Origin: Clostridia bacterium
GTDB lineage: Bacteria > Bacillota > Clostridia > Oscillospirales > CAG-272
Assembly (NCBI GenBank): GCA_017625755.1
Contig: JAGAKG010000036.1
Coordinates: forward strand, 92,952-156,951
Reading direction: 5' to 3'
DNA length: 64,000 bases
Shown: piece after piece, positions 1-64,000 of the stretch
How the letters are laid out: each line of letters starts with the position of its first letter
Position numbering within the stretch: position 1 is the first letter of the stretch
Notes under the pieces: model-generated
Databases searched by the model: none
The model's input: only the letters and a program-made list of their open reading frames with translations
Told to the model about the DNA's origin: nothing
Translations under genes and position numbers: made by a program

Positions 1-222
1 GCATATTCAAAAAAAGACCTCGCCGTACTCTGGAAGCAGAGAAATCCCCAGTCGGTGCCTATCATCATAGGCGATACCGAGCACGATGCCGAGGTGGCAA
101 GGGCGATAGGATGCGATTGTGTCCTCGTGCGCGGCGGACATCAGTCTGAGAAAACGCTCTTGCGCTGCGGATTTACCGTCTGTGACGACCTTCGCGCAGC
201 GGTGCGGTATATAGAAAAATAA
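1..222 (+). CDS. HAD-superfamily hydrolase (phosphoglycolate-phosphatase-like), C-terminal fragment; the gene starts upstream of the window
   Basis: Frame +1 is open from base 1 to TAA at 220-222. It reads ...SVPIIIGDTEHDAEVARAIGCDCVLVRGGHQSEKTLLRCGFTVCDDLRAAVRYIEK, which contains a GDTxxD HAD motif. It is missing from the ORF track because it has no in-window start. The listed ORF 7..255(-) is its antisense shadow. Confidence 0.6.
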   Translation, partial: AYSKKDLAVLWKQRNPQSVPIIIGDTEHDAEVARAIGCDCVLVRGGHQSEKTLLRCGFTVCDDLRAAVRYIEK

Positions 223-252
223 AAATGGTTTGGCGGAAGCCAAACCATTTTT
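221..252. terminator. Bidirectional intrinsic terminator between convergent genes
   Basis: aaaaatggtttggc-ggaa-gccaaaccattttt forms a perfect 14-bp stem flanked by an A-run and a T-run. Confidence 0.75.
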
Positions 253-264
253 CACTTTATTTTA

Positions 265-1578
265 TTACTTTACAAATTCTCTGTATATCGCGTTGAGCGC
301 CTTTTCAAAGTCGTGCTCCTCGATGCCGACGATAATAGATATCTCGCTCGAGCCCTGGTCTATCATTCTTATGTTGATGCCCGCGTTTGAAATCGAGTCG
401 AATACTCTTGCGGCGGTACCCTTAGCCTTGACCATGCCTCTGCCGACGATTGCGATAAGCGCAAGTCCGTCCTCAACGGCTACCGAATCTGCTCTGACAT
501 TTCTGAGAATCGTGTTTACTATCTTCTCGCGTCTGTCCTCGAGAGATGCGGTCGATACGACTATACTCATATTATCAATACCCGAGGGGAGATGCTCAAA
601 GGAAATTTCGTTGTCCTCAAGTATTTCGAGAACCTTGCGTCCGAATCCTATCTCGGAGTTCATCATATCCTTCTCGATAGTTATAACCGAGAAGCCCTTC
701 TTGCCCGCGATACCCGTGATTATCTTCTCGGCGTCGTAATCCGAGCTTGACGCAACTATCATAGTTCCCTCAGCCTCGGGCGCGTTTGTGTTTCTTATGT
801 TTATCGGAATATTTGCGTATCTGACGGGGAAGATAGCGTCCTCGTGAAGGACACCCGCGCCCATATACGAAAGCTCTCGAAGCTCACGGTATGTTATGGT
901 GCTTATCGAGCAGGGATCTTCAACTATTCTGGGGTCGGTCATCATAAAGCCCGATACATCGGTCCAGTTCTCGTAGAGGTCTGCGTCAGCCGCTCTTGCT
1001 ACGATAGAGCCTGTGATATCCGAGCCGCCTCTGGAGAAGGTCTTGATAGTGCCGTTGGGCATAACACCGTAAAATCCCGGGATAACGGCTCTCTCGTGCT
1101 TCTTCAGCTCCTCGCGCATTACAGTATTCGTAAGCTCCTCGTCAAATGTGCCGTTGTCCTTAAAGAAGATGATATTCTCGGCGTCAATGAAGTCATATCC
1201 GAGGTACTTGGCCAGAATAATACCGTTGAGGTACTCTCCGCGGCTTGCCGCAAAGTCACGGCCCGAGCGATGCTGAAGCGCGTTCTTTATGTATTCAAGC
1301 TCGCCGCTTATATCGAAGTCAAGCCCAAGCTCTTTTATGATGCCGTTGTATCTTGCGGCGATGTTCTTATAGTATTCGTCAATGTTTTCCTGATTCTTTA
1401 CCATATTGTAGCAGGTGTAAAGCATATCGGTGACCTTGATATCGTCCTTGAAGCGCTTTCCGGGCGCCGAGGGAACGACATATCTACGCGCGGGATCTGC
1501 CTTGATTATACTTGCGACCTGTCTGAAATGATCTGCGTCAGCGAGGGAGCTTCCGCCGAATTTAACAACTTTTATCAT
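265..1578 (-). CDS. lysC: Aspartate kinase
   Basis: MIKVVKFGGSSLADADHF... carries the amino-acid kinase N-terminal KFGGSS motif, and the C-terminal part looks ACT-like (GMVKAKGTAARVFDSISNAGINIRMIDQGSSEISI). I moved the start to the ATG at 1576-1578, which follows GGAGAT. The ORF-track start at 1626 lies inside a terminator hairpin. Confidence 0.9.
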   Translation of the reverse strand: MIKVVKFGGSSLADADHFRQVASIIKADPARRYVVPSAPGKRFKDDIKVTDMLYTCYNMVKNQENIDEYYKNIAARYNGIIKELGLDFDISGELEYIKNALQHRSGRDFAASRGEYLNGIILAKYLGYDFIDAENIIFFKDNGTFDEELTNTVMREELKKHERAVIPGFYGVMPNGTIKTFSRGGSDITGSIVARAADADLYENWTDVSGFMMTDPRIVEDPCSISTITYRELRELSYMGAGVLHEDAIFPVRYANIPINIRNTNAPEAEGTMIVASSSDYDAEKIITGIAGKKGFSVITIEKDMMNSEIGFGRKVLEILEDNEISFEHLPSGIDNMSIVVSTASLEDRREKIVNTILRNVRADSVAVEDGLALIAIVGRGMVKAKGTAARVFDSISNAGINIRMIDQGSSEISIIVGIEEHDFEKALNAIYREFVK

Positions 1579-1589
1579 ATCAAATCTCC

Positions 1590-1628
1590 AAAAAAATATT
1601 GAATGGCAACATAAGTTACCATTCAATA
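1590..1628 (-). terminator. Intrinsic terminator of the upstream HIT/ABC transcript, directly in front of the lysC RBS
   Basis: On the minus strand the sequence is TATTGAATGGTAAC-TTAT-GTTGCCATTCAATA (13 of 14 bp paired) followed by TTTTTTT. Confidence 0.6.
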
Positions 1629-1656
1629 TTATATTGATATTTTATCCCGTTGTCAA
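1628..1656 (-). promoter_or_regulatory. Sigma-A type promoter for lysC
   Basis: On the minus strand: TTGACA (1656-1651), a 17-nt spacer, then TATAAT (1633-1628). Confidence 0.55.
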
Positions 1657-1740
1657 TAAGTTTTTAACTTTTTGTAGCAAACACCTAAAAAAAGGCGATG
1701 CGACGGGGGTTTATGTAGAAATATGACAATCGGAATTATC

Positions 1741-3696
1741 TTAGCTTTCGTTATTTTCGCCGCCCTCGGCGATATATCGCTTTGCCTGAGTGTTGAAAAG
1801 CTCGTAGTATCTTCCGCGCTTTTCCATAAGCGTTTTGTGGTCACCCTCCTCGATAAGCTTTCCGTATTCAAGCACGACTATCTTTGAGGCAATAGTTGCG
1901 CTTGAAAGTCTGTGCGAAACGAAGATAGTCGTTTTATCGGCTCTGAGTCTGTCGAACTGATTGAATATTTCCTGCTCAGCCATAGGGTCCAGAGAGGCTG
2001 TGGGCTCGTCGAGAATAAGAATATCGGAGTCGCTGTAAAAGGCTCTCGCGATAGAGAGCTTCTGCCATTGACCGATAGAAAGCTCTATGCCGTCCGCCTC
2101 GAAATATTTCATCAAAGGGGTGTCATATCCCGCGGGGAGCTTGGAGATATACTCGTCCGCGTTTGCTTGGGCTGCCGACTCGCGTATGCGCTCGTTGTCC
2201 GCGGGCTTTGCCATATCGCCGAATTGAATATTTTCCGCGACTGTGACCGCATATTTTCCAAAATCCTGGAAGATTATGCCGAATGTTTTGTAAAGCTCCT
2301 TGACATCGTACTCACGCAGGTCCTTGCCGTCGAGCAATATATATCCCTCCGTGGGGTCGTAAAGTCTTGTGAGAAGCTTGAGAAGCGTGGTCTTTCCCGC
2401 ACCGTTGAGTCCTACGAGAACCAAAGTCTCCCCAGGACGCAGGGTGAGATTTATGTTGTCCAGAACCTTGATATTCGTTCCGGGGTAGGAGAAGCTTACA
2501 TTTACGAACTCAATAGTATGAGGCTTGCCTCGGTTGACCGAAAGGGGCTTGTCTGTGCTCGGTATTACGGTCGGCTTTTCCTTCATAAAGGAGAGCAGAT
2601 TGTCGATAAAGAGGGTACCCTCATATACCGACGCCGATACCGTGATAAGCGACGCCACGGTTGAGACTATGGAGGTGAGAGCGCCTGTATAGAGCGAGTA
2701 GTCACCTATCTGTATCTCTCCCTCGAATACCTTAATGGCGATTATCGCGAAGAATGCGCAGTTGATTACAGCCGATATCGTAGAGATAATGATATGCCAT
2801 ACATTTTCCCTAATGATAAGCTTCCGCATACCCGCGTAGTATTTGTCGAAAACACTGTCGAAGCGCTCAATAAACTCGTCCGAGAGGTCAAACATGCGTA
2901 TTTCCTTGACCATATCCTTGTTGACCATAAGCGCCGAATAGTAGTTCATTTGTCTGCGCTCCTTTGAGCGGTGGCGCATATACATAACATTCTTTTTTCT
3001 GAAAGAGAAGTTTACTATCGCCGAGGGAACTGATATGAGAAGCATAACTATCGCGGTCCACCACATTCCGGGGGCGGTGGCGAGAATGACGATATAGCTT
3101 ATGAGGGTTATCGTCTTACTTACCGTGCTGAAGGTCGAGGAAAGGACAGTTATCGGTCGCATTCCCGCCTCGCGATTTGCGTTTTCAAGCTTTTCGTAAA
3201 ACTCGGGCAGGTCAAACGAGGCGAGGTCGACCTCCTTTGCCTTCTGCATTATCTGCACCTTTACATATCTTACCACCTTTTCTCCCGCAATTCGCGTGAC
3301 TGCGGTGTTGACTCGCGTGACGAGCTGGTTGAGTATACGATAAACGAAGTAAGCGATAAGCAGCAGCATTACCATAGAGCCCCAGAAAACTGCGGTGAAT
3401 GTCACGCCGCCGACATCCGCGGCAACTCTTTGTGAGATTATATTCTGAAGCTCGTTGAGGATATCCTTTGACAGTATAGCGCCGACGATAGGCAGAACAC
3501 CCTCAAGAAGCGCGATAAGAGCGAGGGATATCAATATCCACGGGCCTGTTTTCCAGACCATTGAAACGATGTAGAACAGGCGCGAGAAGAAGCCGCCGAA
3601 AAGCTCCTTGCAGAAGCGGGGAAGGTCTCTGAGATTTTTCGGGGGCTTTATATTGTTTTGAGGCTCTTGGGGCATACCCCTGAATACAGGTCCCAT
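1741..3696 (-). CDS. ABC transporter, fused permease/ATP-binding protein (exporter type)
   Basis: N-terminal six-helix TMD, then Walker A GLNGAGKTTLLKL, signature LSIGQWQKLSIARA and Walker B ILILDEPTASLD. Confidence 0.9.
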   Translation of the reverse strand: MGPVFRGMPQEPQNNIKPPKNLRDLPRFCKELFGGFFSRLFYIVSMVWKTGPWILISLALIALLEGVLPIVGAILSKDILNELQNIISQRVAADVGGVTFTAVFWGSMVMLLLIAYFVYRILNQLVTRVNTAVTRIAGEKVVRYVKVQIMQKAKEVDLASFDLPEFYEKLENANREAGMRPITVLSSTFSTVSKTITLISYIVILATAPGMWWTAIVMLLISVPSAIVNFSFRKKNVMYMRHRSKERRQMNYYSALMVNKDMVKEIRMFDLSDEFIERFDSVFDKYYAGMRKLIIRENVWHIIISTISAVINCAFFAIIAIKVFEGEIQIGDYSLYTGALTSIVSTVASLITVSASVYEGTLFIDNLLSFMKEKPTVIPSTDKPLSVNRGKPHTIEFVNVSFSYPGTNIKVLDNINLTLRPGETLVLVGLNGAGKTTLLKLLTRLYDPTEGYILLDGKDLREYDVKELYKTFGIIFQDFGKYAVTVAENIQFGDMAKPADNERIRESAAQANADEYISKLPAGYDTPLMKYFEADGIELSIGQWQKLSIARAFYSDSDILILDEPTASLDPMAEQEIFNQFDRLRADKTTIFVSHRLSSATIASKIVVLEYGKLIEEGDHKTLMEKRGRYYELFNTQAKRYIAEGGENNES

Positions 3697-3697
3697 A

Positions 3698-4036
3698 TCA
3701 GCCCATATTCTCGGGCAGACGGCGTCCGCCCATTATGTGAAAGTGGAGGTGCTTCACGGTCTGACAAGCGTCCTCTCCGCAGTTCGAGATTATTCTGTAT
3801 CCGCCATTAAGTCCCACCTCAGCGGCTATTTTGGGTATTGCCTCGAATATTTTCGCGGCGTAGACGCTGTTCTCGGCGTTGATTCCGTCAGCCGAGGCGA
3901 TGTGCGCCTTGGGAACGACGAGAATATGCACGGGGGTCTGAGGGTTTATGTCGTGAAAGGCATAGCAAAATTCGTCCTCGTAAGCCTTTTTTGAGGGGAT
4001 ATCTCCCGCAATTATTTTACAGAAAATGCAGTCCAT
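3698..4036 (-). CDS. HIT-family (histidine triad) nucleotide hydrolase
   Basis: MDCIFCKIIAGDIPS... plus the histidine triad HLHFHIMGG. Confidence 0.9.
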   Translation of the reverse strand: MDCIFCKIIAGDIPSKKAYEDEFCYAFHDINPQTPVHILVVPKAHIASADGINAENSVYAAKIFEAIPKIAAEVGLNGGYRIISNCGEDACQTVKHLHFHIMGGRRLPENMG

Positions 4037-4119
4037 ATTGAAATCTCCTTGATTTTGTGTTAAAATATAACATACAAGATAATTTTAACATAATATAGAA
4101 TAAAAGTCAAGGTGAGTAT

Positions 4120-5190
4120 ATGAAATTAAACATAGATATCGACCTGTGGCAGTATCTTTCGCAGAGCCGCAAAAGGGTAGTGATGTACGGAATGGGCAAC
4201 GGAGCGGACAAGATACTCCGTGTGTGTGAGAAAAAGGGAATAGAGGTTTGCGATTTTTTTGCGAGTGACGGATTTGTCCGCGGACACTCCTTTCACGGCA
4301 AGCGAGTGCTTTCCTATTCCGAAACGAAGGAAAAGTACGGAGTCGAAAATATTATAGTGCTGCTTTCCTTCGCCTCGTCTTTGCCCGATGTGATAGAGAA
4401 TATCCTCAGAATCGCCGACGAGTGCGAGCTTTACGCCCCCGATGTTCCCGTGTTTGGAGAGACGCTTTTCGATATGGAATTTTATAGCGCCCACAAGGAC
4501 GAGCTTATCGCCACCTACGAGTCCTTCGCCGACGAAGAATCGAGACGGATATTTGGAAATGTGATAGCCTATAAGCTCACGGGAGATATAAGGTATCTTG
4601 AAATTGCCGTCAGCGACAAGGAAAGTGTATACCGTGAGCTGCTCAAGGCTCATAATATTGAGAGCTGTATCGACCTCGGGGCGTATAACGGCGACACGGT
4701 AATAGAGCTTGCGGAGTATGCGCCGAGACTCAAAAGAGTTATAGCGCTTGAGCCAGACCGCCGAAGTATGAAAAAGCTTTCGCTGTATGCCGAGGGAGAG
4801 AGACGATTTAAGGTCTGTCCCGTGAGCGCCGCGGCGTGGTGTGAGAATACCTCGCTCGAGTTTGACGCGGGCGGAAACCGAAACTCAAATGTCTCGCATA
4901 CGGGCAAGACGGTTCTGATAGACGGCGTTGCCGTTGACACTATCGCGGAAGAGGACAGGATAGATTACATCAAATACGATGTAGAGGGCTCGGAGAGAGA
5001 GGCGCTTCTCGGCTCTGCGGAGACGATAAGAAGGTGCTCGCCGAGGCTGCTAGTGTCGGTCTACCACAGAAGCGAGGATATCTTCGCGCTTCCGAGTCTT
5101 ATCCGTGAGATAAGCCCCGATTACAGACTCTATCTGAGGCGTTATAGGTATATTCCCGCCTGGGACCTCAATCTTATATGCGTAAAATAA
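4120..5190 (+). CDS. FkbM-family methyltransferase
   Basis: The SAM-binding stretch IDLGAYNGDT and the IDYIKYDVEGSEREAL motif are typical of FkbM-type methyltransferases. Confidence 0.75.
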   Translation: MKLNIDIDLWQYLSQSRKRVVMYGMGNGADKILRVCEKKGIEVCDFFASDGFVRGHSFHGKRVLSYSETKEKYGVENIIVLLSFASSLPDVIENILRIADECELYAPDVPVFGETLFDMEFYSAHKDELIATYESFADEESRRIFGNVIAYKLTGDIRYLEIAVSDKESVYRELLKAHNIESCIDLGAYNGDTVIELAEYAPRLKRVIALEPDRRSMKKLSLYAEGERRFKVCPVSAAAWCENTSLEFDAGGNRNSNVSHTGKTVLIDGVAVDTIAEEDRIDYIKYDVEGSEREALLGSAETIRRCSPRLLVSVYHRSEDIFALPSLIREISPDYRLYLRRYRYIPAWDLNLICVK

Positions 5191-5221
5191 CCCGAAAATT
5201 GAAATGCTTCGCCGCGAATGA

Positions 5222-5250
5222 TTGACAAAAGGGTTTATATGTGATATAAT
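5222..5250 (+). promoter_or_regulatory. Sigma-A type promoter for hisS
   Basis: TTGACA (5222-5227), a 17-nt spacer, then TATAAT (5245-5250). Confidence 0.6.
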
Positions 5251-5282
5251 TTAATGTATTTTAATTTAGCGAACCGAAAGGA

Positions 5283-6596
5283 ATGACAAATATGTGCGCA
5301 CAGCTTTTATCAACAAAGCCTTATAAAGGAACGAGAGACTTCTATCCCGCCGATATGAAGCTCAGAAACTGGTTCTTCGGAAGGATACGCTCGGCTCTCG
5401 AGCTTGCCTCGTTTGAGGAATATAACGGTCCTATGCTCGAATCTCTTGAAATGTATATTGCCAAGAGCGGCGAGGAGATAGCTAACGAGCAGACCTATAA
5501 CTTTATGGACAGAGGCGGCAGACGCCTTGCCGTAAGACCTGAGATGACGCCTACCGTGGCGCGTCTTGTCGCGGGTAAGATAAACGAGCTTAACTTTCCG
5601 CTCAAATGGTTTTCTATCCCGAATCTTTACAGATATGAGAATCCCCAGAGAGGACGCCTGCGTGAGCATTGGCAGGTAAATGTCGATATTTTCGGCTGTG
5701 ATTCCTATGAGGCAGACCTTGAGGTTATTTCAACGGCTATCACGCTTCTCAAGGTGTTCGACGCCGATTCCTCTATGTTCAAGGTGCATATCAACAACCG
5801 CCGATTCTTCAACGATGTTATCGCGGCTATCGCGGGTACTGATGCCGAGGGAAGCAGAAGGGTGTCCAAGGTCATCGACCGCAAGAATAAGGTACCGAGA
5901 GAGGTTTATGAAAAGGAGCTTCTCGCGCTCGGACTTGACGCGGATAAAATTGCGAAGATCGACGCATTATATACAATGAGTGTTGCAGAGGCGGCGGCTC
6001 TCTGCCCCGAATCACGCGGAGCGCAGGAGCTTATCGACCTGTTCGCGGCGCTTGATGCGCTCGGACTTTCCGAATACTGCGTATTCGATTTCGGTATAAT
6101 CAGAGGACTCGACTACTACACGGGAACCGTGTTCGAGGTACTTGATACCGCTCCCGAGAACAACCGTGCTATGTTTGGCGGCGGAAGATACGATAATCTC
6201 GTCGGACTTTTCGTAAAGAACGCGACGGTGTCGGGCGTGGGCTTTGGCTTTGGCGATGTTACGCTTGAAAACTTCCTCGTCACGCACGATCTTATTCCCG
6301 ATATATACGCCGAGGGCGTAAAGGTGCTGGTCACAAAGTTTGACGATGTGCCTTATTGCGAGTACACCAAGATAGTATCAAACCTCAGAGAGGCGGGAGT
6401 TCAAAGCTCCATCTATATAGGCTCTAAGAAATTCGGAAAGCAGATAGAGTATGCCGTCAAGGGCAATTACAGCCATGTCGTCATTATGGGCGGAAGTGAG
6501 CTTGAAGCCGCTCAGATAAAGGTCAAGGACCTTCGCACAAGAGAAGAAATTACGCTTGACGCAGATAAGCTCGTCGGCTATTTTTCGGAGATATGA
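5283..6596 (+). CDS. hisS: Histidine--tRNA ligase
   Basis: Class II aaRS motifs are present (RPEMTPTVARL, RYENPQRGRLREHWQVNVDIFG, GGGRYDNLVG) together with a C-terminal anticodon-binding domain. An alternative start at 5292 has better RBS spacing. Confidence 0.9.
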   Translation: MTNMCAQLLSTKPYKGTRDFYPADMKLRNWFFGRIRSALELASFEEYNGPMLESLEMYIAKSGEEIANEQTYNFMDRGGRRLAVRPEMTPTVARLVAGKINELNFPLKWFSIPNLYRYENPQRGRLREHWQVNVDIFGCDSYEADLEVISTAITLLKVFDADSSMFKVHINNRRFFNDVIAAIAGTDAEGSRRVSKVIDRKNKVPREVYEKELLALGLDADKIAKIDALYTMSVAEAAALCPESRGAQELIDLFAALDALGLSEYCVFDFGIIRGLDYYTGTVFEVLDTAPENNRAMFGGGRYDNLVGLFVKNATVSGVGFGFGDVTLENFLVTHDLIPDIYAEGVKVLVTKFDDVPYCEYTKIVSNLREAGVQSSIYIGSKKFGKQIEYAVKGNYSHVVIMGGSELEAAQIKVKDLRTREEITLDADKLVGYFSEI

Positions 6597-7120
6597 CGCA
6601 GGCGGTAGAGCTTTGGACGCTCTGCTTTGAGGACTCTCGCGAGACGGCAGAGGAGTTCTTCTCGCTTTGCGGCGTGGGAACTCTCACGGAATACAGTCCG
6701 CAGGGCGAGCTTGCGGGAATGGCAAGTCTTGTTCCCGTGAGTGACAGTCTCGGTGGGCGGGGATATTATGCCTATGGCGTATGCGTACACCCGAGCTTCA
6801 GGGGTCAGGGACTTTTCCGTAAGCTTATGCTCAGGTGTGAGGAGACGGCGCGAGAACAGGGAGCTTCCTATCTTTGTCTCATACCCGCCGACGCCGAGCT
6901 GAGAGATACCTATATCCGTATGGGATATGAAATACCCGTTGAGCTTTGCACGGGCGGACGCGAGGGCGTCGCTATACGCTCGGGGAGCGAGGATTTCTCT
7001 CGCTTCGCGCAGACAGACGCAGAGCCTTCGGTGGAAATGAGAGGGCTTTTTAAGCCATTTGACGAGAGCTATTCGTCGGATATGAAATTTTATTTTCCCG
7101 AGAGAATGGGAGAATGTTGA
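6593..7120 (+). CDS. GNAT-family N-acetyltransferase
   Basis: Acetyl-CoA binding motif VHPSFRGQGLFRKLM. The gene overlaps the hisS stop by 4 nt (ATGA). Confidence 0.75.
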   Translation: MTQAVELWTLCFEDSRETAEEFFSLCGVGTLTEYSPQGELAGMASLVPVSDSLGGRGYYAYGVCVHPSFRGQGLFRKLMLRCEETAREQGASYLCLIPADAELRDTYIRMGYEIPVELCTGGREGVAIRSGSEDFSRFAQTDAEPSVEMRGLFKPFDESYSSDMKFYFPERMGEC

Positions 7121-7147
7121 AGCTATCAGAAAGTGAGACAGACCAAT

Positions 7148-7687
7148 ATGGTATACTTTTTTATTGCGGACGGCTTTGAGGAGATAGAAGCGCTTTGTCC
7201 GCTTGACCTGCTCAGGAGAGCAGGAATAGAGGTCAGAACCGTGGGCGTAGGCTCAAGGGAGATCACAGGCTCGCACGGAATTACGGTAAAGACGGATATG
7301 ACCGACGCTGAGTATAGCGACGGCGCTCCCGAGCTTGTATTTTTGCCTGGCGGTATGCCCGGAACGCTCAATCTTGCCGCAAACGCGACGGTAAGAGAGG
7401 CGGTTATGACGGCTTACGGTAACGGAGCTTATGTCGCGGCTATCTGCGCCGCTCCGATGATATTCGGAGAGCTTGGTATACTTCGCGGCAGAGAGGCTAT
7501 ATGCTATCCGAGCTTTGAGGATAAGCTCACGGGCGCGCGCATTTCAAGCAAGCGTACGGTTGCCGACGGAAATGTACTGACCGCGGCGGGTATGGGCGTG
7601 TCGCTTGATTTCGGTCTGCTTATAGTCGAGAAGCTTCGCGATAAGGCAACGGCAGACGAGCTTCGCCGTACGGTCATCGCCGACTGA
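7148..7687 (+). CDS. DJ-1/PfpI family protein
   Basis: MVYFFIADGFEEIEALCPLDLLRRAGIEV... with the nucleophile-elbow AAICAAP. I chose the ATG at 7148 over the GTG at 7133. Confidence 0.8.
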   Translation: MVYFFIADGFEEIEALCPLDLLRRAGIEVRTVGVGSREITGSHGITVKTDMTDAEYSDGAPELVFLPGGMPGTLNLAANATVREAVMTAYGNGAYVAAICAAPMIFGELGILRGREAICYPSFEDKLTGARISSKRTVADGNVLTAAGMGVSLDFGLLIVEKLRDKATADELRRTVIAD

Positions 7688-7688
7688 A

Positions 7689-8279
7689 ATGAACACAAAG
7701 GAAGAAAAAAAGGCGCTCAGAGCGGAGTACAGACGCCGCCGAGCGGAAATATCAGAGGAGCGCAAACGCGAGCTTGACGCAAGGATATGCCGAGAGATAA
7801 CCTCCCTGGCTTGCTTTCGCTTTGCCGATACGGTACTTATGTATTATCCGATAAAGGGAGAGATAGATATCACGCCCGTGGCGGCAGAGGCATTTGCGAG
7901 AGGAAAGCGAGTGGCGTACCCGATTTGCGATACCGAGAGCAGGACTATGACCTTCCGATATGTGGAGAGTCTTTCCGAGCTGCGCGAGGGAAGCTATTCC
8001 ATTCCCGAGCCGCACGAGAGCGCACCCGCGTTTGACGGGGGAGAGCACGCTCTGTGTATTATTCCCGCTTTTGCCTTTGATAAAGACGGATACCGCCTCG
8101 GCTACGGCGGCGGATATTACGACAGATTTTTGAAGAGCTTCGTGGGCACGGCTCTCGGGGCTGTCTATTCTGAGTTTCTGACAGATGCGCTTCCGCGCGG
8201 ATATTACGATATTGCGGCGAGCGTAGTAGTTACGGAAAGGGGGAGTGTTATCACAAATGCTGAAAAAGAGAAAAAATGA
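7689..8279 (+). CDS. 5-formyltetrahydrofolate cyclo-ligase
   Basis: LGYGGGYYDRFL motif, and the length is typical of the MTHFS family. Confidence 0.8.
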   Translation: MNTKEEKKALRAEYRRRRAEISEERKRELDARICREITSLACFRFADTVLMYYPIKGEIDITPVAAEAFARGKRVAYPICDTESRTMTFRYVESLSELREGSYSIPEPHESAPAFDGGEHALCIIPAFAFDKDGYRLGYGGGYYDRFLKSFVGTALGAVYSEFLTDALPRGYYDIAASVVVTERGSVITNAEKEKK

Positions 8280-9234
8280 AAATGGCGGCAAGTCGGCTAA
8301 GGCAGAGACAGACCGTCGGATAGTTCTCCAGCCTACCGTGGTAGTTCTCGCCACCTATCTGTTGCTTCTGCTCTCAAAGGTGATAGATGTGACGCTCATA
8401 AACCGAGATAACGAGTATATGAGTGTCGTTATACTCCAGATGATGATATTTCTTATTCCTGCGGCGGTATGGTGCCGTTTCAGCGGAGAAAAATATATGC
8501 GCTCGCTGCGTATACGCCCATTTAAGGCAGATTGCGTGGGCATAATCGTGGCTGCATCGGTGCTTATGATATCGGGCGGAGTGCTTATAAGCCTTCTGTT
8601 TGGCGGGCTCGAAAGCCTTTCGGAAAATTTCTCTCTGTACGACACTTTTATTTCAAAGGACGACGGAACCGCGCCCGTAAAGCTTTACCTTATTCTGGCG
8701 TACGCGGCGCTTCCCGCGCTCTGCGAGGAGTTTGTATACCGCGGAATACTCTGCCACGAATACGAAAAGGGCGGAGTTCTCAGGGCGATATTCATAAGCG
8801 CTCTGTTCTTCGGATTGCTTCATTTCAATCTGCAAAATCTTCCCGTATATCTTTTTGCGGGCGTGATACTCGCTATGACTATGTACGCAACCCGCTCGGT
8901 ATTCGGAGCGGTACTCGCGCATTTTCTCTATAACCTTTTCGGGCTTTTCGGACAGCCTTATGTCAATACATTTTATAATATCACGGGAAGCACAGAGCTT
9001 TTCGTATTTATACTTGGCTTTCTCTTTCTTACCTCGGCGGCGCTTTTCTGCGCTGAGGCGGCGAGACTTTATAAAAAGTATCTGGCAGAGGCGCATCCCG
9101 CAAACTACCGTCAGCCCTTGCTTCACGGCTTTGAGAATATACGCAATTCATATATAGAGGTGCTTATAAAGCCCTCGGCAATAGCCTGCTTCGCGCTTTA
9201 CATAATCGCCCTGATAGTTATGTGGATAGAGTGA
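8257..9234 (+). CDS. CPBP-family intramembrane metalloprotease (CAAX protease-like)
   Basis: Polytopic membrane protein with EEFVYRG and FGLLHF motifs. The start is uncertain (GTG at 8245 or ATG at 8257). Confidence 0.75.
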   Translation: MLKKRKNENGGKSAKAETDRRIVLQPTVVVLATYLLLLLSKVIDVTLINRDNEYMSVVILQMMIFLIPAAVWCRFSGEKYMRSLRIRPFKADCVGIIVAASVLMISGGVLISLLFGGLESLSENFSLYDTFISKDDGTAPVKLYLILAYAALPALCEEFVYRGILCHEYEKGGVLRAIFISALFFGLLHFNLQNLPVYLFAGVILAMTMYATRSVFGAVLAHFLYNLFGLFGQPYVNTFYNITGSTELFVFILGFLFLTSAALFCAEAARLYKKYLAEAHPANYRQPLLHGFENIRNSYIEVLIKPSAIACFALYIIALIVMWIE

Positions 9235-9282
9235 TTTTCTCTCCATATCTGCGGGCAGTAAAATGTAAGGCAGGTAGGTATT

Positions 9283-9651
9283 ATGGTAAAAGAAAAAAAT
9301 AACAGCGGAAAAAAAGACGATTGCGACGCGCGAAGAATAAGGCGCATCGCCTCGGCGATAATTCCGCTGTTTTTTCTGTCTCTCTTTCTGGCGGCGATCG
9401 TTATCTCTGTCGCCAACGATATGTACGCCTTTGTGAAGCCTGCGGGGGCAGTCACGCTTCAGATGAGCGGTGAGGAGACTCTTTTGTCGGTGGCTCGCAG
9501 ACTTGAGCGGGAAGGGGTGGTGAACAATCCGCTCGTTTTCTGCGCTTATGTCGGAACGAGGGGCGCGGGGGAACGGATAAAGAATTTTGAGGGGGAGATA
9601 GAGCTTGACTCGTCTATGAGTTACAGAGAAATTCTCAGAGCCTTTTCGTAG
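9283..9651 (+). CDS. Small membrane protein resembling only the N-terminal domain of MltG/YceG
   Basis: One TM helix, then VTLQMSGEETLLSVARRLEREGVVNNPLVFCAYV...GEIELDSSMSYREILRAFS. This parallels the N-terminal LysM-like region of YceG/MltG. No catalytic domain follows. Confidence 0.4.
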   Translation: MVKEKNNSGKKDDCDARRIRRIASAIIPLFFLSLFLAAIVISVANDMYAFVKPAGAVTLQMSGEETLLSVARRLEREGVVNNPLVFCAYVGTRGAGERIKNFEGEIELDSSMSYREILRAFS

Positions 9652-9740
9652 GTTTGGATAAATTCAAAAAAAGTGAATAAAGCGGAGCGCGTCGGGGAAC
9701 AATATGCTGAATAAAAATTCAGACATATAAAGGAGAAGCT

Positions 9741-10367
9741 ATGAAAAACACACTCACACTTGTGGTATGCCTTGCATTTATTTGCATTATTATCGGACTT
9801 ATGCCCGTACACGGAGAGACCGAGATATACGATAGCGTGGTGCGCCTGCATGTACTCGCAAACTCGGACAGCGACGAGGACCAAGCACTCAAGCTCAAGG
9901 TCAGAGACGCCGTGCTTGCGCGCTCTGCGGAGATACTTGCGGGGTGCGACTCGCGCGAGGGGGCGATATCCGCTATAAATGAAAATATAGACCTGCTTGA
10001 GAGCGCCGCTAAGGAGACGGTGCTGTCCGAGGGATATTCTTACCAAGTGAGCGTTGAGCTTGGCGAGGAGGATTACCCCACGAGAAATTACGAATCGCTC
10101 TGCTTCCCCTCGGGAAGATATGTTTCCTTGAGGGTGCTTATCGGAGACGCCGAGGGGCAGAACTGGTGGTGCGTGCTCTTTCCGCCGATGTGCCTCTCGG
10201 CGGCAAGCGGGCGAACTGATGCCGAGGACGCGTTTATCTCTGTGGGACTGAGCGGAGAGCAGTATAAAATAATCACCGAGAGCGACGACACGAAGTACGA
10301 GGTCAGATTCAAAATACTCGAAACGATAGAAAACGCGAGAAATTCTATAGGAGACGCGTGGGGATAA
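9741..10367 (+). CDS. spoIIR: Stage II sporulation protein R
   Basis: Signal/TM segment, VVRLHVLANSDSDEDQALKLKVRDAVL and NWWCVLFPPMC are hallmark SpoIIR motifs. Confidence 0.9.
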   Translation: MKNTLTLVVCLAFICIIIGLMPVHGETEIYDSVVRLHVLANSDSDEDQALKLKVRDAVLARSAEILAGCDSREGAISAINENIDLLESAAKETVLSEGYSYQVSVELGEEDYPTRNYESLCFPSGRYVSLRVLIGDAEGQNWWCVLFPPMCLSAASGRTDAEDAFISVGLSGEQYKIITESDDTKYEVRFKILETIENARNSIGDAWG

Positions 10368-10375
10368 AAAGATAA

Positions 10376-10434
10376 GGGCTGTTTGATTCAGATGCAGAAA
10401 TTGAGATTTTGTTCTGCGCTAAATGAAGCAGCCC
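10376..10434. repeat. Imperfect palindromic element, short member of the family also seen at 19480-19702; probably acts as a convergent terminator
   Basis: gggctgt-ttgattc-agatgcagaa...ttttgtt-c-tgcgctaaatg-aag-cagccc followed by tttt. It shares its ends and internal blocks with the 223-bp element. Confidence 0.55.
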
Positions 10435-10451
10435 TTTTGCTATTTCTTTAT

Positions 10452-11960
10452 TTATGCCCTACGGCGTCGTACATATATTACGATTCCAACGGCGATAAGA
10501 GTTGCGGGTATCAGTAAAACGATAAAGATACCGAGAAATGTCGCGGTGCCCGAGGATACCGTGAGCAACGCTTCTTCCGAGAGCGGGTCGCTTATATCTC
10601 CGAGAGTAGACTCATAAGACTCTCCCATCCAGGTCATCGCGTATACAAGTAGAGAGAGGTCTGTGTTTGAGGTGTCTTCACCGTTAAAGGTCTCTGCGGA
10701 CGATAACCACACCATTCTCGTGGTTCCGCCGTCAACCGCTTCCTCAGCCGCAACGCCGAGATTGTAAACTCCCTTCGTCTTATCCTCGCCTATATATGCC
10801 TCATCCGAGGTCGTGAGTATCGGAGTGACAATCTGAGCGGAGCGTAGCGAGTCGCTGATCTTGATATGTGTTGCCTGACTTATGCTTACCGTGTATTCAT
10901 TTATGGGGAAGGAAGCAAAAATATCGTGGTCGGTGTTTATTACGGGAGAAAGCTCGTATATATCATATTCTTCTTCCTCGCCCTCACTCTCCTCGGCATC
11001 TTCCTCTGTGACGGGGTCCTCGGCAACAAGCTCAGCTGAGCTTGTCATTCCGTAATATTCGGCTATCGACATAAGATTTTCCATCGCAAGTGTTTCCTTG
11101 CTTGTGATAAGCAGGAGTCTGCCGCCGTCCTTGAGATAATCAAGTATAAGCGAGGTTTCTTCGTCGGAATAATCCTCTGTGGGCGCGTTGATTATAAGGC
11201 AGTCGGCGTCGAGAGGAATCTCGTCGGCGTCCGTGATATCAAGAACGCCGTACGCGTATTCCATATACGAGAGAAGCGAGGCAAAATTGCCGTCCTCCCA
11301 GCTATCCTCACCGTGTCCCGTAACAAAATAGGGGTGTGGGATATATTCGAGCGTAACATATTCAACCGTACTTGTGAGTGCGCGCTCACCGCAGAAATAA
11401 AGCTTTGAATTGTAGACCAATTCATTGAAAGCTTCGAGGTAGCTCTCAGACGAGGCAAACAGATAGTAACAATCCTGATACTGGCTATAAGACATTCGGT
11501 TTATGCCAAGCGCCTCGTTGGAAAAATAGTACATAGAGTAGAAATCAATGAACTGTGAGCGCTTCTCGCTCGATACTACGATACTGTAAGGATTTACGCC
11601 GTTGCTCGCGGAAATTCCGTGAGAGGAGAGAAAGTCCGCGTCCTCGAGAGTGTCGACATATTCGAGATTGAGATGCTTGCCGCTCATTGCGTATTTTTTT
11701 ATGAATGTTTCGAATTGAGCATTGCTTCCGTCGGCGTTGATAATGCTTATGGTAACATCTTCCTCAAGAGATGAGACAAATTTCTTTGTTTCATCGGATA
11801 TCGTGTAAAATCCTGACGAGGTCATATCGGCAAGCGTATGCTCGGGGATAAACGCGGCTCCGATATTGAGCGCGATAACCGCGAGAACGAGAGCGACCGA
11901 TACTATTATCGCAACGACTCCCTTGCTTGAGCGGGTGATGCCTGTTTTAGTTTCTTTCAT
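10452..11960 (-). CDS. GldG-like auxiliary component of an ABC-2 transport system
   Basis: N- and C-terminal TM anchors, a TGHGE motif (FVTGHGEDSWEDGNF), and a position downstream of the ABC-2 permease and ATPase. Confidence 0.7.
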   Translation of the reverse strand: MKETKTGITRSSKGVVAIIVSVALVLAVIALNIGAAFIPEHTLADMTSSGFYTISDETKKFVSSLEEDVTISIINADGSNAQFETFIKKYAMSGKHLNLEYVDTLEDADFLSSHGISASNGVNPYSIVVSSEKRSQFIDFYSMYYFSNEALGINRMSYSQYQDCYYLFASSESYLEAFNELVYNSKLYFCGERALTSTVEYVTLEYIPHPYFVTGHGEDSWEDGNFASLLSYMEYAYGVLDITDADEIPLDADCLIINAPTEDYSDEETSLILDYLKDGGRLLLITSKETLAMENLMSIAEYYGMTSSAELVAEDPVTEEDAEESEGEEEEYDIYELSPVINTDHDIFASFPINEYTVSISQATHIKISDSLRSAQIVTPILTTSDEAYIGEDKTKGVYNLGVAAEEAVDGGTTRMVWLSSAETFNGEDTSNTDLSLLVYAMTWMGESYESTLGDISDPLSEEALLTVSSGTATFLGIFIVLLIPATLIAVGIVIYVRRRRA

Positions 11961-11971
11961 ACCGCACCTCC

Positions 11972-12688
11972 TTACGCAAGACGCCGTCTCTCAAACGAGC
12001 GCACCGAAAGGAATACGAATAGCGCGCCGACAGAGAGGTAATATATGATAGCCCTGATATCAAAGATACCGTAGACGAACGGCTCGAATTTTCCGAATAT
12101 CGAAAATACCGAAAGTATCTTCGACACAGTCTCTCCCGCGGGGAGCGAGGATATCAGCGGCATAGCCATATAGAGGGCGATGAAGAATATTACCGTGATG
12201 TAATTAAAGACTGCGCAGAGAATGATATTGTCGCTCAGCGAGGACATAAACATACATATCGCTATGAGCGCCGCTCCAAAAAGGAAAAAGCAGAGAATAG
12301 ACGAGTATGAGACGAGATAGTTGACATCTCCCATAAAATTAAATATAAGGGGCATTATCGCGAGAAATGCCGTGGGTATCGCGAAAATTGCGAGCATAGC
12401 GAAATATTTGCCCAGAACTATACTTGAGGAGCGCAGAGGGAGCGAGTAAAGCAGCTGACAAGCGCCGCTTCTACGGTCCTTTGCGATAACATTCATAGTG
12501 AGCATCGGGATAAGGGGAGCGCAGCATATCATAAGAGCGTCTATGGTATAGCTTATAGAGGAATATAATGATTTAAAATTATACAGAGTTATAAAAGCTC
12601 CCGAAAAGAGAATAAGGACTGCGATAAATACAAATCCCGTCACATTCTGAAAATATGACTTGAATTCGCGCTTGAATATAACACTCAT
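11972..12688 (-). CDS. ABC-2 family transporter permease
   Basis: A 238-aa polytopic membrane protein that overlaps the ATPase gene by 4 nt. Confidence 0.75.
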   Translation of the reverse strand: MSVIFKREFKSYFQNVTGFVFIAVLILFSGAFITLYNFKSLYSSISYTIDALMICCAPLIPMLTMNVIAKDRRSGACQLLYSLPLRSSSIVLGKYFAMLAIFAIPTAFLAIMPLIFNFMGDVNYLVSYSSILCFFLFGAALIAICMFMSSLSDNIILCAVFNYITVIFFIALYMAMPLISSLPAGETVSKILSVFSIFGKFEPFVYGIFDIRAIIYYLSVGALFVFLSVRSFERRRLA

Positions 12689-13671
12689 TTTTTCTTACCC
12701 CCTTTGCGTTTCTTTTTATTTGTCGGGGACTCCGTCGTTTCCTCGGTGTCTGTGAGCTTCAGGTAAATATCCTCGAGCGTGAGAGAGCTGTTTTCCATCG
12801 AAAGGATAGGACAGCCCGCGTCCGCAAGGGCGGAGAATACCGCGTCCCTTATGTCGACGCCCGACTTATGCTCGAGCTTGAGGGATACAACACCGTCCTT
12901 ACTGCCCGTCACAGTGCAGTCGGTAAGCCCTCTGACCTGCTCGAGAGTGCGAAAAACAGACTCCTTCTGTCCGCGTACCGAAATACTCAACGCCTGAGTT
13001 TTTCCGAGCTTCTGCTCGAGGTTTTCAATACTGTCGTGAGCTATCATTTTTCCGTGCGAGATTATAAGCACATCGTCGCAAAGCTCCTCTATCTCGGAGA
13101 GGATATGACTGCTTACGACGACGGTCTTCACGCGTCCAAGCTTCTTTATGAGCTTGCGTATCTCGATTATCTGCTTGGGGTCAAGACCGACGGTAGGCTC
13201 GTCGAGCAGAATTATATCGGGATTTCCGAGCATCGTTTGCGCGATTCCTATTCTTTGCTTGTATCCCTTCGAGAGGTTTTTGATGAGTCTGCCCGAAACA
13301 TTCTCAATATCGGTAAGCTCCATAACGCTGTTTACATTTCTGTATAGCTTATCGTAAGGCACATTCTTTGCCTGAGCTACGAAAACGAGATACTCGTGCG
13401 TGGTCATATTATCGTAAAGCGGGGGAATCTCGGGAAGATAGCCTATCTTCTTTTTTGCCTCAAGGGGATTTTCGGAGATATCCACGCCGTCAATGAGAAC
13501 GCTTCCCGCGCTTGCGCGAAGACAACCCGTTATTATGTTCATAGTCGTGGATTTTCCCGCGCCGTTCGGGCCGAGAAAGCCGTGAACACCGCCCTTTGAT
13601 ATGGTGAAGCTGAGGTTATCGACCGCAACCTTATCACCGTATTTTTTTACCAGATTTTGTACTTTTATCAA
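12685..13671 (-). CDS. ABC transporter ATP-binding protein
   Basis: Walker A GPNGAGKSTT, signature LSKGYKQRIGIAQ, Walker B IILLDEPTVGLD. TTG start preceded by GGAGGA. Confidence 0.9.
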   Translation of the reverse strand: MIKVQNLVKKYGDKVAVDNLSFTISKGGVHGFLGPNGAGKSTTMNIITGCLRASAGSVLIDGVDISENPLEAKKKIGYLPEIPPLYDNMTTHEYLVFVAQAKNVPYDKLYRNVNSVMELTDIENVSGRLIKNLSKGYKQRIGIAQTMLGNPDIILLDEPTVGLDPKQIIEIRKLIKKLGRVKTVVVSSHILSEIEELCDDVLIISHGKMIAHDSIENLEQKLGKTQALSISVRGQKESVFRTLEQVRGLTDCTVTGSKDGVVSLKLEHKSGVDIRDAVFSALADAGCPILSMENSSLTLEDIYLKLTDTEETTESPTNKKKRKGGKKK

Positions 13672-13786
13672 GTTGATTTCCTCCGAGGAGATTTTTAATA
13701 AAATATCACTATTTATATTACCGCAAAACTATGTACGCTGTTTTAATGATTTATGACGATTTTGTGATGTGAATATAAAAAACCAC

Positions 13787-13828
13787 AGAAAAAGTTGGAC
13801 GACTCACATTTTGTGAGACACCCAACTT
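13787..13828 (-). terminator. Intrinsic terminator after the MATE gene
   Basis: On the minus strand AAGTTGG...CTCAC-loop-GTGAG...CCAACTT is followed by TTTTCTGTGGTTTTTT. Confidence 0.5.
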
Positions 13829-13834
13829 TGATGT

Positions 13835-15235
13835 TTAATGTCGTATCGACTTTTTCATAAGTCCGAGGTCTCCCTCGGGAATAGCGCCGTTTTTCAAGGT
13901 CTTTCTGTATATTACGATAAACGCGATGAAATTCGCGGCAAACGCCAACAACCAGGAGACGGGGTAGGAAATATATATACTCGTTGGTGTACCCCACAGC
14001 TTGAATATCGTGTTTACCCAGAGAATACGCACACCGCACACTCCAATGAGAGTGAAAACCATAGTCGTGACCGACTTGCCCATACCTCGCAGAGTACCCG
14101 CGACCGCCTCCATCATACCGCATAGGATATATGTCGGCGCGATTATCATCGTTCGGCGAAGCCCCGCCTCGATGACCTCCTCGCTTCCACCCGCGTAAAG
14201 CCCGATAAGCTCAACTCGGAAGATAAGCACAGCGGCGGCAAAGAGCGCCCAGACTGCGGCTGTTACGCATATACAGCCGAGCAGGACCCGTCCGATTCGG
14301 TCATATTTCTTAGCTCCCACATTCTGTCCCGTGAATGTGACGGCAGACTGGCTTACCGAGTTCATAGCGATCCATATAAAGCCCTCGATATTTCCCGCGG
14401 CGGAGTTTCCTGCCATAACTATATCGTCGAAGCTGTTTATCGAGGATTGAATGACGACATTCGAGAGCGCAAAGAGAGAGCCCTGAATACCCGAGGGTAT
14501 TCCTATCGCAAGCATTCTCGAAAGAGAGACTTTGTCCACCTTCAACTCGCCGAGCGTTATTTTAAGATAGCTGTTGCTTCGGCACATATATATAACCACC
14601 ATAATCGCCGAAAGCACCTGAGAAAGCACGGTTGCCACTGCCACGCCAGCCACGCCCATATCGAACGCCGTGACGAGAATTATGTTGAGGACTACATTGG
14701 CGAGCCCCGATACCGTCAGAAAGACCAGAGGGTGCTTTGTGTCTCCCGACGAGCGGAGAATTGACGCGCAGTAGTTATAAAGAAGATTTGCGGGGACACC
14801 GCAGAAGATTATTCTTATGTATAGAGTGGAATATTCTATGACATTGTCGGGCGTGTCCATAAGTCGTAGAAGCTGAGGCGCGAAGATAAATCCGAAAATG
14901 CCGACGATAATTCCAAGCACCAGCGACGAGATAACTGAGGTGTGAACGACCTTGCGCACCTTGTCGTATTCCTTTGAGCCGATATATTGCGCGGCGCATA
15001 CGCCCGCTCCCACCGATAGTCCCATAAATACTCCGACGATAAGATTGGTGAGCGCCGATGTGCTGCCGACGGCAGCAAGGGCAATATGACCGTTGAAGTG
15101 ACCGACTATTATGAGGTCAGCGGCGTTATATAAGCATTGAAGCAGTCCCGTTAGGACGAGGGGGAGGGAAAATTTGATTATTTTTCTGAACAGAGAGCCC
15201 TCTGTCATGTCCATTTCGTGTTTATAGGTGTTCAT
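13835..15235 (-). CDS. MATE-family efflux transporter
   Basis: A 12-TM protein whose N-terminus MTEGSLFRKIIKFSLPLVLTGLLQ is typical of MATE/NorM transporters. I preferred the ATG at 15235 over 15268. Confidence 0.85.
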   Translation of the reverse strand: MNTYKHEMDMTEGSLFRKIIKFSLPLVLTGLLQCLYNAADLIIVGHFNGHIALAAVGSTSALTNLIVGVFMGLSVGAGVCAAQYIGSKEYDKVRKVVHTSVISSLVLGIIVGIFGFIFAPQLLRLMDTPDNVIEYSTLYIRIIFCGVPANLLYNYCASILRSSGDTKHPLVFLTVSGLANVVLNIILVTAFDMGVAGVAVATVLSQVLSAIMVVIYMCRSNSYLKITLGELKVDKVSLSRMLAIGIPSGIQGSLFALSNVVIQSSINSFDDIVMAGNSAAGNIEGFIWIAMNSVSQSAVTFTGQNVGAKKYDRIGRVLLGCICVTAAVWALFAAAVLIFRVELIGLYAGGSEEVIEAGLRRTMIIAPTYILCGMMEAVAGTLRGMGKSVTTMVFTLIGVCGVRILWVNTIFKLWGTPTSIYISYPVSWLLAFAANFIAFIVIYRKTLKNGAIPEGDLGLMKKSIRH

Positions 15236-15356
15236 TTTTTGCCTTTCTTTGAGTCGATGACGGCTCAAAGATAATTATAGCACTCCTTTCCAAAATGTCA
15301 ATAAGGTGAGTCTAAATTATTTTTTTGATTAAAATTTTTCAAAGTGAAAAAAACTA

Positions 15357-15385
15357 TTGACAAAAGAAAACTTTTGTAGTATAAT
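15357..15385 (+). promoter_or_regulatory. Sigma-A type promoter for rpsU
   Basis: TTGACA (15357-15362), a 17-nt spacer, then TATAAT (15380-15385). Confidence 0.65.
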
Positions 15386-15437
15386 ATCATTCGATTAATT
15401 GTCTTCTGGCAATATGCGGAGGGAGGGAAAAAGAAAA

Positions 15438-15614
15438 ATGGCAGAAATCAGAGTCAAGGAAGGCGAGTCTTTGGACAGCGCACTCCGTCGTTTCAAAAGA
15501 GCAACTGCTCGTTCCGGCGTCCTTACCGAGCTTCGCAAGAGAGAACATTATGAGAAGCCCAGCGTAAAGCGCAAGAAAAAGTCGGAAGCTGCTCGCAAGA
15601 GAAAATATAAATAA
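15438..15614 (+). CDS. rpsU: 30S ribosomal protein S21
   Basis: [55 protein letters not shown]. The ATG at 15438 follows GGAGGGAGGG. Confidence 0.95.
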
Positions 15615-15628
15615 TTTTCTTAGTACAC

Positions 15629-15661
15629 AAAAGGAGTATTGCTTGCAATACTCCTTTTTTG
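15629..15661 (+). terminator. rpsU intrinsic terminator
   Basis: aaggagtattgc-tt-gcaatactcctt followed by tttttt. Confidence 0.8.
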
Positions 15662-15732
15662 CTAAAATTATTGTATTTTTGAAATTATCGTGCTATAATT
15701 AATTATAATTTTTTCGTATGGAGAATAAAACA

Positions 15733-17103
15733 ATGAGAGAAAAGCTTGGAAGCCGCCTTGGCTTCATATTGCTCAGCGCGGGATGCGCGATAGGAGTTGG
15801 AAATGTATGGAAATTTCCCTGGATGGTAGGACAGTACGGAGGAGCTATCTTCGTTCTCGTCTATATCTTCTTCCTTATCTTTCTCGGTGTCCCCGTTATG
15901 ACTATGGAATTTGCCATGGGACGCGCGGCGCAGAAAAGCCCCGTCAAGATGTATCAGGAAATAGAGCCCCGCGGAACGAAGTGGCATATCCACGGAATTT
16001 TTGCACTTATCGGTAATGTTATACTTATGATGTTCTATACCAATGTTTCGGGTTGGATGCTTCAGTATTTCTTCAAGACCGCAAAGGGTGACTTTGTGGG
16101 GCTTGACGCCACGGGCGTCAAAGCCGAGTTCGGAGAGATGCTCGCCGATCCTGTGTGGCAGACGGTATTTATGGGAATCATAGTCGTCATAGGCGCGCTC
16201 GTATGCCTTATAGGTGTTAAAAAGGGACTCGAGAGAGTCAGCAAATATATGATGCTCGCGCTGCTTGCGCTTATGGTGGTTCTTGCCATAAACAGTATCT
16301 TCCTCGACGGAGCGGCTGAAGGGCTTAAATTCTACCTCGTTCCTAATGTGGATAATGTCAAAGAGATCGGATTTGCCAATGTGGTCGTTGGGGCTATGAA
16401 TCAGGCGTTCTTTACGCTCAGCCTCGGAATAGGCTCTATGGCGATTTTCGGAAGCTATCTTGATAAGAAGCGCTCTCTTATGGGAGAGGCGGTTAATGTT
16501 GCGGTTCTTGATACCTTCGTAGCTATCACATCAGGACTTATCATTTTCCCCGCTTGCTTTGCGTACGGAGTTGAGCCGGGGGCAGGTCCTTCGCTTATCT
16601 TTGAAACGCTTCCCAATGTATTCAACAATATGCCGCTCGGCAGACTCTGGGGAAGCCTGTTCTTCGTATTTATGAGCTTTGCGGCGCTCTCAACCGTTCT
16701 CGCGGTGTTTGAGAATATTATTGCGTGTATTATGGACCTCACGGGTTGGGGCAGAAAGATGACCAGCCTTATAGTAGGCGGGGGAATATTCCTGCTTTCA
16801 ATTCCTTGTATACTCGGATTTAATCTATGGTCGGGATTCGTTCCTTTCGCCGAGGGCTCGGGTATTCTTGACCTTGAGGACTTTATCGTAAGTAATATTC
16901 TTCTTCCTCTCGGCTCGCTTACGCTCGTTCTGTTCTGCGTAATATCGCGTTACGGCTGGGGCTGGAATAATTTTATCAAGGAAGCCAACGAGGGCAAGGG
17001 ACTCAAGGTTGCAAAATGGATGCGTCCTGTCGTCACATTCGTCGTTCCCGCAATCATTCTCATTATGTTTATCGTGGGACTTGTGACATTTAAATACAGA
17101 TAA
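15733..17103 (+). CDS. Sodium-dependent transporter, SNF (neurotransmitter:sodium symporter) family
   Basis: LGFILLSAGCAIGVGNVWKFPW is the NSS signature, and the protein has about 11-12 TM helices. The start at 15733 has a GGAGA RBS; the ORF track lists 15718. Confidence 0.9.
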   Translation: MREKLGSRLGFILLSAGCAIGVGNVWKFPWMVGQYGGAIFVLVYIFFLIFLGVPVMTMEFAMGRAAQKSPVKMYQEIEPRGTKWHIHGIFALIGNVILMMFYTNVSGWMLQYFFKTAKGDFVGLDATGVKAEFGEMLADPVWQTVFMGIIVVIGALVCLIGVKKGLERVSKYMMLALLALMVVLAINSIFLDGAAEGLKFYLVPNVDNVKEIGFANVVVGAMNQAFFTLSLGIGSMAIFGSYLDKKRSLMGEAVNVAVLDTFVAITSGLIIFPACFAYGVEPGAGPSLIFETLPNVFNNMPLGRLWGSLFFVFMSFAALSTVLAVFENIIACIMDLTGWGRKMTSLIVGGGIFLLSIPCILGFNLWSGFVPFAEGSGILDLEDFIVSNILLPLGSLTLVLFCVISRYGWGWNNFIKEANEGKGLKVAKWMRPVVTFVVPAIILIMFIVGLVTFKYR

Positions 17104-17111
17104 TGCTTTTC

Positions 17112-17141
17112 GGGAGTGTCGGAAAACGGCACTCCCTTTTT
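17112..17141 (+). terminator. Intrinsic terminator after the SNF transporter gene
   Basis: gggagtg...cactccc stem followed by ttttt. Confidence 0.65.
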
Positions 17142-17232
17142 GATTTGCGGATAAATTTCAACAATATTTTTCTTCGATACTCAAAAGGAAAAAGTTTCTT
17201 TGCGTTTTGGGGAGTAATATTCTTTATAGCTA

Positions 17233-17261
17233 TTGAAAAAATATTGCAGATATGATAAAAT
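17233..17261 (+). promoter_or_regulatory. Putative sigma-A promoter for the carboxypeptidase gene
   Basis: TTGAAA, a 17-nt spacer, then TAAAAT. Confidence 0.4.
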
Positions 17262-17295
17262 ATAGAAAATAAATTTGAAAACAAAGGATATAAAG

Positions 17296-18453
17296 ATGAA
17301 ACTTTACAATTCAGACCCCTCGCGCAAAACGGCGGAAATAAAGCCCTCATTTCTGATTATTCTTATCGCAACGCTCGTTCTGCTCGTAACGCTCACGATA
17401 AGCCTTTTTGTGGTTATGTATCTTGAAAAGAACGCAAGCTCCGAGCCCGATTTCGGCGGAAACAGAGGAGGAAACAGACAGACTCAAAGCACGACAGATC
17501 CCTCTGTCCCCGCGGGTAATCTGAACACAACACCCCTCTATCCCACAAAGGAAACGAGGACAAGCTATAAAATAAGCACGGGAAGTGATGTTGTAAAGCT
17601 TACCGACGATACATTCATAACCTCGAATAATACCGTTCTTGTGAAGGTTGGAGCAAATTCGCTGACATCTGTCGTTGAGAAATCGGCGGATACGAAAATG
17701 TATCCCGCTTCGATGACTAAGGTTATGACCTTGCTCGTGGCGTGTGAGCGAGTCACAGACCTCGACACTATGCTCACCATAACCGAGGAGCATATAGATT
17801 ACGCCACCAAGAGCGGCGGCGGATCATCCTTCTTTGGAATCGGGGATCCCGAGCTTGCGGGTGAGAAGGTCTCTGTCAGAGACGCGCTCTATCTTATATC
17901 CTATAAATCTGATACTCTTTCCTGCCTGCTCATAGCAGACCATATCGCGGGCTCTCAGGATGCTTTCGTTCAGCTTATGAATCAGAAAGCGAAGGCGATA
18001 GGGCTTACGGGTACGAATTTTGTCAACTGTACGGGTCTTTATAACGAAAATCACTATTCCACCTGCAAGGATATAGCGTCTATTATGGCGTATGCGATGG
18101 ATAATGAGTTGGCTAAGAGTATTCTTTTCTCGACTAAGACATATACCTTCCAGTCGGACAAGTTTTATACTGCGAAGGATCCGACAAAAAAGGTTACCTA
18201 TTATCTCACCTATCCCGACTGGTACGGAGCGGCGAAGCGCTTCAATAAGAATAACAAGCTTGATACCGTGACCGTAATTGCGGGAAAGACAGGCTATGTT
18301 GAGGAATCGGGAATCTCGCTCGTAAGTGTGGCAGAGGCGGCAGACGGAACGCTTTACATAAATGTTATCGTGGGCAAGCCAAAGGGAAGCGGACTTACCG
18401 AGGATATATCGACTGATGAGGTCAAAAAAATATACAATACATACGCTAAATAA
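17296..18453 (+). CDS. D-alanyl-D-alanine carboxypeptidase (serine-type, peptidase S11)
   Basis: TM anchor, then the active-site PASMTKVMT (SxxK). The overall layout is PBP5-like. The ATG at 17296 has better RBS spacing than the TTG at 17275. Confidence 0.8.
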   Translation: MKLYNSDPSRKTAEIKPSFLIILIATLVLLVTLTISLFVVMYLEKNASSEPDFGGNRGGNRQTQSTTDPSVPAGNLNTTPLYPTKETRTSYKISTGSDVVKLTDDTFITSNNTVLVKVGANSLTSVVEKSADTKMYPASMTKVMTLLVACERVTDLDTMLTITEEHIDYATKSGGGSSFFGIGDPELAGEKVSVRDALYLISYKSDTLSCLLIADHIAGSQDAFVQLMNQKAKAIGLTGTNFVNCTGLYNENHYSTCKDIASIMAYAMDNELAKSILFSTKTYTFQSDKFYTAKDPTKKVTYYLTYPDWYGAAKRFNKNNKLDTVTVIAGKTGYVEESGISLVSVAEAADGTLYINVIVGKPKGSGLTEDISTDEVKKIYNTYAK

Positions 18454-18480
18454 AGAGTTTTATAAATGTGAGGTGCAGAT

Positions 18481-19467
18481 ATGAAAATAAGAATTGGAAT
18501 TTACGGATATGGAAATCTTGGCAGAGGCATTGAAAACGCTATTCGCCAAAATCCCGATATGGAGCTTGTTGCGGTATTTACGCGCAGAGAGCCTTCGTCG
18601 CTTAAGATAGGAAGTGAGGGTGTGGCTGTAAGACACGCAAGCGAGGTCGATGAGTATATCGGAAAGATAGATGTTATGATACTTTGCGGCGGAAGCGCGA
18701 CAGACCTTCCCGCGCAGACGCCCGAGCTTGCGAAAAAGTTCTCGGTCGTCGATAGCTTTGACACACACGCCAAAATTCCCGAGCATTTTGCAAATGTAGA
18801 TGCTGCGGCAAGAGAGGGTGGAAACATCGCTATGATATCTGTCGGTTGGGACCCGGGAATGTTCTCGCTGAACCGTTTTTACGCGGGCGTCATATTGCCC
18901 GACGGTAAGGATTATACCTTCTGGGGCAAGGGCGTAAGTCAGGGACATTCCGACGCGATACGCCGTATTGACGGAGTACTTGACGCAAAGCAGTATACGA
19001 TACCGATAGAGAGCGCCCTCGAGGCGGTCAGAAGCGGCTCGGAGCCCGAGCTTACCACCAGAGAAAAGCACCTGCGTGAGTGCTTCGTGGTGGCAGAGGA
19101 GGGAGCCGATAAGACTCGTATTGAGAACGAGATAAAGCAGATGCCAAACTACTTTGCCGATTATGATACGGTAGTGCATTTCATCACCGCAGAGGAGCTG
19201 AAGCGCGACCATAGCGGTATTCCTCACGGCGGATTTGTTATAAGAACGGGTAAGACGGGCGCGTCTCTCGAGCATAATCATGTGATAGAGTATAGCTTAA
19301 AGCTTGACTCAAACCCCGAGTTTACCGCCTCTGTTATAGTCGCATTCGCGCGCGCTGTCGCAAGAATGAGTGCCGAGGGCGTCAAGGGCTGTAAAACGGT
19401 TTTCGATATACCGCCGATATACCTCTCGCCTAAATCCTCGGAGGAGATAATAAAATCATTACTTTAA
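18481..19467 (+). CDS. ddh: meso-diaminopimelate D-dehydrogenase
   Basis: MKIRIGIYGYGNLGRGIENAIRQNPDMELVAVFTRR, GWDPGMFS, FWGKGVSQGHSDAIRRI and PHGGFVIRTG closely parallel the characterised Ddh as I remember it. Confidence 0.9.
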   Translation: MKIRIGIYGYGNLGRGIENAIRQNPDMELVAVFTRREPSSLKIGSEGVAVRHASEVDEYIGKIDVMILCGGSATDLPAQTPELAKKFSVVDSFDTHAKIPEHFANVDAAAREGGNIAMISVGWDPGMFSLNRFYAGVILPDGKDYTFWGKGVSQGHSDAIRRIDGVLDAKQYTIPIESALEAVRSGSEPELTTREKHLRECFVVAEEGADKTRIENEIKQMPNYFADYDTVVHFITAEELKRDHSGIPHGGFVIRTGKTGASLEHNHVIEYSLKLDSNPEFTASVIVAFARAVARMSAEGVKGCKTVFDIPPIYLSPKSSEEIIKSLL

Positions 19468-19479
19468 TATTGCAATTAT

Positions 19480-19702
19480 GGGGCTGTCGCATTTAGATGC
19501 AGAAGTCGTGGTTTGGCTCTCGTCGGCGTACAAAGGTACGCCAGAGAGCCAAAACGCGGCTAAAAAATACACATAAAAATCGAAATTCGTAAGAATTTCT
19601 ACCTAAAAACCGCTCCCACCATCGAATTTCTAACGGTGAGAGCGGTATCTTTACTTATTATTTATTCGTGTATTTTTGTTATGCGCTAAATGCGACAGCC
19701 CC
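19480..19702. repeat. 223-bp element bounded by perfect 17-bp inverted repeats with internal stem-loops (MITE-like or structured RNA-like)
   Basis: ggggctgtcgcatttag (19480-19496) and ctaaatgcgacagcccc (19686-19702) are the arms. Internal hairpins lie at 19510-19555 and 19609-19646, with a nested IR aaaaatacac/gtgtattttt. Confidence 0.7.
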
Positions 19703-19769
19703 ACTCACTTCAAAAACTTTAAAATTTGGATTGTTTGCCGGTTTATCGTGTAGATTAAATTTTTTTGCC

Positions 19770-19842
19770 CACCCCGTTTAAGTTTTTTGCGGTAGGGGAG
19801 CGCGAGGGGGAGGAGCTTTTTTCAAAAAGCTCCCCCCCTCGC
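19770..19842. repeat. GC-rich palindromic intergenic repeat (family B), copy 1
   Basis: ...gtttaagttttttgcggtaggggagcgcgagggggaggagcttttttcaaaaagctccccccctcgc. Its reverse complement matches 37732-37794. Confidence 0.65.
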
Positions 19843-19858
19843 ATAAAATCTATCACTA

Positions 19859-21118
19859 TTACTTACTATTTGCCAGCATAAGCTTGATACGGTTTTCCTG
19901 ATTGACGGCGGTAGCGCCCGCGTCGTAGTCGATAGCGACGATATTGATATTTGGATTTTTCTCCTTTATCGGCTTCATCATACCCTTACCGCAGATATGG
20001 TTAGGCAGGCAACCGAATGGCTGAGTGCAGACGATATTCGGCACGCCCTTGTCGGCAAGCTCGAGCATCTCTGCTGTAAGCAGCCAGCCCTCGCCCATTT
20101 TTGCGCCTATACCGAGATATCCGCTGATAAGCGACACGGTATGGTCAAACGGCGTGGGTGGGTCGAAATTTCCGTCCTCGTTGATGATGTCAATAAGGTC
20201 ACGCTGCTTTCCGAGCAGGAATTTGTAGGCGAGCTTCAATATAGGCTCTTTCGCTTTTCCTATTCCGTAAAGCTTGGTGTCCATAAGATAATTATACAGA
20301 CAATAGAGGCAGAAATCGAGCAGCCCTGGCACTACTACCTCGGCACCCTCGCTCACCAGAAATTCCTCAAGGTTGTTGTTTCCGAGAGGGGAGTATTTAA
20401 CGAATATCTCTCCAACGATACCGACCTTGGGGCATTTCTTTTCAACTCTCGGAATGTCCTTGAAATCCTTGATTATCAGGCGGTAATTTTCCTTGACTCG
20501 CTTATACGAGAGCTTTTTCTCGTGCTTCATTTCCTTAGAGAGCCTTTCTGTCCACGCAAGAGCGAGCTCCTCGCTCTCGCCCTTTCTTAGCTCGTATGTT
20601 CTGCATTGATTGCGCAGGGACATAAGCAGGTCGGCGTAAAATATCGCGTACATAAGCCTGTGGAGCATAGGGACAGAGAGCTTGAAGCCGGGGTGGTCCT
20701 CAATACCCGCGAGGCTGAATGAAATTACGGGAACATAAGCGTATCCCGCCTTTGCGAGCGCCTTGCGCAGAAGATTTATGTAGTTTGAGGCGCGGCAGCC
20801 GCCACCCGTCTGAAAGAGTATGAGGGCGACCTTGTGTGGGTCGTATTTACCGCTCTCAAGCGCGTCGATAAACTGACCTATAACGAGTATCGCTGGATAG
20901 CAGGTGTCGTTGTGGACATATTTCAATCCCGTATCCTTTATTTTCTGTCCCTGCGTCTGAAGCAGCTCGGCGTGAAGCCCGTAATTTTTCATTACTCTGC
21001 GTATCAGCTCAAAGTGCATAGGGAGCATATTGGGGATAAGGACTGTATAGTCCTTTTTCATTTCTTCTGTAAAAGAAATATAAGTTTTTTCCATATCGTC
21101 TCCCTCCTTACTGCTCAA
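19859..21118 (-). CDS. 2-hydroxyacyl-CoA dehydratase-like protein (partner of the activase-related protein)
   Basis: A 419-aa protein that overlaps the upstream activase gene by 11 nt. Motifs such as GGGCRASNY and CTQPFGCLPNH recur in this family. Confidence 0.65.
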   Translation of the reverse strand: MSSKEGDDMEKTYISFTEEMKKDYTVLIPNMLPMHFELIRRVMKNYGLHAELLQTQGQKIKDTGLKYVHNDTCYPAILVIGQFIDALESGKYDPHKVALILFQTGGGCRASNYINLLRKALAKAGYAYVPVISFSLAGIEDHPGFKLSVPMLHRLMYAIFYADLLMSLRNQCRTYELRKGESEELALAWTERLSKEMKHEKKLSYKRVKENYRLIIKDFKDIPRVEKKCPKVGIVGEIFVKYSPLGNNNLEEFLVSEGAEVVVPGLLDFCLYCLYNYLMDTKLYGIGKAKEPILKLAYKFLLGKQRDLIDIINEDGNFDPPTPFDHTVSLISGYLGIGAKMGEGWLLTAEMLELADKGVPNIVCTQPFGCLPNHICGKGMMKPIKEKNPNINIVAIDYDAGATAVNQENRIKLMLANSK

Positions 21119-24041
21119 GCGCGCCTATAAGACTGCGCAGGCGTATTTTGACCGCTCCGAGGTTGGTTATCTCGTCTATCTTTATCTGTGTGTAGAATTT
21201 TCCGCTGCTCTCGAGTATCGTTCTCACCTCGTCGGTCGTGATGGCGTCAACGCCGCAACCGAAGGATACGAGCTGAACGAGCTGAACATCGGCGTTCTCG
21301 GCAGCAAATCTTGCGGCGCGGTAGAGTCGCGCGTGATATGTCCACTGGTTGAGAACTGCAACGCGCGCGGGCTCCGCAAGGTGGTATACGCTGTCCTCGC
21401 TGACGACGACAAATCCGAGGGAGGCGGCAAGCTTGTCTATTCCGTGACCTATCTCGGGGTCGATATGATAAGGTCTGCCCGCAAGTATCATAATGCGCTT
21501 TCCTTGCGCTCTCGCATAGTCGATTGCGCTCTCGCCCTCTCGCTTGACGGCGCTCATATATTCGTCATACTTGGCGAACGCCTTCTTTACCGCGCGTGAT
21601 ATCTCGGAGCGTTTAAAGCTGCCGAGATTTTCGTTAAGGTAAGCCATAAGCTCACGGACAAGCTCTCGCTTGTTGTTTATGTTGAGATAAGGATAGAGAA
21701 ATTTCGTATTCGCGAGTGTGTCCATATTTCCGTTGAGAAGCTCGGAATAATAAGCCACAACGGGGCAGTTATAATGGTTGTCGGAATACTTTTCGTCTAT
21801 GTTGTATGTAAGGCAGGGGTAGAATATCGCGTCAACACCCTTTTCGGCAAGCTCCTCGATATGTCCGTGCATTATCTTTGCGGGATAGCAGGCGGTGTCG
21901 GATGGGATTGAGAACTGTCCCTTTTCGTATGTGCGCTTGGTTGAGAGGTCGGAGACGACCACCTTAAAGCCAAGCTCGCTGAAAAGTGTGTGCCAGAGGG
22001 GAAGCAGCTCGTACATTCCGAGCGCAAGGGGGATACCGATAGTGCCTCTTGCTCCGTCGCGGCTCTCAAGAGAGGAGAAATAATCCCTCTTGAAGGCGTG
22101 AAGATTTGGGAGCGGCTCGGAGGCGTTGGTGATTCCAAGTCCCTTTTCGCATTGGTTGCCCGAGATAAATTTCTCACCGCCCGAGAATATATTTACCGTG
22201 AGGTGGCAGTTGTTCGTACAGCCTCGGCAGACAGTCGATTTCGATGTGTGCGAGAAATCCTTCAGCGCGTCGGGCGTGATTATACTGCTTTGTTCAAGCT
22301 TCATCGAGCAGAGAGCCGCGCCGTAAGCGCCCATAAGTCCTGCAATCGCGGGACGGATAACATTCCGGGATAGCTCAAGCTCAAAGGCGCGCAGAACCGC
22401 GTCGTTATAGAAGGTACCGCCCTGAACGACGATATGCTCGCCAAGCTCAGACGCGCTTGCGGCGCGGATCACCTTGTATATGGCGTTCTTGACAACGCTC
22501 ACAGAAAGTCCCGCAGAGATATCCTCGACCGTCGCTCCGTCGCGCTGAGACTGCTTGACAGATGAGTTCATAAAGACGGTACATCTGCTTCCGAGATTTA
22601 CGGGAGCTTTGCTGAAAAGTCCGCGCTTAGCAAACTCGTCTATGCTGTATCCCATCGACTTTGCAAAGGTTTCGATAAAGGAGCCGCAGCCCGACGAGCA
22701 AGCCTCGTTAAGCATAATACTGTCGATAGCGCCGTTCTTTATCTTAAAGCATTTTATGTCCTGACCGCCTATATCGAGAATGAAATCGACATCGGGCATA
22801 AAATATTTTGCGGCGGTATAGTGGGCGATAGTCTCAACTATGCCCAAATCAACGCCAAAGGCGTGCTTGATAAGCTCCTCGCCATATCCCGTGACGGCGC
22901 TTCCGCATATCTTTATTCTGTCGCCCGTGAGCGAATATATCTTCTCAAGCTGAGCTTTGACTATTTCGACGGGATTTCCGCGGTTTGAGTCGTAGAATGA
23001 ATAGAGTATCTTCTTGTCCTCGGAGAGGAGAACGATTTTGGTAGTCGTGCTTCCGCAGTCGATACCGAGATAGGCATTGCCCGAGTATGCGGATATATTC
23101 TGCTCCTTGACAGACGCGCGCTTGTGGCGTTCGCTGAATTCACGGTATTCCTCCTCACTGTCAAATAGAGCAGGGAGTCTGCCCGATACAGTTCCCACAT
23201 TTATGTTTTTATTTACAGAATCTATAAGGTTTCCGATAGTCGTTGTATGTCCGACTCGCGCCGCGTATATAGCCGCGCCGAGGGCTACGGCAAAGCGAGC
23301 GTATTCGGGGCAGGGAGAGTCCTCCTCGGAAAATCCGAGGGTTTCTCTGAAGCGGTCGCGCAAGCCCTGACAGTAATAGAGTGGACCGCCGAGGAAAAGC
23401 ACCTTGGGCTTTATTTTTCTGCCCTGAGCGAGTCCCGCTATCGTCTGATTTACCACCGCCTGGTAGATACTCGCCGCCACATCCTCCTTGCGCGCTCCCT
23501 GATTGAGAAGCGGCTGAATGTCGGTCTTGGCGAAAACTCCGCAACGCGACGCGATAGGATATGTTTTCGAGTGCTTCAGGCTAAGCTCGTCCATCTCGTC
23601 TGCCGTGACATCGAGCAGGGTAGCCATCTGGTCGATAAAGGCTCCCGTACCTCCCGCGCAGGTTCCGTTCATTCGCTCGTCTGTTCCGCCGTCGAAGAAG
23701 ATTATTTTTGCGTCCTCTCCGCCAAGCTCAATGACTGCCGAGGTGTCGGGACAAAGCTCCTTGACAAGCTCACCCGTCGCAAAAACCTCCTGAACGAAGG
23801 GGATGCCCGCCGCTTCGGCAAGACCGAGTCCCGCGGAGCCCGAGAGCGCCACGGTAAATTCGTTATCCGTTATGTAGGGCTCTATCTGCCCGAGAAGCTC
23901 GAGTGTTTTCTGCCTTACCTGAGACATATGACGCTCGTACTTCTCAAAGACTACCGTACCGTTCTTGGTCAGAACGACCTTTGCGGTGGTAGAGCCTATG
24001 TCTATGCCGAGAGAATATGGAGTCTTTTTTGTTTCGGTCAT
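21108..24041 (-). CDS. Double BadF/BadG/BcrA/BcrD-type ATPase (CoA-substrate-specific enzyme activase) fused to a C-terminal uncharacterised domain
   Basis: Two acetate/sugar-kinase-fold ATPase repeats (LGIDIGSTTAKVV and LGIDCGSTTTKIV), each with a GGQD/GGED segment. A Cys cluster CRGCTNNCHLT follows, and then about 350 aa more. Confidence 0.8.
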   Translation of the reverse strand: MTETKKTPYSLGIDIGSTTAKVVLTKNGTVVFEKYERHMSQVRQKTLELLGQIEPYITDNEFTVALSGSAGLGLAEAAGIPFVQEVFATGELVKELCPDTSAVIELGGEDAKIIFFDGGTDERMNGTCAGGTGAFIDQMATLLDVTADEMDELSLKHSKTYPIASRCGVFAKTDIQPLLNQGARKEDVAASIYQAVVNQTIAGLAQGRKIKPKVLFLGGPLYYCQGLRDRFRETLGFSEEDSPCPEYARFAVALGAAIYAARVGHTTTIGNLIDSVNKNINVGTVSGRLPALFDSEEEYREFSERHKRASVKEQNISAYSGNAYLGIDCGSTTTKIVLLSEDKKILYSFYDSNRGNPVEIVKAQLEKIYSLTGDRIKICGSAVTGYGEELIKHAFGVDLGIVETIAHYTAAKYFMPDVDFILDIGGQDIKCFKIKNGAIDSIMLNEACSSGCGSFIETFAKSMGYSIDEFAKRGLFSKAPVNLGSRCTVFMNSSVKQSQRDGATVEDISAGLSVSVVKNAIYKVIRAASASELGEHIVVQGGTFYNDAVLRAFELELSRNVIRPAIAGLMGAYGAALCSMKLEQSSIITPDALKDFSHTSKSTVCRGCTNNCHLTVNIFSGGEKFISGNQCEKGLGITNASEPLPNLHAFKRDYFSSLESRDGARGTIGIPLALGMYELLPLWHTLFSELGFKVVVSDLSTKRTYEKGQFSIPSDTACYPAKIMHGHIEELAEKGVDAIFYPCLTYNIDEKYSDNHYNCPVVAYYSELLNGNMDTLANTKFLYPYLNINNKRELVRELMAYLNENLGSFKRSEISRAVKKAFAKYDEYMSAVKREGESAIDYARAQGKRIMILAGRPYHIDPEIGHGIDKLAASLGFVVVSEDSVYHLAEPARVAVLNQWTYHARLYRAARFAAENADVQLVQLVSFGCGVDAITTDEVRTILESSGKFYTQIKIDEITNLGAVKIRLRSLIGALEQ

Positions 24042-24236
24042 ATTTTACCTCGCGTTAATTGGATTTTTGTGTGAAAAAGATATACATTTGTGGTATACGA
24101 ACGGTTACGATTTTTTAGCCTTCCCCTTGATGGGAATCCTGATTTTGTTGATTTTGCAAAAGCGCATAGGAATGATTTCGTTCGCTTTTTGACTTCACGG
24201 AGAAGGAAAGACGAAAAAGAGAAAATTGCAAAATTT

Positions 24237-26156
24237 TTATTCAAGCTCAAAGGCTCCCGTGTAGAGCTGATAATATTTGCCCTTTTCGGCAATCAGCTTC
24301 TCGTGATTTCCACGCTCGATTATAACTCCGCCCTCAAGAACCATTATAACATCGGAATTTCTGACGGTCGAGAGTCTGTGGGCGATAACGAATACCGTTC
24401 TGCCCTTCATAAGCGCGTCCATTCCTGCCTGAACTATCGCCTCGGTTCGGGTATCTATTGACGAGGTAGCCTCGTCGAGTATCATTACGGGCGGGTCTGC
24501 GACCGCGGCTCTCGCTATGGATATGAGCTGTCGCTGTCCCTGCGAGAGATTTGCCCCGTTTGAGGTGAGCATAGTGTTATATCCCTCGGGGAGTCTCGTG
24601 ATAAAGCCGTGCGCGTTTGCGAGCTTTGCCGCGTTTATGCACTCCTCGTCGGTGGCGTCAAGCTTACCGTAACGGATGTTATCCATAACGGTACCCGTGA
24701 ACAGATTTGTGTCCTGAAGCACTATGCCGAGAGAGCGGCGAAGGTCTGCCTTCTTTATTTTGTTTATATTGATACCATCGTAGCGTATCTTGCCGTCGTC
24801 GATATCGTAAAATCTGTTGATAAGATTTGTTATCGTTGTCTTACCCGCGCCCGTCGCTCCCACAAAAGCGACCTTCTGCCCGGGCTCGGCAAAGAGGGTT
24901 ATATCACGCAGAACGAGCTTTTCGGGGGTATATCCGAAGTCCATGTGGTCTATGGTCACGCGTCCCTCGAGTTTTGTGTAGGTAACGGTACCGTCGGCGT
25001 TGTGGGGATGCTTCCAAGCCCAAATTCCCGTGTGTTCGTCACATTCCACTATCTTTCCGTCGACCTCTTTCGCGTTTACGAGGGTGACATACCCCTCGTC
25101 TGTCTCGGGCTTCTGGTCCATAAGCTCGAAGACACGCGACGCTCCCGCCATAGCCATAACTATCGAGTTGAGCTGTTGAGATACCTGGCTTACATTCATA
25201 GTGAACTGTCTTGCCATATTTATGAAGGGAACGACAACGGCGAGTCCGAACGCCTGACCCGAAAGAGAGAGGTTCGGCAGACCGCCAAAGAGGATAAGCG
25301 CGCCGCCCGTTATAGTTACAAGCACATAAAGGAGATTTCCGATATTGCCCATAATAGGCATGAGGATATTCGCAAATCTGTTTGCCGAGGTAGCGTCAGC
25401 GCAGAGCTGTTCGTTGACCGCGTCAAAATCGGCTCCGCTCTGCTTTTCGTGGCAGAAAACCTTGACTACCTTCTGTCCGCTCATCATCTCCTCTATGAAG
25501 CCCTCTGTCTTACCGATAGATTTCTGCTGCTTTATGAAGAATTTTGCGCTGTTTCCGCCTATCTTTTTCGTAACGAATATCATTACGATGACTCCGACGA
25601 GCATCACGAGCGAGAGCCATACGCTCAGATAGAGCATATAGAAAACGAGCATTGTGAGTATGAGCGCCGAATTGAAAAGCTGAGGAATACAGCGGGAGAC
25701 AAGCTCACGCAGGGTGTCGATATCATTGGTATAATGCGACATTATATCGCCGTGGTGCGTCGTGTCGAAATACTTTATCGGAAGCGACTCCATTCCCTCG
25801 AACATTTTTTGTCTGGTCTTGTTGAGGAAGCTCTGCGTCACTATCGCCATAAGGCGTGTGTAAACGAACGAGCCGATAATTCCCACGATGTATATTGCGC
25901 ACATAACGCCGATAGCCGTGAATATTTTGACCTTTACGGCGTCCCAACCAAGCTCAAGTCCCTCGTTTATGAAATTTATGAGGATATTCATAAACAGACT
26001 GGATATCGTTGAGCCTATCGAGGTCAGGATTATACATATCATAACCACTATAAGCTGAGGCTTGTAGTCGCGGACAAGGAGCTTTATGAGGCGTCCGAGC
26101 ACGCCCTTTTTCATAGGCGGTCTGCCGCCCTTTTTCTGCTTACTCACCGTCCTCAC
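24237..26156 (-). CDS. ABC transporter ATP-binding/permease protein (second half of a heterodimeric exporter)
   Basis: TMD followed by Walker A GATGAGKTTI, LSQGQRQLISIARA and ILDEATSSID. The start is uncertain (GTG at 26156 or ATG at 26114). Confidence 0.9.
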   Translation of the reverse strand: MRTVSKQKKGGRPPMKKGVLGRLIKLLVRDYKPQLIVVMICIILTSIGSTISSLFMNILINFINEGLELGWDAVKVKIFTAIGVMCAIYIVGIIGSFVYTRLMAIVTQSFLNKTRQKMFEGMESLPIKYFDTTHHGDIMSHYTNDIDTLRELVSRCIPQLFNSALILTMLVFYMLYLSVWLSLVMLVGVIVMIFVTKKIGGNSAKFFIKQQKSIGKTEGFIEEMMSGQKVVKVFCHEKQSGADFDAVNEQLCADATSANRFANILMPIMGNIGNLLYVLVTITGGALILFGGLPNLSLSGQAFGLAVVVPFINMARQFTMNVSQVSQQLNSIVMAMAGASRVFELMDQKPETDEGYVTLVNAKEVDGKIVECDEHTGIWAWKHPHNADGTVTYTKLEGRVTIDHMDFGYTPEKLVLRDITLFAEPGQKVAFVGATGAGKTTITNLINRFYDIDDGKIRYDGININKIKKADLRRSLGIVLQDTNLFTGTVMDNIRYGKLDATDEECINAAKLANAHGFITRLPEGYNTMLTSNGANLSQGQRQLISIARAAVADPPVMILDEATSSIDTRTEAIVQAGMDALMKGRTVFVIAHRLSTVRNSDVIMVLEGGVIIERGNHEKLIAEKGKYYQLYTGAFELE

Positions 26157-27894
26157 CTCCCTTGACCTGAGACTCGTATACCTCGCGGTATATAGGACTT
26201 GTTTGCATAAGCTCGTCGTGAGTGCCTATCGACTCTATCTCTCCACCCGACATAACTATTATCTTGTCGGCGTGCTGAACAGAGGATATGCGCTGAGCTA
26301 TGATGATTTTTGTTGTATTGGGAATCTCCTCGGCAAAGGCGCGTCTGATAAGCGCGTCGGTCTTTGTGTCGACGGCGCTCGTCGAGTCATCAAGTATGAG
26401 TATAGCGGGCTTCTTCAGGAGCGCGCGGGCAATACAAAGCCTCTGCTTTTGTCCGCCCGAGACATTGGCTCCGCCTTGCTCGATAAAGGTATCGTATTTG
26501 TCGGGGAAGCGCTCTATAAACTCGTCTGCCTGAGCGAGCTTACAGATACGCACCATCTCCTCGTCGGTCGCGTTTGGGTTGCCCCAACGGAGATTGTCCT
26601 TGATAGTACCCGAAAAGAGAAGATTTTTCTGAAGGACGACAGCGACGCCGTCTCTGAGTGTCTTGATGTCGTAATCCCGCGCGTCGACTCCGCCTATCCT
26701 TACCGAGCCCTCGCTCACATCGTAAAGGCGGGGAATGAGCTGGATAAGCGAGGTCTTGCCGCTTCCCGTGCCGCCGATTATTCCGACGGTCTCGCCCGCG
26801 CCTATCGAAAGATTTATATTAGAGAGTGCGTATTTTTCCGCTTTTTCGGAGTACTTGAAGCTGACATTCTCAAAAACTATGCTTCCGTCGGCTACCGACA
26901 TAACGGGATTTTCGGGATTTGTGATAGCGCTCTTTTCGGAAAGCACTTCGCATATACGCTTGGCAGAAGCTACCGACATAGCTATCATAACGATTATCAT
27001 AGAGAGCATCATAAGGCTCATAAGTATCTGAACGCCGTAGGTTATAAGAGAGGAGAGGTTACCTATCTGAAGCGCCGTGCCGCCCGATTTTATTATAAGG
27101 CGTGAGCCGAGGAAGCATACCGCCACCATAAGACCATTCATACAGAGCTGCATAAGGGGATTGTTGAGCGCGAGTATCTTTTCTGCTTTTGTGAAGTCTG
27201 CGCAGACCTCATCGGAGGCGTGTTTGAATTTTTTTGTCTCATAGGTCTCCCGTACGAAAGCCTTGACCACTCTCATTCCGCTCACATTCTCTTGAATAGA
27301 ATTGTTTAGCGCGTCATATTTCTTGAATACCGAGTGGAATATGCCCCACGAGTTTTTGACTATAAATATAAGACCGATGGCAAGCACGGGGATTATCACA
27401 GCAAAGGCGACCGATACAGAGGGGCTGACGATAATAGCCATAGTGAGGGCAAATATCAGCATCAGGGGTGAGCGCACCGCCGTGCGGATTATCATCATAT
27501 AAGCCATCTGCACATTGCTGACATCGGTGGTCATACGGGTGACAAGGCTTGAGGTTGAGAATTTGTCGATATTTGTGAAAGAAAAATCCTGAACCGCATA
27601 ATAAAGGTCGTGTCTGAGATTTTTCGCAAAGCCGCAGGACGCGATAGCGCAGAAATGAGCCGAGAGCGCGCCGAAGATAAGCGAGAGCAGGGCAAGTCCG
27701 ACGAGCAGAAGCCCGTATTTGAGAAGCACCGACATATCAAGCGGTACTTTTTCGTACTCATCTATAAGATTTACCAGCTTTGCCGTGACAAATGGAATAA
27801 TACATTCCACCACTACCTCAGCGGCGACAAAAAGCGGCGCGAGAATAGAGCTTTTCTTATATTCGCGGACGCTTCCGAGAAGTTTTTTTAGCAT
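26140..27894 (-). CDS. ABC transporter ATP-binding/permease protein (first half of a heterodimeric exporter)
   Basis: TMD followed by Walker A GGTGSGKTSL, VSGGQKQRLCIARA and ILILDDSTSAVD. Confidence 0.9.
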   Translation of the reverse strand: MLKKLLGSVREYKKSSILAPLFVAAEVVVECIIPFVTAKLVNLIDEYEKVPLDMSVLLKYGLLLVGLALLSLIFGALSAHFCAIASCGFAKNLRHDLYYAVQDFSFTNIDKFSTSSLVTRMTTDVSNVQMAYMMIIRTAVRSPLMLIFALTMAIIVSPSVSVAFAVIIPVLAIGLIFIVKNSWGIFHSVFKKYDALNNSIQENVSGMRVVKAFVRETYETKKFKHASDEVCADFTKAEKILALNNPLMQLCMNGLMVAVCFLGSRLIIKSGGTALQIGNLSSLITYGVQILMSLMMLSMIIVMIAMSVASAKRICEVLSEKSAITNPENPVMSVADGSIVFENVSFKYSEKAEKYALSNINLSIGAGETVGIIGGTGSGKTSLIQLIPRLYDVSEGSVRIGGVDARDYDIKTLRDGVAVVLQKNLLFSGTIKDNLRWGNPNATDEEMVRICKLAQADEFIERFPDKYDTFIEQGGANVSGGQKQRLCIARALLKKPAILILDDSTSAVDTKTDALIRRAFAEEIPNTTKIIIAQRISSVQHADKIIVMSGGEIESIGTHDELMQTSPIYREVYESQVKGGEDGE

Positions 27895-28001
27895 AAAATG
27901 GGTTTCCTCCGTGTATAACTGTATTTTTCAGTATACAGTAAAAAAATTAATTACGATAGATAGCTTTTGTAAATTATGTTTGAATAAACGGGACTCGCCG
28001 A

Positions 28002-29441
28002 TTACGGCTTTTTGGCAGAGGCTCTGCCTGTTATCGTTTCTATCTTTATGATGTCGGTGTTGCCCGAGTGACCGTTGGTAAGTCCACCCGTTATAACGAT
28101 TCTGTCACCGTCAGAGAGGTTCATACACTCCTTGGCAACATTTTTCGCGTTATAGAAAAGAACATCGGGAGAGCTGAAGGTCTCGGTCATCACGGGAACG
28201 ACACCCCAGGAGAGAGCGAGCTTTCTCCAAGTGTTCTCATCGGTAGTCATTCCAATAATGTCGACGGGAGAGCGGAAGCGCGAGACCATACGAGCGGTCA
28301 TACCCGAGAGAGTGCAGGCAACGATAGCCCTCGCGTTTATGTCGACAGCCATTCCACAGGTCGCGTGAGATATAGCGTCGACGGTGTTTTTGATTATAAA
28401 TTCGGAATCTCTGAATATCTTTGAATAGTCGATATTTTTCTCTGTCTGCTCGGCGATACGCGACATAGTGCTGACTGTCAGAACGGGATATTTTCCCGCA
28501 GCGGTCTCACCTGAGAGCATAATAGCGCTCGTTCCGTCGTATACCGCGTTTGCGACATCTGATATTTCGGCTCTTGTGGGGCGGGGATTGTGTATCATAG
28601 ATTCAAGCATTTCGGTAGCGGTTATAACTCTCTTACCGAGCAGACGGCAGGTGGTGATAAGGTGCTTCTGTATAGCGGGAAGCTCCTCAAAGGGAATCTC
28701 AACGCCCATATCTCCTCTGCCTATCATAATGCCGTCACATTCCTTGCAGATATCTCTTATATTGTCGACACCCGAGCGGTTTTCTATCTTAGCGATGATA
28801 TCTATTCCTTCTCCGTGGTTTTCGCGGATAAAGTTGTTTACATCTATGAGGTCCTGTCTTGTTGAAACAAAGGAGCAGGCGATGAAATCGACTCCGTTTT
28901 CAATACCGAAAAGAATATCGCTCTTGTCGTATTCACTCAGATATACCTGTTTTAGCACCTTGTTCGGGAAGCTCATGCTCTTTCTGTTTGAAAGCTCTCC
29001 GCCCACATCTACACGGCAATGAATATCAGTGTCGGTTACATCCTCGACGGTGAACACGACGAGTCCGTTGTTGAGCAGGATTCTGTCACCGGGAGCCATG
29101 TCCGAGGGAAGCCCCTTGTAGTTGACCGAGACTCTCGTTTGGTCTCCCTCAATATCCTCTGTTGTAAAGGTGAATTTGTCGTTTTCGTTAAGATATATCT
29201 TTCCCTCTGCAAAGGTCTTGATTCTGAACTCGGGGCCCTTGGTATCGAGGAGAATGGCGATGGGGAGCATAAGCTCCTTTCTGACCTTTTTGATAAGATT
29301 TATAGTTTTGAGATGCTCCTCGTGCGTACCGTGCGAAAAATTAAGTCGCGCGACATTCATTCCCGCAAGACACATTCTTTTGAGCGTTTCCTCGTTATTG
29401 CAGGCGGGGCCGATGGTGCATACTATTTTTGTTTTTCTCAT
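28002..29441 (-). CDS. pyk: Pyruvate kinase
   Basis: MRKTKIVCTIGPACNNEETLKRMCLAGMNVARLNFSHGTHEEH..., MIGRGDMGVEIP and TEMLESM. Confidence 0.95.
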   Translation of the reverse strand: MRKTKIVCTIGPACNNEETLKRMCLAGMNVARLNFSHGTHEEHLKTINLIKKVRKELMLPIAILLDTKGPEFRIKTFAEGKIYLNENDKFTFTTEDIEGDQTRVSVNYKGLPSDMAPGDRILLNNGLVVFTVEDVTDTDIHCRVDVGGELSNRKSMSFPNKVLKQVYLSEYDKSDILFGIENGVDFIACSFVSTRQDLIDVNNFIRENHGEGIDIIAKIENRSGVDNIRDICKECDGIMIGRGDMGVEIPFEELPAIQKHLITTCRLLGKRVITATEMLESMIHNPRPTRAEISDVANAVYDGTSAIMLSGETAAGKYPVLTVSTMSRIAEQTEKNIDYSKIFRDSEFIIKNTVDAISHATCGMAVDINARAIVACTLSGMTARMVSRFRSPVDIIGMTTDENTWRKLALSWGVVPVMTETFSSPDVLFYNAKNVAKECMNLSDGDRIVITGGLTNGHSGNTDIIKIETITGRASAKKP

Positions 29442-29481
29442 AATTGCTTACCTCGTTTGGCTAAAAATAACATACCTATTA

Positions 29482-29510
29482 ATTATATCATCTGATAAAA
29501 TGATTGTCAA
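29482..29510 (-). promoter_or_regulatory. Sigma-A type promoter for pyk
   Basis: On the minus strand: TTGACA (29510-29505), a 17-nt spacer, then TATAAT (29487-29482). Confidence 0.6.
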
Positions 29511-29613
29511 TCGCCAAGATAGAGATTTAGAGGGCTTTGGCGCATTTATTTTTGTATTAATTGATATACTTTTCAAAATCGGATTTTTGTTGGCGGTAAA
29601 ATTTGAAAAAATA

Positions 29614-29642
29614 TTGACTTTTTCAGGAAAAGGGTATATCAT
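29614..29642 (+). promoter_or_regulatory. Putative promoter for the 1006-aa membrane protein gene
   Basis: TTGACT, a 17-nt spacer, then TATCAT. Confidence 0.35.
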
Positions 29643-29693
29643 AGAAGTAGTTAAATACAGATTTGAATACAGTGAAATACAGGAGGTATTCTA

Positions 29694-32600
29694 ATGTTCA
29701 AAATAATTTTTTCTTGTGTATTTTTCCTCTTTTTCCTGCTGGCTGTATTGGTGGGAATTTTTAAAGGAAAGAAGTATGTATGGCAATTTTCCGTGTCTAG
29801 AATACTGACGGTGCTGGTCTCGGCTCTGCTCGCGGTATTTCTGAGCGCGCTCGTGTCCTGGCTGATTGGCGGTGCGCTCGTCGGCGTGGTGACAAATCTT
29901 TTGGGCGGTGTCGCCTCGGGACTTATTGACGCCCTTCCCACGGCGCCCGACGCAGTCCGCGCAATAATAGCTTCTGTTATATCGCCTGCTATCTTCCTTT
30001 TGTTCTTCTTCGTCATCAAGGCTATCTTCGGAAGATTTAACGGCTGTTTCTCTGAGCTTATTATCAAGCTCGTCAATAAGATAAAGCTGGCGATAGAGAA
30101 GAAAAAGGCGGCTAAGGCGGAGGCGGGAGCCGAGGCTGATGCGGTTGTGAGCGAGGAAGGCGCGGAGGTTGACGCTTTGGAGGCAGACACCGAGACGCTT
30201 GAAGCGGCTGAGACAGCAGACGAGGCAGTCGAGGGCGAGGAGCCTGTTTACGAGAAAACGGCAGATGACGAAGCTCTTGAAAACGATGCCGTCGAGACCG
30301 AGGCGAACGCCGAGCAGGCTGAGGTAAAGGCTCCCAAGAGAAAGATAAGAAATAAAGACTATCTTTGCGACAGAGCAGACAAGATAGGCGCGGTATGCGG
30401 AGCGTTTTGCAGCCTTTTCGTGCTTGTTATCGCTCTTGCGCCTTTCGTAGGTATGCTTGATACGGCGAACAGCTTCGTGCAGGTATTCGCCACAAAGGAA
30501 GAAAAATCGGTTATCAATACGGTAGTCGAGATATCCGACGGAATTGCTGAGAACGCGGGCTGCAAGACGGTAGAGGTGCTTGGCGGTAAGCTCGTTTACA
30601 ACGGAATCACAACCTATCCCGTGAACGGAAAGCTCGCGCCCATAAGCCGTGAAACTGAGTATATTTCGGATATGGTCGGCGCGGTCAAGGCTATGACAAA
30701 CAAGGAGGGCGACAAGGCTGAGGCAGCCGATGCGCTCGTTGCGACACAGACCTCTTTTGAAAAGGCAAATATCACTCCTATGCTTGTTTCCGACCTCTTT
30801 TCGGCGGCAGCTGACAAGTGGGCGGTGGGAGAAAAATTCTGCGGTATCGCTTGCCCCTCACTTGGAGAGAATTTTGACCCCGTACTCAAGGAATTCGTTT
30901 CGGTGATGAAGGACTCAAGCTATGATACGATAGGAGAGGACTATAACACCGTAACCAACACCGTGGCACTCGTTGTCAAGCACGATGCCGCAGGTGCTAT
31001 AAAGAGCAGCGACGGAGTCCGCACTATCTTTAAAAATGAGGAGCTTATCTCGGGAATAATTTACGAGCTGCTCGAAAACGAAAGAACTGTTCCGCTCGTT
31101 GAAAAGATAACCAATGTCGGCGTATCGGTCATGGTCGACGGAATTGGCACTTTTGGGGACGATGAGGAGCTTTACGACGATTTCATTTCGGATATGAGCG
31201 AGGCTTATTCCGAAGCGATGTCTGCGGGAGAGGATACATATAGCAAACTGACCGCGCTTTCGGAGTCGGTCGCTACGATATACGACGAGCACGGAATAGA
31301 TATCACGAATGGCGTTTCGACCTGTATTGCCGCGTCGATGATAGCCGAGCTTGAAACTGGCAGCGAAGCCGAGATAAGAGAGTTCTTTGCCGACGACGAG
31401 TCGCACATACAGTATCTCGCGGCAACCTCTGAGACAGACGAGGCGATAGCGGTCATCGACAATATCGCCCACAAGCTCAAAAAGGGTATGACAAAGGAGC
31501 AGATTGCCGAGATTGTGAAGGCAGAGCTTCTTGCGATAGAGGGTGTTGGAGACACGCTGACCGACGAGGAGCTTGATAGCATTTCCTCGGGCGTGGCTTC
31601 GGATATGTATAAGGATGTGTCGGCGGATAATCTGAAATATAAGGACGCGGTCTTTGCAAATGCCGAGGAATTTGCCGAGCGCACACGCATTGTGTTCAAA
31701 AAAGAGATGGTTATAGTTTCGGGAGAGATTACCGACAATCACAAGGAGGCAGAGAATATCGCGAGGATGTTCGCGTCGGCGATATCAATAGTCGACGAGG
31801 TCTCCGCGGGCGGATATGATATCGACACGATAGTCGCCGCGTTTGGCCCCGTGCTTGACGCAAGCGCGGCTACCGAAACGATAGGAGTAGACCAGACGGC
31901 GCGCCTGCTTACCGTAATACTGCAATCCGAGAAGGTTCGTGATGGTGTTGGTATGACGCTCATTCAGGCAACCAATGTATCAAACTCTATGAGCAAGGGC
32001 GTTGTGAGTGGAGATACATACACCGTGCTTATGAAGGCTTTGGGGAAGACCGTTGAGGTTATGAAGATATCCTCGGACGACGGTGACGCAACAGAGGCGA
32101 TTACCGAGCTTATGCAGGATATGACTCCCGCGTCCGCAGAGACGCTTCAGGAAATATCCACACCCGAGATGGTCAAGAAGCAGGGAATTAATGAGAAGAG
32201 CGCGGTTCCTGTGGCAGATATGATGTCGGATATGTTCGGAAATATGTCGACAGCCAAGGAGGAGGGAATGCCCGAGGATAGGTACGAGGACGAGGCTAAA
32301 GCGGTAAACGATATGATGTCTATCGCTATGAGCGCAAACAAGTCCGAGGAAAAGAATCTGTTTGGTAAAGAGAACAGTAAAACGGGTATAACCGCAACCG
32401 ATTTCGTAAACAGAGCAGCAGATTCGGTAATCATTTCCGAGACATTCGTAAACAGCGTATACGGAAAAGAGGGCGGAGATATCCCCAAGCTCGACCCGCT
32501 TTACTCAAACAGACAGCTCACCGAATCGGAAAAGACCGAGCTTATCACGGCGCTTGACGCAAAGTGGCAGAGTCAGATAAAGTCGTCGTCCGATAAGGAC

Positions 32601-32714
32601 GCTAACGCGGAATATCAGAAGGTTCTGATTGCCATAGCATCGGTGGTCAATGTTCAGGTAGAGATAACCGAGAGCGGAGTAGCAGAGGTAATGAACGCTC
32701 CTGATGTTGTATAA
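29694..32714 (+). CDS. Large acidic membrane-anchored protein of unknown function
   Basis: Three or four N-terminal TM helices, an E/A/D-rich linker, another TM helix (IGAVCGAFCSLFVLVIALAPFVG), then about 750 aa of acidic, probably helical sequence. I recognise no motif. The RBS is AGGAGG. Confidence 0.6.
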   Translation: MFKIIFSCVFFLFFLLAVLVGIFKGKKYVWQFSVSRILTVLVSALLAVFLSALVSWLIGGALVGVVTNLLGGVASGLIDALPTAPDAVRAIIASVISPAIFLLFFFVIKAIFGRFNGCFSELIIKLVNKIKLAIEKKKAAKAEAGAEADAVVSEEGAEVDALEADTETLEAAETADEAVEGEEPVYEKTADDEALENDAVETEANAEQAEVKAPKRKIRNKDYLCDRADKIGAVCGAFCSLFVLVIALAPFVGMLDTANSFVQVFATKEEKSVINTVVEISDGIAENAGCKTVEVLGGKLVYNGITTYPVNGKLAPISRETEYISDMVGAVKAMTNKEGDKAEAADALVATQTSFEKANITPMLVSDLFSAAADKWAVGEKFCGIACPSLGENFDPVLKEFVSVMKDSSYDTIGEDYNTVTNTVALVVKHDAAGAIKSSDGVRTIFKNEELISGIIYELLENERTVPLVEKITNVGVSVMVDGIGTFGDDEELYDDFISDMSEAYSEAMSAGEDTYSKLTALSESVATIYDEHGIDITNGVSTCIAASMIAELETGSEAEIREFFADDESHIQYLAATSETDEAIAVIDNIAHKLKKGMTKEQIAEIVKAELLAIEGVGDTLTDEELDSISSGVASDMYKDVSADNLKYKDAVFANAEEFAERTRIVFKKEMVIVSGEITDNHKEAENIARMFASAISIVDEVSAGGYDIDTIVAAFGPVLDASAATETIGVDQTARLLTVILQSEKVRDGVGMTLIQATNVSNSMSKGVVSGDTYTVLMKALGKTVEVMKISSDDGDATEAITELMQDMTPASAETLQEISTPEMVKKQGINEKSAVPVADMMSDMFGNMSTAKEEGMPEDRYEDEAKAVNDMMSIAMSANKSEEKNLFGKENSKTGITATDFVNRAADSVIISETFVNSVYGKEGGDIPKLDPLYSNRQLTESEKTELITALDAKWQSQIKSSSDKDANAEYQKVLIAIASVVNVQVEITESGVAEVMNAPDVV

Positions 32715-32738
32715 AACAAATTAACGAAGAACTTATAA

Positions 32739-32780
32739 AGCAGAAATCCCACGCCGGGCGGAGGATTTCTGCTTTTTTTG
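32739..32780 (+). terminator. Intrinsic terminator
   Basis: agcagaaatcc...ggatttctgct followed by ttttttt. Confidence 0.8.
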
Positions 32781-32869
32781 ACATTCTTTTCTCGCTTTTT
32801 GTGTATAATTACCATAAAATGGAAATAAAAATCGTGAAACATCTACCTATGGAAATTTCTGGAAAATAC

Positions 32870-32898
32870 TTGAAATAATTTCCAATATATGGTAAAAT
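32870..32898 (+). promoter_or_regulatory. Putative spo0A promoter with extended -10
   Basis: TTGAAA (32870-32875), a 17-nt spacer, then TGgTAAAAT (32890-32898). The inverted repeat tggaaatt (32850-57) / aatttcca (32877-84) overlaps the spacer. Confidence 0.4.
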
Positions 32899-32934
32899 AT
32901 TGGTGTTGAAAAAAACACAATCAGGAGGAATAAG

Positions 32935-33723
32935 ATGGAAACTACAACAAAAATACTGATAGCCGACGAAAATGCGGCGCAAAGACAGTCGCTCTGCAAC
33001 GAGCTTATGAGAGTGGGGTACAGAAATATCGAGGAAGCATCTAACGGCGAGGAGGCGCTCATAAAGATAGGACGCACACATCCCGATATAGCGATAATTG
33101 ATGTATGGCTTTCAAAGCTCGACGGAATAGGCGTACTCAGAAATTGCAGATCTCTGAATTTCGCACCCGACAAAAGACCTGCGTTTATCGTGGTGTCGAT
33201 GGTATCGAATCAGAATGTCTTTATCGAGGCGGCGCATGCGGGAGCAGACCTTTGTCTGCTGAAGCCCTATAACATAGAAAGCCTTTGCGAACATATCGAG
33301 TCACTTATCCGCGCGAGAAATCAGACGGGAAACGCTATTGTTGAGCCGTCGGAGGAGAACAGCAGAACGCCCGACATTGAAACACAGGTAACAAAGATAA
33401 TTCACCAGATAGGCGTTCCCGCGCATATCAAGGGATATCAGTATCTCCGTACCGCGATATTGCTTACCGTAAACGATAGTGATATCATCAACTCGGTCAC
33501 GAAGGTGCTTTACCCCTCTGTCGCAAAAAAGTATCAGACTACCACAAGCCGCGTCGAGCGCGCGATACGCCACGCCATCGAGGTCGCGTGGGATAGGGGA
33601 GATGTCGATACTCTCAATTCCTATTTTGGCTACACGATACAGAATAACCGCGGAAAGCCCACGAACTCTGAGTTTATCGCAATGATTGCGGATAACCTGA
33701 GACTGAAATATAAGCTCTATTGA
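32935..33723 (+). CDS. spo0A: Sporulation master regulator Spo0A
   Basis: A receiver domain plus the diagnostic Spo0A DNA-binding region [22 protein letters not shown]...[21 protein letters not shown]...[17 protein letters not shown]. Confidence 0.95.
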
Positions 33724-33731
33724 TTTTAAAG

Positions 33732-33768
33732 GTTCTATGATAGCTATTCAGCTTTCATAGAACTTTTT
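33732..33768 (+). terminator. spo0A intrinsic terminator
   Basis: gttctatga...tcatagaac followed by ttttt. Confidence 0.7.
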
Positions 33769-33838
33769 ATTTGCAACCTGAGGTTGCAAATAAAACTATT
33801 CTCGATTGGTTGCAAAAGAGTGAAATGTATGCTAAAAT
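33769..33838 (+). promoter_or_regulatory. Palindromic operator candidate plus promoter of the HTH-ARH gene
   Basis: atttgcaacc-tga-ggttgcaaat has perfect 10-bp arms (33769-33791). A third half-site ggttgcaaaa (33808-33817) overlaps the -35 TTGCAA (33810-15). The -10 is TGcTAAAAT (33830-38), 17 nt from the -35. Confidence 0.45.
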
Positions 33839-33868
33839 AAAAGTATAAATCAATCGGGAGGTATTGTT

Positions 33869-35497
33869 ATGGCTACGGGAAGGGCGATAAACAGAGTAAG
33901 ATTGGGAGTAAATATGACACAGGAGCAGTTTGCAACCGCCGTTGGAGTTTCTCATCAGGCTGTGCAGAAATGGGAGTCGGGCGCGGCTATTCCATCTGTC
34001 GAAAAGTTGATGAAGATATCAAGGCTTTTCGGCGTGACGGTAGACTCGCTTCTCTTTGAGAGCGATATGAGGATATCCGAGGAGATGGAGAGCAATAAGA
34101 AGCTATACCCGAATTACGAAAAGATGTATCACAGAGAGCTTTATTCCTGCACGCTTGCCGACGAATATATACAATGCGTCGAGGAGGGGAAGGATATTTC
34201 CGCCTACCGCGATGTATTTGAGGCGGTGATGCGTATGCCGCGCGGAGCGAACAGAGAGAAAATGGCGGATATCTTGTTTGACATAGTCCTCAACGCAAAG
34301 CAGAGAGAGGGCTACCCATATAACGAGCCTTCGGATATAGAGGGGATAAGGGCTTTGAGAGCAGATTATTCTTACCGACGCAGAGCTGAGAGCGAAGCAG
34401 AGCTTAAAAAGAAGATACACGGTGCCTGGATGGGGCGTGTGTGTGGCTGCCTGCTTGGAAAGCCTGTTGAGGGAATTCGCAGCGAGGAGCTGATTCCAAT
34501 GCTCCGCGAGTCGGGCAACTATCCTATGCACAGATACATTCTGTCCTCGGATATTACAGAGGAGATAAAGAGCAACAGCAAGTTCCGCTTCGGCGGAAAG
34601 TGTTATGCTGATACGGTTAGCTGTATGCCCGTCGATGACGATACGAATTATACGGTTATGGCGCAGGAGATAGTCAGCACCTACGGCAGAGAATTCACAC
34701 CGTACGACATTTCTCTGGCGTGGCAGTATTACCAACGAAGAGAGGCGTATTGCACGGCAGAGAGAGTGGCTTTCCGCAATTTTGTGAACGGCTATGAGCC
34801 GCCCGAATCGGCGATATATAAAAATCCTTACAGGGAGTGGGTAGGAGCGCAGATAAGGGGTGATTATTTCGGATATATCAATCCTGGCGAGCCTGAGATT
34901 GCGGCGGATATGGCGTTCAGGGACGCGTGTATTTCCCACACGAAGAACGGTATTTACGGCGAGATGTTCATCGCCGCGATGATCGCCTGCGCCGCCGTGA
35001 GTGATTCTGTGGAGGATATTATTCTCTGCGGGCTTGCCCAGATTCCGTCCACATCGAGGCTTTTCGAGGCGGTAAGCTTCGTGCTTGATGTATACAGACG
35101 AGGCGGTGATACTGAGGAATGTATGTGCAGAGTACACGAGCTTTACGATGAGCATACAACCCACGGTTGGTGTCATACTGTATCCAACGCAATGATAGTA
35201 ACAATGGCGCTGCTCTGGGGTGAGAACAATTTCGGAAAGTCTATATGTCTTGCGGTTCAGAGCGCGTTTGATACCGACTGTAACGGCGCGACTGTCGGCT
35301 CGATACTCGGAATGAAAAACGGCATTGATTCGATAGGAGAGGAGTGGTACGCTCCCGTCAACGACAGGATAGATACTACGCTTTTCGGAATTGAAAGGGT
35401 GAGAATATCCGAGTGTGTTGAGAAAACTATGGCTCACCTGCCCGAAAAAAGCTTCAAGGCGGGGAAGAAAGCCGAGGGATTCAGCTATATTCCGTAA
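33869..35497 (+). CDS. XRE-family HTH domain fused to an ADP-ribosylglycohydrolase-family domain
   Basis: The N-terminus MTQEQFATAVGVSHQAVQKWESGAAIPSVEKLMKISRLFGVTVDSLL is an XRE HTH. The C-terminal roughly 330 aa carry ARH-type motifs (GAWMGRVCGCLLGKPVEG, DTDCNGATVGSILG). Confidence 0.75.
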   Translation: MATGRAINRVRLGVNMTQEQFATAVGVSHQAVQKWESGAAIPSVEKLMKISRLFGVTVDSLLFESDMRISEEMESNKKLYPNYEKMYHRELYSCTLADEYIQCVEEGKDISAYRDVFEAVMRMPRGANREKMADILFDIVLNAKQREGYPYNEPSDIEGIRALRADYSYRRRAESEAELKKKIHGAWMGRVCGCLLGKPVEGIRSEELIPMLRESGNYPMHRYILSSDITEEIKSNSKFRFGGKCYADTVSCMPVDDDTNYTVMAQEIVSTYGREFTPYDISLAWQYYQRREAYCTAERVAFRNFVNGYEPPESAIYKNPYREWVGAQIRGDYFGYINPGEPEIAADMAFRDACISHTKNGIYGEMFIAAMIACAAVSDSVEDIILCGLAQIPSTSRLFEAVSFVLDVYRRGGDTEECMCRVHELYDEHTTHGWCHTVSNAMIVTMALLWGENNFGKSICLAVQSAFDTDCNGATVGSILGMKNGIDSIGEEWYAPVNDRIDTTLFGIERVRISECVEKTMAHLPEKSFKAGKKAEGFSYIP

Positions 35498-35645
35498 ATA
35501 TGTGGCGCCGATTCGCTACTCCGACACTCCCAAAAGTTTCTGCACCTCAAAACTCAGTCTGAATTTTAAAACCGCAATAATCGCACACTTCGCAAAATCC
35601 TGCATATCTATGTAATAACGGCAAAAAAGATTTGGAGGGACATAT

Positions 35646-36119
35646 ATGAGGAGAAAAGCGGAGCGGGGGCAGAAAAGCGGAGCGGCGGAACGGTCGGTGA
35701 TATCCGAGCTTACTCGGTGCTGTATGTGGGAGTTTGCGTCGGTTTCCGAATATGTTTACTATTCCTTGCTCCTTGAGGAGGAATACCTCGAGCTGTCGGA
35801 GATATTCGAGAGAGCGGCGCTTGGGTGTATAGAACATTTCAGGGTGCTCGGCGGGGTAATACTCGCCCTCGGCGCCGATCCCGCGTTCAATATGCAGATA
35901 AGGCAGAGCAGGGAGCGTTGGGGACTTCGGGGGGAGCCGAGTGTCGAGCATATCGAGCAAATGATATCCTCGGCGGCGGAGCGCGAAAGACGCTCGGTAG
36001 CCGTGCTTTCAAGGCTTTCGGGGCATTGTGGCGAGTGCGAGACGGTGAGAGCGGTCGGTTGTGTAATATCCGAAAAAAAGGAGCTTTTGGCAATTCTTGA
36101 GCGTATGCTGATGTCCTGA
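35646..36119 (+). CDS. Ferritin-like (bacterioferritin/rubrerythrin-fold) domain protein
   Basis: The helical protein shows E...ExxH spacing (EYVYYSLLLEEEYLELSEIFERAALGCIEHFRVLGG) reminiscent of di-iron four-helix bundles. The RBS is GGAGGG. Confidence 0.4.
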   Translation: MRRKAERGQKSGAAERSVISELTRCCMWEFASVSEYVYYSLLLEEEYLELSEIFERAALGCIEHFRVLGGVILALGADPAFNMQIRQSRERWGLRGEPSVEHIEQMISSAAERERRSVAVLSRLSGHCGECETVRAVGCVISEKKELLAILERMLMS

Positions 36120-36144
36120 AAAATGTCTTTACTAAGCCTTTACA

Positions 36145-36195
36145 ACAAAAAAGAGAGAACAAATCGGCTTATTGCCGAATGTTCTCTCTTTTTAT
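36145..36195. terminator. Bidirectional intrinsic terminator
   Basis: aaaaaa-aagagagaac...gttctctctt-ttttt is a long stem flanked by A and T runs between convergent genes. Confidence 0.75.
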
Positions 36196-36237
36196 GCTTT
36201 TCGGTTCAGTATGGATCAAGCTACCTTAGCGTTATTA

Positions 36238-36543
36238 TTATCTCGGGATGGTTTCGAGAGGACCCCAGTTGGTATTATCGTCGTCATTCTCAATATCAAA
36301 TTTGCCAGACGCGGTAGTTCCGCCGCCACCTGTAGTGCCGTCATTGCCGCCGTCATCACCGTTACCGCCGTTATCACCGCTATCGCTGTTGCCGGTTGTA
36401 CCGCCGTTCTCCGAGGGAGATACGGTGGTCTGCTATGAGTCCTTATCGCCAGAATCGGTGTCGGTGTCGTCGCAGGATGTGAATGTGAACATAACACAAA
36501 GCGAGAGTGCAAGAACTAAAAATAATGCAATAAATTTATTCAT
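36238..36543 (-). pseudogene. Small secreted lipoprotein gene interrupted by an in-frame TAG (36 codons, stop, then 64 codons)
   Basis: AAGGAG RBS, ATG at 36543, MNKFIALFLVLALSLCVMFTFTSCDDTDTDSGDKDS, TAG at 36435-36433. The same frame then continues QTTVSPSENGGTTGNSDSGDNGGNGDDGGNDGTTGGGGTTASGKFDIENDDDNTNWGPLETIPR to TAA at 36240-36238. Confidence 0.5.
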
Positions 36544-36762
36544 ACGATACTCCTTGATTTTATATTATACTGTAATTATAACACAGGAATGGCGTCGTGT
36601 CAACAAAAAATTATTTATAGGTGTTCCTTATGTTGCATGGGCGAATCTTTCGAGAAAACTGATGTTTGAGTCGCTTTTACGGGCAAGTGTGTTGACAAAA
36701 TTCTTTTACTGGTGTTATAATATTTGAGAAATACAGAATAAAATCCGATAAGGAGCGATATT

Positions 36763-37716
36763 ATGCCAAAAATAGTTCTCACAGATTGCGACACGGTGGT
36801 GTCAAAAAACGATATAGATTTGTCTGTTCTTGAGCGTTTCGGAGAGGTGGTATATTATGGAGAGACCTCGCCTGAGTTGACGGCAGACAGAATAAAGGAT
36901 GCCGAGATCGTTATAGTCAATAAGACCGTGATAGGAAAGCGCGAGATAGACGCCGCTAAAAGCCTCGGAATGATTGCGCTTTTTGCTACGGGTTATAATA
37001 ATATCGACACCGAATATGCCGCATCTCACGGCATTGCGGTGTGTAACGCGGGGGTCTACTCGACCTCGGCGGTGGCTCAGCACACATTCGCTTTTATCCT
37101 TAATCACGCATCGGGAATTTCGGAATATTCGAGAGCGGTGAGCGAGGGCGAGTGGATTCGGTCGAGACTGTTCTCCTTTTTCGCAAAGCCCACCTTTGAG
37201 CTTGCGGGAAAGACGCTGGGAATCTTCGGATTTGGCGCGATAGGTATGCAGGTGGCGAAGCTTGCGTCGGCGTTTGATATGCGCGTTATCGCGTGTACGA
37301 GGACTCCTAAGGAAGTCGATGGAGTGGAGCTTGTCTCCTTTGACAGACTGCTCGCCGAGAGTGATTATCTTACTGTGCATTGCCCCCTGACCGAGCAGAC
37401 CGAGCGGATATTTGACGCGTCGGCGTTTAATAAAATGAAGGACGGACTTTACTTTATAAACACGGCGCGCGGCGGTGTCGTCGACGAGTCGGCACTCCTT
37501 GATGCCCTCAGAGAAGGAAAGCTTTCGGGCGCGGCTGTGGATGTGCTTACCCGTGAGCCGATGTCCTCGGATTGTCTGCTTTACGGCGCTCCGAATATAA
37601 CTATAACACCGCATATCGCCTGGGCGCCGATAGAAACGAGAGAGCGTTTGCTGGGCATAGTTTGCGACAATATACAAGCCTTTCTTGACGGCACGCCGAA
37701 AAACAAAGTTAATTAA
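36763..37716 (+). CDS. D-isomer-specific 2-hydroxyacid dehydrogenase (glycerate dehydrogenase/hydroxypyruvate reductase-like)
   Basis: NAD-binding GIFGFGAIGMQVAKLA, and the catalytic region NTARGGVVDE...TPHIAW. Confidence 0.85.
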   Translation: MPKIVLTDCDTVVSKNDIDLSVLERFGEVVYYGETSPELTADRIKDAEIVIVNKTVIGKREIDAAKSLGMIALFATGYNNIDTEYAASHGIAVCNAGVYSTSAVAQHTFAFILNHASGISEYSRAVSEGEWIRSRLFSFFAKPTFELAGKTLGIFGFGAIGMQVAKLASAFDMRVIACTRTPKEVDGVELVSFDRLLAESDYLTVHCPLTEQTERIFDASAFNKMKDGLYFINTARGGVVDESALLDALREGKLSGAAVDVLTREPMSSDCLLYGAPNITITPHIAWAPIETRERLLGIVCDNIQAFLDGTPKNKVN

Positions 37717-37731
37717 GAGGACGCAGAAGGT

Positions 37732-37794
37732 GCGAGGGGGACTTTTAAAAAAGTCCCCCTCGCGCTCCCTTCAAAACCTTTAAAACAGGGATTG
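37732..37794. repeat. GC-rich palindromic intergenic repeat (family B), copy 2, inverted relative to copy 1
   Basis: The hairpin gcgagggggac-ttttaaaaaa-gtccccctcgc is followed by gctcccttcaaaacctttaaaacagggattgg. Confidence 0.65.
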
Positions 37795-37836
37795 GCTAAC
37801 CCATTTTGCTTAACTTGATTTTGAAATGTCTTTCTA

Positions 37837-38793
37837 TTATGAAAAAACTGTTTCTATAATTTTTCTGTCGCCCTCGGGAGAATAGCGCCAGTAATCGAGA
37901 TGGCGAGTTTTCTCGGGGGTGATAAAATACCGTATGCTTTTTGGCGGTATAGTGCCCTTGTAGGAGTCAATCATAACGAGCTTGACCTTCATTCTGTCGG
38001 GGATAATACTTTTTATGTAAACCGCCACATATTCGCCGACGGTGGCAATCTGGGCGTCTCTTGTGTTTTCTCTTATCTCGGCAAGCCCCGCGAGATTTGG
38101 CGCAAGCTCTATAAAGACGCCGTAGCTTTCGATGCTGCGGACGACTCCCGCCACTGTTTGCCCCGCCTCGAACATAGCGGCGTTTTCCTCCCAGGTGCCG
38201 AGAAGCTCACGCATACTGACAAAGATTCTCTGCATATCTCGGTCTATAAGTTTAACTACCGCGTATATTTTCTCTCCCACAGAGAAACGGTCGGATGGGT
38301 GCGATATTCTCGATACCGAAATACAGTCAACAGAGAGAAGCGAGGATATTCCGCAGCCTATATCGACAAACGCGCCGAAGTTTTCCATATGTGTTACTAC
38401 CGCGGGGAGTATATCTCCGCAACGGAGCCGCGAAAGGTAGTTCTGCATACATTCAAGCTGCGCCTGACGGCGCGAGAGCTTTGCGATGTATCGCTCCCCC
38501 TCCTTTGCTATTCGCATCACCTTGAAGCAAACAGGCTTGCCAACTCGTGTGATGACCGCGATATCCTTTATCTGCTCGCCGTCGCGGCACCAGACCGCTT
38601 CCTCTCGGTCGATAATTCCCCTGACACCTCCGAGGTCGAGATGGAGTCTCATTCTGCTGTCGCACAGGAGGACTGTCCCCTCAAGTATGCGTCCCTCGTT
38701 CATAGCGCGCTCAAGTCCCTCGACAGAGGAGATGTATTCTGAATTTTCTCGGGTGCCGAGGAGCGCTCCCTCGGGCATATATGTGTTTGTCAT
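37837..38793 (-). CDS. S1 RNA-binding domain-containing protein
   Basis: Several S1/OB-like segments are present (GDILPAVVTHMENFGAFVDIG, GQTVAGVVRSIESYGVFIELAPNLAGL). Confidence 0.7.
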   Translation of the reverse strand: MTNTYMPEGALLGTRENSEYISSVEGLERAMNEGRILEGTVLLCDSRMRLHLDLGGVRGIIDREEAVWCRDGEQIKDIAVITRVGKPVCFKVMRIAKEGERYIAKLSRRQAQLECMQNYLSRLRCGDILPAVVTHMENFGAFVDIGCGISSLLSVDCISVSRISHPSDRFSVGEKIYAVVKLIDRDMQRIFVSMRELLGTWEENAAMFEAGQTVAGVVRSIESYGVFIELAPNLAGLAEIRENTRDAQIATVGEYVAVYIKSIIPDRMKVKLVMIDSYKGTIPPKSIRYFITPEKTRHLDYWRYSPEGDRKIIETVFS

Positions 38794-39002
38794 GGCGTTA
38801 GTTTGACCTCCGTAATTTTTATATGTTAAATCATATTCAAAAGAGGGAAAAACTATGCCAAAAGGAAAAAATATAAAAAAATTTTAAAATAAAAAATGAA
38901 ATTTAAAACGAGCATTTGCGAGGAAATCGTATGAAAACGCGAGAAAAACGGAGCTTTGTGATATCTAAATTAAAACGGCGAAAAAATTTTTTCAAAAAGC
39001 TA

Positions 39003-39031
39003 TTGACAAGGCAGACTTTGCGTGATATAAT
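39003..39031 (+). promoter_or_regulatory. Sigma-A type promoter for rplM-rpsI
   Basis: TTGACA (39003-39008), a 17-nt spacer, then TATAAT (39026-39031). Confidence 0.65.
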
Positions 39032-39079
39032 ATGCAAGCATGAAAAAAATTAACTACTTTTTATTGGAGGATTTTAGCA

Positions 39080-39508
39080 ATGTCAACTTATATGGCAAAA
39101 GCAGAAACGCTTGAGCGTAAGTGGTATGTAATTGACGCGGCAGGTAAGCCTATGGGTAGAACTGCGGCAGCGGCAGCAACCATTCTTCGCGGAAAGCACC
39201 GTCCCGAATTCACACCTCATGTTGACTGTGGTGAGTTCGTGATCATCATCAATGCAGACAAAGCAGTTCTGACAGGCAAGAAGCTTGAGCAGAAATACTA
39301 TCGCCGTCACTCGGGATACATCGGCGGACTGAAGGAAGTTCAGTACAAGACACTTATGGCAACCAAGCCCGAGCTTGCAATGGAGCTTGCAGTTAAGGGA
39401 ATGCTCCCCCACAACACGATCGGCGCAAAGAGCGCAACCAGACTCAAGGTTTACGCAGGCGCTGAGCATAAGCACGCGGCACAGAAGCCCGAAGCTTATG
39501 AGATATAA
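39080..39508 (+). CDS. rplM: 50S ribosomal protein L13
   Basis: [61 protein letters not shown]... Confidence 0.95.
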
Positions 39509-39527
39509 TTGAAAGGGGGACTTCACA

Positions 39528-39929
39528 ATGTACACAAGTTCTAAGCCTTATTTCTACGGCACAGGAAGAAGAAAGAAGTCTGTCGCACGCGTACGCATAG
39601 TACCCGGAACAGGCGTTATCACAATAAACAAGAAGGACATTGACGAATATTTCGGACTTGAGACACTCAAGCTCATCGTTAACCAGCCCTTCGCCGCAAC
39701 AGGAACAGCAGGAAAGTTTGATATCATCGCTCTCGTAAACGGCGGTGGACTTTCCGGACAGGCAGGAGCTATCCGTCACGGACTTGCTCGCGCACTCGTT
39801 CAGGCTGACGAGAATTACAGACCTGCTCTCAAGGCAGCTGGATTCCTCACTCGTGATCCTCGTATGAAGGAAAGAAAGAAGTACGGACTCAAGGCAGCGC
39901 GTCGCGCACCTCAGTTCTCCAAGAGATAA
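39528..39929 (+). CDS. rpsI: 30S ribosomal protein S9
   Basis: ...[62 protein letters not shown]. Confidence 0.95.
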
Positions 39930-40020
39930 TCTGTGCGGCATATTGTGCGGTGCGAACAACTCTTGCCGCACGCCGAGAATTGCTTTGCAATTCTCCAAAG
40001 CTCGGATATGTTTCGATACA

Positions 40021-40055
40021 AAACAGCATTCACTTCGGTGGATGCTGTTTTTTTG
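40021..40055 (+). terminator. rpsI intrinsic terminator
   Basis: acagcattcac-ttcg-gtggatgctgt followed by ttttttt. Confidence 0.8.
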
Positions 40056-40060
40056 TGTTT

Positions 40061-40158
40061 ACCGCCCGAGATCCTTCGTTGCGTCGCCCCACGCTGTCAT
40101 TCTCGAGCGAAGCGAAGAATCTCGTGGGGCGACTCCACTCGAGGATGACAGGGGCGGT
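40061..40158. repeat. GC-rich element with interleaved (mutually exclusive or pseudoknot-like) inverted repeats
   Basis: accgccc/ggggcggt encloses two arm pairs. These are gtcgccccacg (40083-93) with cgtggggcgac (40123-33), and ctgtcattctcgag (40094-107) with ctcgaggatgacag (40138-51). Confidence 0.6.
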
Positions 40159-40250
40159 TCAATCTGTAAAAACTTCGCGCCCCTATTTACTTTTGGCGAA
40201 AATTATGATATAATGTAACTGTTAGACAATTGATTGAAGGGAGCTAAACT
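40158..40250 (+). promoter_or_regulatory. Promoter cassette copy 1 (upstream block, -35, -10 and leader) for the PspC-domain gene
   Basis: TTTACT (40186-91), a 17-nt spacer, then TATAAT (40209-14). The flanks are conserved with 40634-40727. Confidence 0.6.
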
Positions 40251-40439
40251 ATGGAAAAGAAATTATATAAATCCAATAAAAACAAGATGATCGACGGAGT
40301 TTGTGCGGGTATTGCGGAATACTTTGACATTGACCCTACTCTTGTGCGTTTGGGAGCGGTTGTATTGACTTGTGCAGGAGGATCCGGCATTCTTGCCTAT
40401 ATCATCTGTGCCATCGTCGTCCCTCGTAATCCTGACTAA
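40251..40439 (+). CDS. PspC-domain small membrane protein
   Basis: KLYKSNKNKMIDGVCAGIAEYFDIDPTLVRLGAVVLTCAGGSGILAYIICAIVVP is a canonical PspC domain. Confidence 0.85.
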   Translation: MEKKLYKSNKNKMIDGVCAGIAEYFDIDPTLVRLGAVVLTCAGGSGILAYIICAIVVPRNPD

Positions 40440-40517
40440 AGTATTGCTCAATTGTTGCGGAACAGCGTTGGATTTTGGGCGCGATTTTGGTTGCAAATTC
40501 GGTGTAACACTTATATA

Positions 40518-40547
40518 CAAAACTCTCTGCTTCGGCAGAGTTTTTTG
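40518..40547 (+). terminator. Intrinsic terminator
   Basis: aaaactctctgc-ttcg-gcagagtttttt. Confidence 0.75.
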
Positions 40548-40552
40548 TTTTA

Positions 40553-40619
40553 CGGGAGGATAATCTCCTCCCCTACAAAAACAATATCGTATGCCGTAGG
40601 GGAGGATATTATCCTCCCG
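40553..40619. repeat. 67-nt near-perfect GC-rich palindrome
   Basis: cgggaggataat-c-tcctcccctac, a 19-nt loop, then gtaggggagga-t-attatcctcccg. Each arm is also self-complementary (gggagga/tcctccc). Confidence 0.65.
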
Positions 40620-40633
40620 CTTTCAAAGAGCGG

Positions 40634-40727
40634 TTTAATTTGCAAAAACTCCGCACCCCTATTTACTTTTCTAATTTTATATGCTATAATTTAACTGTTG
40701 GATAAACTCAGGTCTGGAGGTGTTTAC
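40634..40727 (+). promoter_or_regulatory. Promoter cassette copy 2 for the next small membrane-protein gene
   Basis: TTTACT (40662-67), a 17-nt spacer, then TATAAT (40685-90). By my count 32 of 37 nt of the upstream block are identical to copy 1. Confidence 0.6.
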
Positions 40728-41066
40728 TTGACATATTACATACCGATTATAATGTTGTTTGTTGTTCTGTTTATTGTTTTGCGCAGACGGAAGCTTATAG
40801 TTGCCAAAAAAATCATTGAAAGAAAAAATACGGAGGAGAAAACAAAAATGGTTGAGCTTGCGAAAAGATTTATCGGAAAAGAGTGTATAATCCATTCCTT
40901 TGACAACGGTCATCAGTTTACGGGTGTTATCAAGGAGGTTGTTGACGGTGCCGTTCTGATTGAAAAAAACGGTGAATTTGAAGCTGTCAATCTTGACTTT
41001 GTTCTCAGAATAAGAGAGTATCCTAAGAACAAAAAGGGCAAGAAAAAATCGGTTATATTGGATTAA
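40728..41066 (+). CDS. Small single-pass membrane protein, unknown function
   Basis: The TTG at 40728 lies 7 nt after GGAGG. It is 94 nt from the start of the cassette, against 93 nt for the paralogous cassette. The product has one TM helix (YYIPIIMLFVVLFIVL) and a soluble beta-rich tail. Confidence 0.55.
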   Translation: MTYYIPIIMLFVVLFIVLRRRKLIVAKKIIERKNTEEKTKMVELAKRFIGKECIIHSFDNGHQFTGVIKEVVDGAVLIEKNGEFEAVNLDFVLRIREYPKNKKGKKKSVILD

Positions 41067-41222
41067 AGATACTGCGGAAAAATACTAATTATCGCAACTG
41101 AAATATTGTGTCATTTTGCGTCGAATTTTACAATATTTTAATGTTATGTCTATATGTATGGTTGGATATATATTTAAAATTAAATGCGTTAAAATGATAC
41201 AAAACAAAAAGGGGGATTTGTT

Positions 41223-43265
41223 ATGAAAAAGACTATAATTTTATTGCTTTGCTTAATGCTGATATTGCCGATGGCGCTGTCGTCGTGTAAAAAAGACGGG
41301 GATATGGGCGAGCAGAGCGACTCTGAGCAGACTACTGTCGCCACGACCGAGTACGATTACAGCAAGATTCCCGATGTGATAGAGCCGCACGAGAGAAAGC
41401 TTATCGCGTCGTCCGAGCTTGGATTGCTCGCGTATTTTACGGGAACCGAAAAATACTATGTTGCCGATGCGAAGGTTGAGGAGAACGGAGATATAACGCT
41501 GACATCGTATAACCCCGGTACAACGGTAATTACGGTTAAGAATTCCTACGGCGAGGAGATGTCGCTCACCGTTACCGTCGGTCTTGACTACGATTTTGAG
41601 AGCATTGATATAAGAAAATTTGAAATGCCCGATAATTATGTTTATGCAACCAATTACGGAATGAACCCCGAAAGGAGCGACAACGCAAAGTACCTTCAAG
41701 CTGCGATAGATTCGCTTAAGACCGGCGGTGTCGTGTATATTCCGAAGGGCAATTATTACAGCACCTTCGTCCGACTAAAAAGCAATGTAAAGCTAAGGCT
41801 TGAGGGTATTCTCCCCGAGTATAACACCGAATTTACCGACGAGCTTTCGGCGGCTATCGAGAGCGGTAATACCTTCGCTCGAATAATCGCCGTGAACGGA
41901 GATATGTTCGCTAACCACGAGAAAGGCGGATACGGAAGATACGGAGCCGATAACTTTGAGATAACGGGCGGAGTGCTTGATATGGCGGGCAAATCCAGAT
42001 GCTTTATCTGGTGCTGCGCAGAGAATGTTCTGCTTGAAAATGTTATTATGACCGATTGTATGAATGACCACGCGATACAGGTTACAGGGTGCAAAAATGT
42101 GACTATCCGCAATGTAATGTTTGCCGGATATAATGCGGGTAGTAATACGAGTGGCGCCGAGTTGATACAGATAGAGACCTCACACCCGGGAGCTATCGGA
42201 ACGGGAACGGTTACAGCGTCGAAGTTCGATGAATATGAATTTTATAGCTGTGAGAATGTAGCCATAGAAAACTGTTATTTCGGCAAGAGTGACAGGTACG
42301 ATTCTGCGACCTATTTTATCGGTCACCATGTGCATAATTCGGGGCCGAGTGTCAGGGGCTTGAAGATAATGGATTGCACATTCGACAACCCGAGAATCGT
42401 TGCCATACGCGCATACGCGTTTACCGATGTTGAGATTGCCGATTGTGTCTTTCTTTCCGACGAGTCCAACTCGGTCGTAAGCGAGGCGAGATACATGATA
42501 GAGCTGACCTTTAATACGGGGCATGTCAAGCTCCCCTCGGGCGCATATCTTTCAACCGCCGAGGACAGGGGCGGAACGCAGAATTTGCGGATACACGATA
42601 ACGAATTTACCATAGGAGATGACTCCTCTATGGCGGGATTTATCAAGACCTTGCGGTCGGGAATAACTCAGTACGACGCTATGGGATACTCAAATATTTC
42701 CGAGACGGATTTTTACACCGAGACGCCGAAAAGCTTTACGGGATATAAGCTTGTGACAACTCGGATTTCGGATATATATCTCCACAATAACAGCTTCACC
42801 GTAAGCAACGGAGCGGACGATAACCTCTTTTATCTCAAGGATGTGAGAGGCGTTGAATTCAAAGGAAATACCTTTGATATCGACGGAGTGGAGATTCTCG
42901 GCGACGATTATTACGGCGCATATCTTGAGGGTTCGACTATGGCGGAGGAATGTCGGAAAAATTTTGTTATAAAGGCAACCTCTGCAAACCGTGACACTCC
43001 GATAGTTCTCGTGTCGGCGGCTGGGAATATCGAGGCTTACTGTACCGCGTCAAGTACAGGTAGCTATTACAACCTGATAGTCAGCTGCGAGGAGGGCGGT
43101 GTGATTGAGCGTCGAACCGATAAAAACGGCGTACTTTATGTCGAGGCTGTCGCCGATGAGGGATATAAATTCGTAGGATATCGCGCCGACGGACAGATGA
43201 TTGAAGCAGAGAATTTTGCTTTCTCGACAACAACCGAAATCGAAGCGATTTTTGAGAAAAAATAA
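41223..43265 (+). CDS. Lipoprotein with a predicted right-handed beta-helix (pectate-lyase-fold) domain
   Basis: Signal peptide with lipobox LSSC. NYGMNPERSDNAKYLQAAIDSLKTGGVVYIPKGNYY is typical of pectate-lyase-3 or tailspike-like beta-helix N-caps, and repeated NVxIxNCxF-like rungs follow. Confidence 0.6.
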   Translation: MKKTIILLLCLMLILPMALSSCKKDGDMGEQSDSEQTTVATTEYDYSKIPDVIEPHERKLIASSELGLLAYFTGTEKYYVADAKVEENGDITLTSYNPGTTVITVKNSYGEEMSLTVTVGLDYDFESIDIRKFEMPDNYVYATNYGMNPERSDNAKYLQAAIDSLKTGGVVYIPKGNYYSTFVRLKSNVKLRLEGILPEYNTEFTDELSAAIESGNTFARIIAVNGDMFANHEKGGYGRYGADNFEITGGVLDMAGKSRCFIWCCAENVLLENVIMTDCMNDHAIQVTGCKNVTIRNVMFAGYNAGSNTSGAELIQIETSHPGAIGTGTVTASKFDEYEFYSCENVAIENCYFGKSDRYDSATYFIGHHVHNSGPSVRGLKIMDCTFDNPRIVAIRAYAFTDVEIADCVFLSDESNSVVSEARYMIELTFNTGHVKLPSGAYLSTAEDRGGTQNLRIHDNEFTIGDDSSMAGFIKTLRSGITQYDAMGYSNISETDFYTETPKSFTGYKLVTTRISDIYLHNNSFTVSNGADDNLFYLKDVRGVEFKGNTFDIDGVEILGDDYYGAYLEGSTMAEECRKNFVIKATSANRDTPIVLVSAAGNIEAYCTASSTGSYYNLIVSCEEGGVIERRTDKNGVLYVEAVADEGYKFVGYRADGQMIEAENFAFSTTTEIEAIFEKK

Positions 43266-43279
43266 AGCAGATAATACAG

Positions 43280-43317
43280 AGCTTCCGCCTTCCTTTACGG
43301 GAGGGCGGAAGTTCTTT
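43280..43317 (+). terminator. Intrinsic terminator
   Basis: cttccgccttcc-tttac-gggagggcggaag followed by ttcttt. Confidence 0.6.
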
Positions 43318-43339
43318 AAAAAACAAGGAGAAAATAGGC

Positions 43340-43672
43340 GTGATACAGTTCGGGCCGAATGTGACTGTTGCTACGGCAAATCACCCCATTGAGCCTTCTT
43401 TGCGTGAGCGTGGGCTGCAATACAACAAGGATGTTCACATCGGCGAGAATGTCTGGATAGGCGCGGGAGCCGTTATAGTTCCGGGTGTTCGTATCGGAAA
43501 AAATTCTGTTATCGGGGCGGGAAGCGTCGTGACCGGGGATATCCCCGAAAATTCGGTAGCCGTCGGAAATCCGTGCAGAGTTATCAGGGAAATAGGCGAG
43601 CGGGACAGAGAGTTTTTCTACCGCAACGAGAGGATAGATTGGGAGTGGATAAATCATCTTGAAAGAACATAA
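43340..43672 (+). pseudogene. Hexapeptide-repeat O-acetyltransferase (maltose/galactoside acetyltransferase-like), N-terminally truncated remnant
   Basis: The sequence starts mid-domain: IQFGPNVTVATANHPIEPSLRERGLQYNKDVHIGENVWIGAGAVIVPGVRIGKNSVIGAGSVVTGDIPENSVAVGNPCRVIREI. The N-terminal roughly 70 aa found in full-length homologues are absent. It has only a GTG start and no RBS, and it sits directly after a terminator. Confidence 0.6.
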
Positions 43673-43811
43673 AGCCACGAATGCCGGCATATGTTATGTA
43701 GTGTCATATATAATTATAGGTAAGCTGTTTGTGCATTTCACCAATATTGTCAAAAAATGACTCTTTCAATTTTGCATTTTCACAAAATTTGTTAAGAATG
43801 GAAAAAATCTA

Positions 43812-43840
43812 TTGACAAAATATATTTACAGTAGTAAACT
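43812..43840 (+). promoter_or_regulatory. Putative sigma-A promoter of the giant gene
   Basis: TTGACA (43812-17), a 17-nt spacer, then TAAACT (43835-40). Confidence 0.45.
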
Positions 43841-43865
43841 ATGTATCAGCGACTCATAAAACTCA

Positions 43866-43903
43866 TTACCGCATAATTCCCGTTATGCGGTAAAATTTTT
43901 CTT
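43866..43903 (+). promoter_or_regulatory. Leader hairpin with U-tract (possible attenuator) in the 5' UTR of the giant gene
   Basis: ttaccgcataa-ttcccg-ttatgcggtaa forms a perfect 11-bp stem and is followed by aatttttctt. It lies 12 nt upstream of the GGAGG RBS. Confidence 0.45.
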
Positions 43904-43928
43904 GTACTACATTATGGAGGTAAATCTA

Positions 43929-46900
43929 ATGAGTAACACCAAAAAAATGTGGATTCGCATTTTGTGTTTGACTTTCGTGCTGTTCAGTATTTTTGCACTG
44001 AACTCCTGCGACGAGAATGACGCAAGCGCTGAATGCGAGCACACATGGGGCGAATGGACGGTTGTGTCCGAGGCTTCCTGCGAGGAAGACGGAGAGAAGC
44101 AACGCGTTTGTTCTGAATGCGAAGAAACAGAAACGAGAGCCATAGCGGCGCTTTCTCACGATTTCGGTGAATGGAGCGTAACTAAGGCGGCAACCTGTAC
44201 CGAGGAAGGCGAGGAGACGAGAGTTTGCTCTCGTAATTCCGAGCATACCGAAACCCGCACGGTTGCAAAAATTGCCCACACCTTTGATGTTGAGAAGGAA
44301 GATGTGGCGTATCTGAAGAAAGAGGGAAGCTGCACAGAGAAGGCTGTATACTACAAGTCGTGTAAGTGCGGCGAGAAGGGAACCGAGACATTTGAGAGCG
44401 GAACACCTTCACATACATACGACAGAGAGGTCGTTGACGCGAAGTTCCTCAAGAGCGAGGCAACATGCACCGCTAAGGCTGTGTACTACAAGTCCTGCGA
44501 GTGCGGCGCGTTTGACGCTGAGAGCAGCGAGACCTTCGAGAGCGGAGCGACCATTCCTCACACATACGGTGAGTCGGTAGTGGCTCCGAGATATCTCAAG
44601 AGCGAAGCAACCTGCACGGACAGAGCTGTTTATTACAAGTCCTGTAAGTGCGGCGCCTTTGACGCTCTCGCGAGCGAGACTTTTGAGAGCGGAAGCCTTG
44701 AGTCTCACAAATACGACAGAGCTGTCGTTGACGCCGAGTACCTCAAGAGCGAAGCTAACTGTAATTCGGCAGCTGTATATTACAAGTCTTGTAAGTGCGG
44801 CGCGTTCGATACGGGCGTAAGCGGAACCTTTGAGAACGGCGACAAGACACCTCATGTTTATGACAGAGCTGTTGCCGAGTCGAAGTATGTCAAGACTCCC
44901 GCAAGCTGCACCGAGAAGGCTGTATATTATAAGTCGTGTAAGTGCGGCGCGTTCGATAAGAGCGTAAGCGAAACCTTTGAGAGCGGGGCGCTTATGCCTC
45001 ACAGCTATGATAAGAGAGTCGTTGACGCGAAGTACCTCAAGAGTGAGGCTACTTGTACCTCTAAGGCTGTATACTACAAGTCTTGTAAGTGCGGCGACTT
45101 TGATACTGCTCTTAGCGATACATTCAAGAGCGGTGAGATGCTGCCTCATATCTATGACAGAGAGGTAGTTTCCTCAGAGTATCTCAAGAGCGGGGCGACC
45201 TGCACGGCTAAGGCTGTATACTACAAGTCCTGCGAGTGCGGACATAAGGGAAGCGCAACCTTTGAGTACGGCAATATTCTGCCTCATGTATACAACAAAG
45301 AGGTAGTTGCAGACAGATATCTCAAGAGCGGAGCGACCTGCACAGAGCTGGGCGTATATTATAAGTCCTGTGAGTGCGGCGCGTTTGACGCAGACCTGAG
45401 CGCAACATTCAGCGGCGGCGAGCTTATTCCTCACACATATAACAGAGAGGAGGTTGCCGACAAATATCTCAAGACCGAGGCAACCTGCACAGCTAAGGCT
45501 GTATACTACAAGTCCTGCGAGTGTGGCGCGTTCGACCGCTACGATAGCGAAACCTTTGAGAGCGGTACCACCATTGCTCATACCTACGATAGAGAGGTAG
45601 TTGATTCCAAGTACATCGCAAGCGAGGCAACCTGTACCTTGGCGGCTACATATTATAAGTCGTGTAAGTGCGGCGCGTTTGACGCGTCTCTCAGCGCAAC
45701 CTTTGCGTACGGCGAGCCTATCGCTCATACTTACGACAGAGAGGTCGTTGAGGCAAGATACCTTGCAAGCGCGGCTACCTGCGAGGCAAGAGCGCGTTAT
45801 TATAAGTCCTGTAAGTGCGGCGCGCACGATAATGCTCTCAGCGGAACATTTGAGTATGGCGACCTTCAGGGACACAACCATGTTCAGATAGCATTTACCG
45901 CGGCAACCTGTACGGTTGACGGCGTCAGAATAGAGGAGTGTACCGTCTGCGGTGATACGATAGAAACTCCTATCATCGCGCAGGGACACAACTATGTTGA
46001 CGAGGTGGTTGAGCCTAAGTGTCTGACTGTTGGCTACACTAAGCATACCTGTTCCGAGTGCGGAGATAACTATTCCGATTCCGAGGTTCCCGCAACGGGA
46101 CACCTTGTATTCGACGATAGGGTTATCGCGCCCACCTGCGAGGACGGCGGATACACCGAGCATAAGTGCAATGCGTGCGGATTTATTGAAAAAATCAATC
46201 CCACCGCAAAGCTCGGCCACGATTATCAGGAGCAGATTCTGACTCCCGCGGACTGTAAGACGGCGGGAACAAAGAAGATAAGCTGCTCGAGATGTGACTA
46301 TGAAAATACCGAGACTATACCTACCACGGACCATAACCATAACTCGGTTACGACTCCCGCAACCTGTACGGTTGACGGATATATAACCTACACCTGCGTA
46401 TGCGGAGATACATACACCGTTGCTGGCGAGGCAGCTCAGGGACATAGCTGGAGCAAGACTCCTGTTTCTCCCACCTGTACCGAGCAGGGATACACTTTCT
46501 GGGAGTGTGACAACTGCGACGCAGAGGAGAAGCACGATTTCGTTGCGGCTAACGGACACAGCTTCAGTGCCGCAACCTGTGCCGAGCCCGAGAGGTGCGC
46601 GTGCGGAGCTACGGGCGCTGCGGCTACTGGCAATCACAATTATGTCGGAGTAGAGACGACTGCTCCCACCTGTACCGTAAAGGGTGTTATGACATATACC
46701 TGCGGTACCTGCGGAGATTCTTATACAGAGGACATAAGCGCGACGGGACACAACACCGAGGGAGCTATCTGGACGGAGACCGAGCAGTGTATAGACGGCA
46801 AGTGTACTTATGTAAAGATAAGCACTACGACCTGTCTTAACAACAATTGCGGAGTTACCGTTTCCGAGACATCCGCTTCCTATGAGAAGCACTCCTATTT

Positions 46901-49900
46901 GGCAACGATAACTCAGGCGGCAACCTGTACCGTACCCGGTATCAAGACATATAAGTGTACCGTCTGCGGCGGTCAGCCCGCTGAGAACGCGACCGTTGAG
47001 TATTCCGAGGCATCGGGACACACCTGGATCGAAACCGCTTCGACGACGACTACCAAGTCCTACGAGTGCTCTGCTTGCGGCGAGACAAAGACGGTAGTAC
47101 ACAGCGACGGTAACTCGGCGAATGTCGGTGCGAGCGACCTCAGCTCCTCGGGCGGAGTCAACCTCGGCGGAACCGAAATAGAGCTTGACTCGGCTACCAA
47201 GGAGCAGTTGGGACAAATCACTCAGACTGAGAATATTACTGTCTCCGTCAATAAGATAGAGGGAAATGACAGAAACGACCTTGTCAACGACGAGACTCAG
47301 CTTGAATATATCGGCGACGCTCCCATCTACGACCTCACTATGTTGATAGGCGGAGATGAAAACAACAAGATAAGCAACTTTAACGGTAAGGTCACCGTTC
47401 GTATACCCTACACGCTTGAGAGCGGCGACGACCCCGAGAATCTTACCATCTGGTATATTGATGACAACGGAGAGGTTTCCACTATCGACGGAGCGACCTA
47501 TGTCGTTATCGGCGGTCAGGGATATGCGGTATTCGAGACCGACCACTTCTCATACTATACCGTTACAAAGCTCACCCCCGCAGAGCGTTGTGAGCGTGAC
47601 GGACACATAGAAAAGACTATCAAGCAGAATGCAACCTGCCTTATAGGCGGATACGAAAAGACAGTATGTACCCGTTGCGGAGAGGTTCTTGAGAATAAGA
47701 CAACTCCCGCGCTCGGACACAATTGGAGCCAGGAAGTAATCTCCGAGGCTACCTGTGACGAGGCAGGTCAGACCAAGCACTCCTGCGACAGATGTAAGCT
47801 CGTTTACTACACGGTAACTGCTGCTATCGGTCACAAGTGGGCAGAGGATAAGACTGTTGAGGCAAGCTGCTCCGAAACAGGATATATTCTTTACATCTGT
47901 GAAAATAACAAGGCGCATACCTATACGGTAGTTATACCTAAGAAGAACCATAGCTATGTATCTGTGGTTACAAAGCCTACATGTACGACAGAGGGATATA
48001 CGACTCATACCTGCTCTGATTGCGGAGCAAGCTATATCTCCGACCGCGTAAAGGCAACGGAGCATAAGATAGTAACCAAGGTAGTTGAGCCTACCTGTAT
48101 CTCCGAGGGATACACGGCACAGTCCTGCGAGAAATGCGGACAGCGTTTCAAGGATATAGACATAGTTCCCAAAACGGGACATAGCTGGGATATAGAAGCT
48201 CCCACTTGTAGCAAGGGACAGACCTGTACTGTATGTAACGCGGCGGGTGATGCTGCTACGGGCGAGCATAATATGACAGAGAAGGGCGAATGCTCCGATT
48301 GCGGAAAGGCGTGCGAGCATAAGTTCTATCAGGGAGAGGTTCACGCTCCCACATGTATTGAAAACGGTTACACCGAATACATCTGTAACTTCTGCGGACT
48401 CGTTGAGAACCGCGATGTCGTAGAGCACGGCGACCACACCTGGAAGGATGCCGAGCATAAGGCGGCAACCTGTACCGACGACGGTTACGATAAGTGGATA
48501 TGCTCTGTATGCGGTGAGACCAAGACAGAGATAATTTCTCACGGAGACGGATTCCATAAGACCTCTACCAAGGTCGTTGCTCCTACCTGCGAGGAGGAGG
48601 GATACACACTTCAGTTCTGTAAGGTCTGCGGACAGGAAATAGAGCGTACAAACGCAGTTCCCGCAACAGGACACAAGTATGAGGTAATCGAGAATGTCGA
48701 GGCTACCTGCGAGAAGGACGGTTATATAATTGCCAAGTGCGCGGGTTGCGGACACGAGACCGAAAAGGTACTTGAGGCAACGGGACACAGCTACAGTGTT
48801 TACGAGGTTATAGAGCCTGAGTGCGGCAAGGAAGGCGCGACTGTATACAAGTGTTCGGGCTGTGGCTCGACATACGAGGAGCCTATCGAGGCGCTTAAGC
48901 ATAACTTTGAGCAGTACGGTAAGGTAGAGCCTACCTGTGAGGGTGAGGGAGCTATACTTTACAGATGTACCGCCTGCGGAGTTGAGATAGCGGAGATAAT
49001 CAAGGCAAACGGACATAACTACGAGCTTTCCGAGACGGTTGATTCTACCTGTACAGTAAACGGTAAGAAGATATACGCTTGTACGGCTTGTGACTCCACC
49101 GTGGAGGAGGAGCTTGAGCTGGCTGACCACAATTATGTTGACGGTAAGTGCGAGGCGTGCGGAAAAGAGCAGTCCTCTTGCAAGCACGCAAGTCTTGAAG
49201 ATTGCGATGTAACATACAAGTTTATAAACGGCTCGACTTCCTGCGAGGAAGGTGTTGAGGTGATCTACACCTGCCCGAACTGTGAGCAGGTAGTAATCTC
49301 CGAGATAAGAGACGGACATATTTACAGACGCGAGGATATTTCGGCTGACTTTGATGTTGCGGGTAACATTTTCGTTGAAAAGTGTATAATCTGCGACAGA
49401 GGAGATATCTATATCAAGCTTCCCAACTGTCAGATGATGTCTACGACAGATAAGCATATTGACGAAGAAGGAAATACCGTCGTAGTTGAGACATATCTGT
49501 GCGTTGACTGCGGATTCAGCTATACTCGCAAGATGACCGTGAAGTCGGAAGACTGCAGGTCTGAATATGAGTATGTATACACATTCGGTAAGGACGGATA
49601 CACCGTAAGAATAGTGAACATTGCGGAGTCTCACAACTACTTTACCGAGTGGGAGGAGTTTATTGACGAGGAGAATCTCACACTCACCGAGGTCGGAATA
49701 CGCTCCTGCAAGGATTGCGGCAAGGTATTCTACCGCAGAACAGATACGATGAAGTATCTTGCTGAGGATATTCCTCTTGAGTTTATTGAGACATTGGAGC
49801 TTGCTCTTGACGATAAGGGAACAGAGTTTATTTTGGTTGAGAAGGAAGCTCAGCGCGCTGAATACGAGATAACCGAGGACGGTGAGTATATCCCCGTTGC

Positions 49901-52900
49901 TATGGTTGGAAGCTATACCACTTACAACAGTAAGGGTGAGCCCGCAACCGTAGAGGAGGAGATAGAGAAATACACCGCCGACGGCGATGAGAGCTATTTC
50001 TACGCGGCACTGTATAATTACATCTGCGGCGAAAAGGTACTCATAGAATATGAGGAAGAAGAATATGTTACAGTCACACTGCCCGGCGGATACGAGAAGA
50101 ACTTTATCGCATCCAACAAGGCGGGTGAGTATGACATAAACGGAGAGGTCATCTACCTTTACGAGGAGACCTACACCTACGAGATAATTGAGGGTGAATC
50201 CTGCAAGATCAATGTAACTTACTCCGATTCCGAGGGTAACACGGATACCTTCGTTAAGGAAGCGCATGTCAATGTTGAGAAGTTTATCGAATTTGCAGAA
50301 GGCTCGAACAGCTGTACTCAGGGTGTATATACCGTAGAGAGATGTACCGTTTGCGAGACCGAGATAAACCGTACTTACAGAACACACCATTCGCTTTATA
50401 GCTATGCTGACGATGAAATCGATGCGGGCGAGCTGGGATGCGAATGCGGCGGATTTATATCTCGTGTTCACTGCGAGTACTGCGATTATGAGTCTGTAAA
50501 TTACCACTTCAACTGTGATATGTCTGAGGGCGGATACGATTACGACGGCGACGGTAAGTTCGATACTCCCGAGGTCGTTCTTCCCGTATTGCCGAACGAC
50601 TCCAAGTACGATGTCGGATACGGCACCGTTGACGGAGATATCGCGTATGACGAGGAGATCGGCGGCGATAACTGGGGCGAAATCGTAGATGGAGATACGA
50701 CTACATCGACCTTCAAGACCGAGCAGACCTGCCGCAACTGCGGATTCAGCTATTCTGTTGAATGGTACACCGAGCGCGGCGAGAACTGCCAGGTTACTAA
50801 GTATTACACATATAGCTTTGGTAAGGATGCCGACGGAAACGCTCTGCTCGTAATAGAAACGGTAGACGATTCGAGCTACACGCATTCCTACACAAGCGAA
50901 GAGAAGATGCTTGAGGATACCTACGAAACTCAGGCTGACGGAAGCGTACTGCTTGTAACTGTCTTTGAAACAAAGACATATTGCGTAAGTTGCGGTCATG
51001 TTTCAAGTTACGAGCGTGTTACGGTTAAGCGCGACACCGAGGGCTATGTTCTTTACGAGGGACGCGAGCATATAAGCGGTGAAGGCGATAATAGCTATGT
51101 ATCCGAAAAGATAGAGACTATCTACGAGAAATATAAGCATCCCGACGGAACTGTCGAGACACGCCAGACCGGCTGGGGTGAGTACAGATACAACCAGCTC
51201 GGCGAGGAGATTTATTTCTCGAGAGACACCTATATATACAATGATGAAACTCCCTGTATCGTAACCGTTATCTGGGAAAACTCGAACGGTGACCGCGAGG
51301 AGCATAAAGAAGAAAACCACGAATTTACCAGAGTTCCCGTACTCGTAGAGGGTGCGGAGAGCTGTGAGGACGGCGTTCGTATCGTTGACAGATGTACCGT
51401 CTGCGGATACGAGGAGGACGAGGGCAGAACAGTCAATTGGCACTATACCGTAAACGAGCATATCGACTTTGCGCCTTACGGCTCTATCTGCGGAGCTTGG
51501 ATGAATATTGAAACTTGTGCGTGCGGACAGAGTTCTTACATCTACTTCGAGCGCGCGGGAATGTTCAATATTCAAAATGGCTCCTACAAGGACGAGAACG
51601 GCAATATGCACAAGCTCGAACGCGGCGAATGTATGGCTGACGGCTTCTGGTACGAGATAGACTACTATTCGGTAAGAGGAGAGAACTGCTCTGTTACCGA
51701 GTATTCGGTATATCGCTTCGGTAACTCCGAAAGCAAGGAAGCGCTCCTTGAAAAATCGATAGTAAGAGAGAGAAAGGGCGCTCATAAGACAGAGTTTAAG
51801 GAGATCGTCAATGAGACGACTCAGGAGTTCGACGAGGTAACGGGCGAGGTTCTGAATGTTCATACATACGAGGTAGCTCACACATGTATGAATTGCGGAA
51901 CTGTAACAGACCACTACCGTACGGTCGATAAGAACGACAAGCTCGGAAATTCCGTATATCATAAGAACGAGAATTTCTTTACCGCTTCGAATGGCGTTGA
52001 GTATCTGGGTAACAGCTTTGAGGCACTCTATATGTCCGTAAAGCTTGCCGATGGAAGCATAGCTACGGTAGAGCTATCCACCTCCAATAAGGAATACGAC
52101 GAAAACGGAAATCTTACCTGGTTTGAGGATACCGTTTACGAGTATGTCGGCGGATACTGTGAATATATTGCTCACAGGACAAACAGCGACGGAAACGAGT
52201 GGGAAGAAAAGGGTGAGAATCACGGAGCGACTGTTGAGAGAGTAACTCTCATGGAAGGCGCCGAGACATGTGACGACGGTGTTATATGTACTCATGTATG
52301 CCTGCTCTGCGGAAAGGAAACATACAGAACCGAATTCTATCATCACTATACCGTATATGAGAGTGTTGATCTTAGCGAGTACGGCTGCAAGTGCGGCGGA
52401 CAGTTCGATGCCAATACCTGCGCGTGCGGAATGTATAATAACTTCGATATAGGCGCAGGCTGTGCGTTCGAGTCCACCCGTACAACGGTAGTTGACGCAG
52501 AGGGCAACAAGCATACTGTTACGACCTATACCTGTATGAACTGCAACTTCTCTTACTCGAGAGAGACCTGGAGAGAGACAGGCGCGTTCTGCCATACCTA
52601 CTACTACACGGTATTCAATATAGGTCTTGATGCGGAAGGCAATGCGGCGATAGTCAAGACCACGGTTAAGGATGCGGGAACCTCCCACAACATCACGACT
52701 GAGGGCGGAGAGGCTATAAAGACCACCGAGACCGATGAAAACGGAAATATACTTACCGTAGTTACGACAGAGATAAAGAATTACTGTCTCATTTGCGGAA
52801 CCGTTGAAACGCACTTCGTAACGGTTGAAAAGTACAACGCAAACAACGATGTTGTTTACAAGGCCAACACGAATTACGCCTTTGCCGATGGAAAAGAGTA

Positions 52901-55900
52901 CATCTGTAACGAGATTGTTGAGAAATTCGAGATAGTACTTCTCGCAAACGGAAATCAGAAGCAGCTTTTGACAGAATCCTCTAATTACACCTACGCTCCC
53001 GACGGAAGCATACTTGAATTTATCGTATATGAATACGAGTATACAGAAGGCGATTACTGTAATGTTAAGGTTACATACAACAGTAGCAATGGAAGCGATA
53101 GCTATACCGAGGAAAGACACGGTAGCCTCCAGGAGAGCTTTGCTCTCATGGAGGGCGCTACCAACTGCTATGAGGGAGTTCTTGTAACCAACACCTGCCT
53201 TGATTGCGGTAAGGTAGTAAATACCGAAGAGATTTACAGACATGTTACCAGATGTGAGACGGTAAATCTTAGCGAGTACGGAAGTGTATGCGGCGATTTC
53301 ATTGACTTCTATTCCTGCCCCTGTGGCGAGAATAATCATTACAAGCAGGCTTATGCGTGCGCTTACACCTGCGTGGAAAGCAAGTATGATATACTAAACG
53401 GATTTGAGCGTGCATACGAGGCTTACCGTTGTATGAATTGTGGTTTCGAATATACCTACGAGCGTTGGACGGAGCTTGACGAGAACTGCAACGGCGCTCA
53501 GTACACCAAGTATTCCTTCGGTAAGGACGAAAACGGCAATCCTCTCGGTGAGAAGATAGTTGAGATTTCTATGAAGGAAGCTCATAATTGGACATATGAC
53601 GAGGATATCGTTGAATCTGTGGAGACAGACGAGAACGGTAACACACTCAAGGTCATCACTACCGAGAGAACCGAGTACTGCTCGAACTGCGCGAAGCGTA
53701 GCTTCCGCGAGATTACCGTTGAGAAATTCGACGATAAGGGTAACATAGTATTCAGAGAAACAAGCAGATACTATACCGACGAAAAGGGAGAATATCTCTC
53801 CGAGACTGTTACAAGCACATTCGCGACGGGTGTTAAGGCAGACGGCACGAGCTTCACATATGAGGCTTCGCGCAAGACGCTCTACCACTACGGTATTGAC
53901 GCAGGCTACTGGTGCCAGTACACCTACACCTACAAGGACGGAAACTGGTGCACAAGGTATGTCACTATGACTGCATCCGACGGAAACAGCAATAGCTATG
54001 TCGAGGAGAACCACGGAGAGTACAAGACGGTAGTTACGCTTATGGACGGAGCGGCAGACTGTAACAGCGGCGTAATCGTAAGCGAGATGTGTGTCGACTG
54101 CGGAACCGTATTTAAGTCTTACGATGCTTATCATCACTATATGGTAACTGAAAGGATAGATGCGTCCACACTTGGTTGCGGCTGCGGCGGAGAGGTAGTT
54201 ATTGACGCCTGCGCTTGCGGATATCAGTCGAATGTTCATGTTAAGACCGGTTGTACATTCAATATCACCTCTGACAAGGTAGATAACGGAGACGGAACGA
54301 CTCATAACACCAGCATATACGCCTGCGATATCTGCGGCTTCAGCTATACCTATGAGCGTTGGAACGAGTATGACGAGAACTGCGTCAACTACAACAACAA
54401 GGTTTATAAATTCGGACTTGACAAGGAGGGCAATCCTCTCCTTGTCAAGGAGATCAGATTAAGCCGCGGTGAGAATCACAGCTACTCGGGTATCAATAAC
54501 GAAGCTGTTGAAACCACAGAGATAGACAAGGCAGGAAATGAGCTTCGCGTCGTTACTACAACAGAATCGAACTCCTGCACGCGTTGCGGCAGATTCGGTC
54601 ATATGAATGTAACCGTAGAGAAATACCTTACCGCAAACGCTGAAATGGGCGACGAAATCTGCGTATATATCTGCAAGGAAAACTATATCCCCTCTGTCGA
54701 GGCAGAGAACGGTATCTATCTCCATAGCCAGGATATATGGGAGTACGGTTATTACACCGACGCACACGGTAAGCTCGCTACCTATCCTACTCTTGAATAC
54801 ATCGTATACTACAATGTTTACGGTGAGATAGACGACTTCCAGCGTTACGAGTATTCCTACAAGGAAGGCAACTATTGCGTTGCAACGGTGCTTTATACTA
54901 ACTTCTACGGAGACAAGAGCGAGGAAGTAAGAACGAATCACTCCGAAGTTCACTTTGATTACATTCTCTCCAAGGGAAGCGAGTCCTGCGCTGACGGAAT
55001 CGACCTCGTAGAGCTTTGCGTAGCCTGCGGAACCGAAATATCCCGTATGGAAAATTACACCAAGGAGCATCTGTTCTGCGATACCCCCTCGAGTGTAATA
55101 GACCTTGAGCAGTACGGCTCTGTCTGCGGCGGCGAGCTTCAGATATTCACCTGCCCTTGCGGAAAGAAGGAGAACACAAATATAGTTTCGGATTGTCCCT
55201 TCAACTATACGGGCGAGTATTACACCTACACGGCAGCGGACGGAAGCACCCATACCCGTGAGATAATGACCTGCCCCGTTACCGACCCCGAGCTTTGCGG
55301 ATTCAGCTATGTCTATATTGATTGGCAGACCTCCGATGAGAACTGTATGGCAGTTTCCCATCGCGTTATCCTTCTCGGAGTTGACGCCAAGACAGGAGAT
55401 TACGCTTATAAGTATGAGGCTACCTACGGTGAGGATTATTACAATCACTCGATGATAAATTCTTATAACACCTACATCACCGACGACGGCAAGACTGTTA
55501 CCGAGAGTGTAAATACCTGCGAGAAGTGCGGAGCCATATCCTACAAGAACATAACAACATCTTATGTTGACGAAAACGGAGACAATGTTTTTGAGCAGGA
55601 GTCATACTATTATAGGACGGAATTGGCGGATAACGCCGTTCTCAGCCATAATTACAGAATAAACATCACGAGAGATGTTAAGGTTGGCGACGAGACTCGT
55701 AGCGTAACGGTTTACACAAAGAACGAGGAATACGGCTATCTCGATGAGCTTATGTATTGGACTGAGGAATCCTATGTATATAACGAGGAATCCTGCTGTA
55801 CGGGAACAAGAAATGTGAAGAGATACCATGCGGATAAGGATATAATCAACGAGGAAAGCTACGACTTTGATAATCATTCAATCCACAACAGCGAGATTAT

Positions 55901-57212
55901 CGTTGAGGCAACCTGTACTCAGGTCGGAATAGCTGTTCATAGCTGTGGCTACTGCGATTATTCCTACCAGACCGAGGACGCTCCTATGGGACATATGTAT
56001 CAGTTCAAGCCCACAGAGAATTTGTGGATATGCCGCAATTGCGGACTTGAGAATTTCACGGGCGTCGACGGAGAGGTTATCTTTGAGGATCTCACAGCCC
56101 GTCGCGGCGACGGAAGCCGGTATATTGTCGGTTACCGCAACCACTGGGGAAGTGAGTATATCTTCTCGCTTTATCTCGTGATAGACGGAGAGGAGCTTCC
56201 GATAGACCTTGAGGCTATTGACGACGGAAAATCTCTCGTATATATTGATGTAAACGCCGTTGCTAAGCTTGCCGAGGCTATGGGATATAAGCCCTGCGCT
56301 TATATGGTATGCCTGCGCTTCGTGCCGATAGGCGACGATTCGGGATACTACTATGATTTTGCTATCACGCTTGATCCTCACGCGTACGCCATAGACGAGG
56401 AAAACAGCGTAATTCCCGAGGATCCCTGCACGCAGCAGACGGTTACCGCTTATAAGTGTGTTCTTTGCGGCGACAGCTACACAGAGACTGTTCTCGCGGG
56501 ACACGACACAGAGTGGATAAGCAATTCTATCGGTGATTGCGGCTCGGCTATCAATGTTGAGGTCTGCAAGGTGTGTGATAAAATTTTCACCGTAGAGAGA
56601 CAGCAGGCTTGTGACTTTGAGTATACCTGTTCCACCGAGACCGATGAGAACGGTATTACCCGTACGATAGAAAATTATGTCTGCCGCAACTGCGGAGCAA
56701 GCTATGCGCACGAGTATTACACAATCTCCAAGGAGTCATGCTTCTCTGATGAGTACAGCATTACCAGATGGGGACTTCAGGATGACGGAAGCTATGCTTT
56801 CGAGGCAACGGTAGTTACCGAGAGTGAATCTCATATCTATGTTTCCAAGAGTGACATTACTGAGGAAGGATATACTACCGTAATCACCAAAACCACGGCG
56901 TGTGAGGATTGCGGAAAGATATCGAGTCAGAATATAACTACTACCGTAGTAGACGAAAACGGACACAATGTATCTCAGCTTATAGATAGCTTGACTTCTA
57001 ACGGTGTTCGCACCAAGAATTACAGAGAGTACTTTACTGCCGAGAACGGTGGCTCCTATGAGTCAATTCGCACATTTGAGCGTATTGACGCGAACGGTGT
57101 GTTGACCGGTTATACTATGGTTTACGAGTATGACTTTGAGGCAGGCGTTCGCTACTGGACCAGAACCGATGTTAGCGGAAAGGTTACAGAAGGAAAAGAC
57201 GCTATAAAGTAA
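43929..57212 (+). CDS. Giant (about 4,427 aa) Cys/His-rich multi-repeat putative surface lipoprotein, function unknown
   Basis: One uninterrupted ORF. GGAGG lies 8 nt before the ATG at 43929. The signal peptide MSNTKKMWIRILCLTFVLFSIFALNSC has a lipobox-like Cys. Three tiers of repeats follow, then terminator hairpins. I see no C-terminal LPXTG, SLH or TM anchor. Confidence 0.85.
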   Translation: MSNTKKMWIRILCLTFVLFSIFALNSCDENDASAECEHTWGEWTVVSEASCEEDGEKQRVCSECEETETRAIAALSHDFGEWSVTKAATCTEEGEETRVCSRNSEHTETRTVAKIAHTFDVEKEDVAYLKKEGSCTEKAVYYKSCKCGEKGTETFESGTPSHTYDREVVDAKFLKSEATCTAKAVYYKSCECGAFDAESSETFESGATIPHTYGESVVAPRYLKSEATCTDRAVYYKSCKCGAFDALASETFESGSLESHKYDRAVVDAEYLKSEANCNSAAVYYKSCKCGAFDTGVSGTFENGDKTPHVYDRAVAESKYVKTPASCTEKAVYYKSCKCGAFDKSVSETFESGALMPHSYDKRVVDAKYLKSEATCTSKAVYYKSCKCGDFDTALSDTFKSGEMLPHIYDREVVSSEYLKSGATCTAKAVYYKSCECGHKGSATFEYGNILPHVYNKEVVADRYLKSGATCTELGVYYKSCECGAFDADLSATFSGGELIPHTYNREEVADKYLKTEATCTAKAVYYKSCECGAFDRYDSETFESGTTIAHTYDREVVDSKYIASEATCTLAATYYKSCKCGAFDASLSATFAYGEPIAHTYDREVVEARYLASAATCEARARYYKSCKCGAHDNALSGTFEYGDLQGHNHVQIAFTAATCTVDGVRIEECTVCGDTIETPIIAQGHNYVDEVVEPKCLTVGYTKHTCSECGDNYSDSEVPATGHLVFDDRVIAPTCEDGGYTEHKCNACGFIEKINPTAKLGHDYQEQILTPADCKTAGTKKISCSRCDYENTETIPTTDHNHNSVTTPATCTVDGYITYTCVCGDTYTVAGEAAQGHSWSKTPVSPTCTEQGYTFWECDNCDAEEKHDFVAANGHSFSAATCAEPERCACGATGAAATGNHNYVGVETTAPTCTVKGVMTYTCGTCGDSYTEDISATGHNTEGAIWTETEQCIDGKCTYVKISTTTCLNNNCGVTVSETSASYEKHSYLATITQAATCTVPGIKTYKCTVCGGQPAENATVEYSEASGHTWIETASTTTTKSYECSACGETKTVVHSDGNSANVGASDLSSSGGVNLGGTEIELDSATKEQLGQITQTENITVSVNKIEGNDRNDLVNDETQLEYIGDAPIYDLTMLIGGDENNKISNFNGKVTVRIPYTLESGDDPENLTIWYIDDNGEVSTIDGATYVVIGGQGYAVFETDHFSYYTVTKLTPAERCERDGHIEKTIKQNATCLIGGYEKTVCTRCGEVLENKTTPALGHNWSQEVISEATCDEAGQTKHSCDRCKLVYYTVTAAIGHKWAEDKTVEASCSETGYILYICENNKAHTYTVVIPKKNHSYVSVVTKPTCTTEGYTTHTCSDCGASYISDRVKATEHKIVTKVVEPTCISEGYTAQSCEKCGQRFKDIDIVPKTGHSWDIEAPTCSKGQTCTVCNAAGDAATGEHNMTEKGECSDCGKACEHKFYQGEVHAPTCIENGYTEYICNFCGLVENRDVVEHGDHTWKDAEHKAATCTDDGYDKWICSVCGETKTEIISHGDGFHKTSTKVVAPTCEEEGYTLQFCKVCGQEIERTNAVPATGHKYEVIENVEATCEKDGYIIAKCAGCGHETEKVLEATGHSYSVYEVIEPECGKEGATVYKCSGCGSTYEEPIEALKHNFEQYGKVEPTCEGEGAILYRCTACGVEIAEIIKANGHNYELSETVDSTCTVNGKKIYACTACDSTVEEELELADHNYVDGKCEACGKEQSSCKHASLEDCDVTYKFINGSTSCEEGVEVIYTCPNCEQVVISEIRDGHIYRREDISADFDVAGNIFVEKCIICDRGDIYIKLPNCQMMSTTDKHIDEEGNTVVVETYLCVDCGFSYTRKMTVKSEDCRSEYEYVYTFGKDGYTVRIVNIAESHNYFTEWEEFIDEENLTLTEVGIRSCKDCGKVFYRRTDTMKYLAEDIPLEFIETLELALDDKGTEFILVEKEAQRAEYEITEDGEYIPVAMVGSYTTYNSKGEPATVEEEIEKYTADGDESYFYAALYNYICGEKVLIEYEEEEYVTVTLPGGYEKNFIASNKAGEYDINGEVIYLYEETYTYEIIEGESCKINVTYSDSEGNTDTFVKEAHVNVEKFIEFAEGSNSCTQGVYTVERCTVCETEINRTYRTHHSLYSYADDEIDAGELGCECGGFISRVHCEYCDYESVNYHFNCDMSEGGYDYDGDGKFDTPEVVLPVLPNDSKYDVGYGTVDGDIAYDEEIGGDNWGEIVDGDTTTSTFKTEQTCRNCGFSYSVEWYTERGENCQVTKYYTYSFGKDADGNALLVIETVDDSSYTHSYTSEEKMLEDTYETQADGSVLLVTVFETKTYCVSCGHVSSYERVTVKRDTEGYVLYEGREHISGEGDNSYVSEKIETIYEKYKHPDGTVETRQTGWGEYRYNQLGEEIYFSRDTYIYNDETPCIVTVIWENSNGDREEHKEENHEFTRVPVLVEGAESCEDGVRIVDRCTVCGYEEDEGRTVNWHYTVNEHIDFAPYGSICGAWMNIETCACGQSSYIYFERAGMFNIQNGSYKDENGNMHKLERGECMADGFWYEIDYYSVRGENCSVTEYSVYRFGNSESKEALLEKSIVRERKGAHKTEFKEIVNETTQEFDEVTGEVLNVHTYEVAHTCMNCGTVTDHYRTVDKNDKLGNSVYHKNENFFTASNGVEYLGNSFEALYMSVKLADGSIATVELSTSNKEYDENGNLTWFEDTVYEYVGGYCEYIAHRTNSDGNEWEEKGENHGATVERVTLMEGAETCDDGVICTHVCLLCGKETYRTEFYHHYTVYESVDLSEYGCKCGGQFDANTCACGMYNNFDIGAGCAFESTRTTVVDAEGNKHTVTTYTCMNCNFSYSRETWRETGAFCHTYYYTVFNIGLDAEGNAAIVKTTVKDAGTSHNITTEGGEAIKTTETDENGNILTVVTTEIKNYCLICGTVETHFVTVEKYNANNDVVYKANTNYAFADGKEYICNEIVEKFEIVLLANGNQKQLLTESSNYTYAPDGSILEFIVYEYEYTEGDYCNVKVTYNSSNGSDSYTEERHGSLQESFALMEGATNCYEGVLVTNTCLDCGKVVNTEEIYRHVTRCETVNLSEYGSVCGDFIDFYSCPCGENNHYKQAYACAYTCVESKYDILNGFERAYEAYRCMNCGFEYTYERWTELDENCNGAQYTKYSFGKDENGNPLGEKIVEISMKEAHNWTYDEDIVESVETDENGNTLKVITTERTEYCSNCAKRSFREITVEKFDDKGNIVFRETSRYYTDEKGEYLSETVTSTFATGVKADGTSFTYEASRKTLYHYGIDAGYWCQYTYTYKDGNWCTRYVTMTASDGNSNSYVEENHGEYKTVVTLMDGAADCNSGVIVSEMCVDCGTVFKSYDAYHHYMVTERIDASTLGCGCGGEVVIDACACGYQSNVHVKTGCTFNITSDKVDNGDGTTHNTSIYACDICGFSYTYERWNEYDENCVNYNNKVYKFGLDKEGNPLLVKEIRLSRGENHSYSGINNEAVETTEIDKAGNELRVVTTTESNSCTRCGRFGHMNVTVEKYLTANAEMGDEICVYICKENYIPSVEAENGIYLHSQDIWEYGYYTDAHGKLATYPTLEYIVYYNVYGEIDDFQRYEYSYKEGNYCVATVLYTNFYGDKSEEVRTNHSEVHFDYILSKGSESCADGIDLVELCVACGTEISRMENYTKEHLFCDTPSSVIDLEQYGSVCGGELQIFTCPCGKKENTNIVSDCPFNYTGEYYTYTAADGSTHTREIMTCPVTDPELCGFSYVYIDWQTSDENCMAVSHRVILLGVDAKTGDYAYKYEATYGEDYYNHSMINSYNTYITDDGKTVTESVNTCEKCGAISYKNITTSYVDENGDNVFEQESYYYRTELADNAVLSHNYRINITRDVKVGDETRSVTVYTKNEEYGYLDELMYWTEESYVYNEESCCTGTRNVKRYHADKDIINEESYDFDNHSIHNSEIIVEATCTQVGIAVHSCGYCDYSYQTEDAPMGHMYQFKPTENLWICRNCGLENFTGVDGEVIFEDLTARRGDGSRYIVGYRNHWGSEYIFSLYLVIDGEELPIDLEAIDDGKSLVYIDVNAVAKLAEAMGYKPCAYMVCLRFVPIGDDSGYYYDFAITLDPHAYAIDEENSVIPEDPCTQQTVTAYKCVLCGDSYTETVLAGHDTEWISNSIGDCGSAINVEVCKVCDKIFTVERQQACDFEYTCSTETDENGITRTIENYVCRNCGASYAHEYYTISKESCFSDEYSITRWGLQDDGSYAFEATVVTESESHIYVSKSDITEEGYTTVITKTTACEDCGKISSQNITTTVVDENGHNVSQLIDSLTSNGVRTKNYREYFTAENGGSYESIRTFERIDANGVLTGYTMVYEYDFEAGVRYWTRTDVSGKVTEGKDAIK
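44277..45872 (+). repeat. Eleven tandem 45-49 aa (135-147 bp) coding repeats (tier A)
   Basis: Consensus HTYDREVVDAKYLKSEATCTAKAVYYKSCKCGAFDxxxSETFESGxxxP. Nine units are 49 aa, one is 45 and one is 46, which totals 532 aa and fills the interval exactly. The YYKSC(K/E)CG cores recur at about 44341, 44471, 44620, 44770, 44915, 45063, 45210, 45350, 45493, 45645 and 45790. Confidence 0.9.
45873..47102 (+). repeat. Tier B block 1: about 11 coding repeats of roughly 38 aa with an H...C-x9-C-x2-C pattern
   Basis: Examples are GHNYVDEVVEPKCLTVGYTKHTCSECGDNYSDSEVPAT and GHSWSKTPVSPTCTEQGYTFWECDNCDAEEKHDFVAAN. Two related units also lie at the N-terminus (about 44030-44276). Confidence 0.8.
47580..49178 (+). 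repeat. Tier B block 2: about 15 further H...C-x9-C-x2-C repeats
   Basis: Examples are HKIVTKVVEPTCISEGYTAQSCEKCGQRFKDIDIVPKT and GHKYEVIENVEATCEKDGYIIAKCAGCGHETEKVLEAT. A Cys-free insert at 47103-47579 separates this block from block 1. Confidence 0.8.
49179..57209 (+). repeat. Tier C: eight divergent super-modules of about 260-357 aa, plus one divergent interruption
   Basis: Module-initial C-x9-C-x2-C knuckles have their first Cys codons at 49242, 50313, 51363, 52269, 53166, 54060, 54987, 55914 and 56427. Recurrent internal landmarks are HHY, YGCxCGG...CACG, YxCxNCGFSY...ENC, FGxDxxGN, TDENGNxLxVxTTExxxYCxxCG, TVEKxDxxGN and YCxxxVTY. Confidence 0.8.
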
Positions 57213-57231
57213 ATTTAATTTCACTACCTAA

Positions 57232-57259
57232 AAAGGGCTATTGCTTGCAATAGCCCTTT
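57232..57259 (+). terminator. Hairpin after the giant gene
   Basis: aaagggctattgc-tt-gcaatagcccttt. It shares the 14-nt core tattgcttgcaata with the rpsU terminator. The T-tract is weak. Confidence 0.5.
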
Positions 57260-57271
57260 GACTTTGAATAT

Positions 57272-57308
57272 AAAAAAACGCTCGGAGATTTTTCTCCGAG
57301 CATTTTTT
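57272..57308. terminator. Bidirectional intrinsic terminator
   Basis: aaaaaaa-c-gctcggaga-tttt-tctccgagc-a-tttttt lies between the convergent giant gene and the ACP gene. Confidence 0.8.
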
Positions 57309-57319
57309 ATACCTTGAAA

Positions 57320-57547
57320 TCAGTTGTTGAGGGATTCGAGGTAGTTGACAACATCGCCAACGGTGGTGAACTGACGGATATCGTCGTCATTGATCTCAAT
57401 ACCGAATTTGTCCTCGCAAAGCATAACGAGGTCAGCAAGCTCAATAGAGTTGATGCCGAGGTCGCCTGAAAGCTCAGCCTCCATCTTGATATCGTCGCGG
57501 TCGATCTGAAGCTCCTCAACGAGCAATTCAGCAAACTTTTCGTACAT
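57320..57547 (-). CDS. Acyl carrier protein (stand-alone)
   Basis: MYEKFAELLVEELQIDRDDIKMEAELSGDLGINSIELADLVMLCEDKFGIEINDDD... has an ACP fold with the LGxxS phosphopantetheine site. The ATG at 57547 follows GGAGG, and the ORF-track start at 57616 is unlikely. Confidence 0.8.
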   Translation of the reverse strand: MYEKFAELLVEELQIDRDDIKMEAELSGDLGINSIELADLVMLCEDKFGIEINDDDIRQFTTVGDVVNYLESLNN

Positions 57548-57784
57548 AGTTATATACCTCCGAATATTGTCTTTTGGTTTGGAGTAGGAGCGGTTAAAAT
57601 ACGCGCTCCGACACATTCTAGAACATTATATAACATTTTTTGTCAAATGTCAAGTAAAATTTTAATATTGCTTTCCGTGCGCAGATTTTTTATAATAAAG
57701 GTAGAATGTTTTGGGAAAAATTTGACACCCGACATATTTTATGATACTATATTACAGTATTAGCAGAAAGATGATGGAGACTCT

Positions 57785-60070
57785 ATGAATTTATTTAAAA
57801 ACAGACCCTTTGCTTTATTTTGCCTGATTTTTATTTTAATAGCTTCCATTGCATACTCTCTTCCCGCAAATAATAAGCTTTTCCTTGCGTGTGTTGCGTT
57901 GTCTGCCGTGTTGGTGTGCGCTTTGCTCTGCGCTGTTTGGAAAAGCAAACGAATTGCCTGCATTTTTGCGCTTCTGTGCTTTCTTTTCGCTTTTTGCGCG
58001 GCAGCTTCTCAATGGGCTTTTGTTGACCTCAAAAGGGAAGCGGCGCTCGGATATTCAGGCGATAAAGATATCCGATTTGTGATAGTTTCCGAGGAATATT
58101 CCTCAGAGCGATTATCGGAATATATAGTAAAAATCGAGCAGATAGACGATGAGCGTGTGTCGCTCAGGTCGGTGGTTTTCCTTGGCTTTGATGCCGATTA
58201 CAAGGCGGGAGACGAGATATACGCGAGAGCGGTCATATCCCCCGCGGGCGAGCCTATACTCGGATTTTCACGAAGCTCGGACGAGGGTATCTATATACAT
58301 ACCGCGATATACGACGATAGTGACATGGCACTCATCTCCTCGGGGAATACCGATATTGAGATAATATTCGGGAAGCTGCGCAGATATGTCTCAGAATATA
58401 TGGATTCTTTATTTGGAAAGGATACATCTGCTCTTGCGCGAGCCTTTCTGCTTGGCGACAAGAGTGAGGTGCCGTCGCAGACCTTGCGCGATTTCAGGCG
58501 CGCGGGTGTGTCGCATATTGTAGCGGTAAGCGGACTTCATATATCGGTGCTTATCGGAGCGGTGGAGCTTCTTTTGCGGAAGCTTTACATATCAAAAGGT
58601 ATCAGATGCGTCCTGCTTTCGGTCGTATCCTTAATATTTCTTGCTATGACGGGCTTTGCAATGTCGGCGTGCAGAGCCGTGATAATGCTTCTGTTCGTTT
58701 ATTTCTGCTATCTTTTTGTGCAGGAAAGCGACGCTGTAACCTCGCTTTTCGCGTCGGTCGCCTTTATTATGCTTATATTTCCACATTCGGTGCGTGATGT
58801 GGGGCTTTGGCTCTCCTTTCTTGCCACGCTTGGAATAGTTGCGGTCTATATTCCTGTCAGCTACCATATGCGAAAGCCTCCCCGAAAGGGATTGGCAGGG
58901 AGAGCGCGTTCGGTGTTGCGAAGGCTTGTTTTTGCCCTGCTTCTGACTTTTATTTGCAATATTTTTATATGCGCCGTAGTCTGGGTGGTATTTGGGGAGA
59001 TTTCTGCCGTGTCATTGATTTCAAATATCGTGATATCCCCGATATCCGAGGTGTTTATAGTTATGATCCCCGTGGTGACGCTGATAGGCAGACTTCCGCT
59101 TGTCGGAGAGCTTGGCATAAGTCTTTTGTCTACGCTCGGAGAGGGAATAACCTATCTGTGCGGTTGCTTTTCGGATATTGAGGGGGCGGTCATATCGCTC
59201 GGATATCCCTTTGCGGGTATTATAATCCTTATTATGAGCGCCGCTGTGGCGGTAATGCTCGTCATAAACCTCAAAAAGAAATGGAAAATTCTCCTGCCTC
59301 CCCTCGCCGCTTGTCTGGCTTTCGCGCTCTGCCTTGGAGGATATAATTTTATACGCAGAGGTGAGCTTGACGCTTCCTGCTATTCATACGGCGGAAACGA
59401 TATGATAGTTCTCACTAAGGGCTATTCTGCCGCGGTCTGCGACCTTTCCTCGGGTGCCTATTCCTTCGTCGCTGGGGCGACCTCGATAGCCTCGGAGAAT
59501 ATGGCAACCGAGATAAGCGAATATGTACTGACTCATTATCACAGCCGACAGTCAGCCACGCTTGACGCTATCTTCAGAAATACTCTTATGCGAAAAATAT
59601 ACCTGCCGTATCCCTCAAGTTACGAGGAGTACCTGATAATGTCGGAGATAATCGAGTGCGCGAGTGAGCAGGGCGTTGTGGCAGAGCTTTACGAATACGG
59701 CTCGCGAATTGAATTACTGGACGACGCTTGGTGCTCGGTTTTTGCCGCAGATAGCCTGCGCGATAGCGGACATTCGGCGATATCGGCGGTGTTCGGCAAT
59801 AGCGAGGAGCTTCTTTGCTATATAAACGCGGGAACGAAGCCTGCCGACGCATTTGACGGGCTTATATCCGAGAGTGATTATCTTATTTTCGGCAGACACG
59901 GAGTGACAGAGCTCGCCGAATTTTCGCCCGAGCTTGATATCTCGGAAGTTAAGCAGATATATTTTACCGATGCCGAGCTTTATCGGCATTTCGGTGCGTC
60001 CTTTGGGGATGCCGAGGTGTATATAACTCCGAGAGAGGGGGCAACCTCTTTTAAAGTTGTCCTGGGTTAA
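57785..60070 (+). CDS. comEC: ComEC/Rec2-family DNA internalisation channel protein
   Basis: N-terminal TM/OB region, the competence domain (FLLGDKSEVPSQTLRDFRRAGVSHIVAVSGLHISVL) and many TM helices. The C-terminal metallo-beta-lactamase-like region has a degenerate metal motif (LTHYHSRQ). Confidence 0.8.
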   Translation: MNLFKNRPFALFCLIFILIASIAYSLPANNKLFLACVALSAVLVCALLCAVWKSKRIACIFALLCFLFAFCAAASQWAFVDLKREAALGYSGDKDIRFVIVSEEYSSERLSEYIVKIEQIDDERVSLRSVVFLGFDADYKAGDEIYARAVISPAGEPILGFSRSSDEGIYIHTAIYDDSDMALISSGNTDIEIIFGKLRRYVSEYMDSLFGKDTSALARAFLLGDKSEVPSQTLRDFRRAGVSHIVAVSGLHISVLIGAVELLLRKLYISKGIRCVLLSVVSLIFLAMTGFAMSACRAVIMLLFVYFCYLFVQESDAVTSLFASVAFIMLIFPHSVRDVGLWLSFLATLGIVAVYIPVSYHMRKPPRKGLAGRARSVLRRLVFALLLTFICNIFICAVVWVVFGEISAVSLISNIVISPISEVFIVMIPVVTLIGRLPLVGELGISLLSTLGEGITYLCGCFSDIEGAVISLGYPFAGIIILIMSAAVAVMLVINLKKKWKILLPPLAACLAFALCLGGYNFIRRGELDASCYSYGGNDMIVLTKGYSAAVCDLSSGAYSFVAGATSIASENMATEISEYVLTHYHSRQSATLDAIFRNTLMRKIYLPYPSSYEEYLIMSEIIECASEQGVVAELYEYGSRIELLDDAWCSVFAADSLRDSGHSAISAVFGNSEELLCYINAGTKPADAFDGLISESDYLIFGRHGVTELAEFSPELDISEVKQIYFTDAELYRHFGASFGDAEVYITPREGATSFKVVLG

Positions 60071-60156
60071 GCAAGATTAGCAAAATCATATCGCAACTCA
60101 TATTATAATAATGCGTAAAGCTTTTATTTGCGCTATATTTGAAAGGACACTGCGAT

Positions 60157-61056
60157 ATGAAAAACAGTATAAAAATTTCCATAATCGGAGGAGATCTCAG
60201 GGCGCTTGCGGTGGCGAAAAGACTCGCTCTGAGTTATGACAACATAAATCTTTTCGGAATCCGGCTCGGAGGAGTCTCCGAGATGAACGGAGTGGAGTTC
60301 AAGGAGGAGCTTGAGGAGGCGCTCGCGGGTGCTGGGGCGGTGATATTGCCTTTGCCCTCATCGGTTGACGGAGTGAGCATAAACTGTCCGCTATATGAGC
60401 CGAGTGAACGCCCGAAGCTCAGTGAGATATTGAGGCATATTCCCGACGGCTGCCTAATTTTTGGCGGAAAGCTCCCAGAGAGCTTTGTGCGCTCGGCTGA
60501 GCAAAAGGGATTTTGCGTGAAGGATTACTTTGAATCCGAGGATTTTCAAATAAAGAACGCATACACTACGGCTGAGGCGGCGCTCAGTGTGGCTATGAAC
60601 CGACTTGACAGAAATATACGCGGCTCAAGAATAGCAATCACAGGCTACGGAAGAATAGCCAAGCATCTTTGCTCTCTGCTTCTGTCGCTCGGTGCGGATG
60701 TCACCGTGGCGGCTAGGAGAGAGAGCGACCTTTTCTGGGCGGAGTCGTTTGGATGCAAGACACTCAGGATTACACCAGCAAAGGGCTGTCTGTCGCCCTT
60801 GCAGAGCGGTTATGATGTGATATATAACACGGTTCCCATATGGCTTTTTGACCGTGATTTTTTGGTAAAGGCGGACAGAAATACCTTTATCGTGGATTTG
60901 GCGTCGGCACCGGGAGGTGTGGATATCCGCGCGGCGAAGGAGCTTGGAGCGAATGTCAGTTGGGCTACCTCACTGCCAGGGAAATATGCGCCGAGAAGCG
61001 CTGGAGAGCTTATAGCCGACTGTGTCGCGCGTCTCATTGAGGAGGCGTCGCTATGA
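60157..61056 (+). CDS. dpaA: Dipicolinate synthase subunit A
   Basis: KISIIGGDLRALAVAKRL..., ITGYGRIAKHLCSLLLSLGADVTVAARR and DLASAPGGVD are collinear with SpoVFA as I remember it. I chose the ATG at 60157. Confidence 0.85.
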   Translation: MKNSIKISIIGGDLRALAVAKRLALSYDNINLFGIRLGGVSEMNGVEFKEELEEALAGAGAVILPLPSSVDGVSINCPLYEPSERPKLSEILRHIPDGCLIFGGKLPESFVRSAEQKGFCVKDYFESEDFQIKNAYTTAEAALSVAMNRLDRNIRGSRIAITGYGRIAKHLCSLLLSLGADVTVAARRESDLFWAESFGCKTLRITPAKGCLSPLQSGYDVIYNTVPIWLFDRDFLVKADRNTFIVDLASAPGGVDIRAAKELGANVSWATSLPGKYAPRSAGELIADCVARLIEEASL

Positions 61057-61613
61057 TAGGATATGCTTTTTGCGGTTCTTACTGTACCCATAAAGCCTCG
61101 ATTGCTCAGCTTGAGGGCTTGGTTGCGTCGGGCTATGATGTTTTACCGATAATGAGTGAAAATGTTTATAATACAGATACCCGATTCGGCAAAGCAGAGG
61201 AGCTTCGAGAGAGAGTATTTGAAATATGCGGACGGGAAGCGATACACACGATAGTGGATTCCGAACCGCTCGGTCCGAAAATCGCGCTTGACGCAATGAT
61301 AATCTGCCCCTGTACGGGAAACACTCTGGCAAAGCTTGCAGCGGGAATTACCGATACAGCGGTTTGTATGGCGGCAAAGGCGCACCTGAGAGGGAACAGA
61401 CCGCTTGTGATAGCGCTCGCTTCAAACGACGCGCTCTCGGCTAATCTGAAGAACATCGCAACGCTTCTCTCAAGAAAATTCGTCTATTTCGTTCCTATGT
61501 TTCAGGACGACCCGATGAAGAAGCCGCATTCACTTATCGCCGACTTTTCTCTGCTTCGCCCGACACTTGACTACGCATTTGAGGGTAAGCAGTATCAAAA
61601 AATATTCGTATGA
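61053..61613 (+). CDS. dpaB: Dipicolinate synthase subunit B
   Basis: IGYAFCGSYCTH..., TDTRFGKAEE, SEPLGPK, CPCTGNTLAKLAAGITDT and NDALSANLKN follow the flavoprotein-like SpoVFB pattern. The gene overlaps dpaA by 4 nt. Confidence 0.85.
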   Translation: MIGYAFCGSYCTHKASIAQLEGLVASGYDVLPIMSENVYNTDTRFGKAEELRERVFEICGREAIHTIVDSEPLGPKIALDAMIICPCTGNTLAKLAAGITDTAVCMAAKAHLRGNRPLVIALASNDALSANLKNIATLLSRKFVYFVPMFQDDPMKKPHSLIADFSLLRPTLDYAFEGKQYQKIFV

Positions 61614-61654
61614 TAAAAAATCCGACTTAACCGCTTGGCTAAGTCGGATTTTTG
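61614..61654. terminator. Bidirectional intrinsic terminator
   Basis: aaaaaatccgacttaacc-gctt-ggctaagtcggattttt. Confidence 0.8.
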
Positions 61655-61672
61655 TAAAAGCAAGACGATATT

Positions 61673-61936
61673 TTATGTAAGCGCCTCAGACAAAATTTTG
61701 GCGGCAAGAGAAAATCCGCGAACAAAGGCGCTTTCCTTTTCAAGCGCGAGAAGCTCGATATGACGCGCCTCAAACTCTGTAAGAAGTGCTTTTTCATCTC
61801 CGTCTAATTTATCCATAAGATTATAAAGGCATTTGTCCATATCCTCAATCAATCTGCATTTTTGGCTTTCCTCGGGTGTGTTTTCCTCTATTTCGATAGA
61901 TGTTTCGTTGTATAGCATTCGCAGGGTTTCTTTCAT
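61673..61936 (-). CDS. Small acidic helical protein, unknown function
   Basis: An 87-aa ORF with a GGAGGA RBS (61946-61941). I recognise no motif. Confidence 0.5.
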   Translation of the reverse strand: MKETLRMLYNETSIEIEENTPEESQKCRLIEDMDKCLYNLMDKLDGDEKALLTEFEARHIELLALEKESAFVRGFSLAAKILSEALT

Positions 61937-61952
61937 TTTTTCCTCCAGAACT

Positions 61953-61983
61953 AAAAAGTGCGCACAACCGAAGTCGTACGCAC
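61953..61983 (-). terminator. Hairpin plus U-tract immediately upstream of the small-ORF RBS (sRNA terminator or leader attenuator)
   Basis: On the minus strand GTGCGTAC-GACTTCGGTT-GTGCGCAC is followed by TTTTT. Confidence 0.5.
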
Positions 61984-62006
61984 CGAAAAACGCAAACTCC
62001 GATTGT

Positions 62007-62160
62007 TGCTACACAAACTGAAACAGAATTACGGCTTCCGCTATAACTATTTCGTGGAATTTGCGTTTTTACCAAATTCTAAAAATAGTATAACGGAAAA
62101 AGGGTATAATTATCCCATAGAAAAAGATACCGCAATTCTTATTATTCAGTTTGTGTAGCA
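62007..62160 (-). ncRNA. Candidate structured RNA or cis-leader: a 154-nt rod-like fold with its own promoter
   Basis: Perfect 16-bp closing helix tgctacacaaactgaa/ttcagtttgtgtagca, then a 9-bp helix (gaattgcgg/ccgtaattc). Next comes a 14-bp helix with one bulge (ccgttatactattt/aaatagttatagcgg) and an apical 7-bp hairpin (gaatttg/caaattc). Confidence 0.3.
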
Positions 62161-62165
62161 TAAAT

Positions 62166-62194
62166 ATTGTATCATAAAAAAATGAGGTTGTAAA
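62166..62194 (-). promoter_or_regulatory. Putative promoter firing into the structured element
   Basis: On the minus strand: TTTACA (62194-62189), a 17-nt spacer, then TGaTACAAT (-10 at 62171-62166). The predicted start is around 62160, the first base of the closing helix. Confidence 0.4.
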
Positions 62195-62204
62195 CAACTT
62201 TTTA

Positions 62205-62240
62205 TAAAAAATAACACAGGGAAAATCCCTGTGTTATTTT
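62205..62240. terminator. typA intrinsic terminator (bidirectional shape)
   Basis: aaaaaataacacaggg-aaaa-tccctgtgttatttt. Confidence 0.8.
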
Positions 62241-62245
62241 GGCTT

Positions 62246-64000
62246 TTATTTACCCGCTTCGCGTCTTGCCTTCATCATAGCCTTCATACGAAGCTCGGTG
62301 TTGAGTATCTTTTTGCGAAGTCTTATCGACTTAGGAGTTACCTCGATAAGCTCGTCGTCGGTTATAAACTCAATTGCTTCCTCAAGCGAGAAGATTATCG
62401 GGGGAGTGAGAAGAAGCTTTTCGTCAGCACCCGCGGAGCGTATAGCGGTAAGCTGCTTTTTCTTGCAGGGGTTTACCGAAATATCTTCGTTCTTGGGGGT
62501 CTCTCCTACTATCATTCCCTCGTAAACGGGAGTCTGAGGGCCAACGAAAAGGTTTCCTCTTTCCTGCGTGTTATAAAGTCCGTATCTCGTCGTTTCTCCG
62601 TCCTCAGAGGCAACGAGTGAGCCTGTGAATCTCATAACTACCTCGCCGCGGTAGGGCTGATAACCGTCAAATATCGTGTTCATAATTCCCTCACCGTGCG
62701 TTGCCGTGAGAAATTCCGAACGGTATCCGAACAGACATCTTGAGGGGATAGAATACTCAATTCTCATTCTCGTTCCGAGAGGATTCATCTCCAGTAGGTC
62801 GCCCTTTCTCTGACCGAGCTTTTCAACCACAGCTCCGACAAACTCGGAGGGAACATCGAGCGTAACACGCTCCATAGGCTCGCACTTAACGCCGTCTATC
62901 TCCTTGAAAAGCACACGGGGATTTGAACACATCATTTCATATCCCTCGCGTCTCATCGTTTCGATGAGGATAGAGAGGTGCATCTCGCCTCTGCCCGCAA
63001 CACGGAATTCCTCGGTTGTCTCGCCGTCCTGAACGCGCAGGGAAACATCCTTGAGAAGCTCCTTGTAAAGTCTGTCACGGAGCTGACGCGAGGTAACAAA
63101 CTTGCCTTCCTTTCCCGCAAACGGGCTGTTGTTTACGGCAAATGTCATCTCCATCGTAGGCTCGCTTACCTTGACAAACTCAAGCGGTTCGGGAGCGTTA
63201 ATACTCGTGATGGTGTCTCCTATCGTTATGTTCTCGGCTCCTGAGAAGCAAACTATGTCGCCGACATTCGCGGTCTCAACGGGAACACGCACAAGTCCGT
63301 CTATCTGATATAGTGAAACTATCTTTGTCCTCTTGGGAGCGGAGTTTGAGTGATAGTTGCAGATGTAGGCTTCCTGATTGGTTCTTATAGAGCCTCTCTC
63401 AATTCGACCTATACCGATCCTACCCACATATTCGTTGTAGTCGATAGAGGAAACGAGAAGCTGAAGCTCTCCGCTCTCGTCGCCCTCGGGCGCGGGAATG
63501 TAGTCGAGTATCTTCTCAAACAGAGGAGTCAGGTCAACTCCCGCCACATCGGGGTCCTCTGTTGCCGTACCCGCTCTGCCCGAGCAGTAGAGCATAGGGC
63601 TATCGAGCTGCTCGTCCGACGCGTTGAGGTCAATGAGAAGCTCAAGAATCTCATCCTCGACCATACCGAGTCTTGCGTCGGGCTTGTCTATCTTGTTTAT
63701 AACTATGATAACTCTGTGGTTAAGCTCAAGAGCGCGCTGAAGCACGAATCTCGTCTGAGGCATCGGTCCCTCTGCCGCGTCGACGAGAAGGATGACTCCG
63801 TTAACCATCTTGAGTATTCTCTCAACCTCTCCGCCAAAGTCCGCGTGGCCTGGGGTATCGATAAGGTTTATTTTTACATCCTTGTAATGAACGGCGGTAT
63901 TCTTCGCGAGGATAGTGATTCCTCTCTCTTTTTCAAGGTCGCCCGAGTCCATAACTCGTGTTACAGTTTCCTGATTGTCGCGGTAAATTCCGCCCTGCTT
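62246..64000 (-). CDS. typA: Translational GTPase TypA/BipA (the N-terminus extends beyond the window)
   Basis: ...[49 protein letters not shown]..., and the C-terminal region is BipA-specific. The frame stays open past 63952 to the window edge ([19 protein letters not shown]). Confidence 0.9.

Follow-up and report, generated by a model that had tools for sequence, protein, structure and literature searches.

The closest described counterparts of the protein analyzed here are the surface proteins of Bacillota carrying a Microbial Autoproteolysis INducing, GAIN-like (MAIN) domain, such as B. subtilis YfkN. According to Brogan & Rudner (bioRxiv 10.64898/2026.05.12.724683), who recovered the listed proteins by PSI-BLAST from the YfkN MAIN domain, these domains share an H-X-(S/T) motif, which in Bacillota is HFS and sits in the turn preceding the final beta strand; experiments showed that the chain is cut within HFS, after the F, and 'nearly all' of the domains tested were cleaved. 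A domain of this kind is expected to fold as a GAIN_B-like beta-sandwich and to keep its two fragments together once it has cut itself. In the same preprint, 'virtually all' members exhibit the order signal peptide, ectodomain, MAIN, C-terminal anchor, fusions of MAIN domains to RHS toxins are reported to occur, and in six of the tabled proteins the DPAM label 'zinc-ribbons_6' adjoins the MAIN/ZU5 domain. A second group is represented by the giant adhesins (Ebh, SasG, Rib/alpha-like, Big, FIVAR), which resemble the present protein, as predicted here, in being long, rod-like, anchored tandem arrays of small domains, with rapid divergence and a variable number of repeat copies. As for the gut Oscillospirales-type Clostridia, they are abundant but have not been cultured, and hardly anything is known about the biology of their surface; a preprint on giant genes describes Oscillospiraceae giants, which belong to a different, RCC1-type class.

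In this work we analyzed a giant gene embedded in a window of 64,000 nucleotides (the whole stretch of DNA under study) from a Clostridia bacterium (contig JAGAKG010000036.1). Its open frame spans positions 43902-57212 of the + strand, with the ATG at 43929 as the likely start of a protein of 4,427 aa. The gene and its flanking signals are the following:

43812..43840, + strand: promoter-like site TTGACA-17-TAAACT (consensus scan only, 10/12 matches)
43866..43893, + strand: 12-pair leader hairpin with a T run after it, located 3' of the promoter-like site and 5' of the ribosome-binding site (terminator-like scan)
43916..43920, + strand: ribosome-binding site GGAGG, separated from the ATG by 8 nt (read from the sequence)
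43929..57212, + strand: coding sequence for 4,427 aa and the stop, with GenBank MBO5415874.1 as the identical entry
57232..57311, + strand: two terminator hairpins 3' of the stop, at ~57232-57259 and 57280-57301

The corresponding record, MBO5415874.1, is a "hypothetical protein" of a Clostridia MAG from ruminant gut. The initial annotation had described a single unbroken 13.3-kb gene preceded by a promoter, a leader hairpin and a GGAGG site and followed by terminator hairpins; this description holds, the frame being intact and reproducible across assemblies and all the signals being found, with the promoter and the leader as consensus matches only. The second 3' hairpin, GC-rich and with a T run, serves both the gene and a convergent ACP gene, and a search of the 5' leader (43600-44000) in Rfam matched no family. 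The long antisense ORFs within the gene (up to 1,149 aa) were discarded as shadow ORFs; the sense frame contains just 11 TTA/CTA/TCA codons, eight of which coincide with the ends of listed antisense ORFs.

The encoded protein is organized as follows:

43929..44009, + strand: signal peptide with the lipobox-like L-N-S-C (read from the sequence), Cys27 being the predicted lipidated residue 1 of the mature protein
44010..47087, + strand: proximal stalk, aa 28-1053, with 2 type-B, 11 type-A and ~10 type-B/short beads
44259..45872, + strand: type-A array, made up of 11 units (45-49 aa each) that follow H-x17-C-x9-C-x-C
47088..47573, + strand: Cys-free MAIN-like (microbial GAIN-like) autoproteolytic domain, aa 1054-1215, assigned by hhalign homology
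47544..47552, + strand: His1206-Phe1207-Ser1208, predicted self-cleavage site (F/S), invariant in the domain alignment
47574..49166, + strand: distal stalk, aa 1216-1746, with ~14 type-B beads and short variants
49167..55838, + strand: seven modules of ~300-357 aa, aa 1747-3970, with four conserved ligand tetrads each
55839..56018, + strand: one type-B bead and a short CxxC knuckle, aa 3971-4030
56019..56351, + strand: conserved non-repeat 'tip' domain, aa 4031-4141
56352..57209, + strand: eighth module, aa 4142-4427, an extra module after the tip domain

A "couple of hundred" cysteines had been estimated, and the count is indeed 241 (5.4%), with 121 histidines; the Cys fall into 28 C-x9-C-x2-C, 50 C-x2-C and 21 C-x-C spacings. 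The type-A units are anchored on YYKSCxCG, the type-B ones comprise ~24 regular units of ~38 aa plus short variants, and each bead of the proximal stalk has a tetrad of one His and three Cys (or His2Cys2), with a total of 35 clear H..C..C..C/H beads in aa 28-1760. The body of each ~300-aa module consists of all-beta hairpins; the eight modules share 23-37% mutual identity and 14 invariant columns. Module 7 (54912-55838) corresponds to the 'CAVTDP' module, which is conserved as the terminal one in the relatives, while the eighth one is missing from the syntenic orthologue; the tip domain is found in 84/150 relatives, usually 0-150 aa from their C-terminus. The AF2 models of module 4 and of the beads in aa 545-763 reached pLDDT values of 94.4 and 94.7, respectively. 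On the whole, the protein is predicted to be made up of ~75 small metal-binding units. Thus, the repeats on three scales that had been described are present, but the protein is not repetitive nearly throughout, since non-repeat domains occupy aa 1054-1215 and aa 4031-4141.

The comparison of aa 1054-1215 with the described systems revealed, at the level of sequence profiles, that this region is homologous to the MAIN domain. It was first linked to WP_110042109 of Paenibacillus cellulosilyticus by tblastn (E 2e-3), and the hhalign comparison with the HFS domain of that protein gave a probability of 98.1% (E 1.2e-13); we recognised WP_110042109 in the preprint tables by its exact mass (60764.5 Da) and Cohesin-ZU5-SLH architecture, and it is listed there as a MAIN protein (Tables S2 and S3, bioRxiv 10.64898/2026.05.12.724683). 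As in the published domains, the Cys-free, putative beta domain bears HFS before the predicted last strand, with YYTVTKL directly after H1206-F1207-S1208. Exactly one such domain occurs in 112/150 relatives; in 111 of these it precedes every module, and in 111 it keeps HFS. No other part of the protein is as conserved as the strand around HFS (mean column identity of 47% vs 27% for the modules). Weak Pfam matches to FIIND (ZU5-like), colinear with the cleavage region, were obtained for 3/19 members of the domain, and the search of its profile against PDB returned only chance haemagglutinin matches. Smaller bead proteins carry the same domain beside a C-terminal TM anchor. These findings run against two earlier statements: no catalytic motif had been recognised, whereas the HFS at aa 1206-1208 can be read as the MAIN self-cleavage motif, and the protein had been seen as a single continuous fibre, while it is probably not one covalent fibre, because it embeds a predicted self-cleaving domain of the MAIN type with an invariant HFS.

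The protein also resembles the MAIN surface proteins in being large, secreted and surface-anchored (both as predicted) and encoded by Bacillota, and a release of the ectodomain by force has been proposed for them too. However, the canonical order is not found here. The published anchors are C-terminal (LPXTG, SLH), whereas those predicted for our protein and for 111 relatives are N-terminal (lipid or dockerin), with 3,220 aa following the MAIN-like domain (aa 1054-1215 of 4,427); accordingly, the piece released would be a C-terminal fragment carrying the tethering strand. In addition, the ectodomain is built not of Ig, cadherin, lectin or enzyme domains but of putative metal-knuckle units absent from curated families.

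As regards the anchor, the N-terminus (MSNTKKMWIRILCLTFVLFSIFALNSC) displays an n-region (KK..R), a hydrophobic core and L-N-S-C, in which Asn at -2 is atypical with respect to [LVI][ASTVI][GAS]C. Classical lipoboxes (VSC, VAC, SSC) occupy the same position in ~56/150 relatives, which supports the initial annotation on this point: the protein is probably secreted with an N-terminal lipid anchor. Pfam detected no LPXTG, SLH, dockerin or choline-binding domain in the full-length protein and the C-terminus is hydrophilic, in agreement with the absence of such anchors noted before. In ~40 of the 150 best relatives the signal peptide is followed by a Dockerin_1 domain; relatives having an N-terminal dockerin in place of the lipid anchor suggest, therefore, that the N-terminus is the anchored end across the family. 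Such dockerin starts, together with the co-occurrence of beads with cohesin, dockerin and SLH, recall the cellulosome-type assemblies, from which our protein differs in having a predicted lipid anchor and no dockerin, cohesin, enzyme or CBM.

The repeat units themselves might be compared with three kinds of structures. Unlike the giant adhesins, the protein has no Ig-like, Rib, FIVAR or G5/E domain (Pfam, NCBIfam), its units being a His/Cys knuckle of 38-49 aa and a 300-aa four-tetrad module, and its anchor being a predicted N-terminal lipid rather than LPXTG; the earlier view of small knuckles in place of Ig-like domains is supported. With the zinc-ribbon/rubredoxin-like knuckles (Zn_ribbon_CSL, zf-CHY, zinc_ribbon_16; ECOD zinc-ribbons_6) the beads share two knuckles, four Cys/His ligands and the location of the ligands on short beta hairpins; however, those families are overwhelmingly intracellular, single or paired, while here 35 or more beads would form extracellular arrays, whose first ligand is a His lying 10-17 residues upstream. 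Every sub-threshold Pfam match of the beads is to a zinc-ribbon or rubredoxin-knuckle family, all with scores under the curated cut-offs, the best being 19.7 bits for Desulfoferrod_N (cut-off 23), 21.3 for Zn_ribbon_CSL (29.2) and 16.2 for zf-CHY (31.3). Finally, the C-terminal half of the module is made of long beta hairpins with Y-x-Y-D-x-x-G-like turns, as in the YD/Rhs and MORN/YwqK hairpin sheets, and MORN and YwqK-like viral proteins gave local Foldseek matches to it (probability ~1, TM ~0.4-0.5 of the target). In contrast with these sheets, no sequence-family match was found, the global TM is <0.3, and the hairpin sheet of the module is interrupted and pinned by Cys/His tetrads.

The question of whether the cysteines hold a metal or form disulfides was left undecided by the initial annotation, and the module alignment favours metal (zinc) knuckles. 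With the ligands grouped into tetrads by sequence order and not by measured distances, site 1 is HCCC in 1026/1031 copies, site 2 is HCCC in 1027/1303 (plus 57 CCCC and 16 HHCC), site 3 is CCCC in 1030/1271 (plus 19 HCCC) and site 4 is HCCC in 112/121. All four columns are Cys or His in 83-99.7% of the copies and read HCCC/CCCC, the canonical pattern, in 79-99.5%; more than 1,000 copies were compared per site, except for site 4 with 121. It is this conservation of the tetrads, with His/Cys swaps, that speaks for metal, together with the HCC-x5-H variants found among the beads.

We suggest, with moderate confidence, that the protein might be a lipid-anchored, metal-stapled adhesive fibre on the surface of an uncultured gut Clostridium, whose distal part could be released by force; its role as an adhesin is what we infer. 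According to this model, the protein would be exported by Sec and tethered to the membrane via the lipidated Cys27, and a stalk of ~23 beads would cross the wall, each bead being pinned by a His + 3 Cys site whose pattern is evident and whose metal would most likely be structural zinc. Given the homology and the invariant HFS, the MAIN domain (aa 1054-1215) is expected to cleave itself between Phe1207 and Ser1208, giving rise to a 128-kDa anchored fragment and a 363-kDa distal one, which would be held only by its first beta-strand (SYYTVTKL) left inserted in the MAIN sandwich. The distal fragment, embedding ~14 beads, eight 300-aa modules with four predicted metal sites each and the tip domain, might bind, e.g., dietary fibre, mucus or other cells. 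A pulling force would extract the strand and release the distal part (the outer three-quarters), so that the MAIN domain would act as a mechanical fuse or shedding device. A further possibility, which we regard as unlikely, is that the metal sites turn the fibre, and the many surface proteins of Clostridia having the same beads, into a chemically switchable material: oxygen, other oxidants or zinc loss would eject the metal, unfold the beads, load the MAIN fuse and shed the ectodomain. Metal loss would then lengthen or soften the stalk, and the obligate anaerobe would detach in hostile conditions.

Different explanations might be invoked for the same data, and the one deserving most attention retains a single covalent, lipid-anchored fibre or adhesin whose HFS domain is a mere beta-sandwich spacer that no longer cleaves. 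Since F/S cleavage in this protein is a prediction from homology, the domains run in the opposite order to the published one and the preprint reports cleavage of 'nearly all', and not all, of the tested domains, some weight has to be given to this idea; nevertheless we consider it doubtful, because a plain spacer would not be so constrained (H, F and S are invariant within the most conserved strand of the protein, and HFS persists in all but one of the relatives having the domain) and the pulling geometry, from the N- to the C-terminus of the domain, is the same whichever end is anchored. Decidedly improbable, in our opinion, is an oxidatively cross-linked extracellular rod in which the cysteines act as disulfide staples. 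Cys-rich extracellular repeats of many organisms are disulfide-bonded, and metal is here a prediction only; against this stand the odd number of Cys (three) accompanied by an invariant His at each site, the interchange of His and Cys at ligand columns along with the HCC-x5-H variant, and the C-x2-C and C-x-C knuckle spacings, which resemble only zinc-ribbon families. Besides, the host lives anaerobically in the gut and forms spores (DpaA/DpaB are encoded in the window and the source samples are from ruminant gut), with a reducing milieu outside the cell. The very high density of predicted metal sites might also suggest a mainly chemical role of the ~75 Cys/His sites, i.e., metal buffering or sequestration, redox or oxygen sensing, or electron transfer, and thiolate-zinc sites are labile to oxidants. 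We attribute very little probability to this role: the ligands occupy fixed places in the structure of beta units modelled with high confidence, as is typical of structural zinc; the sites are probably too far apart for electron hopping, there being one per ~38-49-aa bead; and the anchor, stalk, MAIN domain and tip compose the architecture of a surface fibre.

Just as improbable would be a contact-dependent delivery of toxins or effectors, of the Rhs/YD or polymorphic-toxin type, with the modules serving as a shell or carrier and MAIN cleavage freeing the payload. The teneurin YD shell and the Rhs core do appear among the weakest-level Foldseek matches and MAIN-RHS toxin fusions are noted in the preprint; however, Pfam found no RHS_repeat, toxin or immunity family, the Foldseek matches have TM<0.3 and E>=0.01 (E 0.01-0.06 and TM<0.1 for the teneurin/Rhs ones), the C-terminus is another module and not a variable toxin tip, no small immunity-like gene lies downstream, the next gene being the convergent ACP one, and the neighbourhoods of the relatives are unrelated to one another. 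A long, internally repetitive gene assembled from short-read metagenomes might be suspected of being an artefact of the assembly, or of being in decay, yet this is extremely improbable. The 13,284-nt gene is present in two other assemblies differing by 0 and 1 nt, so that independent assemblies agree across 13.3 kb, and the same length is thus found in three of them; two further 4,427-aa members of the protein's cluster differ by 1-2 aa. The repeats are diverged at the DNA level (the type-A array has 67% matches, TRF, period 147), hundreds of intact relatives of 1,000-7,583 aa exist, and the syntenic orthologue is intact and colinear. The gene can therefore be taken as real and intact, in line with the initial annotation.

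If the preferred reading of a releasable surface fibre is correct, the inverted order (anchor, MAIN, huge C-terminal ectodomain) would represent a second topology for microbial GAIN-like release and would extend the MAIN concept to proteins anchored by a lipid or a dockerin. If zinc is bound by the beads, these would be an unusual instance of poly-zinc-knuckle rods outside the cell, and would suggest that in anaerobes metal staples take the place of the disulfides or isopeptide bonds of aerobes. The switchable behaviour, if true, would place the family in a new class of mechanochemical proteins that work outside the cell and depend on metal, based on two folds (module and tip) not described before. 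Both the bead and the 300-aa module are widespread, and they have no Pfam/NCBIfam model and no structural relative in PDB.

Concerning the family, the full-length protein matched nothing in Pfam, NCBIfam or PDB sequences; the module profile gave only noise against PDB sequences (tau, rubredoxin, E>0.008), Foldseek found no match at E<1e-3 for the module in PDB and BFVD or for the beads in PDB, and the tip-domain profile had none significant in PDB and Pfam. A word-indexed homologue search with the module alignment (proteins of ~910 aa or fewer) had no match, and the full-text literature search on beads or modules found nothing relevant. In contrast, the exhaustive profile search with the ~300-aa module retrieved at least 536 clusters of giant proteins, and the two bead searches retrieved the small repeats in >5,000 and >3,000 proteins. 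By these profile searches the protein is not an orphan: the earlier statement of an unknown family is right as far as curated families are concerned, and overstated in view of the module clusters and the thousands of bead proteins. The small beads co-occur with cohesin, dockerin, SLH and LRR domains in thousands of surface proteins of Clostridia. The PF16459 Phage_TAC_13 and zf-CHY annotations borne by some homologues were rejected as cumulative weak bead matches, and do not denote domain membership. In favour of a binding role, relatives have acquired CBM26 and CBM9; in the window protein itself no carbohydrate-binding or other ligand-binding domain can be recognised. A genome scan with the single protein found no relative, and one with the subfamily motif alignment found six MAG loci. 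A conserved gene neighbourhood was rejected, four relatives having unrelated neighbours. Identity to the syntenic orthologue amounts to only 28-39%, against 90-94% for the flanking L13 and S9 proteins, a divergence typical of exposed surface proteins.

The giant repeat gene noticed in the initial annotation is confirmed. The sole very long open reading frame of the region extends from 43902 to 57212 (+), and translation from the ATG at 43929 yields a protein of 4,427 aa, whose N-terminus, MSNTKKMWIRILCLTFVLFSIFALNSC, comprises a signal peptide with a lipobox-like LNSC at its end; the Asn at position -2 of this site is unusual. The gene and the signals preceding it are the following:

43812-43840, promoter-like TTGACA-17-TAAACT, upstream of the giant gene
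43866-43893 (+), 12-pair hairpin with a T run, in the 5' leader between the promoter-like site and the RBS
43916-43920, GGAGG, ending 8 nt 5' of the ATG
43929-57212 (+), giant gene

Two further hairpins lie 3' of the stop codon. The leader hairpin is terminator-like and could act in attenuation or, alternatively, end transcription of the hexapeptide-repeat gene upstream; no RNA family was found in this region with Rfam. The protein contains 241 Cys (5.4%), 121 His, and 329 Tyr, and the three tiers of repeats previously described are all real: eleven units of 45-49 aa (type-A beads), some two dozen regular units of 38 aa with short variants in addition (type-B beads), and eight modules of about 300 aa, whose pairwise identity is only 23-37%. 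The full protein returned nothing from Pfam and NCBIfam, and no significant match was obtained in a PDB sequence search.

An assembly artefact is very unlikely, given agreeing assemblies, near-identical cluster members, and the divergence of the repeats at the DNA level. Indeed, the same 13,284-nt gene, with the same neighbours, is present in two other assemblies (0 and 1 nt differences), one of which comes from a ruminant gastrointestinal metagenome; GenBank MBO5415874.1 is identical to the window protein, and two further 4,427-aa cluster members differ by 1-2 residues. Repeat collapse is also unlikely because matches amount to only 67% in the DNA of the most regular array (period 147). Long antisense ORFs, the largest of 1,149 aa, form a chain over the gene at 44409-56711 (-); these are shadows of codon usage instead of genes, the sense frame having only 11 TTA/CTA/TCA codons, eight of which fall at a boundary of a listed antisense ORF.

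Only one long stretch of the protein lacks Cys, aa 1054-1215 (whose end is ...YAVFETDHFSYYTVTKLTPAER); it contains His1206-Phe1207-Ser1208 (HFS) and was missed in the earlier account, which did not include a self-cleaving unit. MAIN (Microbial Autoproteolysis INducing) domains have a microbial GAIN-like beta-sandwich fold, are enriched in Bacilli and Clostridia, and cleave themselves between the F and the S of a conserved HFS, with both fragments staying associated; their proposed role is the release of ectodomains under shear (Brogan & Rudner, bioRxiv 10.64898/2026.05.12.724683). When the window domain was compared by tblastn with plasmid records, one place was matched, in Paenibacillus cellulosilyticus (E 2e-3), where a 579-aa ORF encodes a cohesin-like part followed by ...VIFQATHFSTYGVV and finally by SLH repeats. 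The alignment of the window domain matched this ORF in hhalign with 98.1% probability (E 1.2e-13), HFS falling on HFS, and the computed mass of the ORF product, 60,764.5 Da, is also the one given for WP_110042109 in Table S2 of the preprint, whose Table S3 describes this protein as Cohesin-ZU5-SLH (bioRxiv 10.64898/2026.05.12.724683). On the basis of this match and of the mass identity, the window HFS domain belongs, as far as sequence can tell, to the same family as a listed MAIN protein. Of the 150 best relatives, 112 have a single MAIN-like domain; HFS is kept in 111 of these 112, and in 111 of them the domain lies N-terminal to all modules. All 19 sequences of an alignment have the H, F, and S, in the region of the protein where conservation is highest; three of the 19 members, taken singly, also gave weak matches to Pfam FIIND, colinear with the cleavage region. 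In NLRP1 and CARD8, FIIND is the ZU5-like domain that performs self-cleavage.

In virtually all MAIN proteins, the signal peptide is followed by the ectodomain, the MAIN domain, and the anchor (bioRxiv 10.64898/2026.05.12.724683), and two smaller bead proteins follow this order, with MAIN preceding a C-terminal TM segment. In the giant family, in contrast, the topology is reversed, in that an N-terminal anchor is followed by the bead stalk, MAIN, and then all the rest. Predicted N-terminal anchoring extends across the family: a lipobox is present in about 56 of the 150 relatives and a type-I signal peptide with Dockerin_1 in about 40, and Pfam recognized a dockerin in three of four representative N-termini (two above the cut-off and one just below). 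Regardless of which end of the protein is tethered, force would enter the domain at its N-terminus and leave it at the C-terminal end of the last strand, so that the same fuse mechanism might operate in the reversed topology. Self-cleavage of the window protein is most likely, and would yield an anchored stalk (Cys27-Phe1207, 1,180 aa, 128 kDa), probably held by lipidation, and a distal part (Ser1208-Lys4427, 3,220 aa, 363 kDa) that might be released under force.

Concerning this distal part, an exhaustive profile search with the module retrieved 536 clusters at E<=1e-3, of which 251 reach E<=1e-30; almost all are giant proteins (1,000-7,583 aa) with many copies each. The unit repeated in relatives is the N-terminal ~170 aa of the module (1,229 matches in 150 proteins), the full 300-aa form being usually present once or a few times; the eight full modules of the window protein are unusual. 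An alignment of 43 module sequences revealed 11 invariant columns, every one of which is His or Cys. Ligands were grouped by their sequence order into four predicted tetrads.

Predicted ligand tetrads of the module (module 4 numbering; counts over the whole family)
S1: H10-C26-C36-C39; HCCC 1026/1031
S2: H51-C67-C76-C78; HCCC 1027/1303; variants 57 CCCC, 16 HHCC
S3: C90-C114-C117-C133; CCCC 1030/1271; variants 19 HCCC
S4: H165-C198-C201-C289; HCCC 112/121

The occurrence of three Cys and one His per site, the exchange of His and Cys at ligand columns, and an HCC-x5-H bead variant together give what appears to be a signature of metal ligands rather than of disulfide pairs, the metal presumably being Zn; the window protein would thus carry about 75 sites (about 40 in the beads and 8 x 4 in the modules). 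The AF2 model of module 4 (pLDDT 94.4, pTM 0.73) is all-beta with long hairpins. Foldseek found nothing at E<1e-3 in the PDB and BFVD, and the weak matches were hairpin-repeat proteins (teneurin YD shell, Rhs core, LptD, MORN or YwqK-like).

As for the beads, aa 28-1760 contain 35 clear units of the type His-x(8-17)-Cys-x(5 or 9)-Cys plus a last ligand, which is x2-Cys in 20, x-Cys in 13, and x5-His in two. Two type-A and three type-B beads were modelled by AF2 with confidence (pLDDT 94.7); no counterpart was found in the PDB, the best local match being the NrdR zinc ribbon (probability 0.69), so that beads and module alike have confidently predicted folds without known relatives. Pfam similarity is only sub-threshold, to zinc-ribbon or rubredoxin-knuckle families, and the PF16459 and zf-CHY labels on homologues were rejected as sums of weak sub-threshold bead matches. 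Among at most 8,000 candidates per search, more than 5,000 proteins were matched by the type-B region and more than 3,000 by the type-A region, belonging, where named, to Oscillospiraceae, Ruminococcaceae or Clostridia, and beads co-occur with dockerin, cohesin, SLH, Big_2, LRR_5, CAP, and F5/8-C domains. These thousands of Clostridia matches beside surface domains argue that Clostridia surface proteins commonly employ the beads as an uncurated spacer. Some relatives (P0143, P0163, P0166, and others) possess an extra bead type, H-x-W/Y...G-x-H-T-x-x-C-x-N-D-x-x-H...C-x-G-G, alternating with type-A and type-B beads; the bead superfamily is therefore larger than the three tiers of the window protein.

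A second non-repeat domain, the tip (aa 4031-4141), is conserved in 84 of the 150 relatives, usually 0-150 residues from the C-terminus, and had no significant match in Pfam and PDB. The module just before it is special, with a CAVTDP...WQLGYD signature occurring once per protein; its counterpart is module 7 of the window protein, which has an extra eighth module C-terminal to the tip. The chromosome of a Zixibacteria MAG matches the WQLGYD motif over 11 residues (E 3e-4, relative to candidates only), probably by chance. Carbohydrate-binding modules are found in some relatives (CBM26, carried by a protein of 7,583 aa, and CBM9), which points to binding of polysaccharides by at least some family members; the window protein itself might act in adhesion.

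The idea of a lipid-anchored, metal-knuckle fibre not built of Ig-like domains largely stands; it was incomplete, in that the building blocks are widespread though uncurated and self-cleavage is most likely. We file the window protein among MAIN-domain or giant repeat surface proteins, with three uncurated components (beads, module, and tip) and an inverted MAIN topology.

The neighbours of the giant gene (ribosomal proteins L13 and S9, an S1-domain protein, ACP, ComEC, DpaA/DpaB, and TypA) belong to the chromosome of a spore-forming Firmicute (~48% GC). The neighbourhoods of the relatives are mutually unrelated, suggesting that the giant gene works alone. Module relatives occur in MAGs named Faecousia sp., Eubacteriales bacterium, and Clostridia bacterium, from sources including roe-deer cecum, water-deer rectum, and sheep colon. 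One relative, P0273 (3,916 aa), is syntenic and colinear, lying at the same position after rplM-rpsI, with a lipobox LNAC, HFS at 1147, seven modules, the tip at its end, and seven type-A units versus eleven in the window protein. Its N-terminal part is only 39% and its C-terminal part only 28% identical to the window protein, and the flanking L13 and S9 are 90-94% identical to those of the window; the comparison shows the fast divergence and copy-number change expected for an exposed surface protein.

Two genes upstream, 41223-43265 (+) encodes a 680-aa protein that is probably another secreted surface protein, judging by weak matches of the right-handed beta-helix/pectate-lyase-like kind and by a Flg_new_2 (InlB B-repeat-like) domain at its C-terminus; the orthologue lacks it at the corresponding syntenic position. 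A stand-alone gene for a 75-aa acyl/peptidyl carrier protein (PP-binding; 57323-57550 (-)) runs convergently to the giant gene, with which it has the terminator region in common; no synthase gene is adjacent. The 1,006-aa ORF at 29694-32714 (+) had zero Pfam matches even at E<=5, and 33869-35497 (+) encodes an unusual 542-aa fusion of an HTH_3 DNA-binding and an ADP-ribosylglycohydrolase domain. On the contig of another relative (L012, 25394-33205 (+)), a 5,734-aa family member is directly followed by a second giant gene (>2,944 aa) of LRR_5 (BspA-type) repeats, which suggests that giant surface proteins are clustered in that genome.

Follow-up and report, generated by a model that had tools for sequence, protein, structure and literature searches.

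Among the closest described systems to the protein analyzed here is the MAIN (Microbial Autoproteolysis INducing) domain, whose prototype, YfkN of B. subtilis, is known to be cut at the F/S bond within its HFS motif (Brogan and Rudner, bioRxiv, May 2026; 10.64898/2026.05.12.724683). HFS-bearing MAIN domains were found to be cleaved at the F/S bond in vitro and in vivo, with the halves staying associated, and "virtually all" MAIN proteins follow the order signal peptide, cargo, MAIN, and C-terminal wall anchor (10.64898/2026.05.12.724683). These domains are labelled ZU5 or GPS by the structure-based annotation of the preprint; a Cys/His repeat array is absent from its main text, and the supplementary tables have only isolated zinc-ribbon/rubredoxin-like labels beside ZU5 (10.64898/2026.05.12.724683). 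The ZU5 superfamily of autopeptidases was unified by Zhang et al. (2012) and includes the HFS motif of PIDD and UNC5CL ZU5, SF/S in the FIIND of NLRP1 and CARD8, HL/T in the GAIN/GPS of adhesion GPCRs, and HF/S in Nup98, the slash marking the scissile bond (PMC3482391). Stalk repeats of fibrillar adhesins are described as Big_2, Rib, SpaA, and other Ig-like folds (PMC9210967).

Host protein and its architecture

The window analyzed here is a stretch of 64,000 nucleotides, of which the region 45873-49178 falls entirely within a single ORF (43902..57212, +) of 4,436 amino acids (Table 1). The ATG at 43929 follows a GGAGG ribosome-binding site and is the likely true start, giving the 4,427-residue GenBank protein MBO5415874.1 of an uncultured gut Clostridia bacterium, with a Cys content of 5.4%. 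On balance, the region probably constitutes the proximal half of a giant, N-terminally anchored surface protein, in which a putatively metal-clamped rod is combined with a MAIN-type insert.

Among the 130 homologues with a recognisable signal, 86 have a lipobox-like motif and others an N-terminal dockerin, while a C-terminal LPxTG was found in none; reading the sequence end of MBO5415874.1 revealed no anchor motif at its C-terminus. In relatives, the units are accompanied by Big_2, LRR_5, SLH, dockerin, cohesin, and CAP domains. The C-terminal 2,670 residues are rich in Cys and His and comprise seven full repeats of approximately 300-350 aa with a partial eighth near the C-terminus, each large repeat opening with a unit-like H...C-x3-GV-x5-C-x2-C; they have no Pfam or NCBIfam match. 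The Cys-richness of this part was not mentioned in the original prediction.

Table 1. Features of the ORF in window coordinates, with residue numbers of the ORF.
Feature	Position (nt)	Strand	Basis or remark
Start, signal peptide, and lipobox-like ...FALNS-C36	43929..44009	+	Predicted N-terminal lipid anchor; ATG/RBS read, GenBank start agrees
Two H-x-W/F-GEW variant units, aa 45-125	44034..44276	+	Unit profile; unit pair itself aa 47-125
Eleven 49-aa variant units, H-x17-C-x9-C-x-C, aa 126-657	44277..45872	+	Unit profile; directly upstream of the region of interest
Unit block 1, aa 656-1067	45867..47102	+	8 canonical 38-aa and 3 degenerate units, 11 in all (unit profile)
ZU5/GAIN-like (MAIN-type) beta-sandwich, aa 1060-1233	47079..47600	+	AlphaFold2, Foldseek, profile
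H1215-F1216-S1217	47544..47552	+	Predicted autoproteolytic motif; scissile bond F1216/S1217 (nt 47549/47550)
Unit block 2, aa 1227-1759	47580..49178	+	11 canonical, 1 C-x5-H variant, and 3 short units, 15 in all (unit profile)
C1230-ERDG-H1235	47589..47606	+	Cys on helix after insert, then His of first post-insert unit
C-terminal 2,670 aa, predicted released cargo	49179..57212	+	Self-BLAST and repeat alignment

Repeat unit and its putative inter-unit metal site

The strict pattern H-x10-11-C-x9-C-x2-C has 18 matches in ORF residues 658-1759, whereas 2,000 shuffles of the identical residues average 0.03 matches and never exceed 2. The units were counted with a profile built from them and applied to the protein, which gives 11 and 15 units for the two blocks, in agreement with the original prediction of about 11 and about 15, short and degenerate ones included, and recovers the two N-terminal H-x-(W/F)-GEW copies noticed at the same time. 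The final unit of block 1 (GHTWIETASTTTTKSYECSAC) is devoid of the first Cys (C1), the variant unit of block 2 has His instead of Cys as its third ligand (C-ENNKA-H), and an extra Cys precedes the first N-terminal unit (C45-E-H47). The eleven 49-aa variant units, absent from the original prediction, appear at the DNA level as a 147-nt tandem repeat (44417-45854, 9.8 copies, 67% matches).

A 34-row alignment of four-unit stretches has the His and the three Cys as its invariant or nearly invariant positions. Among 1,630 unit matches, the His column contains only H where aligned, C2 is present in 100%, and C1 and C3 in 80-84%; the third-ligand types in 3,079 units are C-x2-C (2,208), C-x-C (247), C-x4-C (227), C-x3-C (45), and C-x5-H (130). 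The unit was found in at least 3,973 proteins and has no match in Pfam, NCBIfam, or PDB; single knuckles show only weak, sub-threshold similarity to zinc-ribbon and rubredoxin families.

Conservation, His swaps, and the compensation of lost ligands support one four-ligand metal site per repeat period, as anticipated by the earlier proposal of a C3H site with one knuckle per unit; its other half, that all ligands come from one unit, is probably incorrect in view of a strand in the model, covariation, and ligand bookkeeping. The ligands of one site are probably split, with C1 of unit n joining H, C2, and C3 of unit n+1, a geometry deduced from model secondary structure, covariation, and ligand statistics rather than from ligand distances in coordinates. 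The AlphaFold2 model of four block 2 units (aa 1589-1741; 34-row alignment) has a pLDDT of 97 and three strands per unit, in which a seven-residue strand (19-25) keeps C1 (residue 15) apart from C2 (residue 25), and the His of the next unit (41) comes after strand 31-36. Covariation (MI-APC, 459 unit pairs, Meff 394; couplings reproducible in both units) pairs beta1 with beta2 (C1-5~C1+6, H+4~C1+8) and beta2 with beta3 (C1+8~C3+4, C1+3~C3+8), sets the His beside the knuckle of its own unit (H+2~C3+2, H+1~C2+1), and links neighbouring units through C1+1(n)~G-1(n+1). In this topology, one end of the three-stranded sheet would hold H, C2, and C3, and the opposite end C1, near the Gly-His of the following unit.

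The ligand statistics point the same way. An extra Cys or His within 5 aa before the His is found in 76 of 136 units that follow a C1-less unit vs 135 of 1,837 that follow a C1-bearing one (Fisher p = 4e-43, with independence overstated because repeats share descent), and the compensation is present in 57 of the 65 proteins having such a case. The other 44% of units after a C1-less unit have no obvious compensating ligand, and in the window H658-N-H660 and H811-N-H813 carry H-x-H despite an intact preceding C1. In homologues, a Cys or His lies within 5 aa upstream of the His in 73% of 124 N-terminal first units vs 11.5% of inner units, and C1 is missing from the unit directly before the insert in 124 of 136 vs 11% of all units. 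An invariant Cys also stands five residues ahead of the first post-insert His in the A2 alignment (C171 invariant, H176 at least 90% conserved; consensus RLTPAERCAxYGH). C1230 is predicted to complete the first site in block 2 as its fourth ligand, and C45 can act likewise at the first metal site of the N-terminal array. The metal is most likely Zn(II).

The alternative in which every 38-aa unit forms a C3H zinc knuckle of its own, with all four ligands from that unit and the units strung as independent beads, would account for finding one His and three Cys in every period and for the weak zinc-ribbon/rubredoxin likeness. It is unlikely, however, given the strand that parts C1 from C2 and the covariation that sets C1 at a hairpin tip opposite the other ligands; C1 loss is moreover made good in the next unit and not in its own, first units have an extra upstream ligand despite their own C1, and the last pre-insert units drop C1 yet retain H, C2, and C3. 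That the Cys form disulfides or are metal-free structural residues, as in EGF/granulin Cys-rich extracellular repeats, would suit an extracellular protein of this Cys content; we consider it very unlikely, as the number of Cys per unit is odd, the His is conserved as strongly as the Cys, and the hosts are strict gut anaerobes, with sporulation genes in the window and relatives all from gut metagenome assemblies. A metal site is preferred over disulfides because 130 units have His in place of a Cys and the loss of a ligand is offset by an additional His or Cys, including H-x-H for a missing Cys, whereas a disulfide partner could not be replaced in this manner. Sites binding iron as in rubredoxin, with the rod serving as an extracellular electron conduit, would agree with the anaerobic setting and with C-x2-C-G knuckles that are weakly rubredoxin-like (E = 0.2-0.8), but this is hardly credible: with one site per unit and seven-residue strands between, the spacing is estimated at approximately 25 A, well past efficient electron tunnelling, the His ligand and C-x5-H variants are what structural Zn sites typically show, and no cytochrome or redox partner gene lies beside the gene.

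In the preferred reading, the 38-aa units and their 49-aa variants would be stalk modules, each a three-stranded antiparallel sheet, with a tetrahedral metal site at every unit junction made of C1 from the beta1-beta2 hairpin tip in unit n and the opening His and C-x2-C knuckle of unit n+1. Since C1 and the ligands of the next unit would share a metal, every metal would hold a pair of adjacent units together, making the array one uninterrupted, interlocked rod and not a string of beads. Where an array starts, the missing partner would be provided locally, by C-x-H or H-x-H before the first His or by the RLTPAERC Cys that follows the insert. The ligand would be lost at positions that need no partner, as in the last pre-insert unit without C1.

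Insert fold and HFS motif

The predicted Cys-free insert of approximately 160 aa is 162 residues long (1068-1229) with no Cys, vs 7% Cys in the surrounding region, and its proposed fold as an independent beta-sandwich is borne out by the AlphaFold2 model (pLDDT 93.6, pTM 0.88). Foldseek matches include ankyrin ZU5, UNC5b ZU5, and the BAI3 GAIN domain (ZU5 4d8o, E = 1.4e-3, prob 1.00; 3kbt_C, TMq 0.51; GAIN 4dlo, prob 0.97), all of them moderate, with TM 0.37-0.51 and a best E of 1.4e-3, and no sequence match to Pfam ZU5, GPS, or Nucleoporin2 was obtained. The insert profile finds 2,964 representative proteins at E<=1e-3. Against a five-sequence database, the A2 profile matches the SaMAIN fragment (E = 1e-5) and the SmMAIN fragment (E = 6e-5), which for validated MAIN domains is weak, the two that score reaching 11.8-14.3 bits over N-terminal halves only, as the MAIN gene sequences compared are truncated.

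HFS is invariant in the A2 alignment and present in every one of the 150 homologous domains aligned (representatives of <=50% mutual identity), with the residue before its His varying among N, D, T, E, and S, and it lies in the model at the turn between the last two strands (E147-156, E159-164). Units are carried by 149 of these 150 homologues. Each protein has a single copy of the domain, always with stalk segments on both sides; its median start is at 18% of the protein length, and the median number of residues downstream is 1,861. Fold, motif, and likeness to validated domains indicate that the insert is most likely a MAIN-type autoproteolytic domain cutting its own chain. A non-catalytic sandwich serving as a ligand-binding or display module, as suggested in the original prediction, with its HFS kept for folding only, is rather unlikely. 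Such a sandwich would be in line with ankyrin ZU5 being the best structural matches, since ankyrin ZU5 domains are not known to cleave and many ZU5 domains are non-cleaving; against it stand the invariance of HFS at this divergence in the beta-turn where GAIN and MAIN cleave, the variability of adjoining positions, and the single copy between stalk segments, a placement more in keeping with a break point than with a binding head at the distal end.

As a MAIN-type domain, the insert would be cut at the backbone F1216/S1217 by an N-to-O acyl shift, after which the last strand (SYYTV...) would remain hydrogen-bonded within the sandwich. The lipid-anchored N-terminal fragment would have approximately 24 units and most of the sandwich, and the C-terminal fragment of 3,220 aa would keep a single strand along with 15 units and the large repeats. 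Only non-covalent contacts would join the two fragments, in mechanical series with two stiff rods, so that a pull on the distal part could release the outer approximately 3,200 residues from the cell.

Comparison with known systems

Like zinc ribbons and rubredoxin (Pfam zinc_ribbon_2 and Zn_Ribbon_TF, sub-threshold matches only), the unit is small and all-beta, with C-x2-C-G at a hairpin turn and a putative tetrahedral site. A zinc ribbon has two C-x2-C knuckles per domain, whereas here there is one per unit plus the His and, in the putative sharing, the Cys of the preceding unit, and the units are extracellular in arrays of 10-40. In the RING/PHD cross-brace and the DnaJ cysteine-rich domain, ligands of adjacent sites are interleaved along the sequence; these are closed two-site domains, while here the interleaving would run through the whole array, and no homology is indicated. 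As in fibrillar adhesin stalks, tandem repeats would project a distal part off the cell; however, the unit has no match to the Pfam stalk families, is not Ig-like, is a three-stranded module of approximately 38 aa, and would owe its stability to metal instead of a hydrophobic core or isopeptide bond.

The insert shares with the ZU5 superfamily its fold, the H-hydrophobic-S/T motif, and the predicted association of the cleaved strand, but has no detectable sequence similarity to the Pfam models and no toxin, RHS, death-fold, or 7TM partner. With MAIN domains, it has in common the GAIN_B/ZU5-like beta-sandwich with H-F-S in the turn before the last strand, the setting in very large secreted Bacillota proteins fused to adhesion-type repeats, and a profile that aligns co-linearly with partial sequences of two validated domains, from S. 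agalactiae and S. mitis. In contrast to MAIN proteins as described, a Cys/His repeat array surrounds the domain, which sits at approximately 18-27% of the length, with approximately 3,200 residues downstream, and the order reported for virtually all members is reversed, the anchor being N-terminal (lipobox; dockerin in relatives) and the cargo C-terminal; therefore, the last strand would leave with the cargo and not remain on the cell.

The giant reading frame and its repeats

The repeat units and the Cys-free insert domain that separates their two blocks are carried by one giant open reading frame (ORF), and no other ORF of the 64-kb window has either of them. The mechanical start of this ORF is TTG 43902; a GGAGG box at 43916-43920, seven bases ahead of ATG 43929, is a ribosome-binding site that points to a start at this ATG and a product of 4,427 aa. 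With this start the product is GenBank MBO5415874.1, annotated as a "hypothetical protein" in a metagenome-assembled genome of a Clostridia bacterium. Near 43813 there is a -35 box of the TTGACA type. The genes around the giant ORF include dipicolinate synthase A/B, comEC, and typA, which is consistent with a spore-forming Firmicute. The gene directly upstream has weak right-handed beta-helix (pectate-lyase-like) matches that stay under Pfam thresholds, the 1,006-aa ORF farther upstream has zero Pfam matches, and the ORF at 33869-35497 unusually joins a DNA-binding domain at its N-terminus (HTH_3, XRE-type) to an ADP-ribosylglycohydrolase domain (E = 2.8e-47). The two antisense ORFs inside the giant gene are most likely shadow ORFs and not genes, a by-product of the skewed codon usage and the E-, T-, G-, and Y-rich amino-acid make-up of that gene.

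Features of the window in window coordinates, with residues numbered along the giant ORF
Feature	Position (nt)	ORF residues	Strand	Description
Giant ORF	43902..57212		+	4,436 codons, single open frame enclosing 45873-49178
49-aa variant units	44277-45872	126-657	+	n = 11; H-x17-C-x9-C-x-C(-G); absent from the original prediction
Block 1 of 38-aa units		656-1067	+	8 full and 3 degenerate units
Insert domain		1068-1229	+	162 residues, zero Cys
Block 2 of 38-aa units		1234-1759	+	11 full units, one C-x5-H unit, and 3 short units
Large Cys/His-rich repeats	49179-57212	1760-4436	+	seven full copies and a partial eighth
Antisense ORF	45174-47546		-	790 aa
Antisense ORF	47550-50999		-	1,149 aa
Gene directly upstream	41223-43265		+	680 aa
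ORF farther upstream	29694-32714		+	1,006 aa
HTH_3/ADP-ribosylglycohydrolase fusion	33869-35497		+	

The unit is a repeat of approximately 38 aa with four ligand positions, H, C1, C2, and C3, spaced H-x10-11-C-x9-C-x2-C. An array of such units had been proposed for 45873-49178, and the strict pattern is found 18 times in ORF aa 658-1759, whereas 2,000 shuffles of the same residues average 0.03 matches and never exceed 2. The unit profile bears out the counts of "about 11" units for block 1 and "about 15" for block 2, and the two N-terminal H-x-W/F-GEW units are also present, as claimed. The 49-aa variant units adjoin this region on its upstream side, and in the DNA they are detected as a tandem repeat of 147 nt (9.8 copies, 67% matches). 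They resemble one another far more closely than the 38-aa units do, and together with the DNA repeat this suggests that the proximal stalk has expanded recently; divergence among the 38-aa units is too great for DNA-level repeat detection, and these units are thus old and kept by selection.

Of the 8,000 candidates scored in a capped homologue search with block 2, 3,973 non-redundant proteins reached E <= 1e-3, a count that is thus a lower bound. These secreted proteins come from Ruminococcaceae, Oscillospiraceae, and unclassified Clostridia, and some of them also possess dockerin, cohesin, SLH, Big_2, LRR_5, CAP, or transglutaminase domains. With so many proteins of rumen and gut Clostridia carrying the unit beside such partners, a large share of gut "hypothetical" surface proteins may be unit-built. 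In a set of 1,630 unit matches, the aligned His column contains no other residue, C2 is conserved at 100%, C1 and C3 at 80-84%, and a Gly four residues past C1 at 98%. No family reached significance when the whole protein and its sub-regions were scanned with Pfam and NCBIfam models, the sub-threshold matches being knuckle-sized zinc-ribbon fragments (E = 0.03-3), and a PDB sequence search with the 45873-49178 region stayed at chance level (rubredoxin, E = 0.2-0.8). The searchable literature describes no zinc or Cys repeat of this kind. The unit is therefore undescribed in these three databases and that literature, in line with the expectation that it belongs to no curated and characterised family. 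Its general kind is that of a "small metal-stabilised beta module" or "stalk repeat"; the new element is the proposed sharing of ligands between repeats.

The large repeats at the C-terminus are approximately 300-350 aa long, about 25% identical, and contain 11-16 Cys apiece. They open with a unit-like H...C-x3-GV-x5-C-x2-C and have further conserved C-x-C, C..CGF.Y, and C-x2-CG motifs, with no match in Pfam. They occur in five of 149 other proteins of the insert family (6/150 with the window protein), and this rarity sets them outside the conserved core.

A putative metal site between neighbouring units

Four units (aa 1589-1741) were modelled with AlphaFold2 from a 34-row alignment, giving a mean pLDDT of 97, a pTM of 0.68, and three beta-strands per unit. 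A seven-residue strand (19-25) lies between C1 (residue 15) and C2 (residue 25), and the His of the next unit (residue 41) comes after the third strand (31-36). In an antiparallel three-stranded sheet of this sort, H, C2, and C3 would sit at one end and C1 at the opposite end, beside the next His. Foldseek comparison of the four-unit model with the PDB returned nothing at E <= 1e-3 and TM values of at most 0.24; a long query of several units is ill suited to finding a 38-aa module, and a likeness to single zinc ribbons is still compatible with this result. The model's only matches in a viral model library (BFVD) were the human-gut "phage" metagenome proteins A0A8S5QLF9 and A0A8S5SUG5, both bearing the unit repeat (E = 7e-12 and 3e-5, respectively). 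Their annotations are an SLH-domain fragment for one and a leucine-rich-repeat protein for the other, and the pair represent either surface proteins carried by prophages or bacterial sequence assigned to viral bins.

Covariation (MI-APC) was calculated for canonical units that follow one another directly; the 459 non-identical pairs, drawn from 269 proteins (Meff 394), were aligned by anchors, their MAFFT alignment (335 columns) being unusable. Coupled positions connect beta1 with beta2 (C1-5~C1+6, C1-4~C1+7, H+4~C1+8), beta2 with beta3 (C1+8~C3+4, C1+6~C3+6, C1+3~C3+8), and the His with the knuckle (H+2~C3+2, H+1~C2+1, G-1~C2+2), a topology that agrees, for both members of a pair, with that of the model. 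Across the junction of two units, coupling links the residue after C1(n) to the residue before His(n+1).

The bookkeeping of ligands points the same way. Where C1(n) is absent, an extra Cys or His stands at most five residues before the next His (C-x-H or H-x-H) in 76 of 136 cases (56%), against 135 of 1,837 (7.3%) where C1(n) is present; of 65 proteins in which C1 is lost in this way, 57 show compensation, and the Fisher p of 4e-43 (3,079 units) is inflated by the shared descent of units. The other 44% of units that follow a C1-less unit are without an explained compensating ligand. An extra ligand is likewise found in 73% of 124 array-first units versus 11.5% of inner units, and in the first unit of the window it is C45-E-H47. 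The unit directly before the insert is without C1 in 124 of 136 homologues, versus 11% overall, and in the window this unit is GHTWIETASTTTTKSYECSAC, again without C1. On the other side of the insert, the first His has an invariant Cys five residues ahead of it (RLTPAERCxxYGH; C1230 and H1235 in the window). For C1 loss, a rough comparison of units by whether another unit follows gave a weak contrast (13.6% vs 10%) because degenerate units escape the profile, so the well-defined pre-insert unit was used instead. H-N-H occurs at aa 658-660 (45873-45881) and aa 811-813 (46332-46340), where the preceding unit still has C1. These two units do not follow from a rule of an extra ligand only when C1 is missing; the unit at aa 811-813 has a C-x-C knuckle in place of C-x2-C, and its extra His may compensate for this changed geometry.

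Three independent lines, namely, secondary structure, covariation, and ligand bookkeeping, thus indicate that the four ligands of a site do not come from one unit. The simplest reading of the model and the alignments is a site of C1(n), H(n+1), C2(n+1), and C3(n+1) that would clamp neighbouring units. The original prediction of one C3H site per unit is supported, within an account that is computational throughout, in its stoichiometry of one His and three Cys per period, while its geometry, with all ligands in one unit, has been revised. As for the rival of disulfide bonds, the third ligand takes the forms C-x2-C (2,208), C-x-C (247), C-x4-C (227), C-x3-C (45), and C-x5-H (130), the last exemplified in the window by C-ENNKA-H in the unit at aa 1310. 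Four conserved ligand positions, ligand-type substitutions, and compensation, the generic marks of a metal-binding repeat, are all present. The replacement of Cys by His, the compensation by His, the odd number of Cys per unit, and the anaerobic host argue for a putative metal-binding set over disulfides, and the metal would most likely be Zn(II).

The insert domain

The insert contains no Cys, as the original prediction had stated. Word-indexed searches found no relatives with the insert alone and 11 short proteins with its profile; index-free HMMER detected 2,964 representative proteins at E <= 1e-3, 589 of them at E <= 1e-10. Nearly all of these homologues are 1,500-5,700 aa long, and 149 of the best 150 contain the units. 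The motif TxHFSYYTV with a confirmed match was found in 126 stretches of a species-representative genome collection, corresponding to at least 126 species. The 80 loci listed of these 126 all come from gut or rumen metagenome assemblies, with zero cultured strains, and neither B. subtilis yfkN nor other cultured organisms were among the matches of the genome scan with the insert profile. The labels are mostly Clostridia, including Christensenellaceae, Oscillospiraceae, Ruminococcus, Faecousia, and others, with a few bins labelled Bacilli, Erysipelotrichaceae, Staphylococcaceae, or Acidiphilium.

PDB sequences gave only chance-level matches to the insert profile. AlphaFold2 with a 40-row alignment of the insert (A2) predicted a beta-sandwich with short helices (pLDDT 93.6, pTM 0.88), in agreement with the sandwich that had been supposed. 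The top Foldseek matches in the PDB were the ZU5 domains of ankyrins (4d8o, with E = 1.4e-3, prob 1.00, and TMq 0.44; 3kbt_C, with TMq 0.51) and of UNC5b (3g5b), and the GAIN domain of BAI3 (4dlo; prob 0.97, TMq 0.39); the modelled insert resembles the GAIN_B/ZU5 fold, a similarity that is moderate and not close. Among the invariant columns of A2 are H156-F157-S158, which correspond to H1215-F1216-S1217 in the protein. All 150 aligned homologous domains have HFS, the residue before His being variable, and the motif lies in a beta-turn between model strands E147-156 and E159-164. An H-x-S/T motif in the turn ahead of the last strand, the mark of MAIN, GAIN_B, and ZU5 domains, is therefore present.

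PIDD, UNC5CL, FIIND, adhesion GPCRs, and Nup98 have been unified as the ZU5 superfamily, in whose folds intramolecular cleavage takes place at H-hydrophobic-S/T in these proteins (Zhang et al., 2012). The MAIN (Microbial Autoproteolysis INducing) domains of Bacillota have an HxS motif, with a cut at F|S within HFS determined by Edman sequencing; Ser-to-Ala substitution abolishes cleavage, the fragments stay associated after the wild-type cut, and structure-based annotation labels these domains ZU5 or GPS (Brogan and Rudner, preprint of May 2026, 10.64898/2026.05.12.724683). The A2 profile was compared with 93-aa N-terminal fragments, without the HFS half, of five validated MAIN domains (Table S8 of 10.64898/2026.05.12.724683). 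In this five-sequence database, co-linear matches of low score were obtained for SaMAIN of S. agalactiae (E = 1e-5, 14.3 bits) and SmMAIN of S. mitis (E = 6e-5, 11.8 bits), and the other three were not significant. On the strength of the ZU5/GAIN fold, the invariant HFS in the last turn, and the parallels with the MAIN preprint, the insert is read as an autoproteolytic domain of the MAIN type, a family whose description dates back only a few months, with cleavage predicted at F1216|S1217 (nt 47549|47550). The same fold and motif lead away from the binding or display module that had been suggested for it.

Anchoring, proposed mechanism, and known systems

The N-terminus of the protein, MSNTKKMWIRILCLTFVLFSIFALNS-C, is signal-like and has the appearance of a lipoprotein (full string MSNTKKMWIR-ILCLTFVLFSIFA-LNS-C). 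Its Asn at position -2 is atypical, and close homologues have the canonical L-[TS]-[AS]-C. A lipobox-like N-terminal signal is found in 86 of 130 relatives, and others have an N-terminal dockerin or cohesin. In some family members (P0148, P0156, P0165, P0174, and P0146), a dockerin (GDVNGDG...) or a cohesin plus dockerin replaces the lipobox, which indicates that the stalk-plus-fuse cassette is also plugged into cellulosome-type scaffolds. The C-terminus has no LPxTG, SLH, or TM segment as an anchor motif, and none of the insert-family relatives has a C-terminal LPxTG. The median start of the insert is at 18% of the protein length, and the median number of residues behind it is 1,861; in the window protein, about 24 units precede it and 3,220 residues lie beyond.

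We infer a stalk role, a wall-spanning rationale, and a force trigger. A lipid-anchored proximal rod would carry the sandwich past the cell wall, and the insert domain would cut its own chain. The distal rod with the seven large repeats and the partial eighth would then be held through the strand SYYTV only, and tension along the two stiff rods could extract this strand and release the cargo. That the 38-aa units form a rod cross-braced by metal sites between repeats, in series with a reversed GAIN-like fuse in one large family, is put forward tentatively, as a reading slightly more apt to fail than to hold. It would give gut Clostridia an undescribed and very common building block, a metal-dependent rod tens of nanometres long. 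If true, the sandwich would stay with the cell and the "tethered" strand would leave with the released giant cargo, and a metal-dependent mechanical stalk plus fuse would be without solved structural precedent. Sites that bridge neighbouring repeats would represent a new route to a stiff extracellular rod whose integrity would depend on zinc and a reducing environment, and a compact unit for protein engineering. The account bears on MAIN/GAIN-like domains as mechanical break points and on the reach of Gram-positive lipoproteins past the cell wall.

Compared with known systems, zinc ribbon and rubredoxin-like folds have two C-x2-C knuckles per small domain, whereas the unit has a single C-x2-C plus one His and one isolated Cys. 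As a MAIN-type domain, the insert would extend MAIN, in at least 126 species, to proteins of inverted architecture that are anchored at the N-terminus, an arrangement in which the released fragment would retain the strand equivalent to the tethered agonist of adhesion GPCRs. Virtually all proteins of the MAIN preprint are reported to be composed of a signal peptide, N-side cargo, MAIN, and a C-terminal wall anchor (10.64898/2026.05.12.724683); in the insert family this order is reversed, with an N-terminal anchor and the cargo at the C-terminal side, so that the architecture of the preprint is not matched.

Follow-up and report, generated by a model that had tools for sequence, protein, structure and literature searches.

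The question raised by this locus is how a single chain of 4,427 aa, with 241 Cys and about 70 Cys knuckles, is held together and what role it has. The gene lies in the window, which is the whole stretch of 64,000 nucleotides that was analysed, and its features are listed in Table 1. The reading favoured here, with a probability of roughly 0.55, is that of a lipid-anchored giant extracellular protein, built of modules whose zinc sites are chained across unit boundaries and serving as a stalk or adhesin.

The gene product (P0001) is an exact match to MBO5415874.1, which is annotated as a hypothetical protein and comes from the MAG of a Clostridia bacterium of the ruminant gut. The mechanical ORF begins at a TTG codon at 43902, which gives a translation of 4,436 aa; the gene start is taken to be the ATG at 43929, the called start on two further assemblies. 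Across 5 assemblies the product is identical or at least 99.95% identical, close variants differing by 1–2 substitutions (all at least 99.95% identical), and its length is 4,427 aa in all cluster members. Judged by eye, the N-terminus is a signal peptide that ends in a lipobox Cys (MSNTKKMWIRILCLTFVLFSIFALNS-C), as in bacterial lipoproteins, and from this sequence the Cys encoded at 44007–44009 would be the lipidated N-terminus. Equivalent lipoboxes (AVSC, LVAC, MSSC, LTAC) begin most full-length relatives. A hairpin at 43866–43893 follows the promoter match and, on sequence, the gene looks monocistronic. Downstream are genes for an acyl-carrier protein (PP-binding), ComEC and DpaAB. The presence of dpaAB in the window, together with the source of the sample, suggests that the host is an anaerobic gut spore-former. 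A spore-coat or exosporium role, prompted by the nearby dpaAB, was considered and rejected for lack of support: the protein has a lipoprotein signal, and a terminator and ComEC lie between the genes.

Table 1. Positions in the window of the gene, its flanking signals and the parts of the encoded protein.
Feature	Coordinates	Strand	Remarks
Sigma-70-like promoter match (TTGACA-17-TAAACT)	43812–43840	+	Upstream of gene; consensus match alone
Whole gene, 4,427-aa lipoprotein	43929–57212	+	Single 13.3-kb ORF with lipobox
Signal peptide with lipobox (...FALNS-C)	43929–44009	+	Sequence judged by eye
Upstream part	44289–49205	+	11 tier A units, ~23 tier B units, one Cys-free domain
Cys-free domain, ~176 aa	47079–47606	+	
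Module 1, 357 aa	49206–50276	+	Lacks C56; 59-aa B-half insertion at 49953–50129
Module 2, 350 aa	50277–51326	+	All 16 ligand positions; acidic 53-aa A-half insertion (DYDGDGKFD...) at 50538–50696
Module 3, 302 aa	51327–52232	+	Lacks C79 and C106
Module 4, 299 aa, 16 Cys	52233–53129	+	All 16 ligand positions; unit modelled by AF2
Module 5, 298 aa	53130–54023	+	All 16 ligand positions
Module 6, 309 aa	54024–54950	+	All 16 ligand positions
Module 7, 309 aa	54951–55877	+	All 16 ligand positions; position-equivalent to the module before the C-terminal domain in P0002
Family C-terminal domain	55878–56390	+	Homologous to C-termini of 150 of 175 family proteins
Last (eighth) module, 273 aa	56391–57209	+	Truncated at profile position ~275; lacks final Cys/His pair
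Terminator-like hairpin and T-run	57280–57301	+	68 nt past stop codon

The repeat region makes up the outer ~60% to two-thirds of the protein and consists of eight composite modules and the family C-terminal domain. An earlier note on this DNA had described eight divergent super-modules, each taken to start at the first Cys of a C-x9-C-x2-C knuckle. A regular expression search of the ORF finds these knuckles, nine in all, at 49242, 50313, 51363, 52269, 53166, 54060, 54987, 55914 and 56427, with spacings of 357, 350, 302, 299, 298, 309 and 309 aa, the first six as noted. The positions are right, but there are 19 further copies of the knuckle upstream in the protein and by itself it is therefore no mark of a module start. 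The count of 16 Cys in the module at 52233–53129 is also correct. MAFFT aligns the eight modules colinearly at 21–36% identity, and the consensus gives the landmark string that had been described, in the same order. In pairwise BLASTP with the database size set to 1e8, 25 of the 28 module pairs are found at E-values from 6e-47 to 2e-4. The weak pairs are M1–M3 (E=1.1) and the unreported M1–M2 and M1–M7, all three of which are linked via other modules. There is no DNA-level repeat among the modules, the matches being just 31–51 nt long at 62–80% identity and located at motif-coding sites.

The divergence of the modules had been attributed to an older duplication or to diversifying selection. 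Comparison with the nearest relative, P0002, supports an old duplication, since M1, the last module and the one that precedes the C-terminal domain all have their best match in the P0002 module of the same position (30–32% identity, other pairs ~25%), the last modules of the two proteins being position-equivalent. The module array is therefore older than the split from P0002. The super-module of some 300 aa is not the elementary unit. It is a composite of an A-half with three knuckles and a B-half with one knuckle and long hairpins (52233–52691 and 52692–53129 in module 4). The A-half, ~150 aa long and Cys-rich, is the usual repeat of the family. Modules in single copy, suggested earlier as something to look for, do occur elsewhere: in 129 of 175 family proteins the A-half alone repeats and A+B is present once. 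Normally the A+B unit is single, at the end, and followed by the conserved C-terminal domain; the 4,427-aa protein, with 8, holds the most copies found.

The divergent segment at 55914 and the Cys-poor stretch are not a degenerate module but this conserved C-terminal domain of the family. It comprises one full knuckle unit, one unit with the His and CxxC but without the upstream Cys, and a domain of ~110 aa that is beta-sandwich-like. The AF2 model of the C-terminal domain has a pLDDT of 90.7 and a pTM of 0.83, and Foldseek returns weak Ig/FN3-like matches alone, with E-values of at least 0.05 and no usable TM-score. Upstream of the modules are simpler units of two kinds. Tier A units (n=11) are ~44 aa long with the pattern H..C-x10-C-x-C, and tier B units (n~23) are 38 aa long with the pattern H-x11-C-x9-C-x2-C. 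Each unit of either tier has 3 Cys, an odd number, and an invariant His.

Sixteen positions, 13 Cys and 3 His, stand out over 1,271 module instances with a conservation of 0.77–1.00. H38 is just 77% conserved, and His 154 and 299 are conserved at 95–98%. The AF2 model of module 4 (pLDDT 87.7) is all-beta with 21 strands. The D-x-x-G-N motifs, which had been interpreted as turns, do fall in loops between the predicted beta strands, as do the knuckles. In the model, beta-hairpins follow one another along the module. The knuckles C23-x2-C26, C65-x-C67, C103-x2-C106 and C187-x2-C190 form the tips of four hairpins, and at four hairpin bases there are cross-strand ligand pairs, C13/H38, C56/C79, C122/H154 and C278/H299.

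DCA on 805 A-halves gives hairpin ladders in which C13/H38 (i+j=51), C56/C79 (135) and C122/H154 (276) are cross-strand neighbours at the hairpin bases, 6–12 residues from the knuckle of their own hairpin. Couplings between non-Cys positions, 12–69 and 55–108, set each pair beside the following knuckle. Couplings among the near-invariant Cys columns are artefact-prone and were left out. In the B-half DCA, with only 180 sequences, C278/H299 is consistent with the last hairpin ladder, and back-contacts between A and B are present at 121–274 and 124–283. These back-contacts suggest that the module is more compact than a simple ribbon. A co-loss analysis of the ligand columns gave no informative correlations, the columns being too conserved.

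The ends of the arrays bear on how the ligands are shared. Where an array restarts after a Cys-free stretch there is an extra Cys, the 'cap', no more than 7 aa upstream of the His in 142 of 156 cases, compared with just 3 of 424 internal units (p=2e-114). Conversely, the upstream Cys is present in 25 of 379 array-ending knuckles and in 1196 of 1388 internal knuckles (p=8e-194), and the last module, which has nothing after it, lacks C278/H299. Covariation and the strong cap statistics suggest chained metal sites. The DCA ladders and couplings and the start-cap and end-unit statistics lend indirect support to a placement of the putative Cys/His sites at the interfaces of consecutive small beta-sheets.

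It is proposed that each tetrahedral site would link the ligand pair at the base of a hairpin with the knuckle of the hairpin that follows. Site 1 would consist of C13, H38, C65 and C67, site 2 of C56, C79, C103 and C106, and site 3 of C122, H154, C187 and C190. At the module boundary, C278 and H299 would bind the first knuckle of the following module. The two ligands missing from module 3, C79 and C106, belong to one proposed site. The metal would most likely be Zn(II), liganded by Cys3His or Cys4. This wiring grammar would be shared by the simpler 38-aa units that lie upstream, and the whole chain of ~70 knuckles would be stapled into a single stiff rod with neither disulfides nor a large hydrophobic core. 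The modules are probably held together by chained structural zinc sites and not by a hydrophobic core or disulfides.

The same metal sites could instead be wired within units, with each knuckle binding the Cys upstream of it and the His that follows, so that each unit would be an independent zinc mini-domain, one bead on a string. The sequence is read most simply in this way, which the picture of 'knuckles' in the earlier note also implies, and the 16 conserved positions do make four consecutive groups of four (C13, C23, C26, H38; C56, C65, C67, C79; C103, C106, C122, H154; C187, C190, C278, H299). It is nevertheless unlikely. In the DCA and AF2 results, C13/H38 are at the open end of a 6-residue hairpin that has C23/C26 at its tip, and C106 and C122 are at opposite ends of a strand of 10–12 residues. 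Wiring within units also leaves unexplained the extra Cys by the first His at array starts (91% against 1%), the missing upstream Cys of array-ending knuckles (7% against 86%) and the loss of C278/H299 from the terminal module. The published models of an IgA protease, described below, likewise put the sites at subdomain interfaces.

Disulfide bonds are present in many Cys-rich repeats outside the cell, and an extracellular protein with 241 Cys could be of this EGF-like type, with structural disulfides and no metal. The chance of this is slim. In tier A and tier B units the number of Cys is odd (3) and the His is invariant, and within the modules His 154 and 299 are conserved at 95–98%. Single ligands H38, C56 and C79 are lost independently of each other, C56 and C79 not being lost jointly, which does not fit disulfide partners. 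The CxxC-G knuckles match those of rubredoxins and zinc fingers at the level of the motif, the host is inferred to be an anaerobic gut spore-former from dpaAB and the sample source, and no disulfides are seen among the 24 Cys of the homologous IgA protease (PMC12237041).

The knuckle Y-x-C-x-x-C-G-x-x-Y at the tip of a beta-hairpin is shared with zinc ribbons and rubredoxin, and motif-level matches are to rubredoxins, RNA-polymerase and ribosomal zinc ribbons and C2H2 fingers. The zinc-ribbon fold, one of those named earlier as worth checking, does not apply to the units, which have one CxxC or CxC plus single Cys/His residues, and the PDB profile matches cover only the ~12-residue knuckle. 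No full-domain match to the zinc ribbon or rubredoxin folds was found. A zinc ribbon has two CxxC knuckles, on two hairpins of one small three-stranded domain, holding one zinc, whereas the proposed sites would each be formed by one knuckle and the cross-strand Cys/His pair of the preceding hairpin, in a chain. Rubredoxins are the best-scoring non-homologous PDB entries for the knuckles, and consecutive knuckles align to the two knuckles of rubredoxin. With ~70 sites per chain, iron in rubredoxin-like sites would make the protein a redox-active extracellular conduit or an iron store rather than a passive rod. This is very improbable, given that the rubredoxin similarity is limited to the ~12-residue knuckle motif at E-values of 1e-3 to 0.1, that there are no redox partner or cytochrome genes nearby, and that Cys3His sites are typical of structural zinc.

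The Y-x-Y and D-x-x-G-N hairpin motifs recall YD/RHS repeats, which form a shell around a C-terminal toxin in polymorphic toxins. The long antiparallel hairpins, D/N-x-x-G turns and aromatic ladder residues are features in common with YD/RHS and MORN arrays, which are also the best, though weak, Foldseek matches of the module. Teneurin-3, which has a YD shell, is ranked first against the PDB, and MORN-repeat and YwqK-like hairpin-repeat proteins rank first in the viral library. The teneurin-3 match has an E-value of 3.7e-3, a probability of 0.30, a TM-score of 0.12 and an rmsd of 28.8 A; against the PDB no module match reaches E<=1e-3 and none has a usable TM-score. Against BFVD, one match is below 1e-3, a MORN-repeat protein at E 8.2e-4 but with a TM-score of 0.09. 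TM-scores for these arrays are 0.09–0.27, and the modules differ from them in having no sequence-profile match, no cocoon and no toxin, and in the metal clusters proposed here. There is no match to RHS_repeat (PF05593) or to the NCBIfam YD models at E<=1 over 4,436 aa, YD repeats have no Cys/His clusters, and the last part of the protein is a truncated module, an RHS core, a toxin domain and a downstream immunity-like gene all being absent. The resemblance had been called superficial from the start, and this is confirmed. Membership of the YD/RHS family has next to no likelihood and is rejected.

Among the closest known systems is the IgA protease of Thomasclavelia ramosa. Its ZBD1 and ZBD2 (CTD2/CTD4) are described as successive three-stranded sheets, at whose interfaces the authors place tetrahedral Cys/His zinc sites that they call putative, SAXS shows an extended rod with no disulfides seen, and the ZBDs have been called 'metal-associated periscope domains', with a proposed role in projecting the functional domain away from the cell (PMC12237041, PMC12415215). 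A family-wide tier-B profile matches this protease (PDB 9qa6_A) at E=7.9e-8, over three stretches in or adjoining ZBD1/ZBD2. The match is significant only with the family-wide profile: it is lost when the tier-B profile is ended after the knuckle, and the protease is likewise missed when 533 aa of tier B are searched as one sequence. With hhalign, only the first unit of the module can be aligned with the tier-B profile (E=1.1e-4, probability 57%), and any homology of the super-module to the IgA-protease domains is, on sequence comparison, weak and marginal. Both proteins are extracellular and from gut Firmicutes, and both have up-and-down beta-sheet units of 30–40 aa with the pattern H...(A/P)T(C/A)T..G...C-x2-C.

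There are also differences from the protease. It has 2–3 units per domain and about five sites, compared with ~70 knuckles, and it is sortase-anchored at its C-terminus with an M64 catalytic domain, whereas the 4,427-aa protein has an N-terminal lipid anchor and no enzyme domain. Its ligand sets are mostly His2Cys2, in contrast to the Cys3His or Cys4 proposed here. The 300-aa A+B super-module, with its three proposed interlocked sites and a sheet of five long hairpins with the fourth knuckle, has no counterpart in it. As the periscope proteins SasG and Aap (G5-E) are presented in PMC8201768 via PMC12415215, a further likeness is to long single-layer beta-sheet rods that run from anchor to tip on Gram-positive surfaces and have a spacer or adhesin role. 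The zinc of Aap links two protomers and has acidic and His ligands, unlike the intramolecular Cys staple proposed here. Canonical periscope proteins are described as having near-identical DNA repeats whose number is strain-variable (Whelan et al. 2021, PMC8201768 via PMC12415215). The present protein differs in that its modules are 21–36% identical, with no DNA repeat above 80% over more than 51 nt, and its length is a constant 4,427 aa.

The likely role, judged by analogy and by the accessory domains that the stalk carries in relatives (CBM9, LamG, solute-binding, dockerin), is that of a 'periscope', a stalk or adhesin that would be rigid and dependent on zinc. The 4,427-aa protein itself has no recognisable binding domain and comes from an uncultured host, and its stalk would place the C-terminal sandwich domain, together with hairpin faces that vary, at a large distance from the cell membrane of this gut Clostridia bacterium. 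The proposed structural rule, in which a metal site ties a hairpin base to the tip of the following hairpin, also where one repeat meets another, is testable. If it holds, it would explain how an extracellular protein with 241 Cys and hardly any hydrophobic core can fold in an anaerobe that makes no disulfides, it would extend the "metal-associated periscope domain", proposed in 2025 for two small domains in a single IgA protease, to giant surface fibres as a whole class, and it would link zinc availability to the surface architecture of abundant gut anaerobes. The simple chained design is also a possible template for engineered rigid protein rods. A bolder idea, and a rather improbable one, is that with ~70 chained Cys/His sites the metal supply sets the stiffness and reach of a fibre of more than 100 nm, or that the sites form an iron-bound redox chain outside the cell. 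If metal supply does act in this way, withdrawal of zinc in the gut by host nutritional immunity or competition would collapse or release the stalk, as a mechanical read-out of zinc. Both a metal-gated stalk and an iron chain would represent a new class of metal-gated polymer outside the cell, restricted to uncultured gut Clostridia.

Clustered at 50% identity, the module family falls into 518 groups, of which 242 have E<1e-30, all being giant proteins of gut MAGs, and the members listed are all 566–5,967 aa long; it includes some of the largest proteins in uncultured gut and rumen Clostridia. Neither the modules nor the Cys-free and C-terminal domains have a match in Pfam, NCBIfam or PHROGs, the module profile gives only noise against PDB sequences, and no description of the family was found in the literature on giant Cys-rich Clostridia surface proteins. 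The family appears to be without a Pfam or NCBIfam model and without a name beyond "hypothetical protein". A parts list can now be given for it, consisting of the cap, simple units, A-half, A+B and C-terminal domain. Domains found in relatives are CBM9_1, SBP_bac_8 together with SusF_SusE, and Laminin_G_3, and one relative is named as a dockerin protein. A genome scan, in which the query was the alignment subset sharing G..SCEDGV, found 25 GTDB loci, all in gut or rumen MAGs and nearly all labelled Clostridia. No neighbour is common to more than 4 of 26 loci, and some of the neighbouring genes encode BspA-LRR, cohesin-like and Big_2 surface proteins.

The eight repeated modules proposed in the earlier note for the giant protein, a predicted lipoprotein, are confirmed. 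A regular expression scan places a C-x9-C-x2-C knuckle at every module start that had been read, with the same spacings (Table), and finds 19 extra knuckles of this form upstream in the protein, which contains 241 Cys and 71 CxxC or CxC knuckles in total. When cut 12 residues before each knuckle, the modules form eight segments of 273–357 aa that are colinear at 21–36% identity, and their consensus reproduces the ordered string of landmarks they had been said to share. Pairwise BLASTP links all modules via significant pairs (E down to 6e-47); at the DNA level only motif-coding stretches of 31–51 nt with 62–80% identity are left between them. Counted from the ATG called as the start on two other assemblies, the protein is 4,427 aa and identical to MBO5415874.1 ("MAG: hypothetical protein [Clostridia bacterium]"); contigs of a ruminant-gut MAG collection also carry it. 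Its N-terminus is a signal peptide with a lipobox (...FALNS-C), and it has zero matches in Pfam, NCBIfam and PHROGs.

Table. Features of the giant gene, its product and its surroundings; ligand sets are numbered by position in the module profile.
Feature	Position (strand)	Description
Long ORF	29694-32714 (+)	1,006 aa; no Pfam match at E<=1e-3
HTH_3 fusion protein	33869-35497 (+)	542 aa
Beta-helix lipoprotein	41223-43265 (+)	680 aa, lipobox LSS-C; gene immediately 5' of giant gene
Promoter match	43812-43840	sigma-70-like, 5' of giant gene
Hairpin	43866-43893	12 bp then T-run; between promoter-like site and giant gene's start codon
Giant gene	43902-57212 (+)	single very long ORF in the window, 4,436 codons counted from TTG; ATG at 43929; hairpin with T-run 68 nt past stop codon
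Antisense ORFs	45174-47546, 47550-50999, others (-)	tile giant gene; 790, 1,149, 319, 421, 303, 329, 277 aa
Cys-free domain	47079-47606	~176 aa, ending ...HFSYYTVTKL; breaks up simple knuckle units; no Pfam or PHROGs match; array restarts with conserved TP.(E/Q)RC...GH cap
Module-start knuckles	49242, 50313, 51363, 52269, 53166, 54060, 54987, 56427	spacing 357, 350, 302, 299, 298, 309 aa
Module 2 insertion	50538-50696	53 aa, acidic (DYDGDGKFD...DGDIAYDEEIGGDNWGEIVDGD), not in other modules; D-x-D-x-DG motifs resembling calcium-binding loops
Module 4	52233-53129	modelled with AF2
P0151 variant codon	53205-53207	Arg for second Cys, first knuckle of module 5
C-terminal domain	55878-56390	knuckle at 55914
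Ligand set 1	C13, C23, C26, H38	Cys conserved 0.99-1.00; H38 0.77
Ligand set 2	C56, C65, C67, C79	C56, C79 conserved 0.83; C65, C67 1.00
Ligand set 3	C103, C106, C122, H154	Cys conserved 0.97-0.99; H154 0.95
Ligand set 4	C187, C190, C278, H299	Cys conserved 0.95-0.96; H299 0.98

Searched against 1.84 billion clusters at 50% identity, the eight-module profile matches 518 representatives, with E<1e-30 for 242. The 150 matches listed of the 518 are all long proteins (566–5,967 aa, with 3–24 matched stretches each), and when the profile is mapped back onto these most stretches span only positions ~11–160. The ~300-aa module is therefore a composite of an A-half with three knuckles and a B-half with long hairpins and a single knuckle, each ~150 aa. 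In a census of 175 proteins, the 150 listed representatives and 25 loci from GTDB species genomes, exactly one full A+B is present in 129 and two or more in 16; the full A+B is the last module in 142 out of 145, and A-only units have a median of 6 and a maximum of 20 per protein. Single copies, suggested earlier as a guide to the ancestral unit, do occur, the minimal members (loci L018, L027, L012, L010 and L024) having 0–1 A-half and a single A+B. The window protein is the extreme of the sample with eight A+B units. All 25 GTDB loci are from gut MAGs (rumen, human, chicken, yak or deer), nearly all labelled Clostridia, Oscillospiraceae, Faecousia, Lachnospiraceae, Ruminococcus or Eubacteriales. 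Cys-free stretches of ~190 aa, like the one in the giant protein, interrupt the knuckle arrays in many family members.

An older duplication had also been suggested, and this is supported. The first module, which has a long insertion, the module before the C-terminal domain, and the last module are each closest to the same-position module in P0002, the nearest relative (30–32% identity versus ~25% for other pairs), therefore the array is older than that divergence. The only close variants of the giant protein differ at 1–2 residues. One of them, P0151 from another metagenome (99.95% identical), has either a natural loss of one putative metal ligand or a sequencing error.

Across 1,271 instances of the module, conservation singles out exactly 16 positions, 13 Cys and 3 His, in four sets of four. 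Each upstream 38-aa and 44-aa unit has three Cys and one invariant His. Losses of H38, C56 and C79 occur singly rather than in pairs. The odd number of Cys, the invariant His and the independence of these losses favour metal sites over disulfides.

The AF2 model of module 4 from an eight-row alignment (pLDDT 87.7) is all-beta, with 21 strands, many of 10–16 residues. Each knuckle and each D-x-x-G-N, N-G or D-G motif is in an inter-strand loop, and the knuckles and turns originally described are therefore hairpin tips. The likeness to YD/RHS repeats is, as had been supposed, superficial: Foldseek against the PDB gave no match at E<=1e-3, ranking the teneurin-3 YD shell first (E 3.7e-3, TM 0.12), followed by curved sheets (LptD, LolA). 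MORN-repeat and YwqK-like hairpin-repeat proteins led in the viral library, also at low TM. These repeats and the module have a local hairpin-ribbon architecture in common, but the module does not belong to their families.

The AF2 hairpin ladders emerge again from mean-field DCA of 805 A-halves, which makes C13/H38 (i+j=51), C56/C79 (135) and C122/H154 (276) neighbours across strands at the hairpin bases. The tips carry knuckles C23/C26, C65/C67 and C103/C106. As bases and tips are 6–12 residues apart, a base pair is predicted not to share a metal with its own hairpin's knuckle. Couplings 12–69 and 55–108, at non-Cys positions, place the base pair beside the following knuckle, and the last hairpin ladder accommodates C278/H299. 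These ladders and couplings suggest a chained scheme, in which every base pair would bind the following knuckle, the last pair of a module (C278/H299) being linked to the opening knuckle of the module after it. For the simple units, the scheme would join Cys13 of unit n-1 to the His and CxxC of unit n in one site. The 71 knuckles would give about 70 predicted metal sites in the giant protein.

Two predictions of this scheme were checked on the 175 family proteins. A restart after a Cys-free stretch should need a substitute Cys, because no preceding unit supplies one; of 156 restarts, 142 have a Cys <=7 residues before the first His, mostly as R-C-x3-G-H or C-x-H, versus 3 of 424 internal units (Fisher p=2e-114). 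Likewise, the upstream Cys of an array-final unit is expected to be missing because its partner is absent; it is present in 25 of 379 terminal knuckles versus 1196 of 1388 internal ones (p=8e-194). The modules of the window protein fit the scheme: the final one, with nothing after it, lacks C278/H299, the third lacks C79 and C106, two of the ligands of one proposed site, and the others retain 15–16 of the 16 positions.

The family-wide profile of the 38-aa unit matches the Thomasclavelia ramosa IgA protease (PDB 9qa6_A, E=7.9e-8) at stretches 857–881, 939–978 and 1103–1134, within or beside ZBD1/ZBD2. These domains, CTD2/CTD4, were described in 2025 as end-to-end three-stranded up-and-down sheets with putative tetrahedral His2Cys2 or Cys3His zinc sites at the sheet interfaces, for which the authors' search found no structural homologue; no disulfide was observed for any of the enzyme's 24 Cys, and SAXS indicates an extended rod (PMC12237041, PMC12415215). 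The location of those putative sites at interfaces agrees independently with the proposed chaining. By hhalign, the simple-unit profile can be aligned with the first unit of the super-module (E=1.1e-4). The remainder of the A+B module has no counterpart among described domains. The metal-site principle is itself a recent proposal, made for a pair of small domains in a single enzyme (PMC12237041, PMC12415215); the super-module, its A/B make-up, the capped, chained grammar and the family size are undescribed in the literature and libraries searched.

A ninth knuckle had been read as opening a divergent segment. The knuckle and the Cys-poor stretch are present, but the segment is a family C-terminal domain, homologous to the C-terminal 160–180 aa in 150 of the 175 proteins and in most of them <=10 aa, or ~105 aa, from the protein end. 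It comprises a full knuckle unit, a His+CxxC unit that lacks the upstream Cys, and a Cys-poor domain. AF2 with 20 sequences is confident (pLDDT 90.7, pTM 0.83); Foldseek finds generic Ig/FN3 sandwiches only, at E>=0.05. One further truncated module follows it in the window protein, P0002 and P0039.

The giant protein has a predicted N-terminal lipid anchor, then units predicted to be rod-like, and the conserved sandwich-like domain near its far end. Relatives have inserted CBM9_1, SBP_bac_8 with SusF_SusE-like, and Laminin_G_3 domains, one is named a dockerin protein, and neighbours at some loci encode BspA-type LRR, cohesin-like and Big_2 surface proteins. Together these suggest, by analogy, a cell-surface stalk or adhesin scaffold. 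The family is real, large and structurally unusual; it is probable that the giant protein is a metal-stapled beta rod, and for this structure together with the stalk or adhesin function the probability is put at about 0.55.

No gene neighbourhood is conserved across the loci. A BspA-type LRR_5 protein is encoded immediately upstream of the giant gene in L015, L016, L019 and L021, ending 8 nt ahead of it in L016, which may represent a fusion or operon. In the window, the surrounding genes (rplM/rpsI, ComEC, dpaA/dpaB, BipA) are housekeeping or sporulation genes. The right-handed beta-helix of the adjacent lipoprotein matches phage tail-spike family phrog_2234 (E=1.8e-40), with weak, sub-threshold Pfam Beta_helix and pectate-lyase-like matches. 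This lipoprotein may be a chromosomal, depolymerase-like enzyme of the cell surface, encoded beside the giant surface protein, and is not kept beside the relatives. The hairpin before the giant gene may terminate the hexapeptide-repeat gene upstream or act as an element of a 5' leader, and the long antisense ORFs are most likely artefacts of codon composition, not genes. Further upstream, an N-terminal HTH_3 DNA-binding domain is fused to an ADP-ribosylglycohydrolase domain, an unusual combination.
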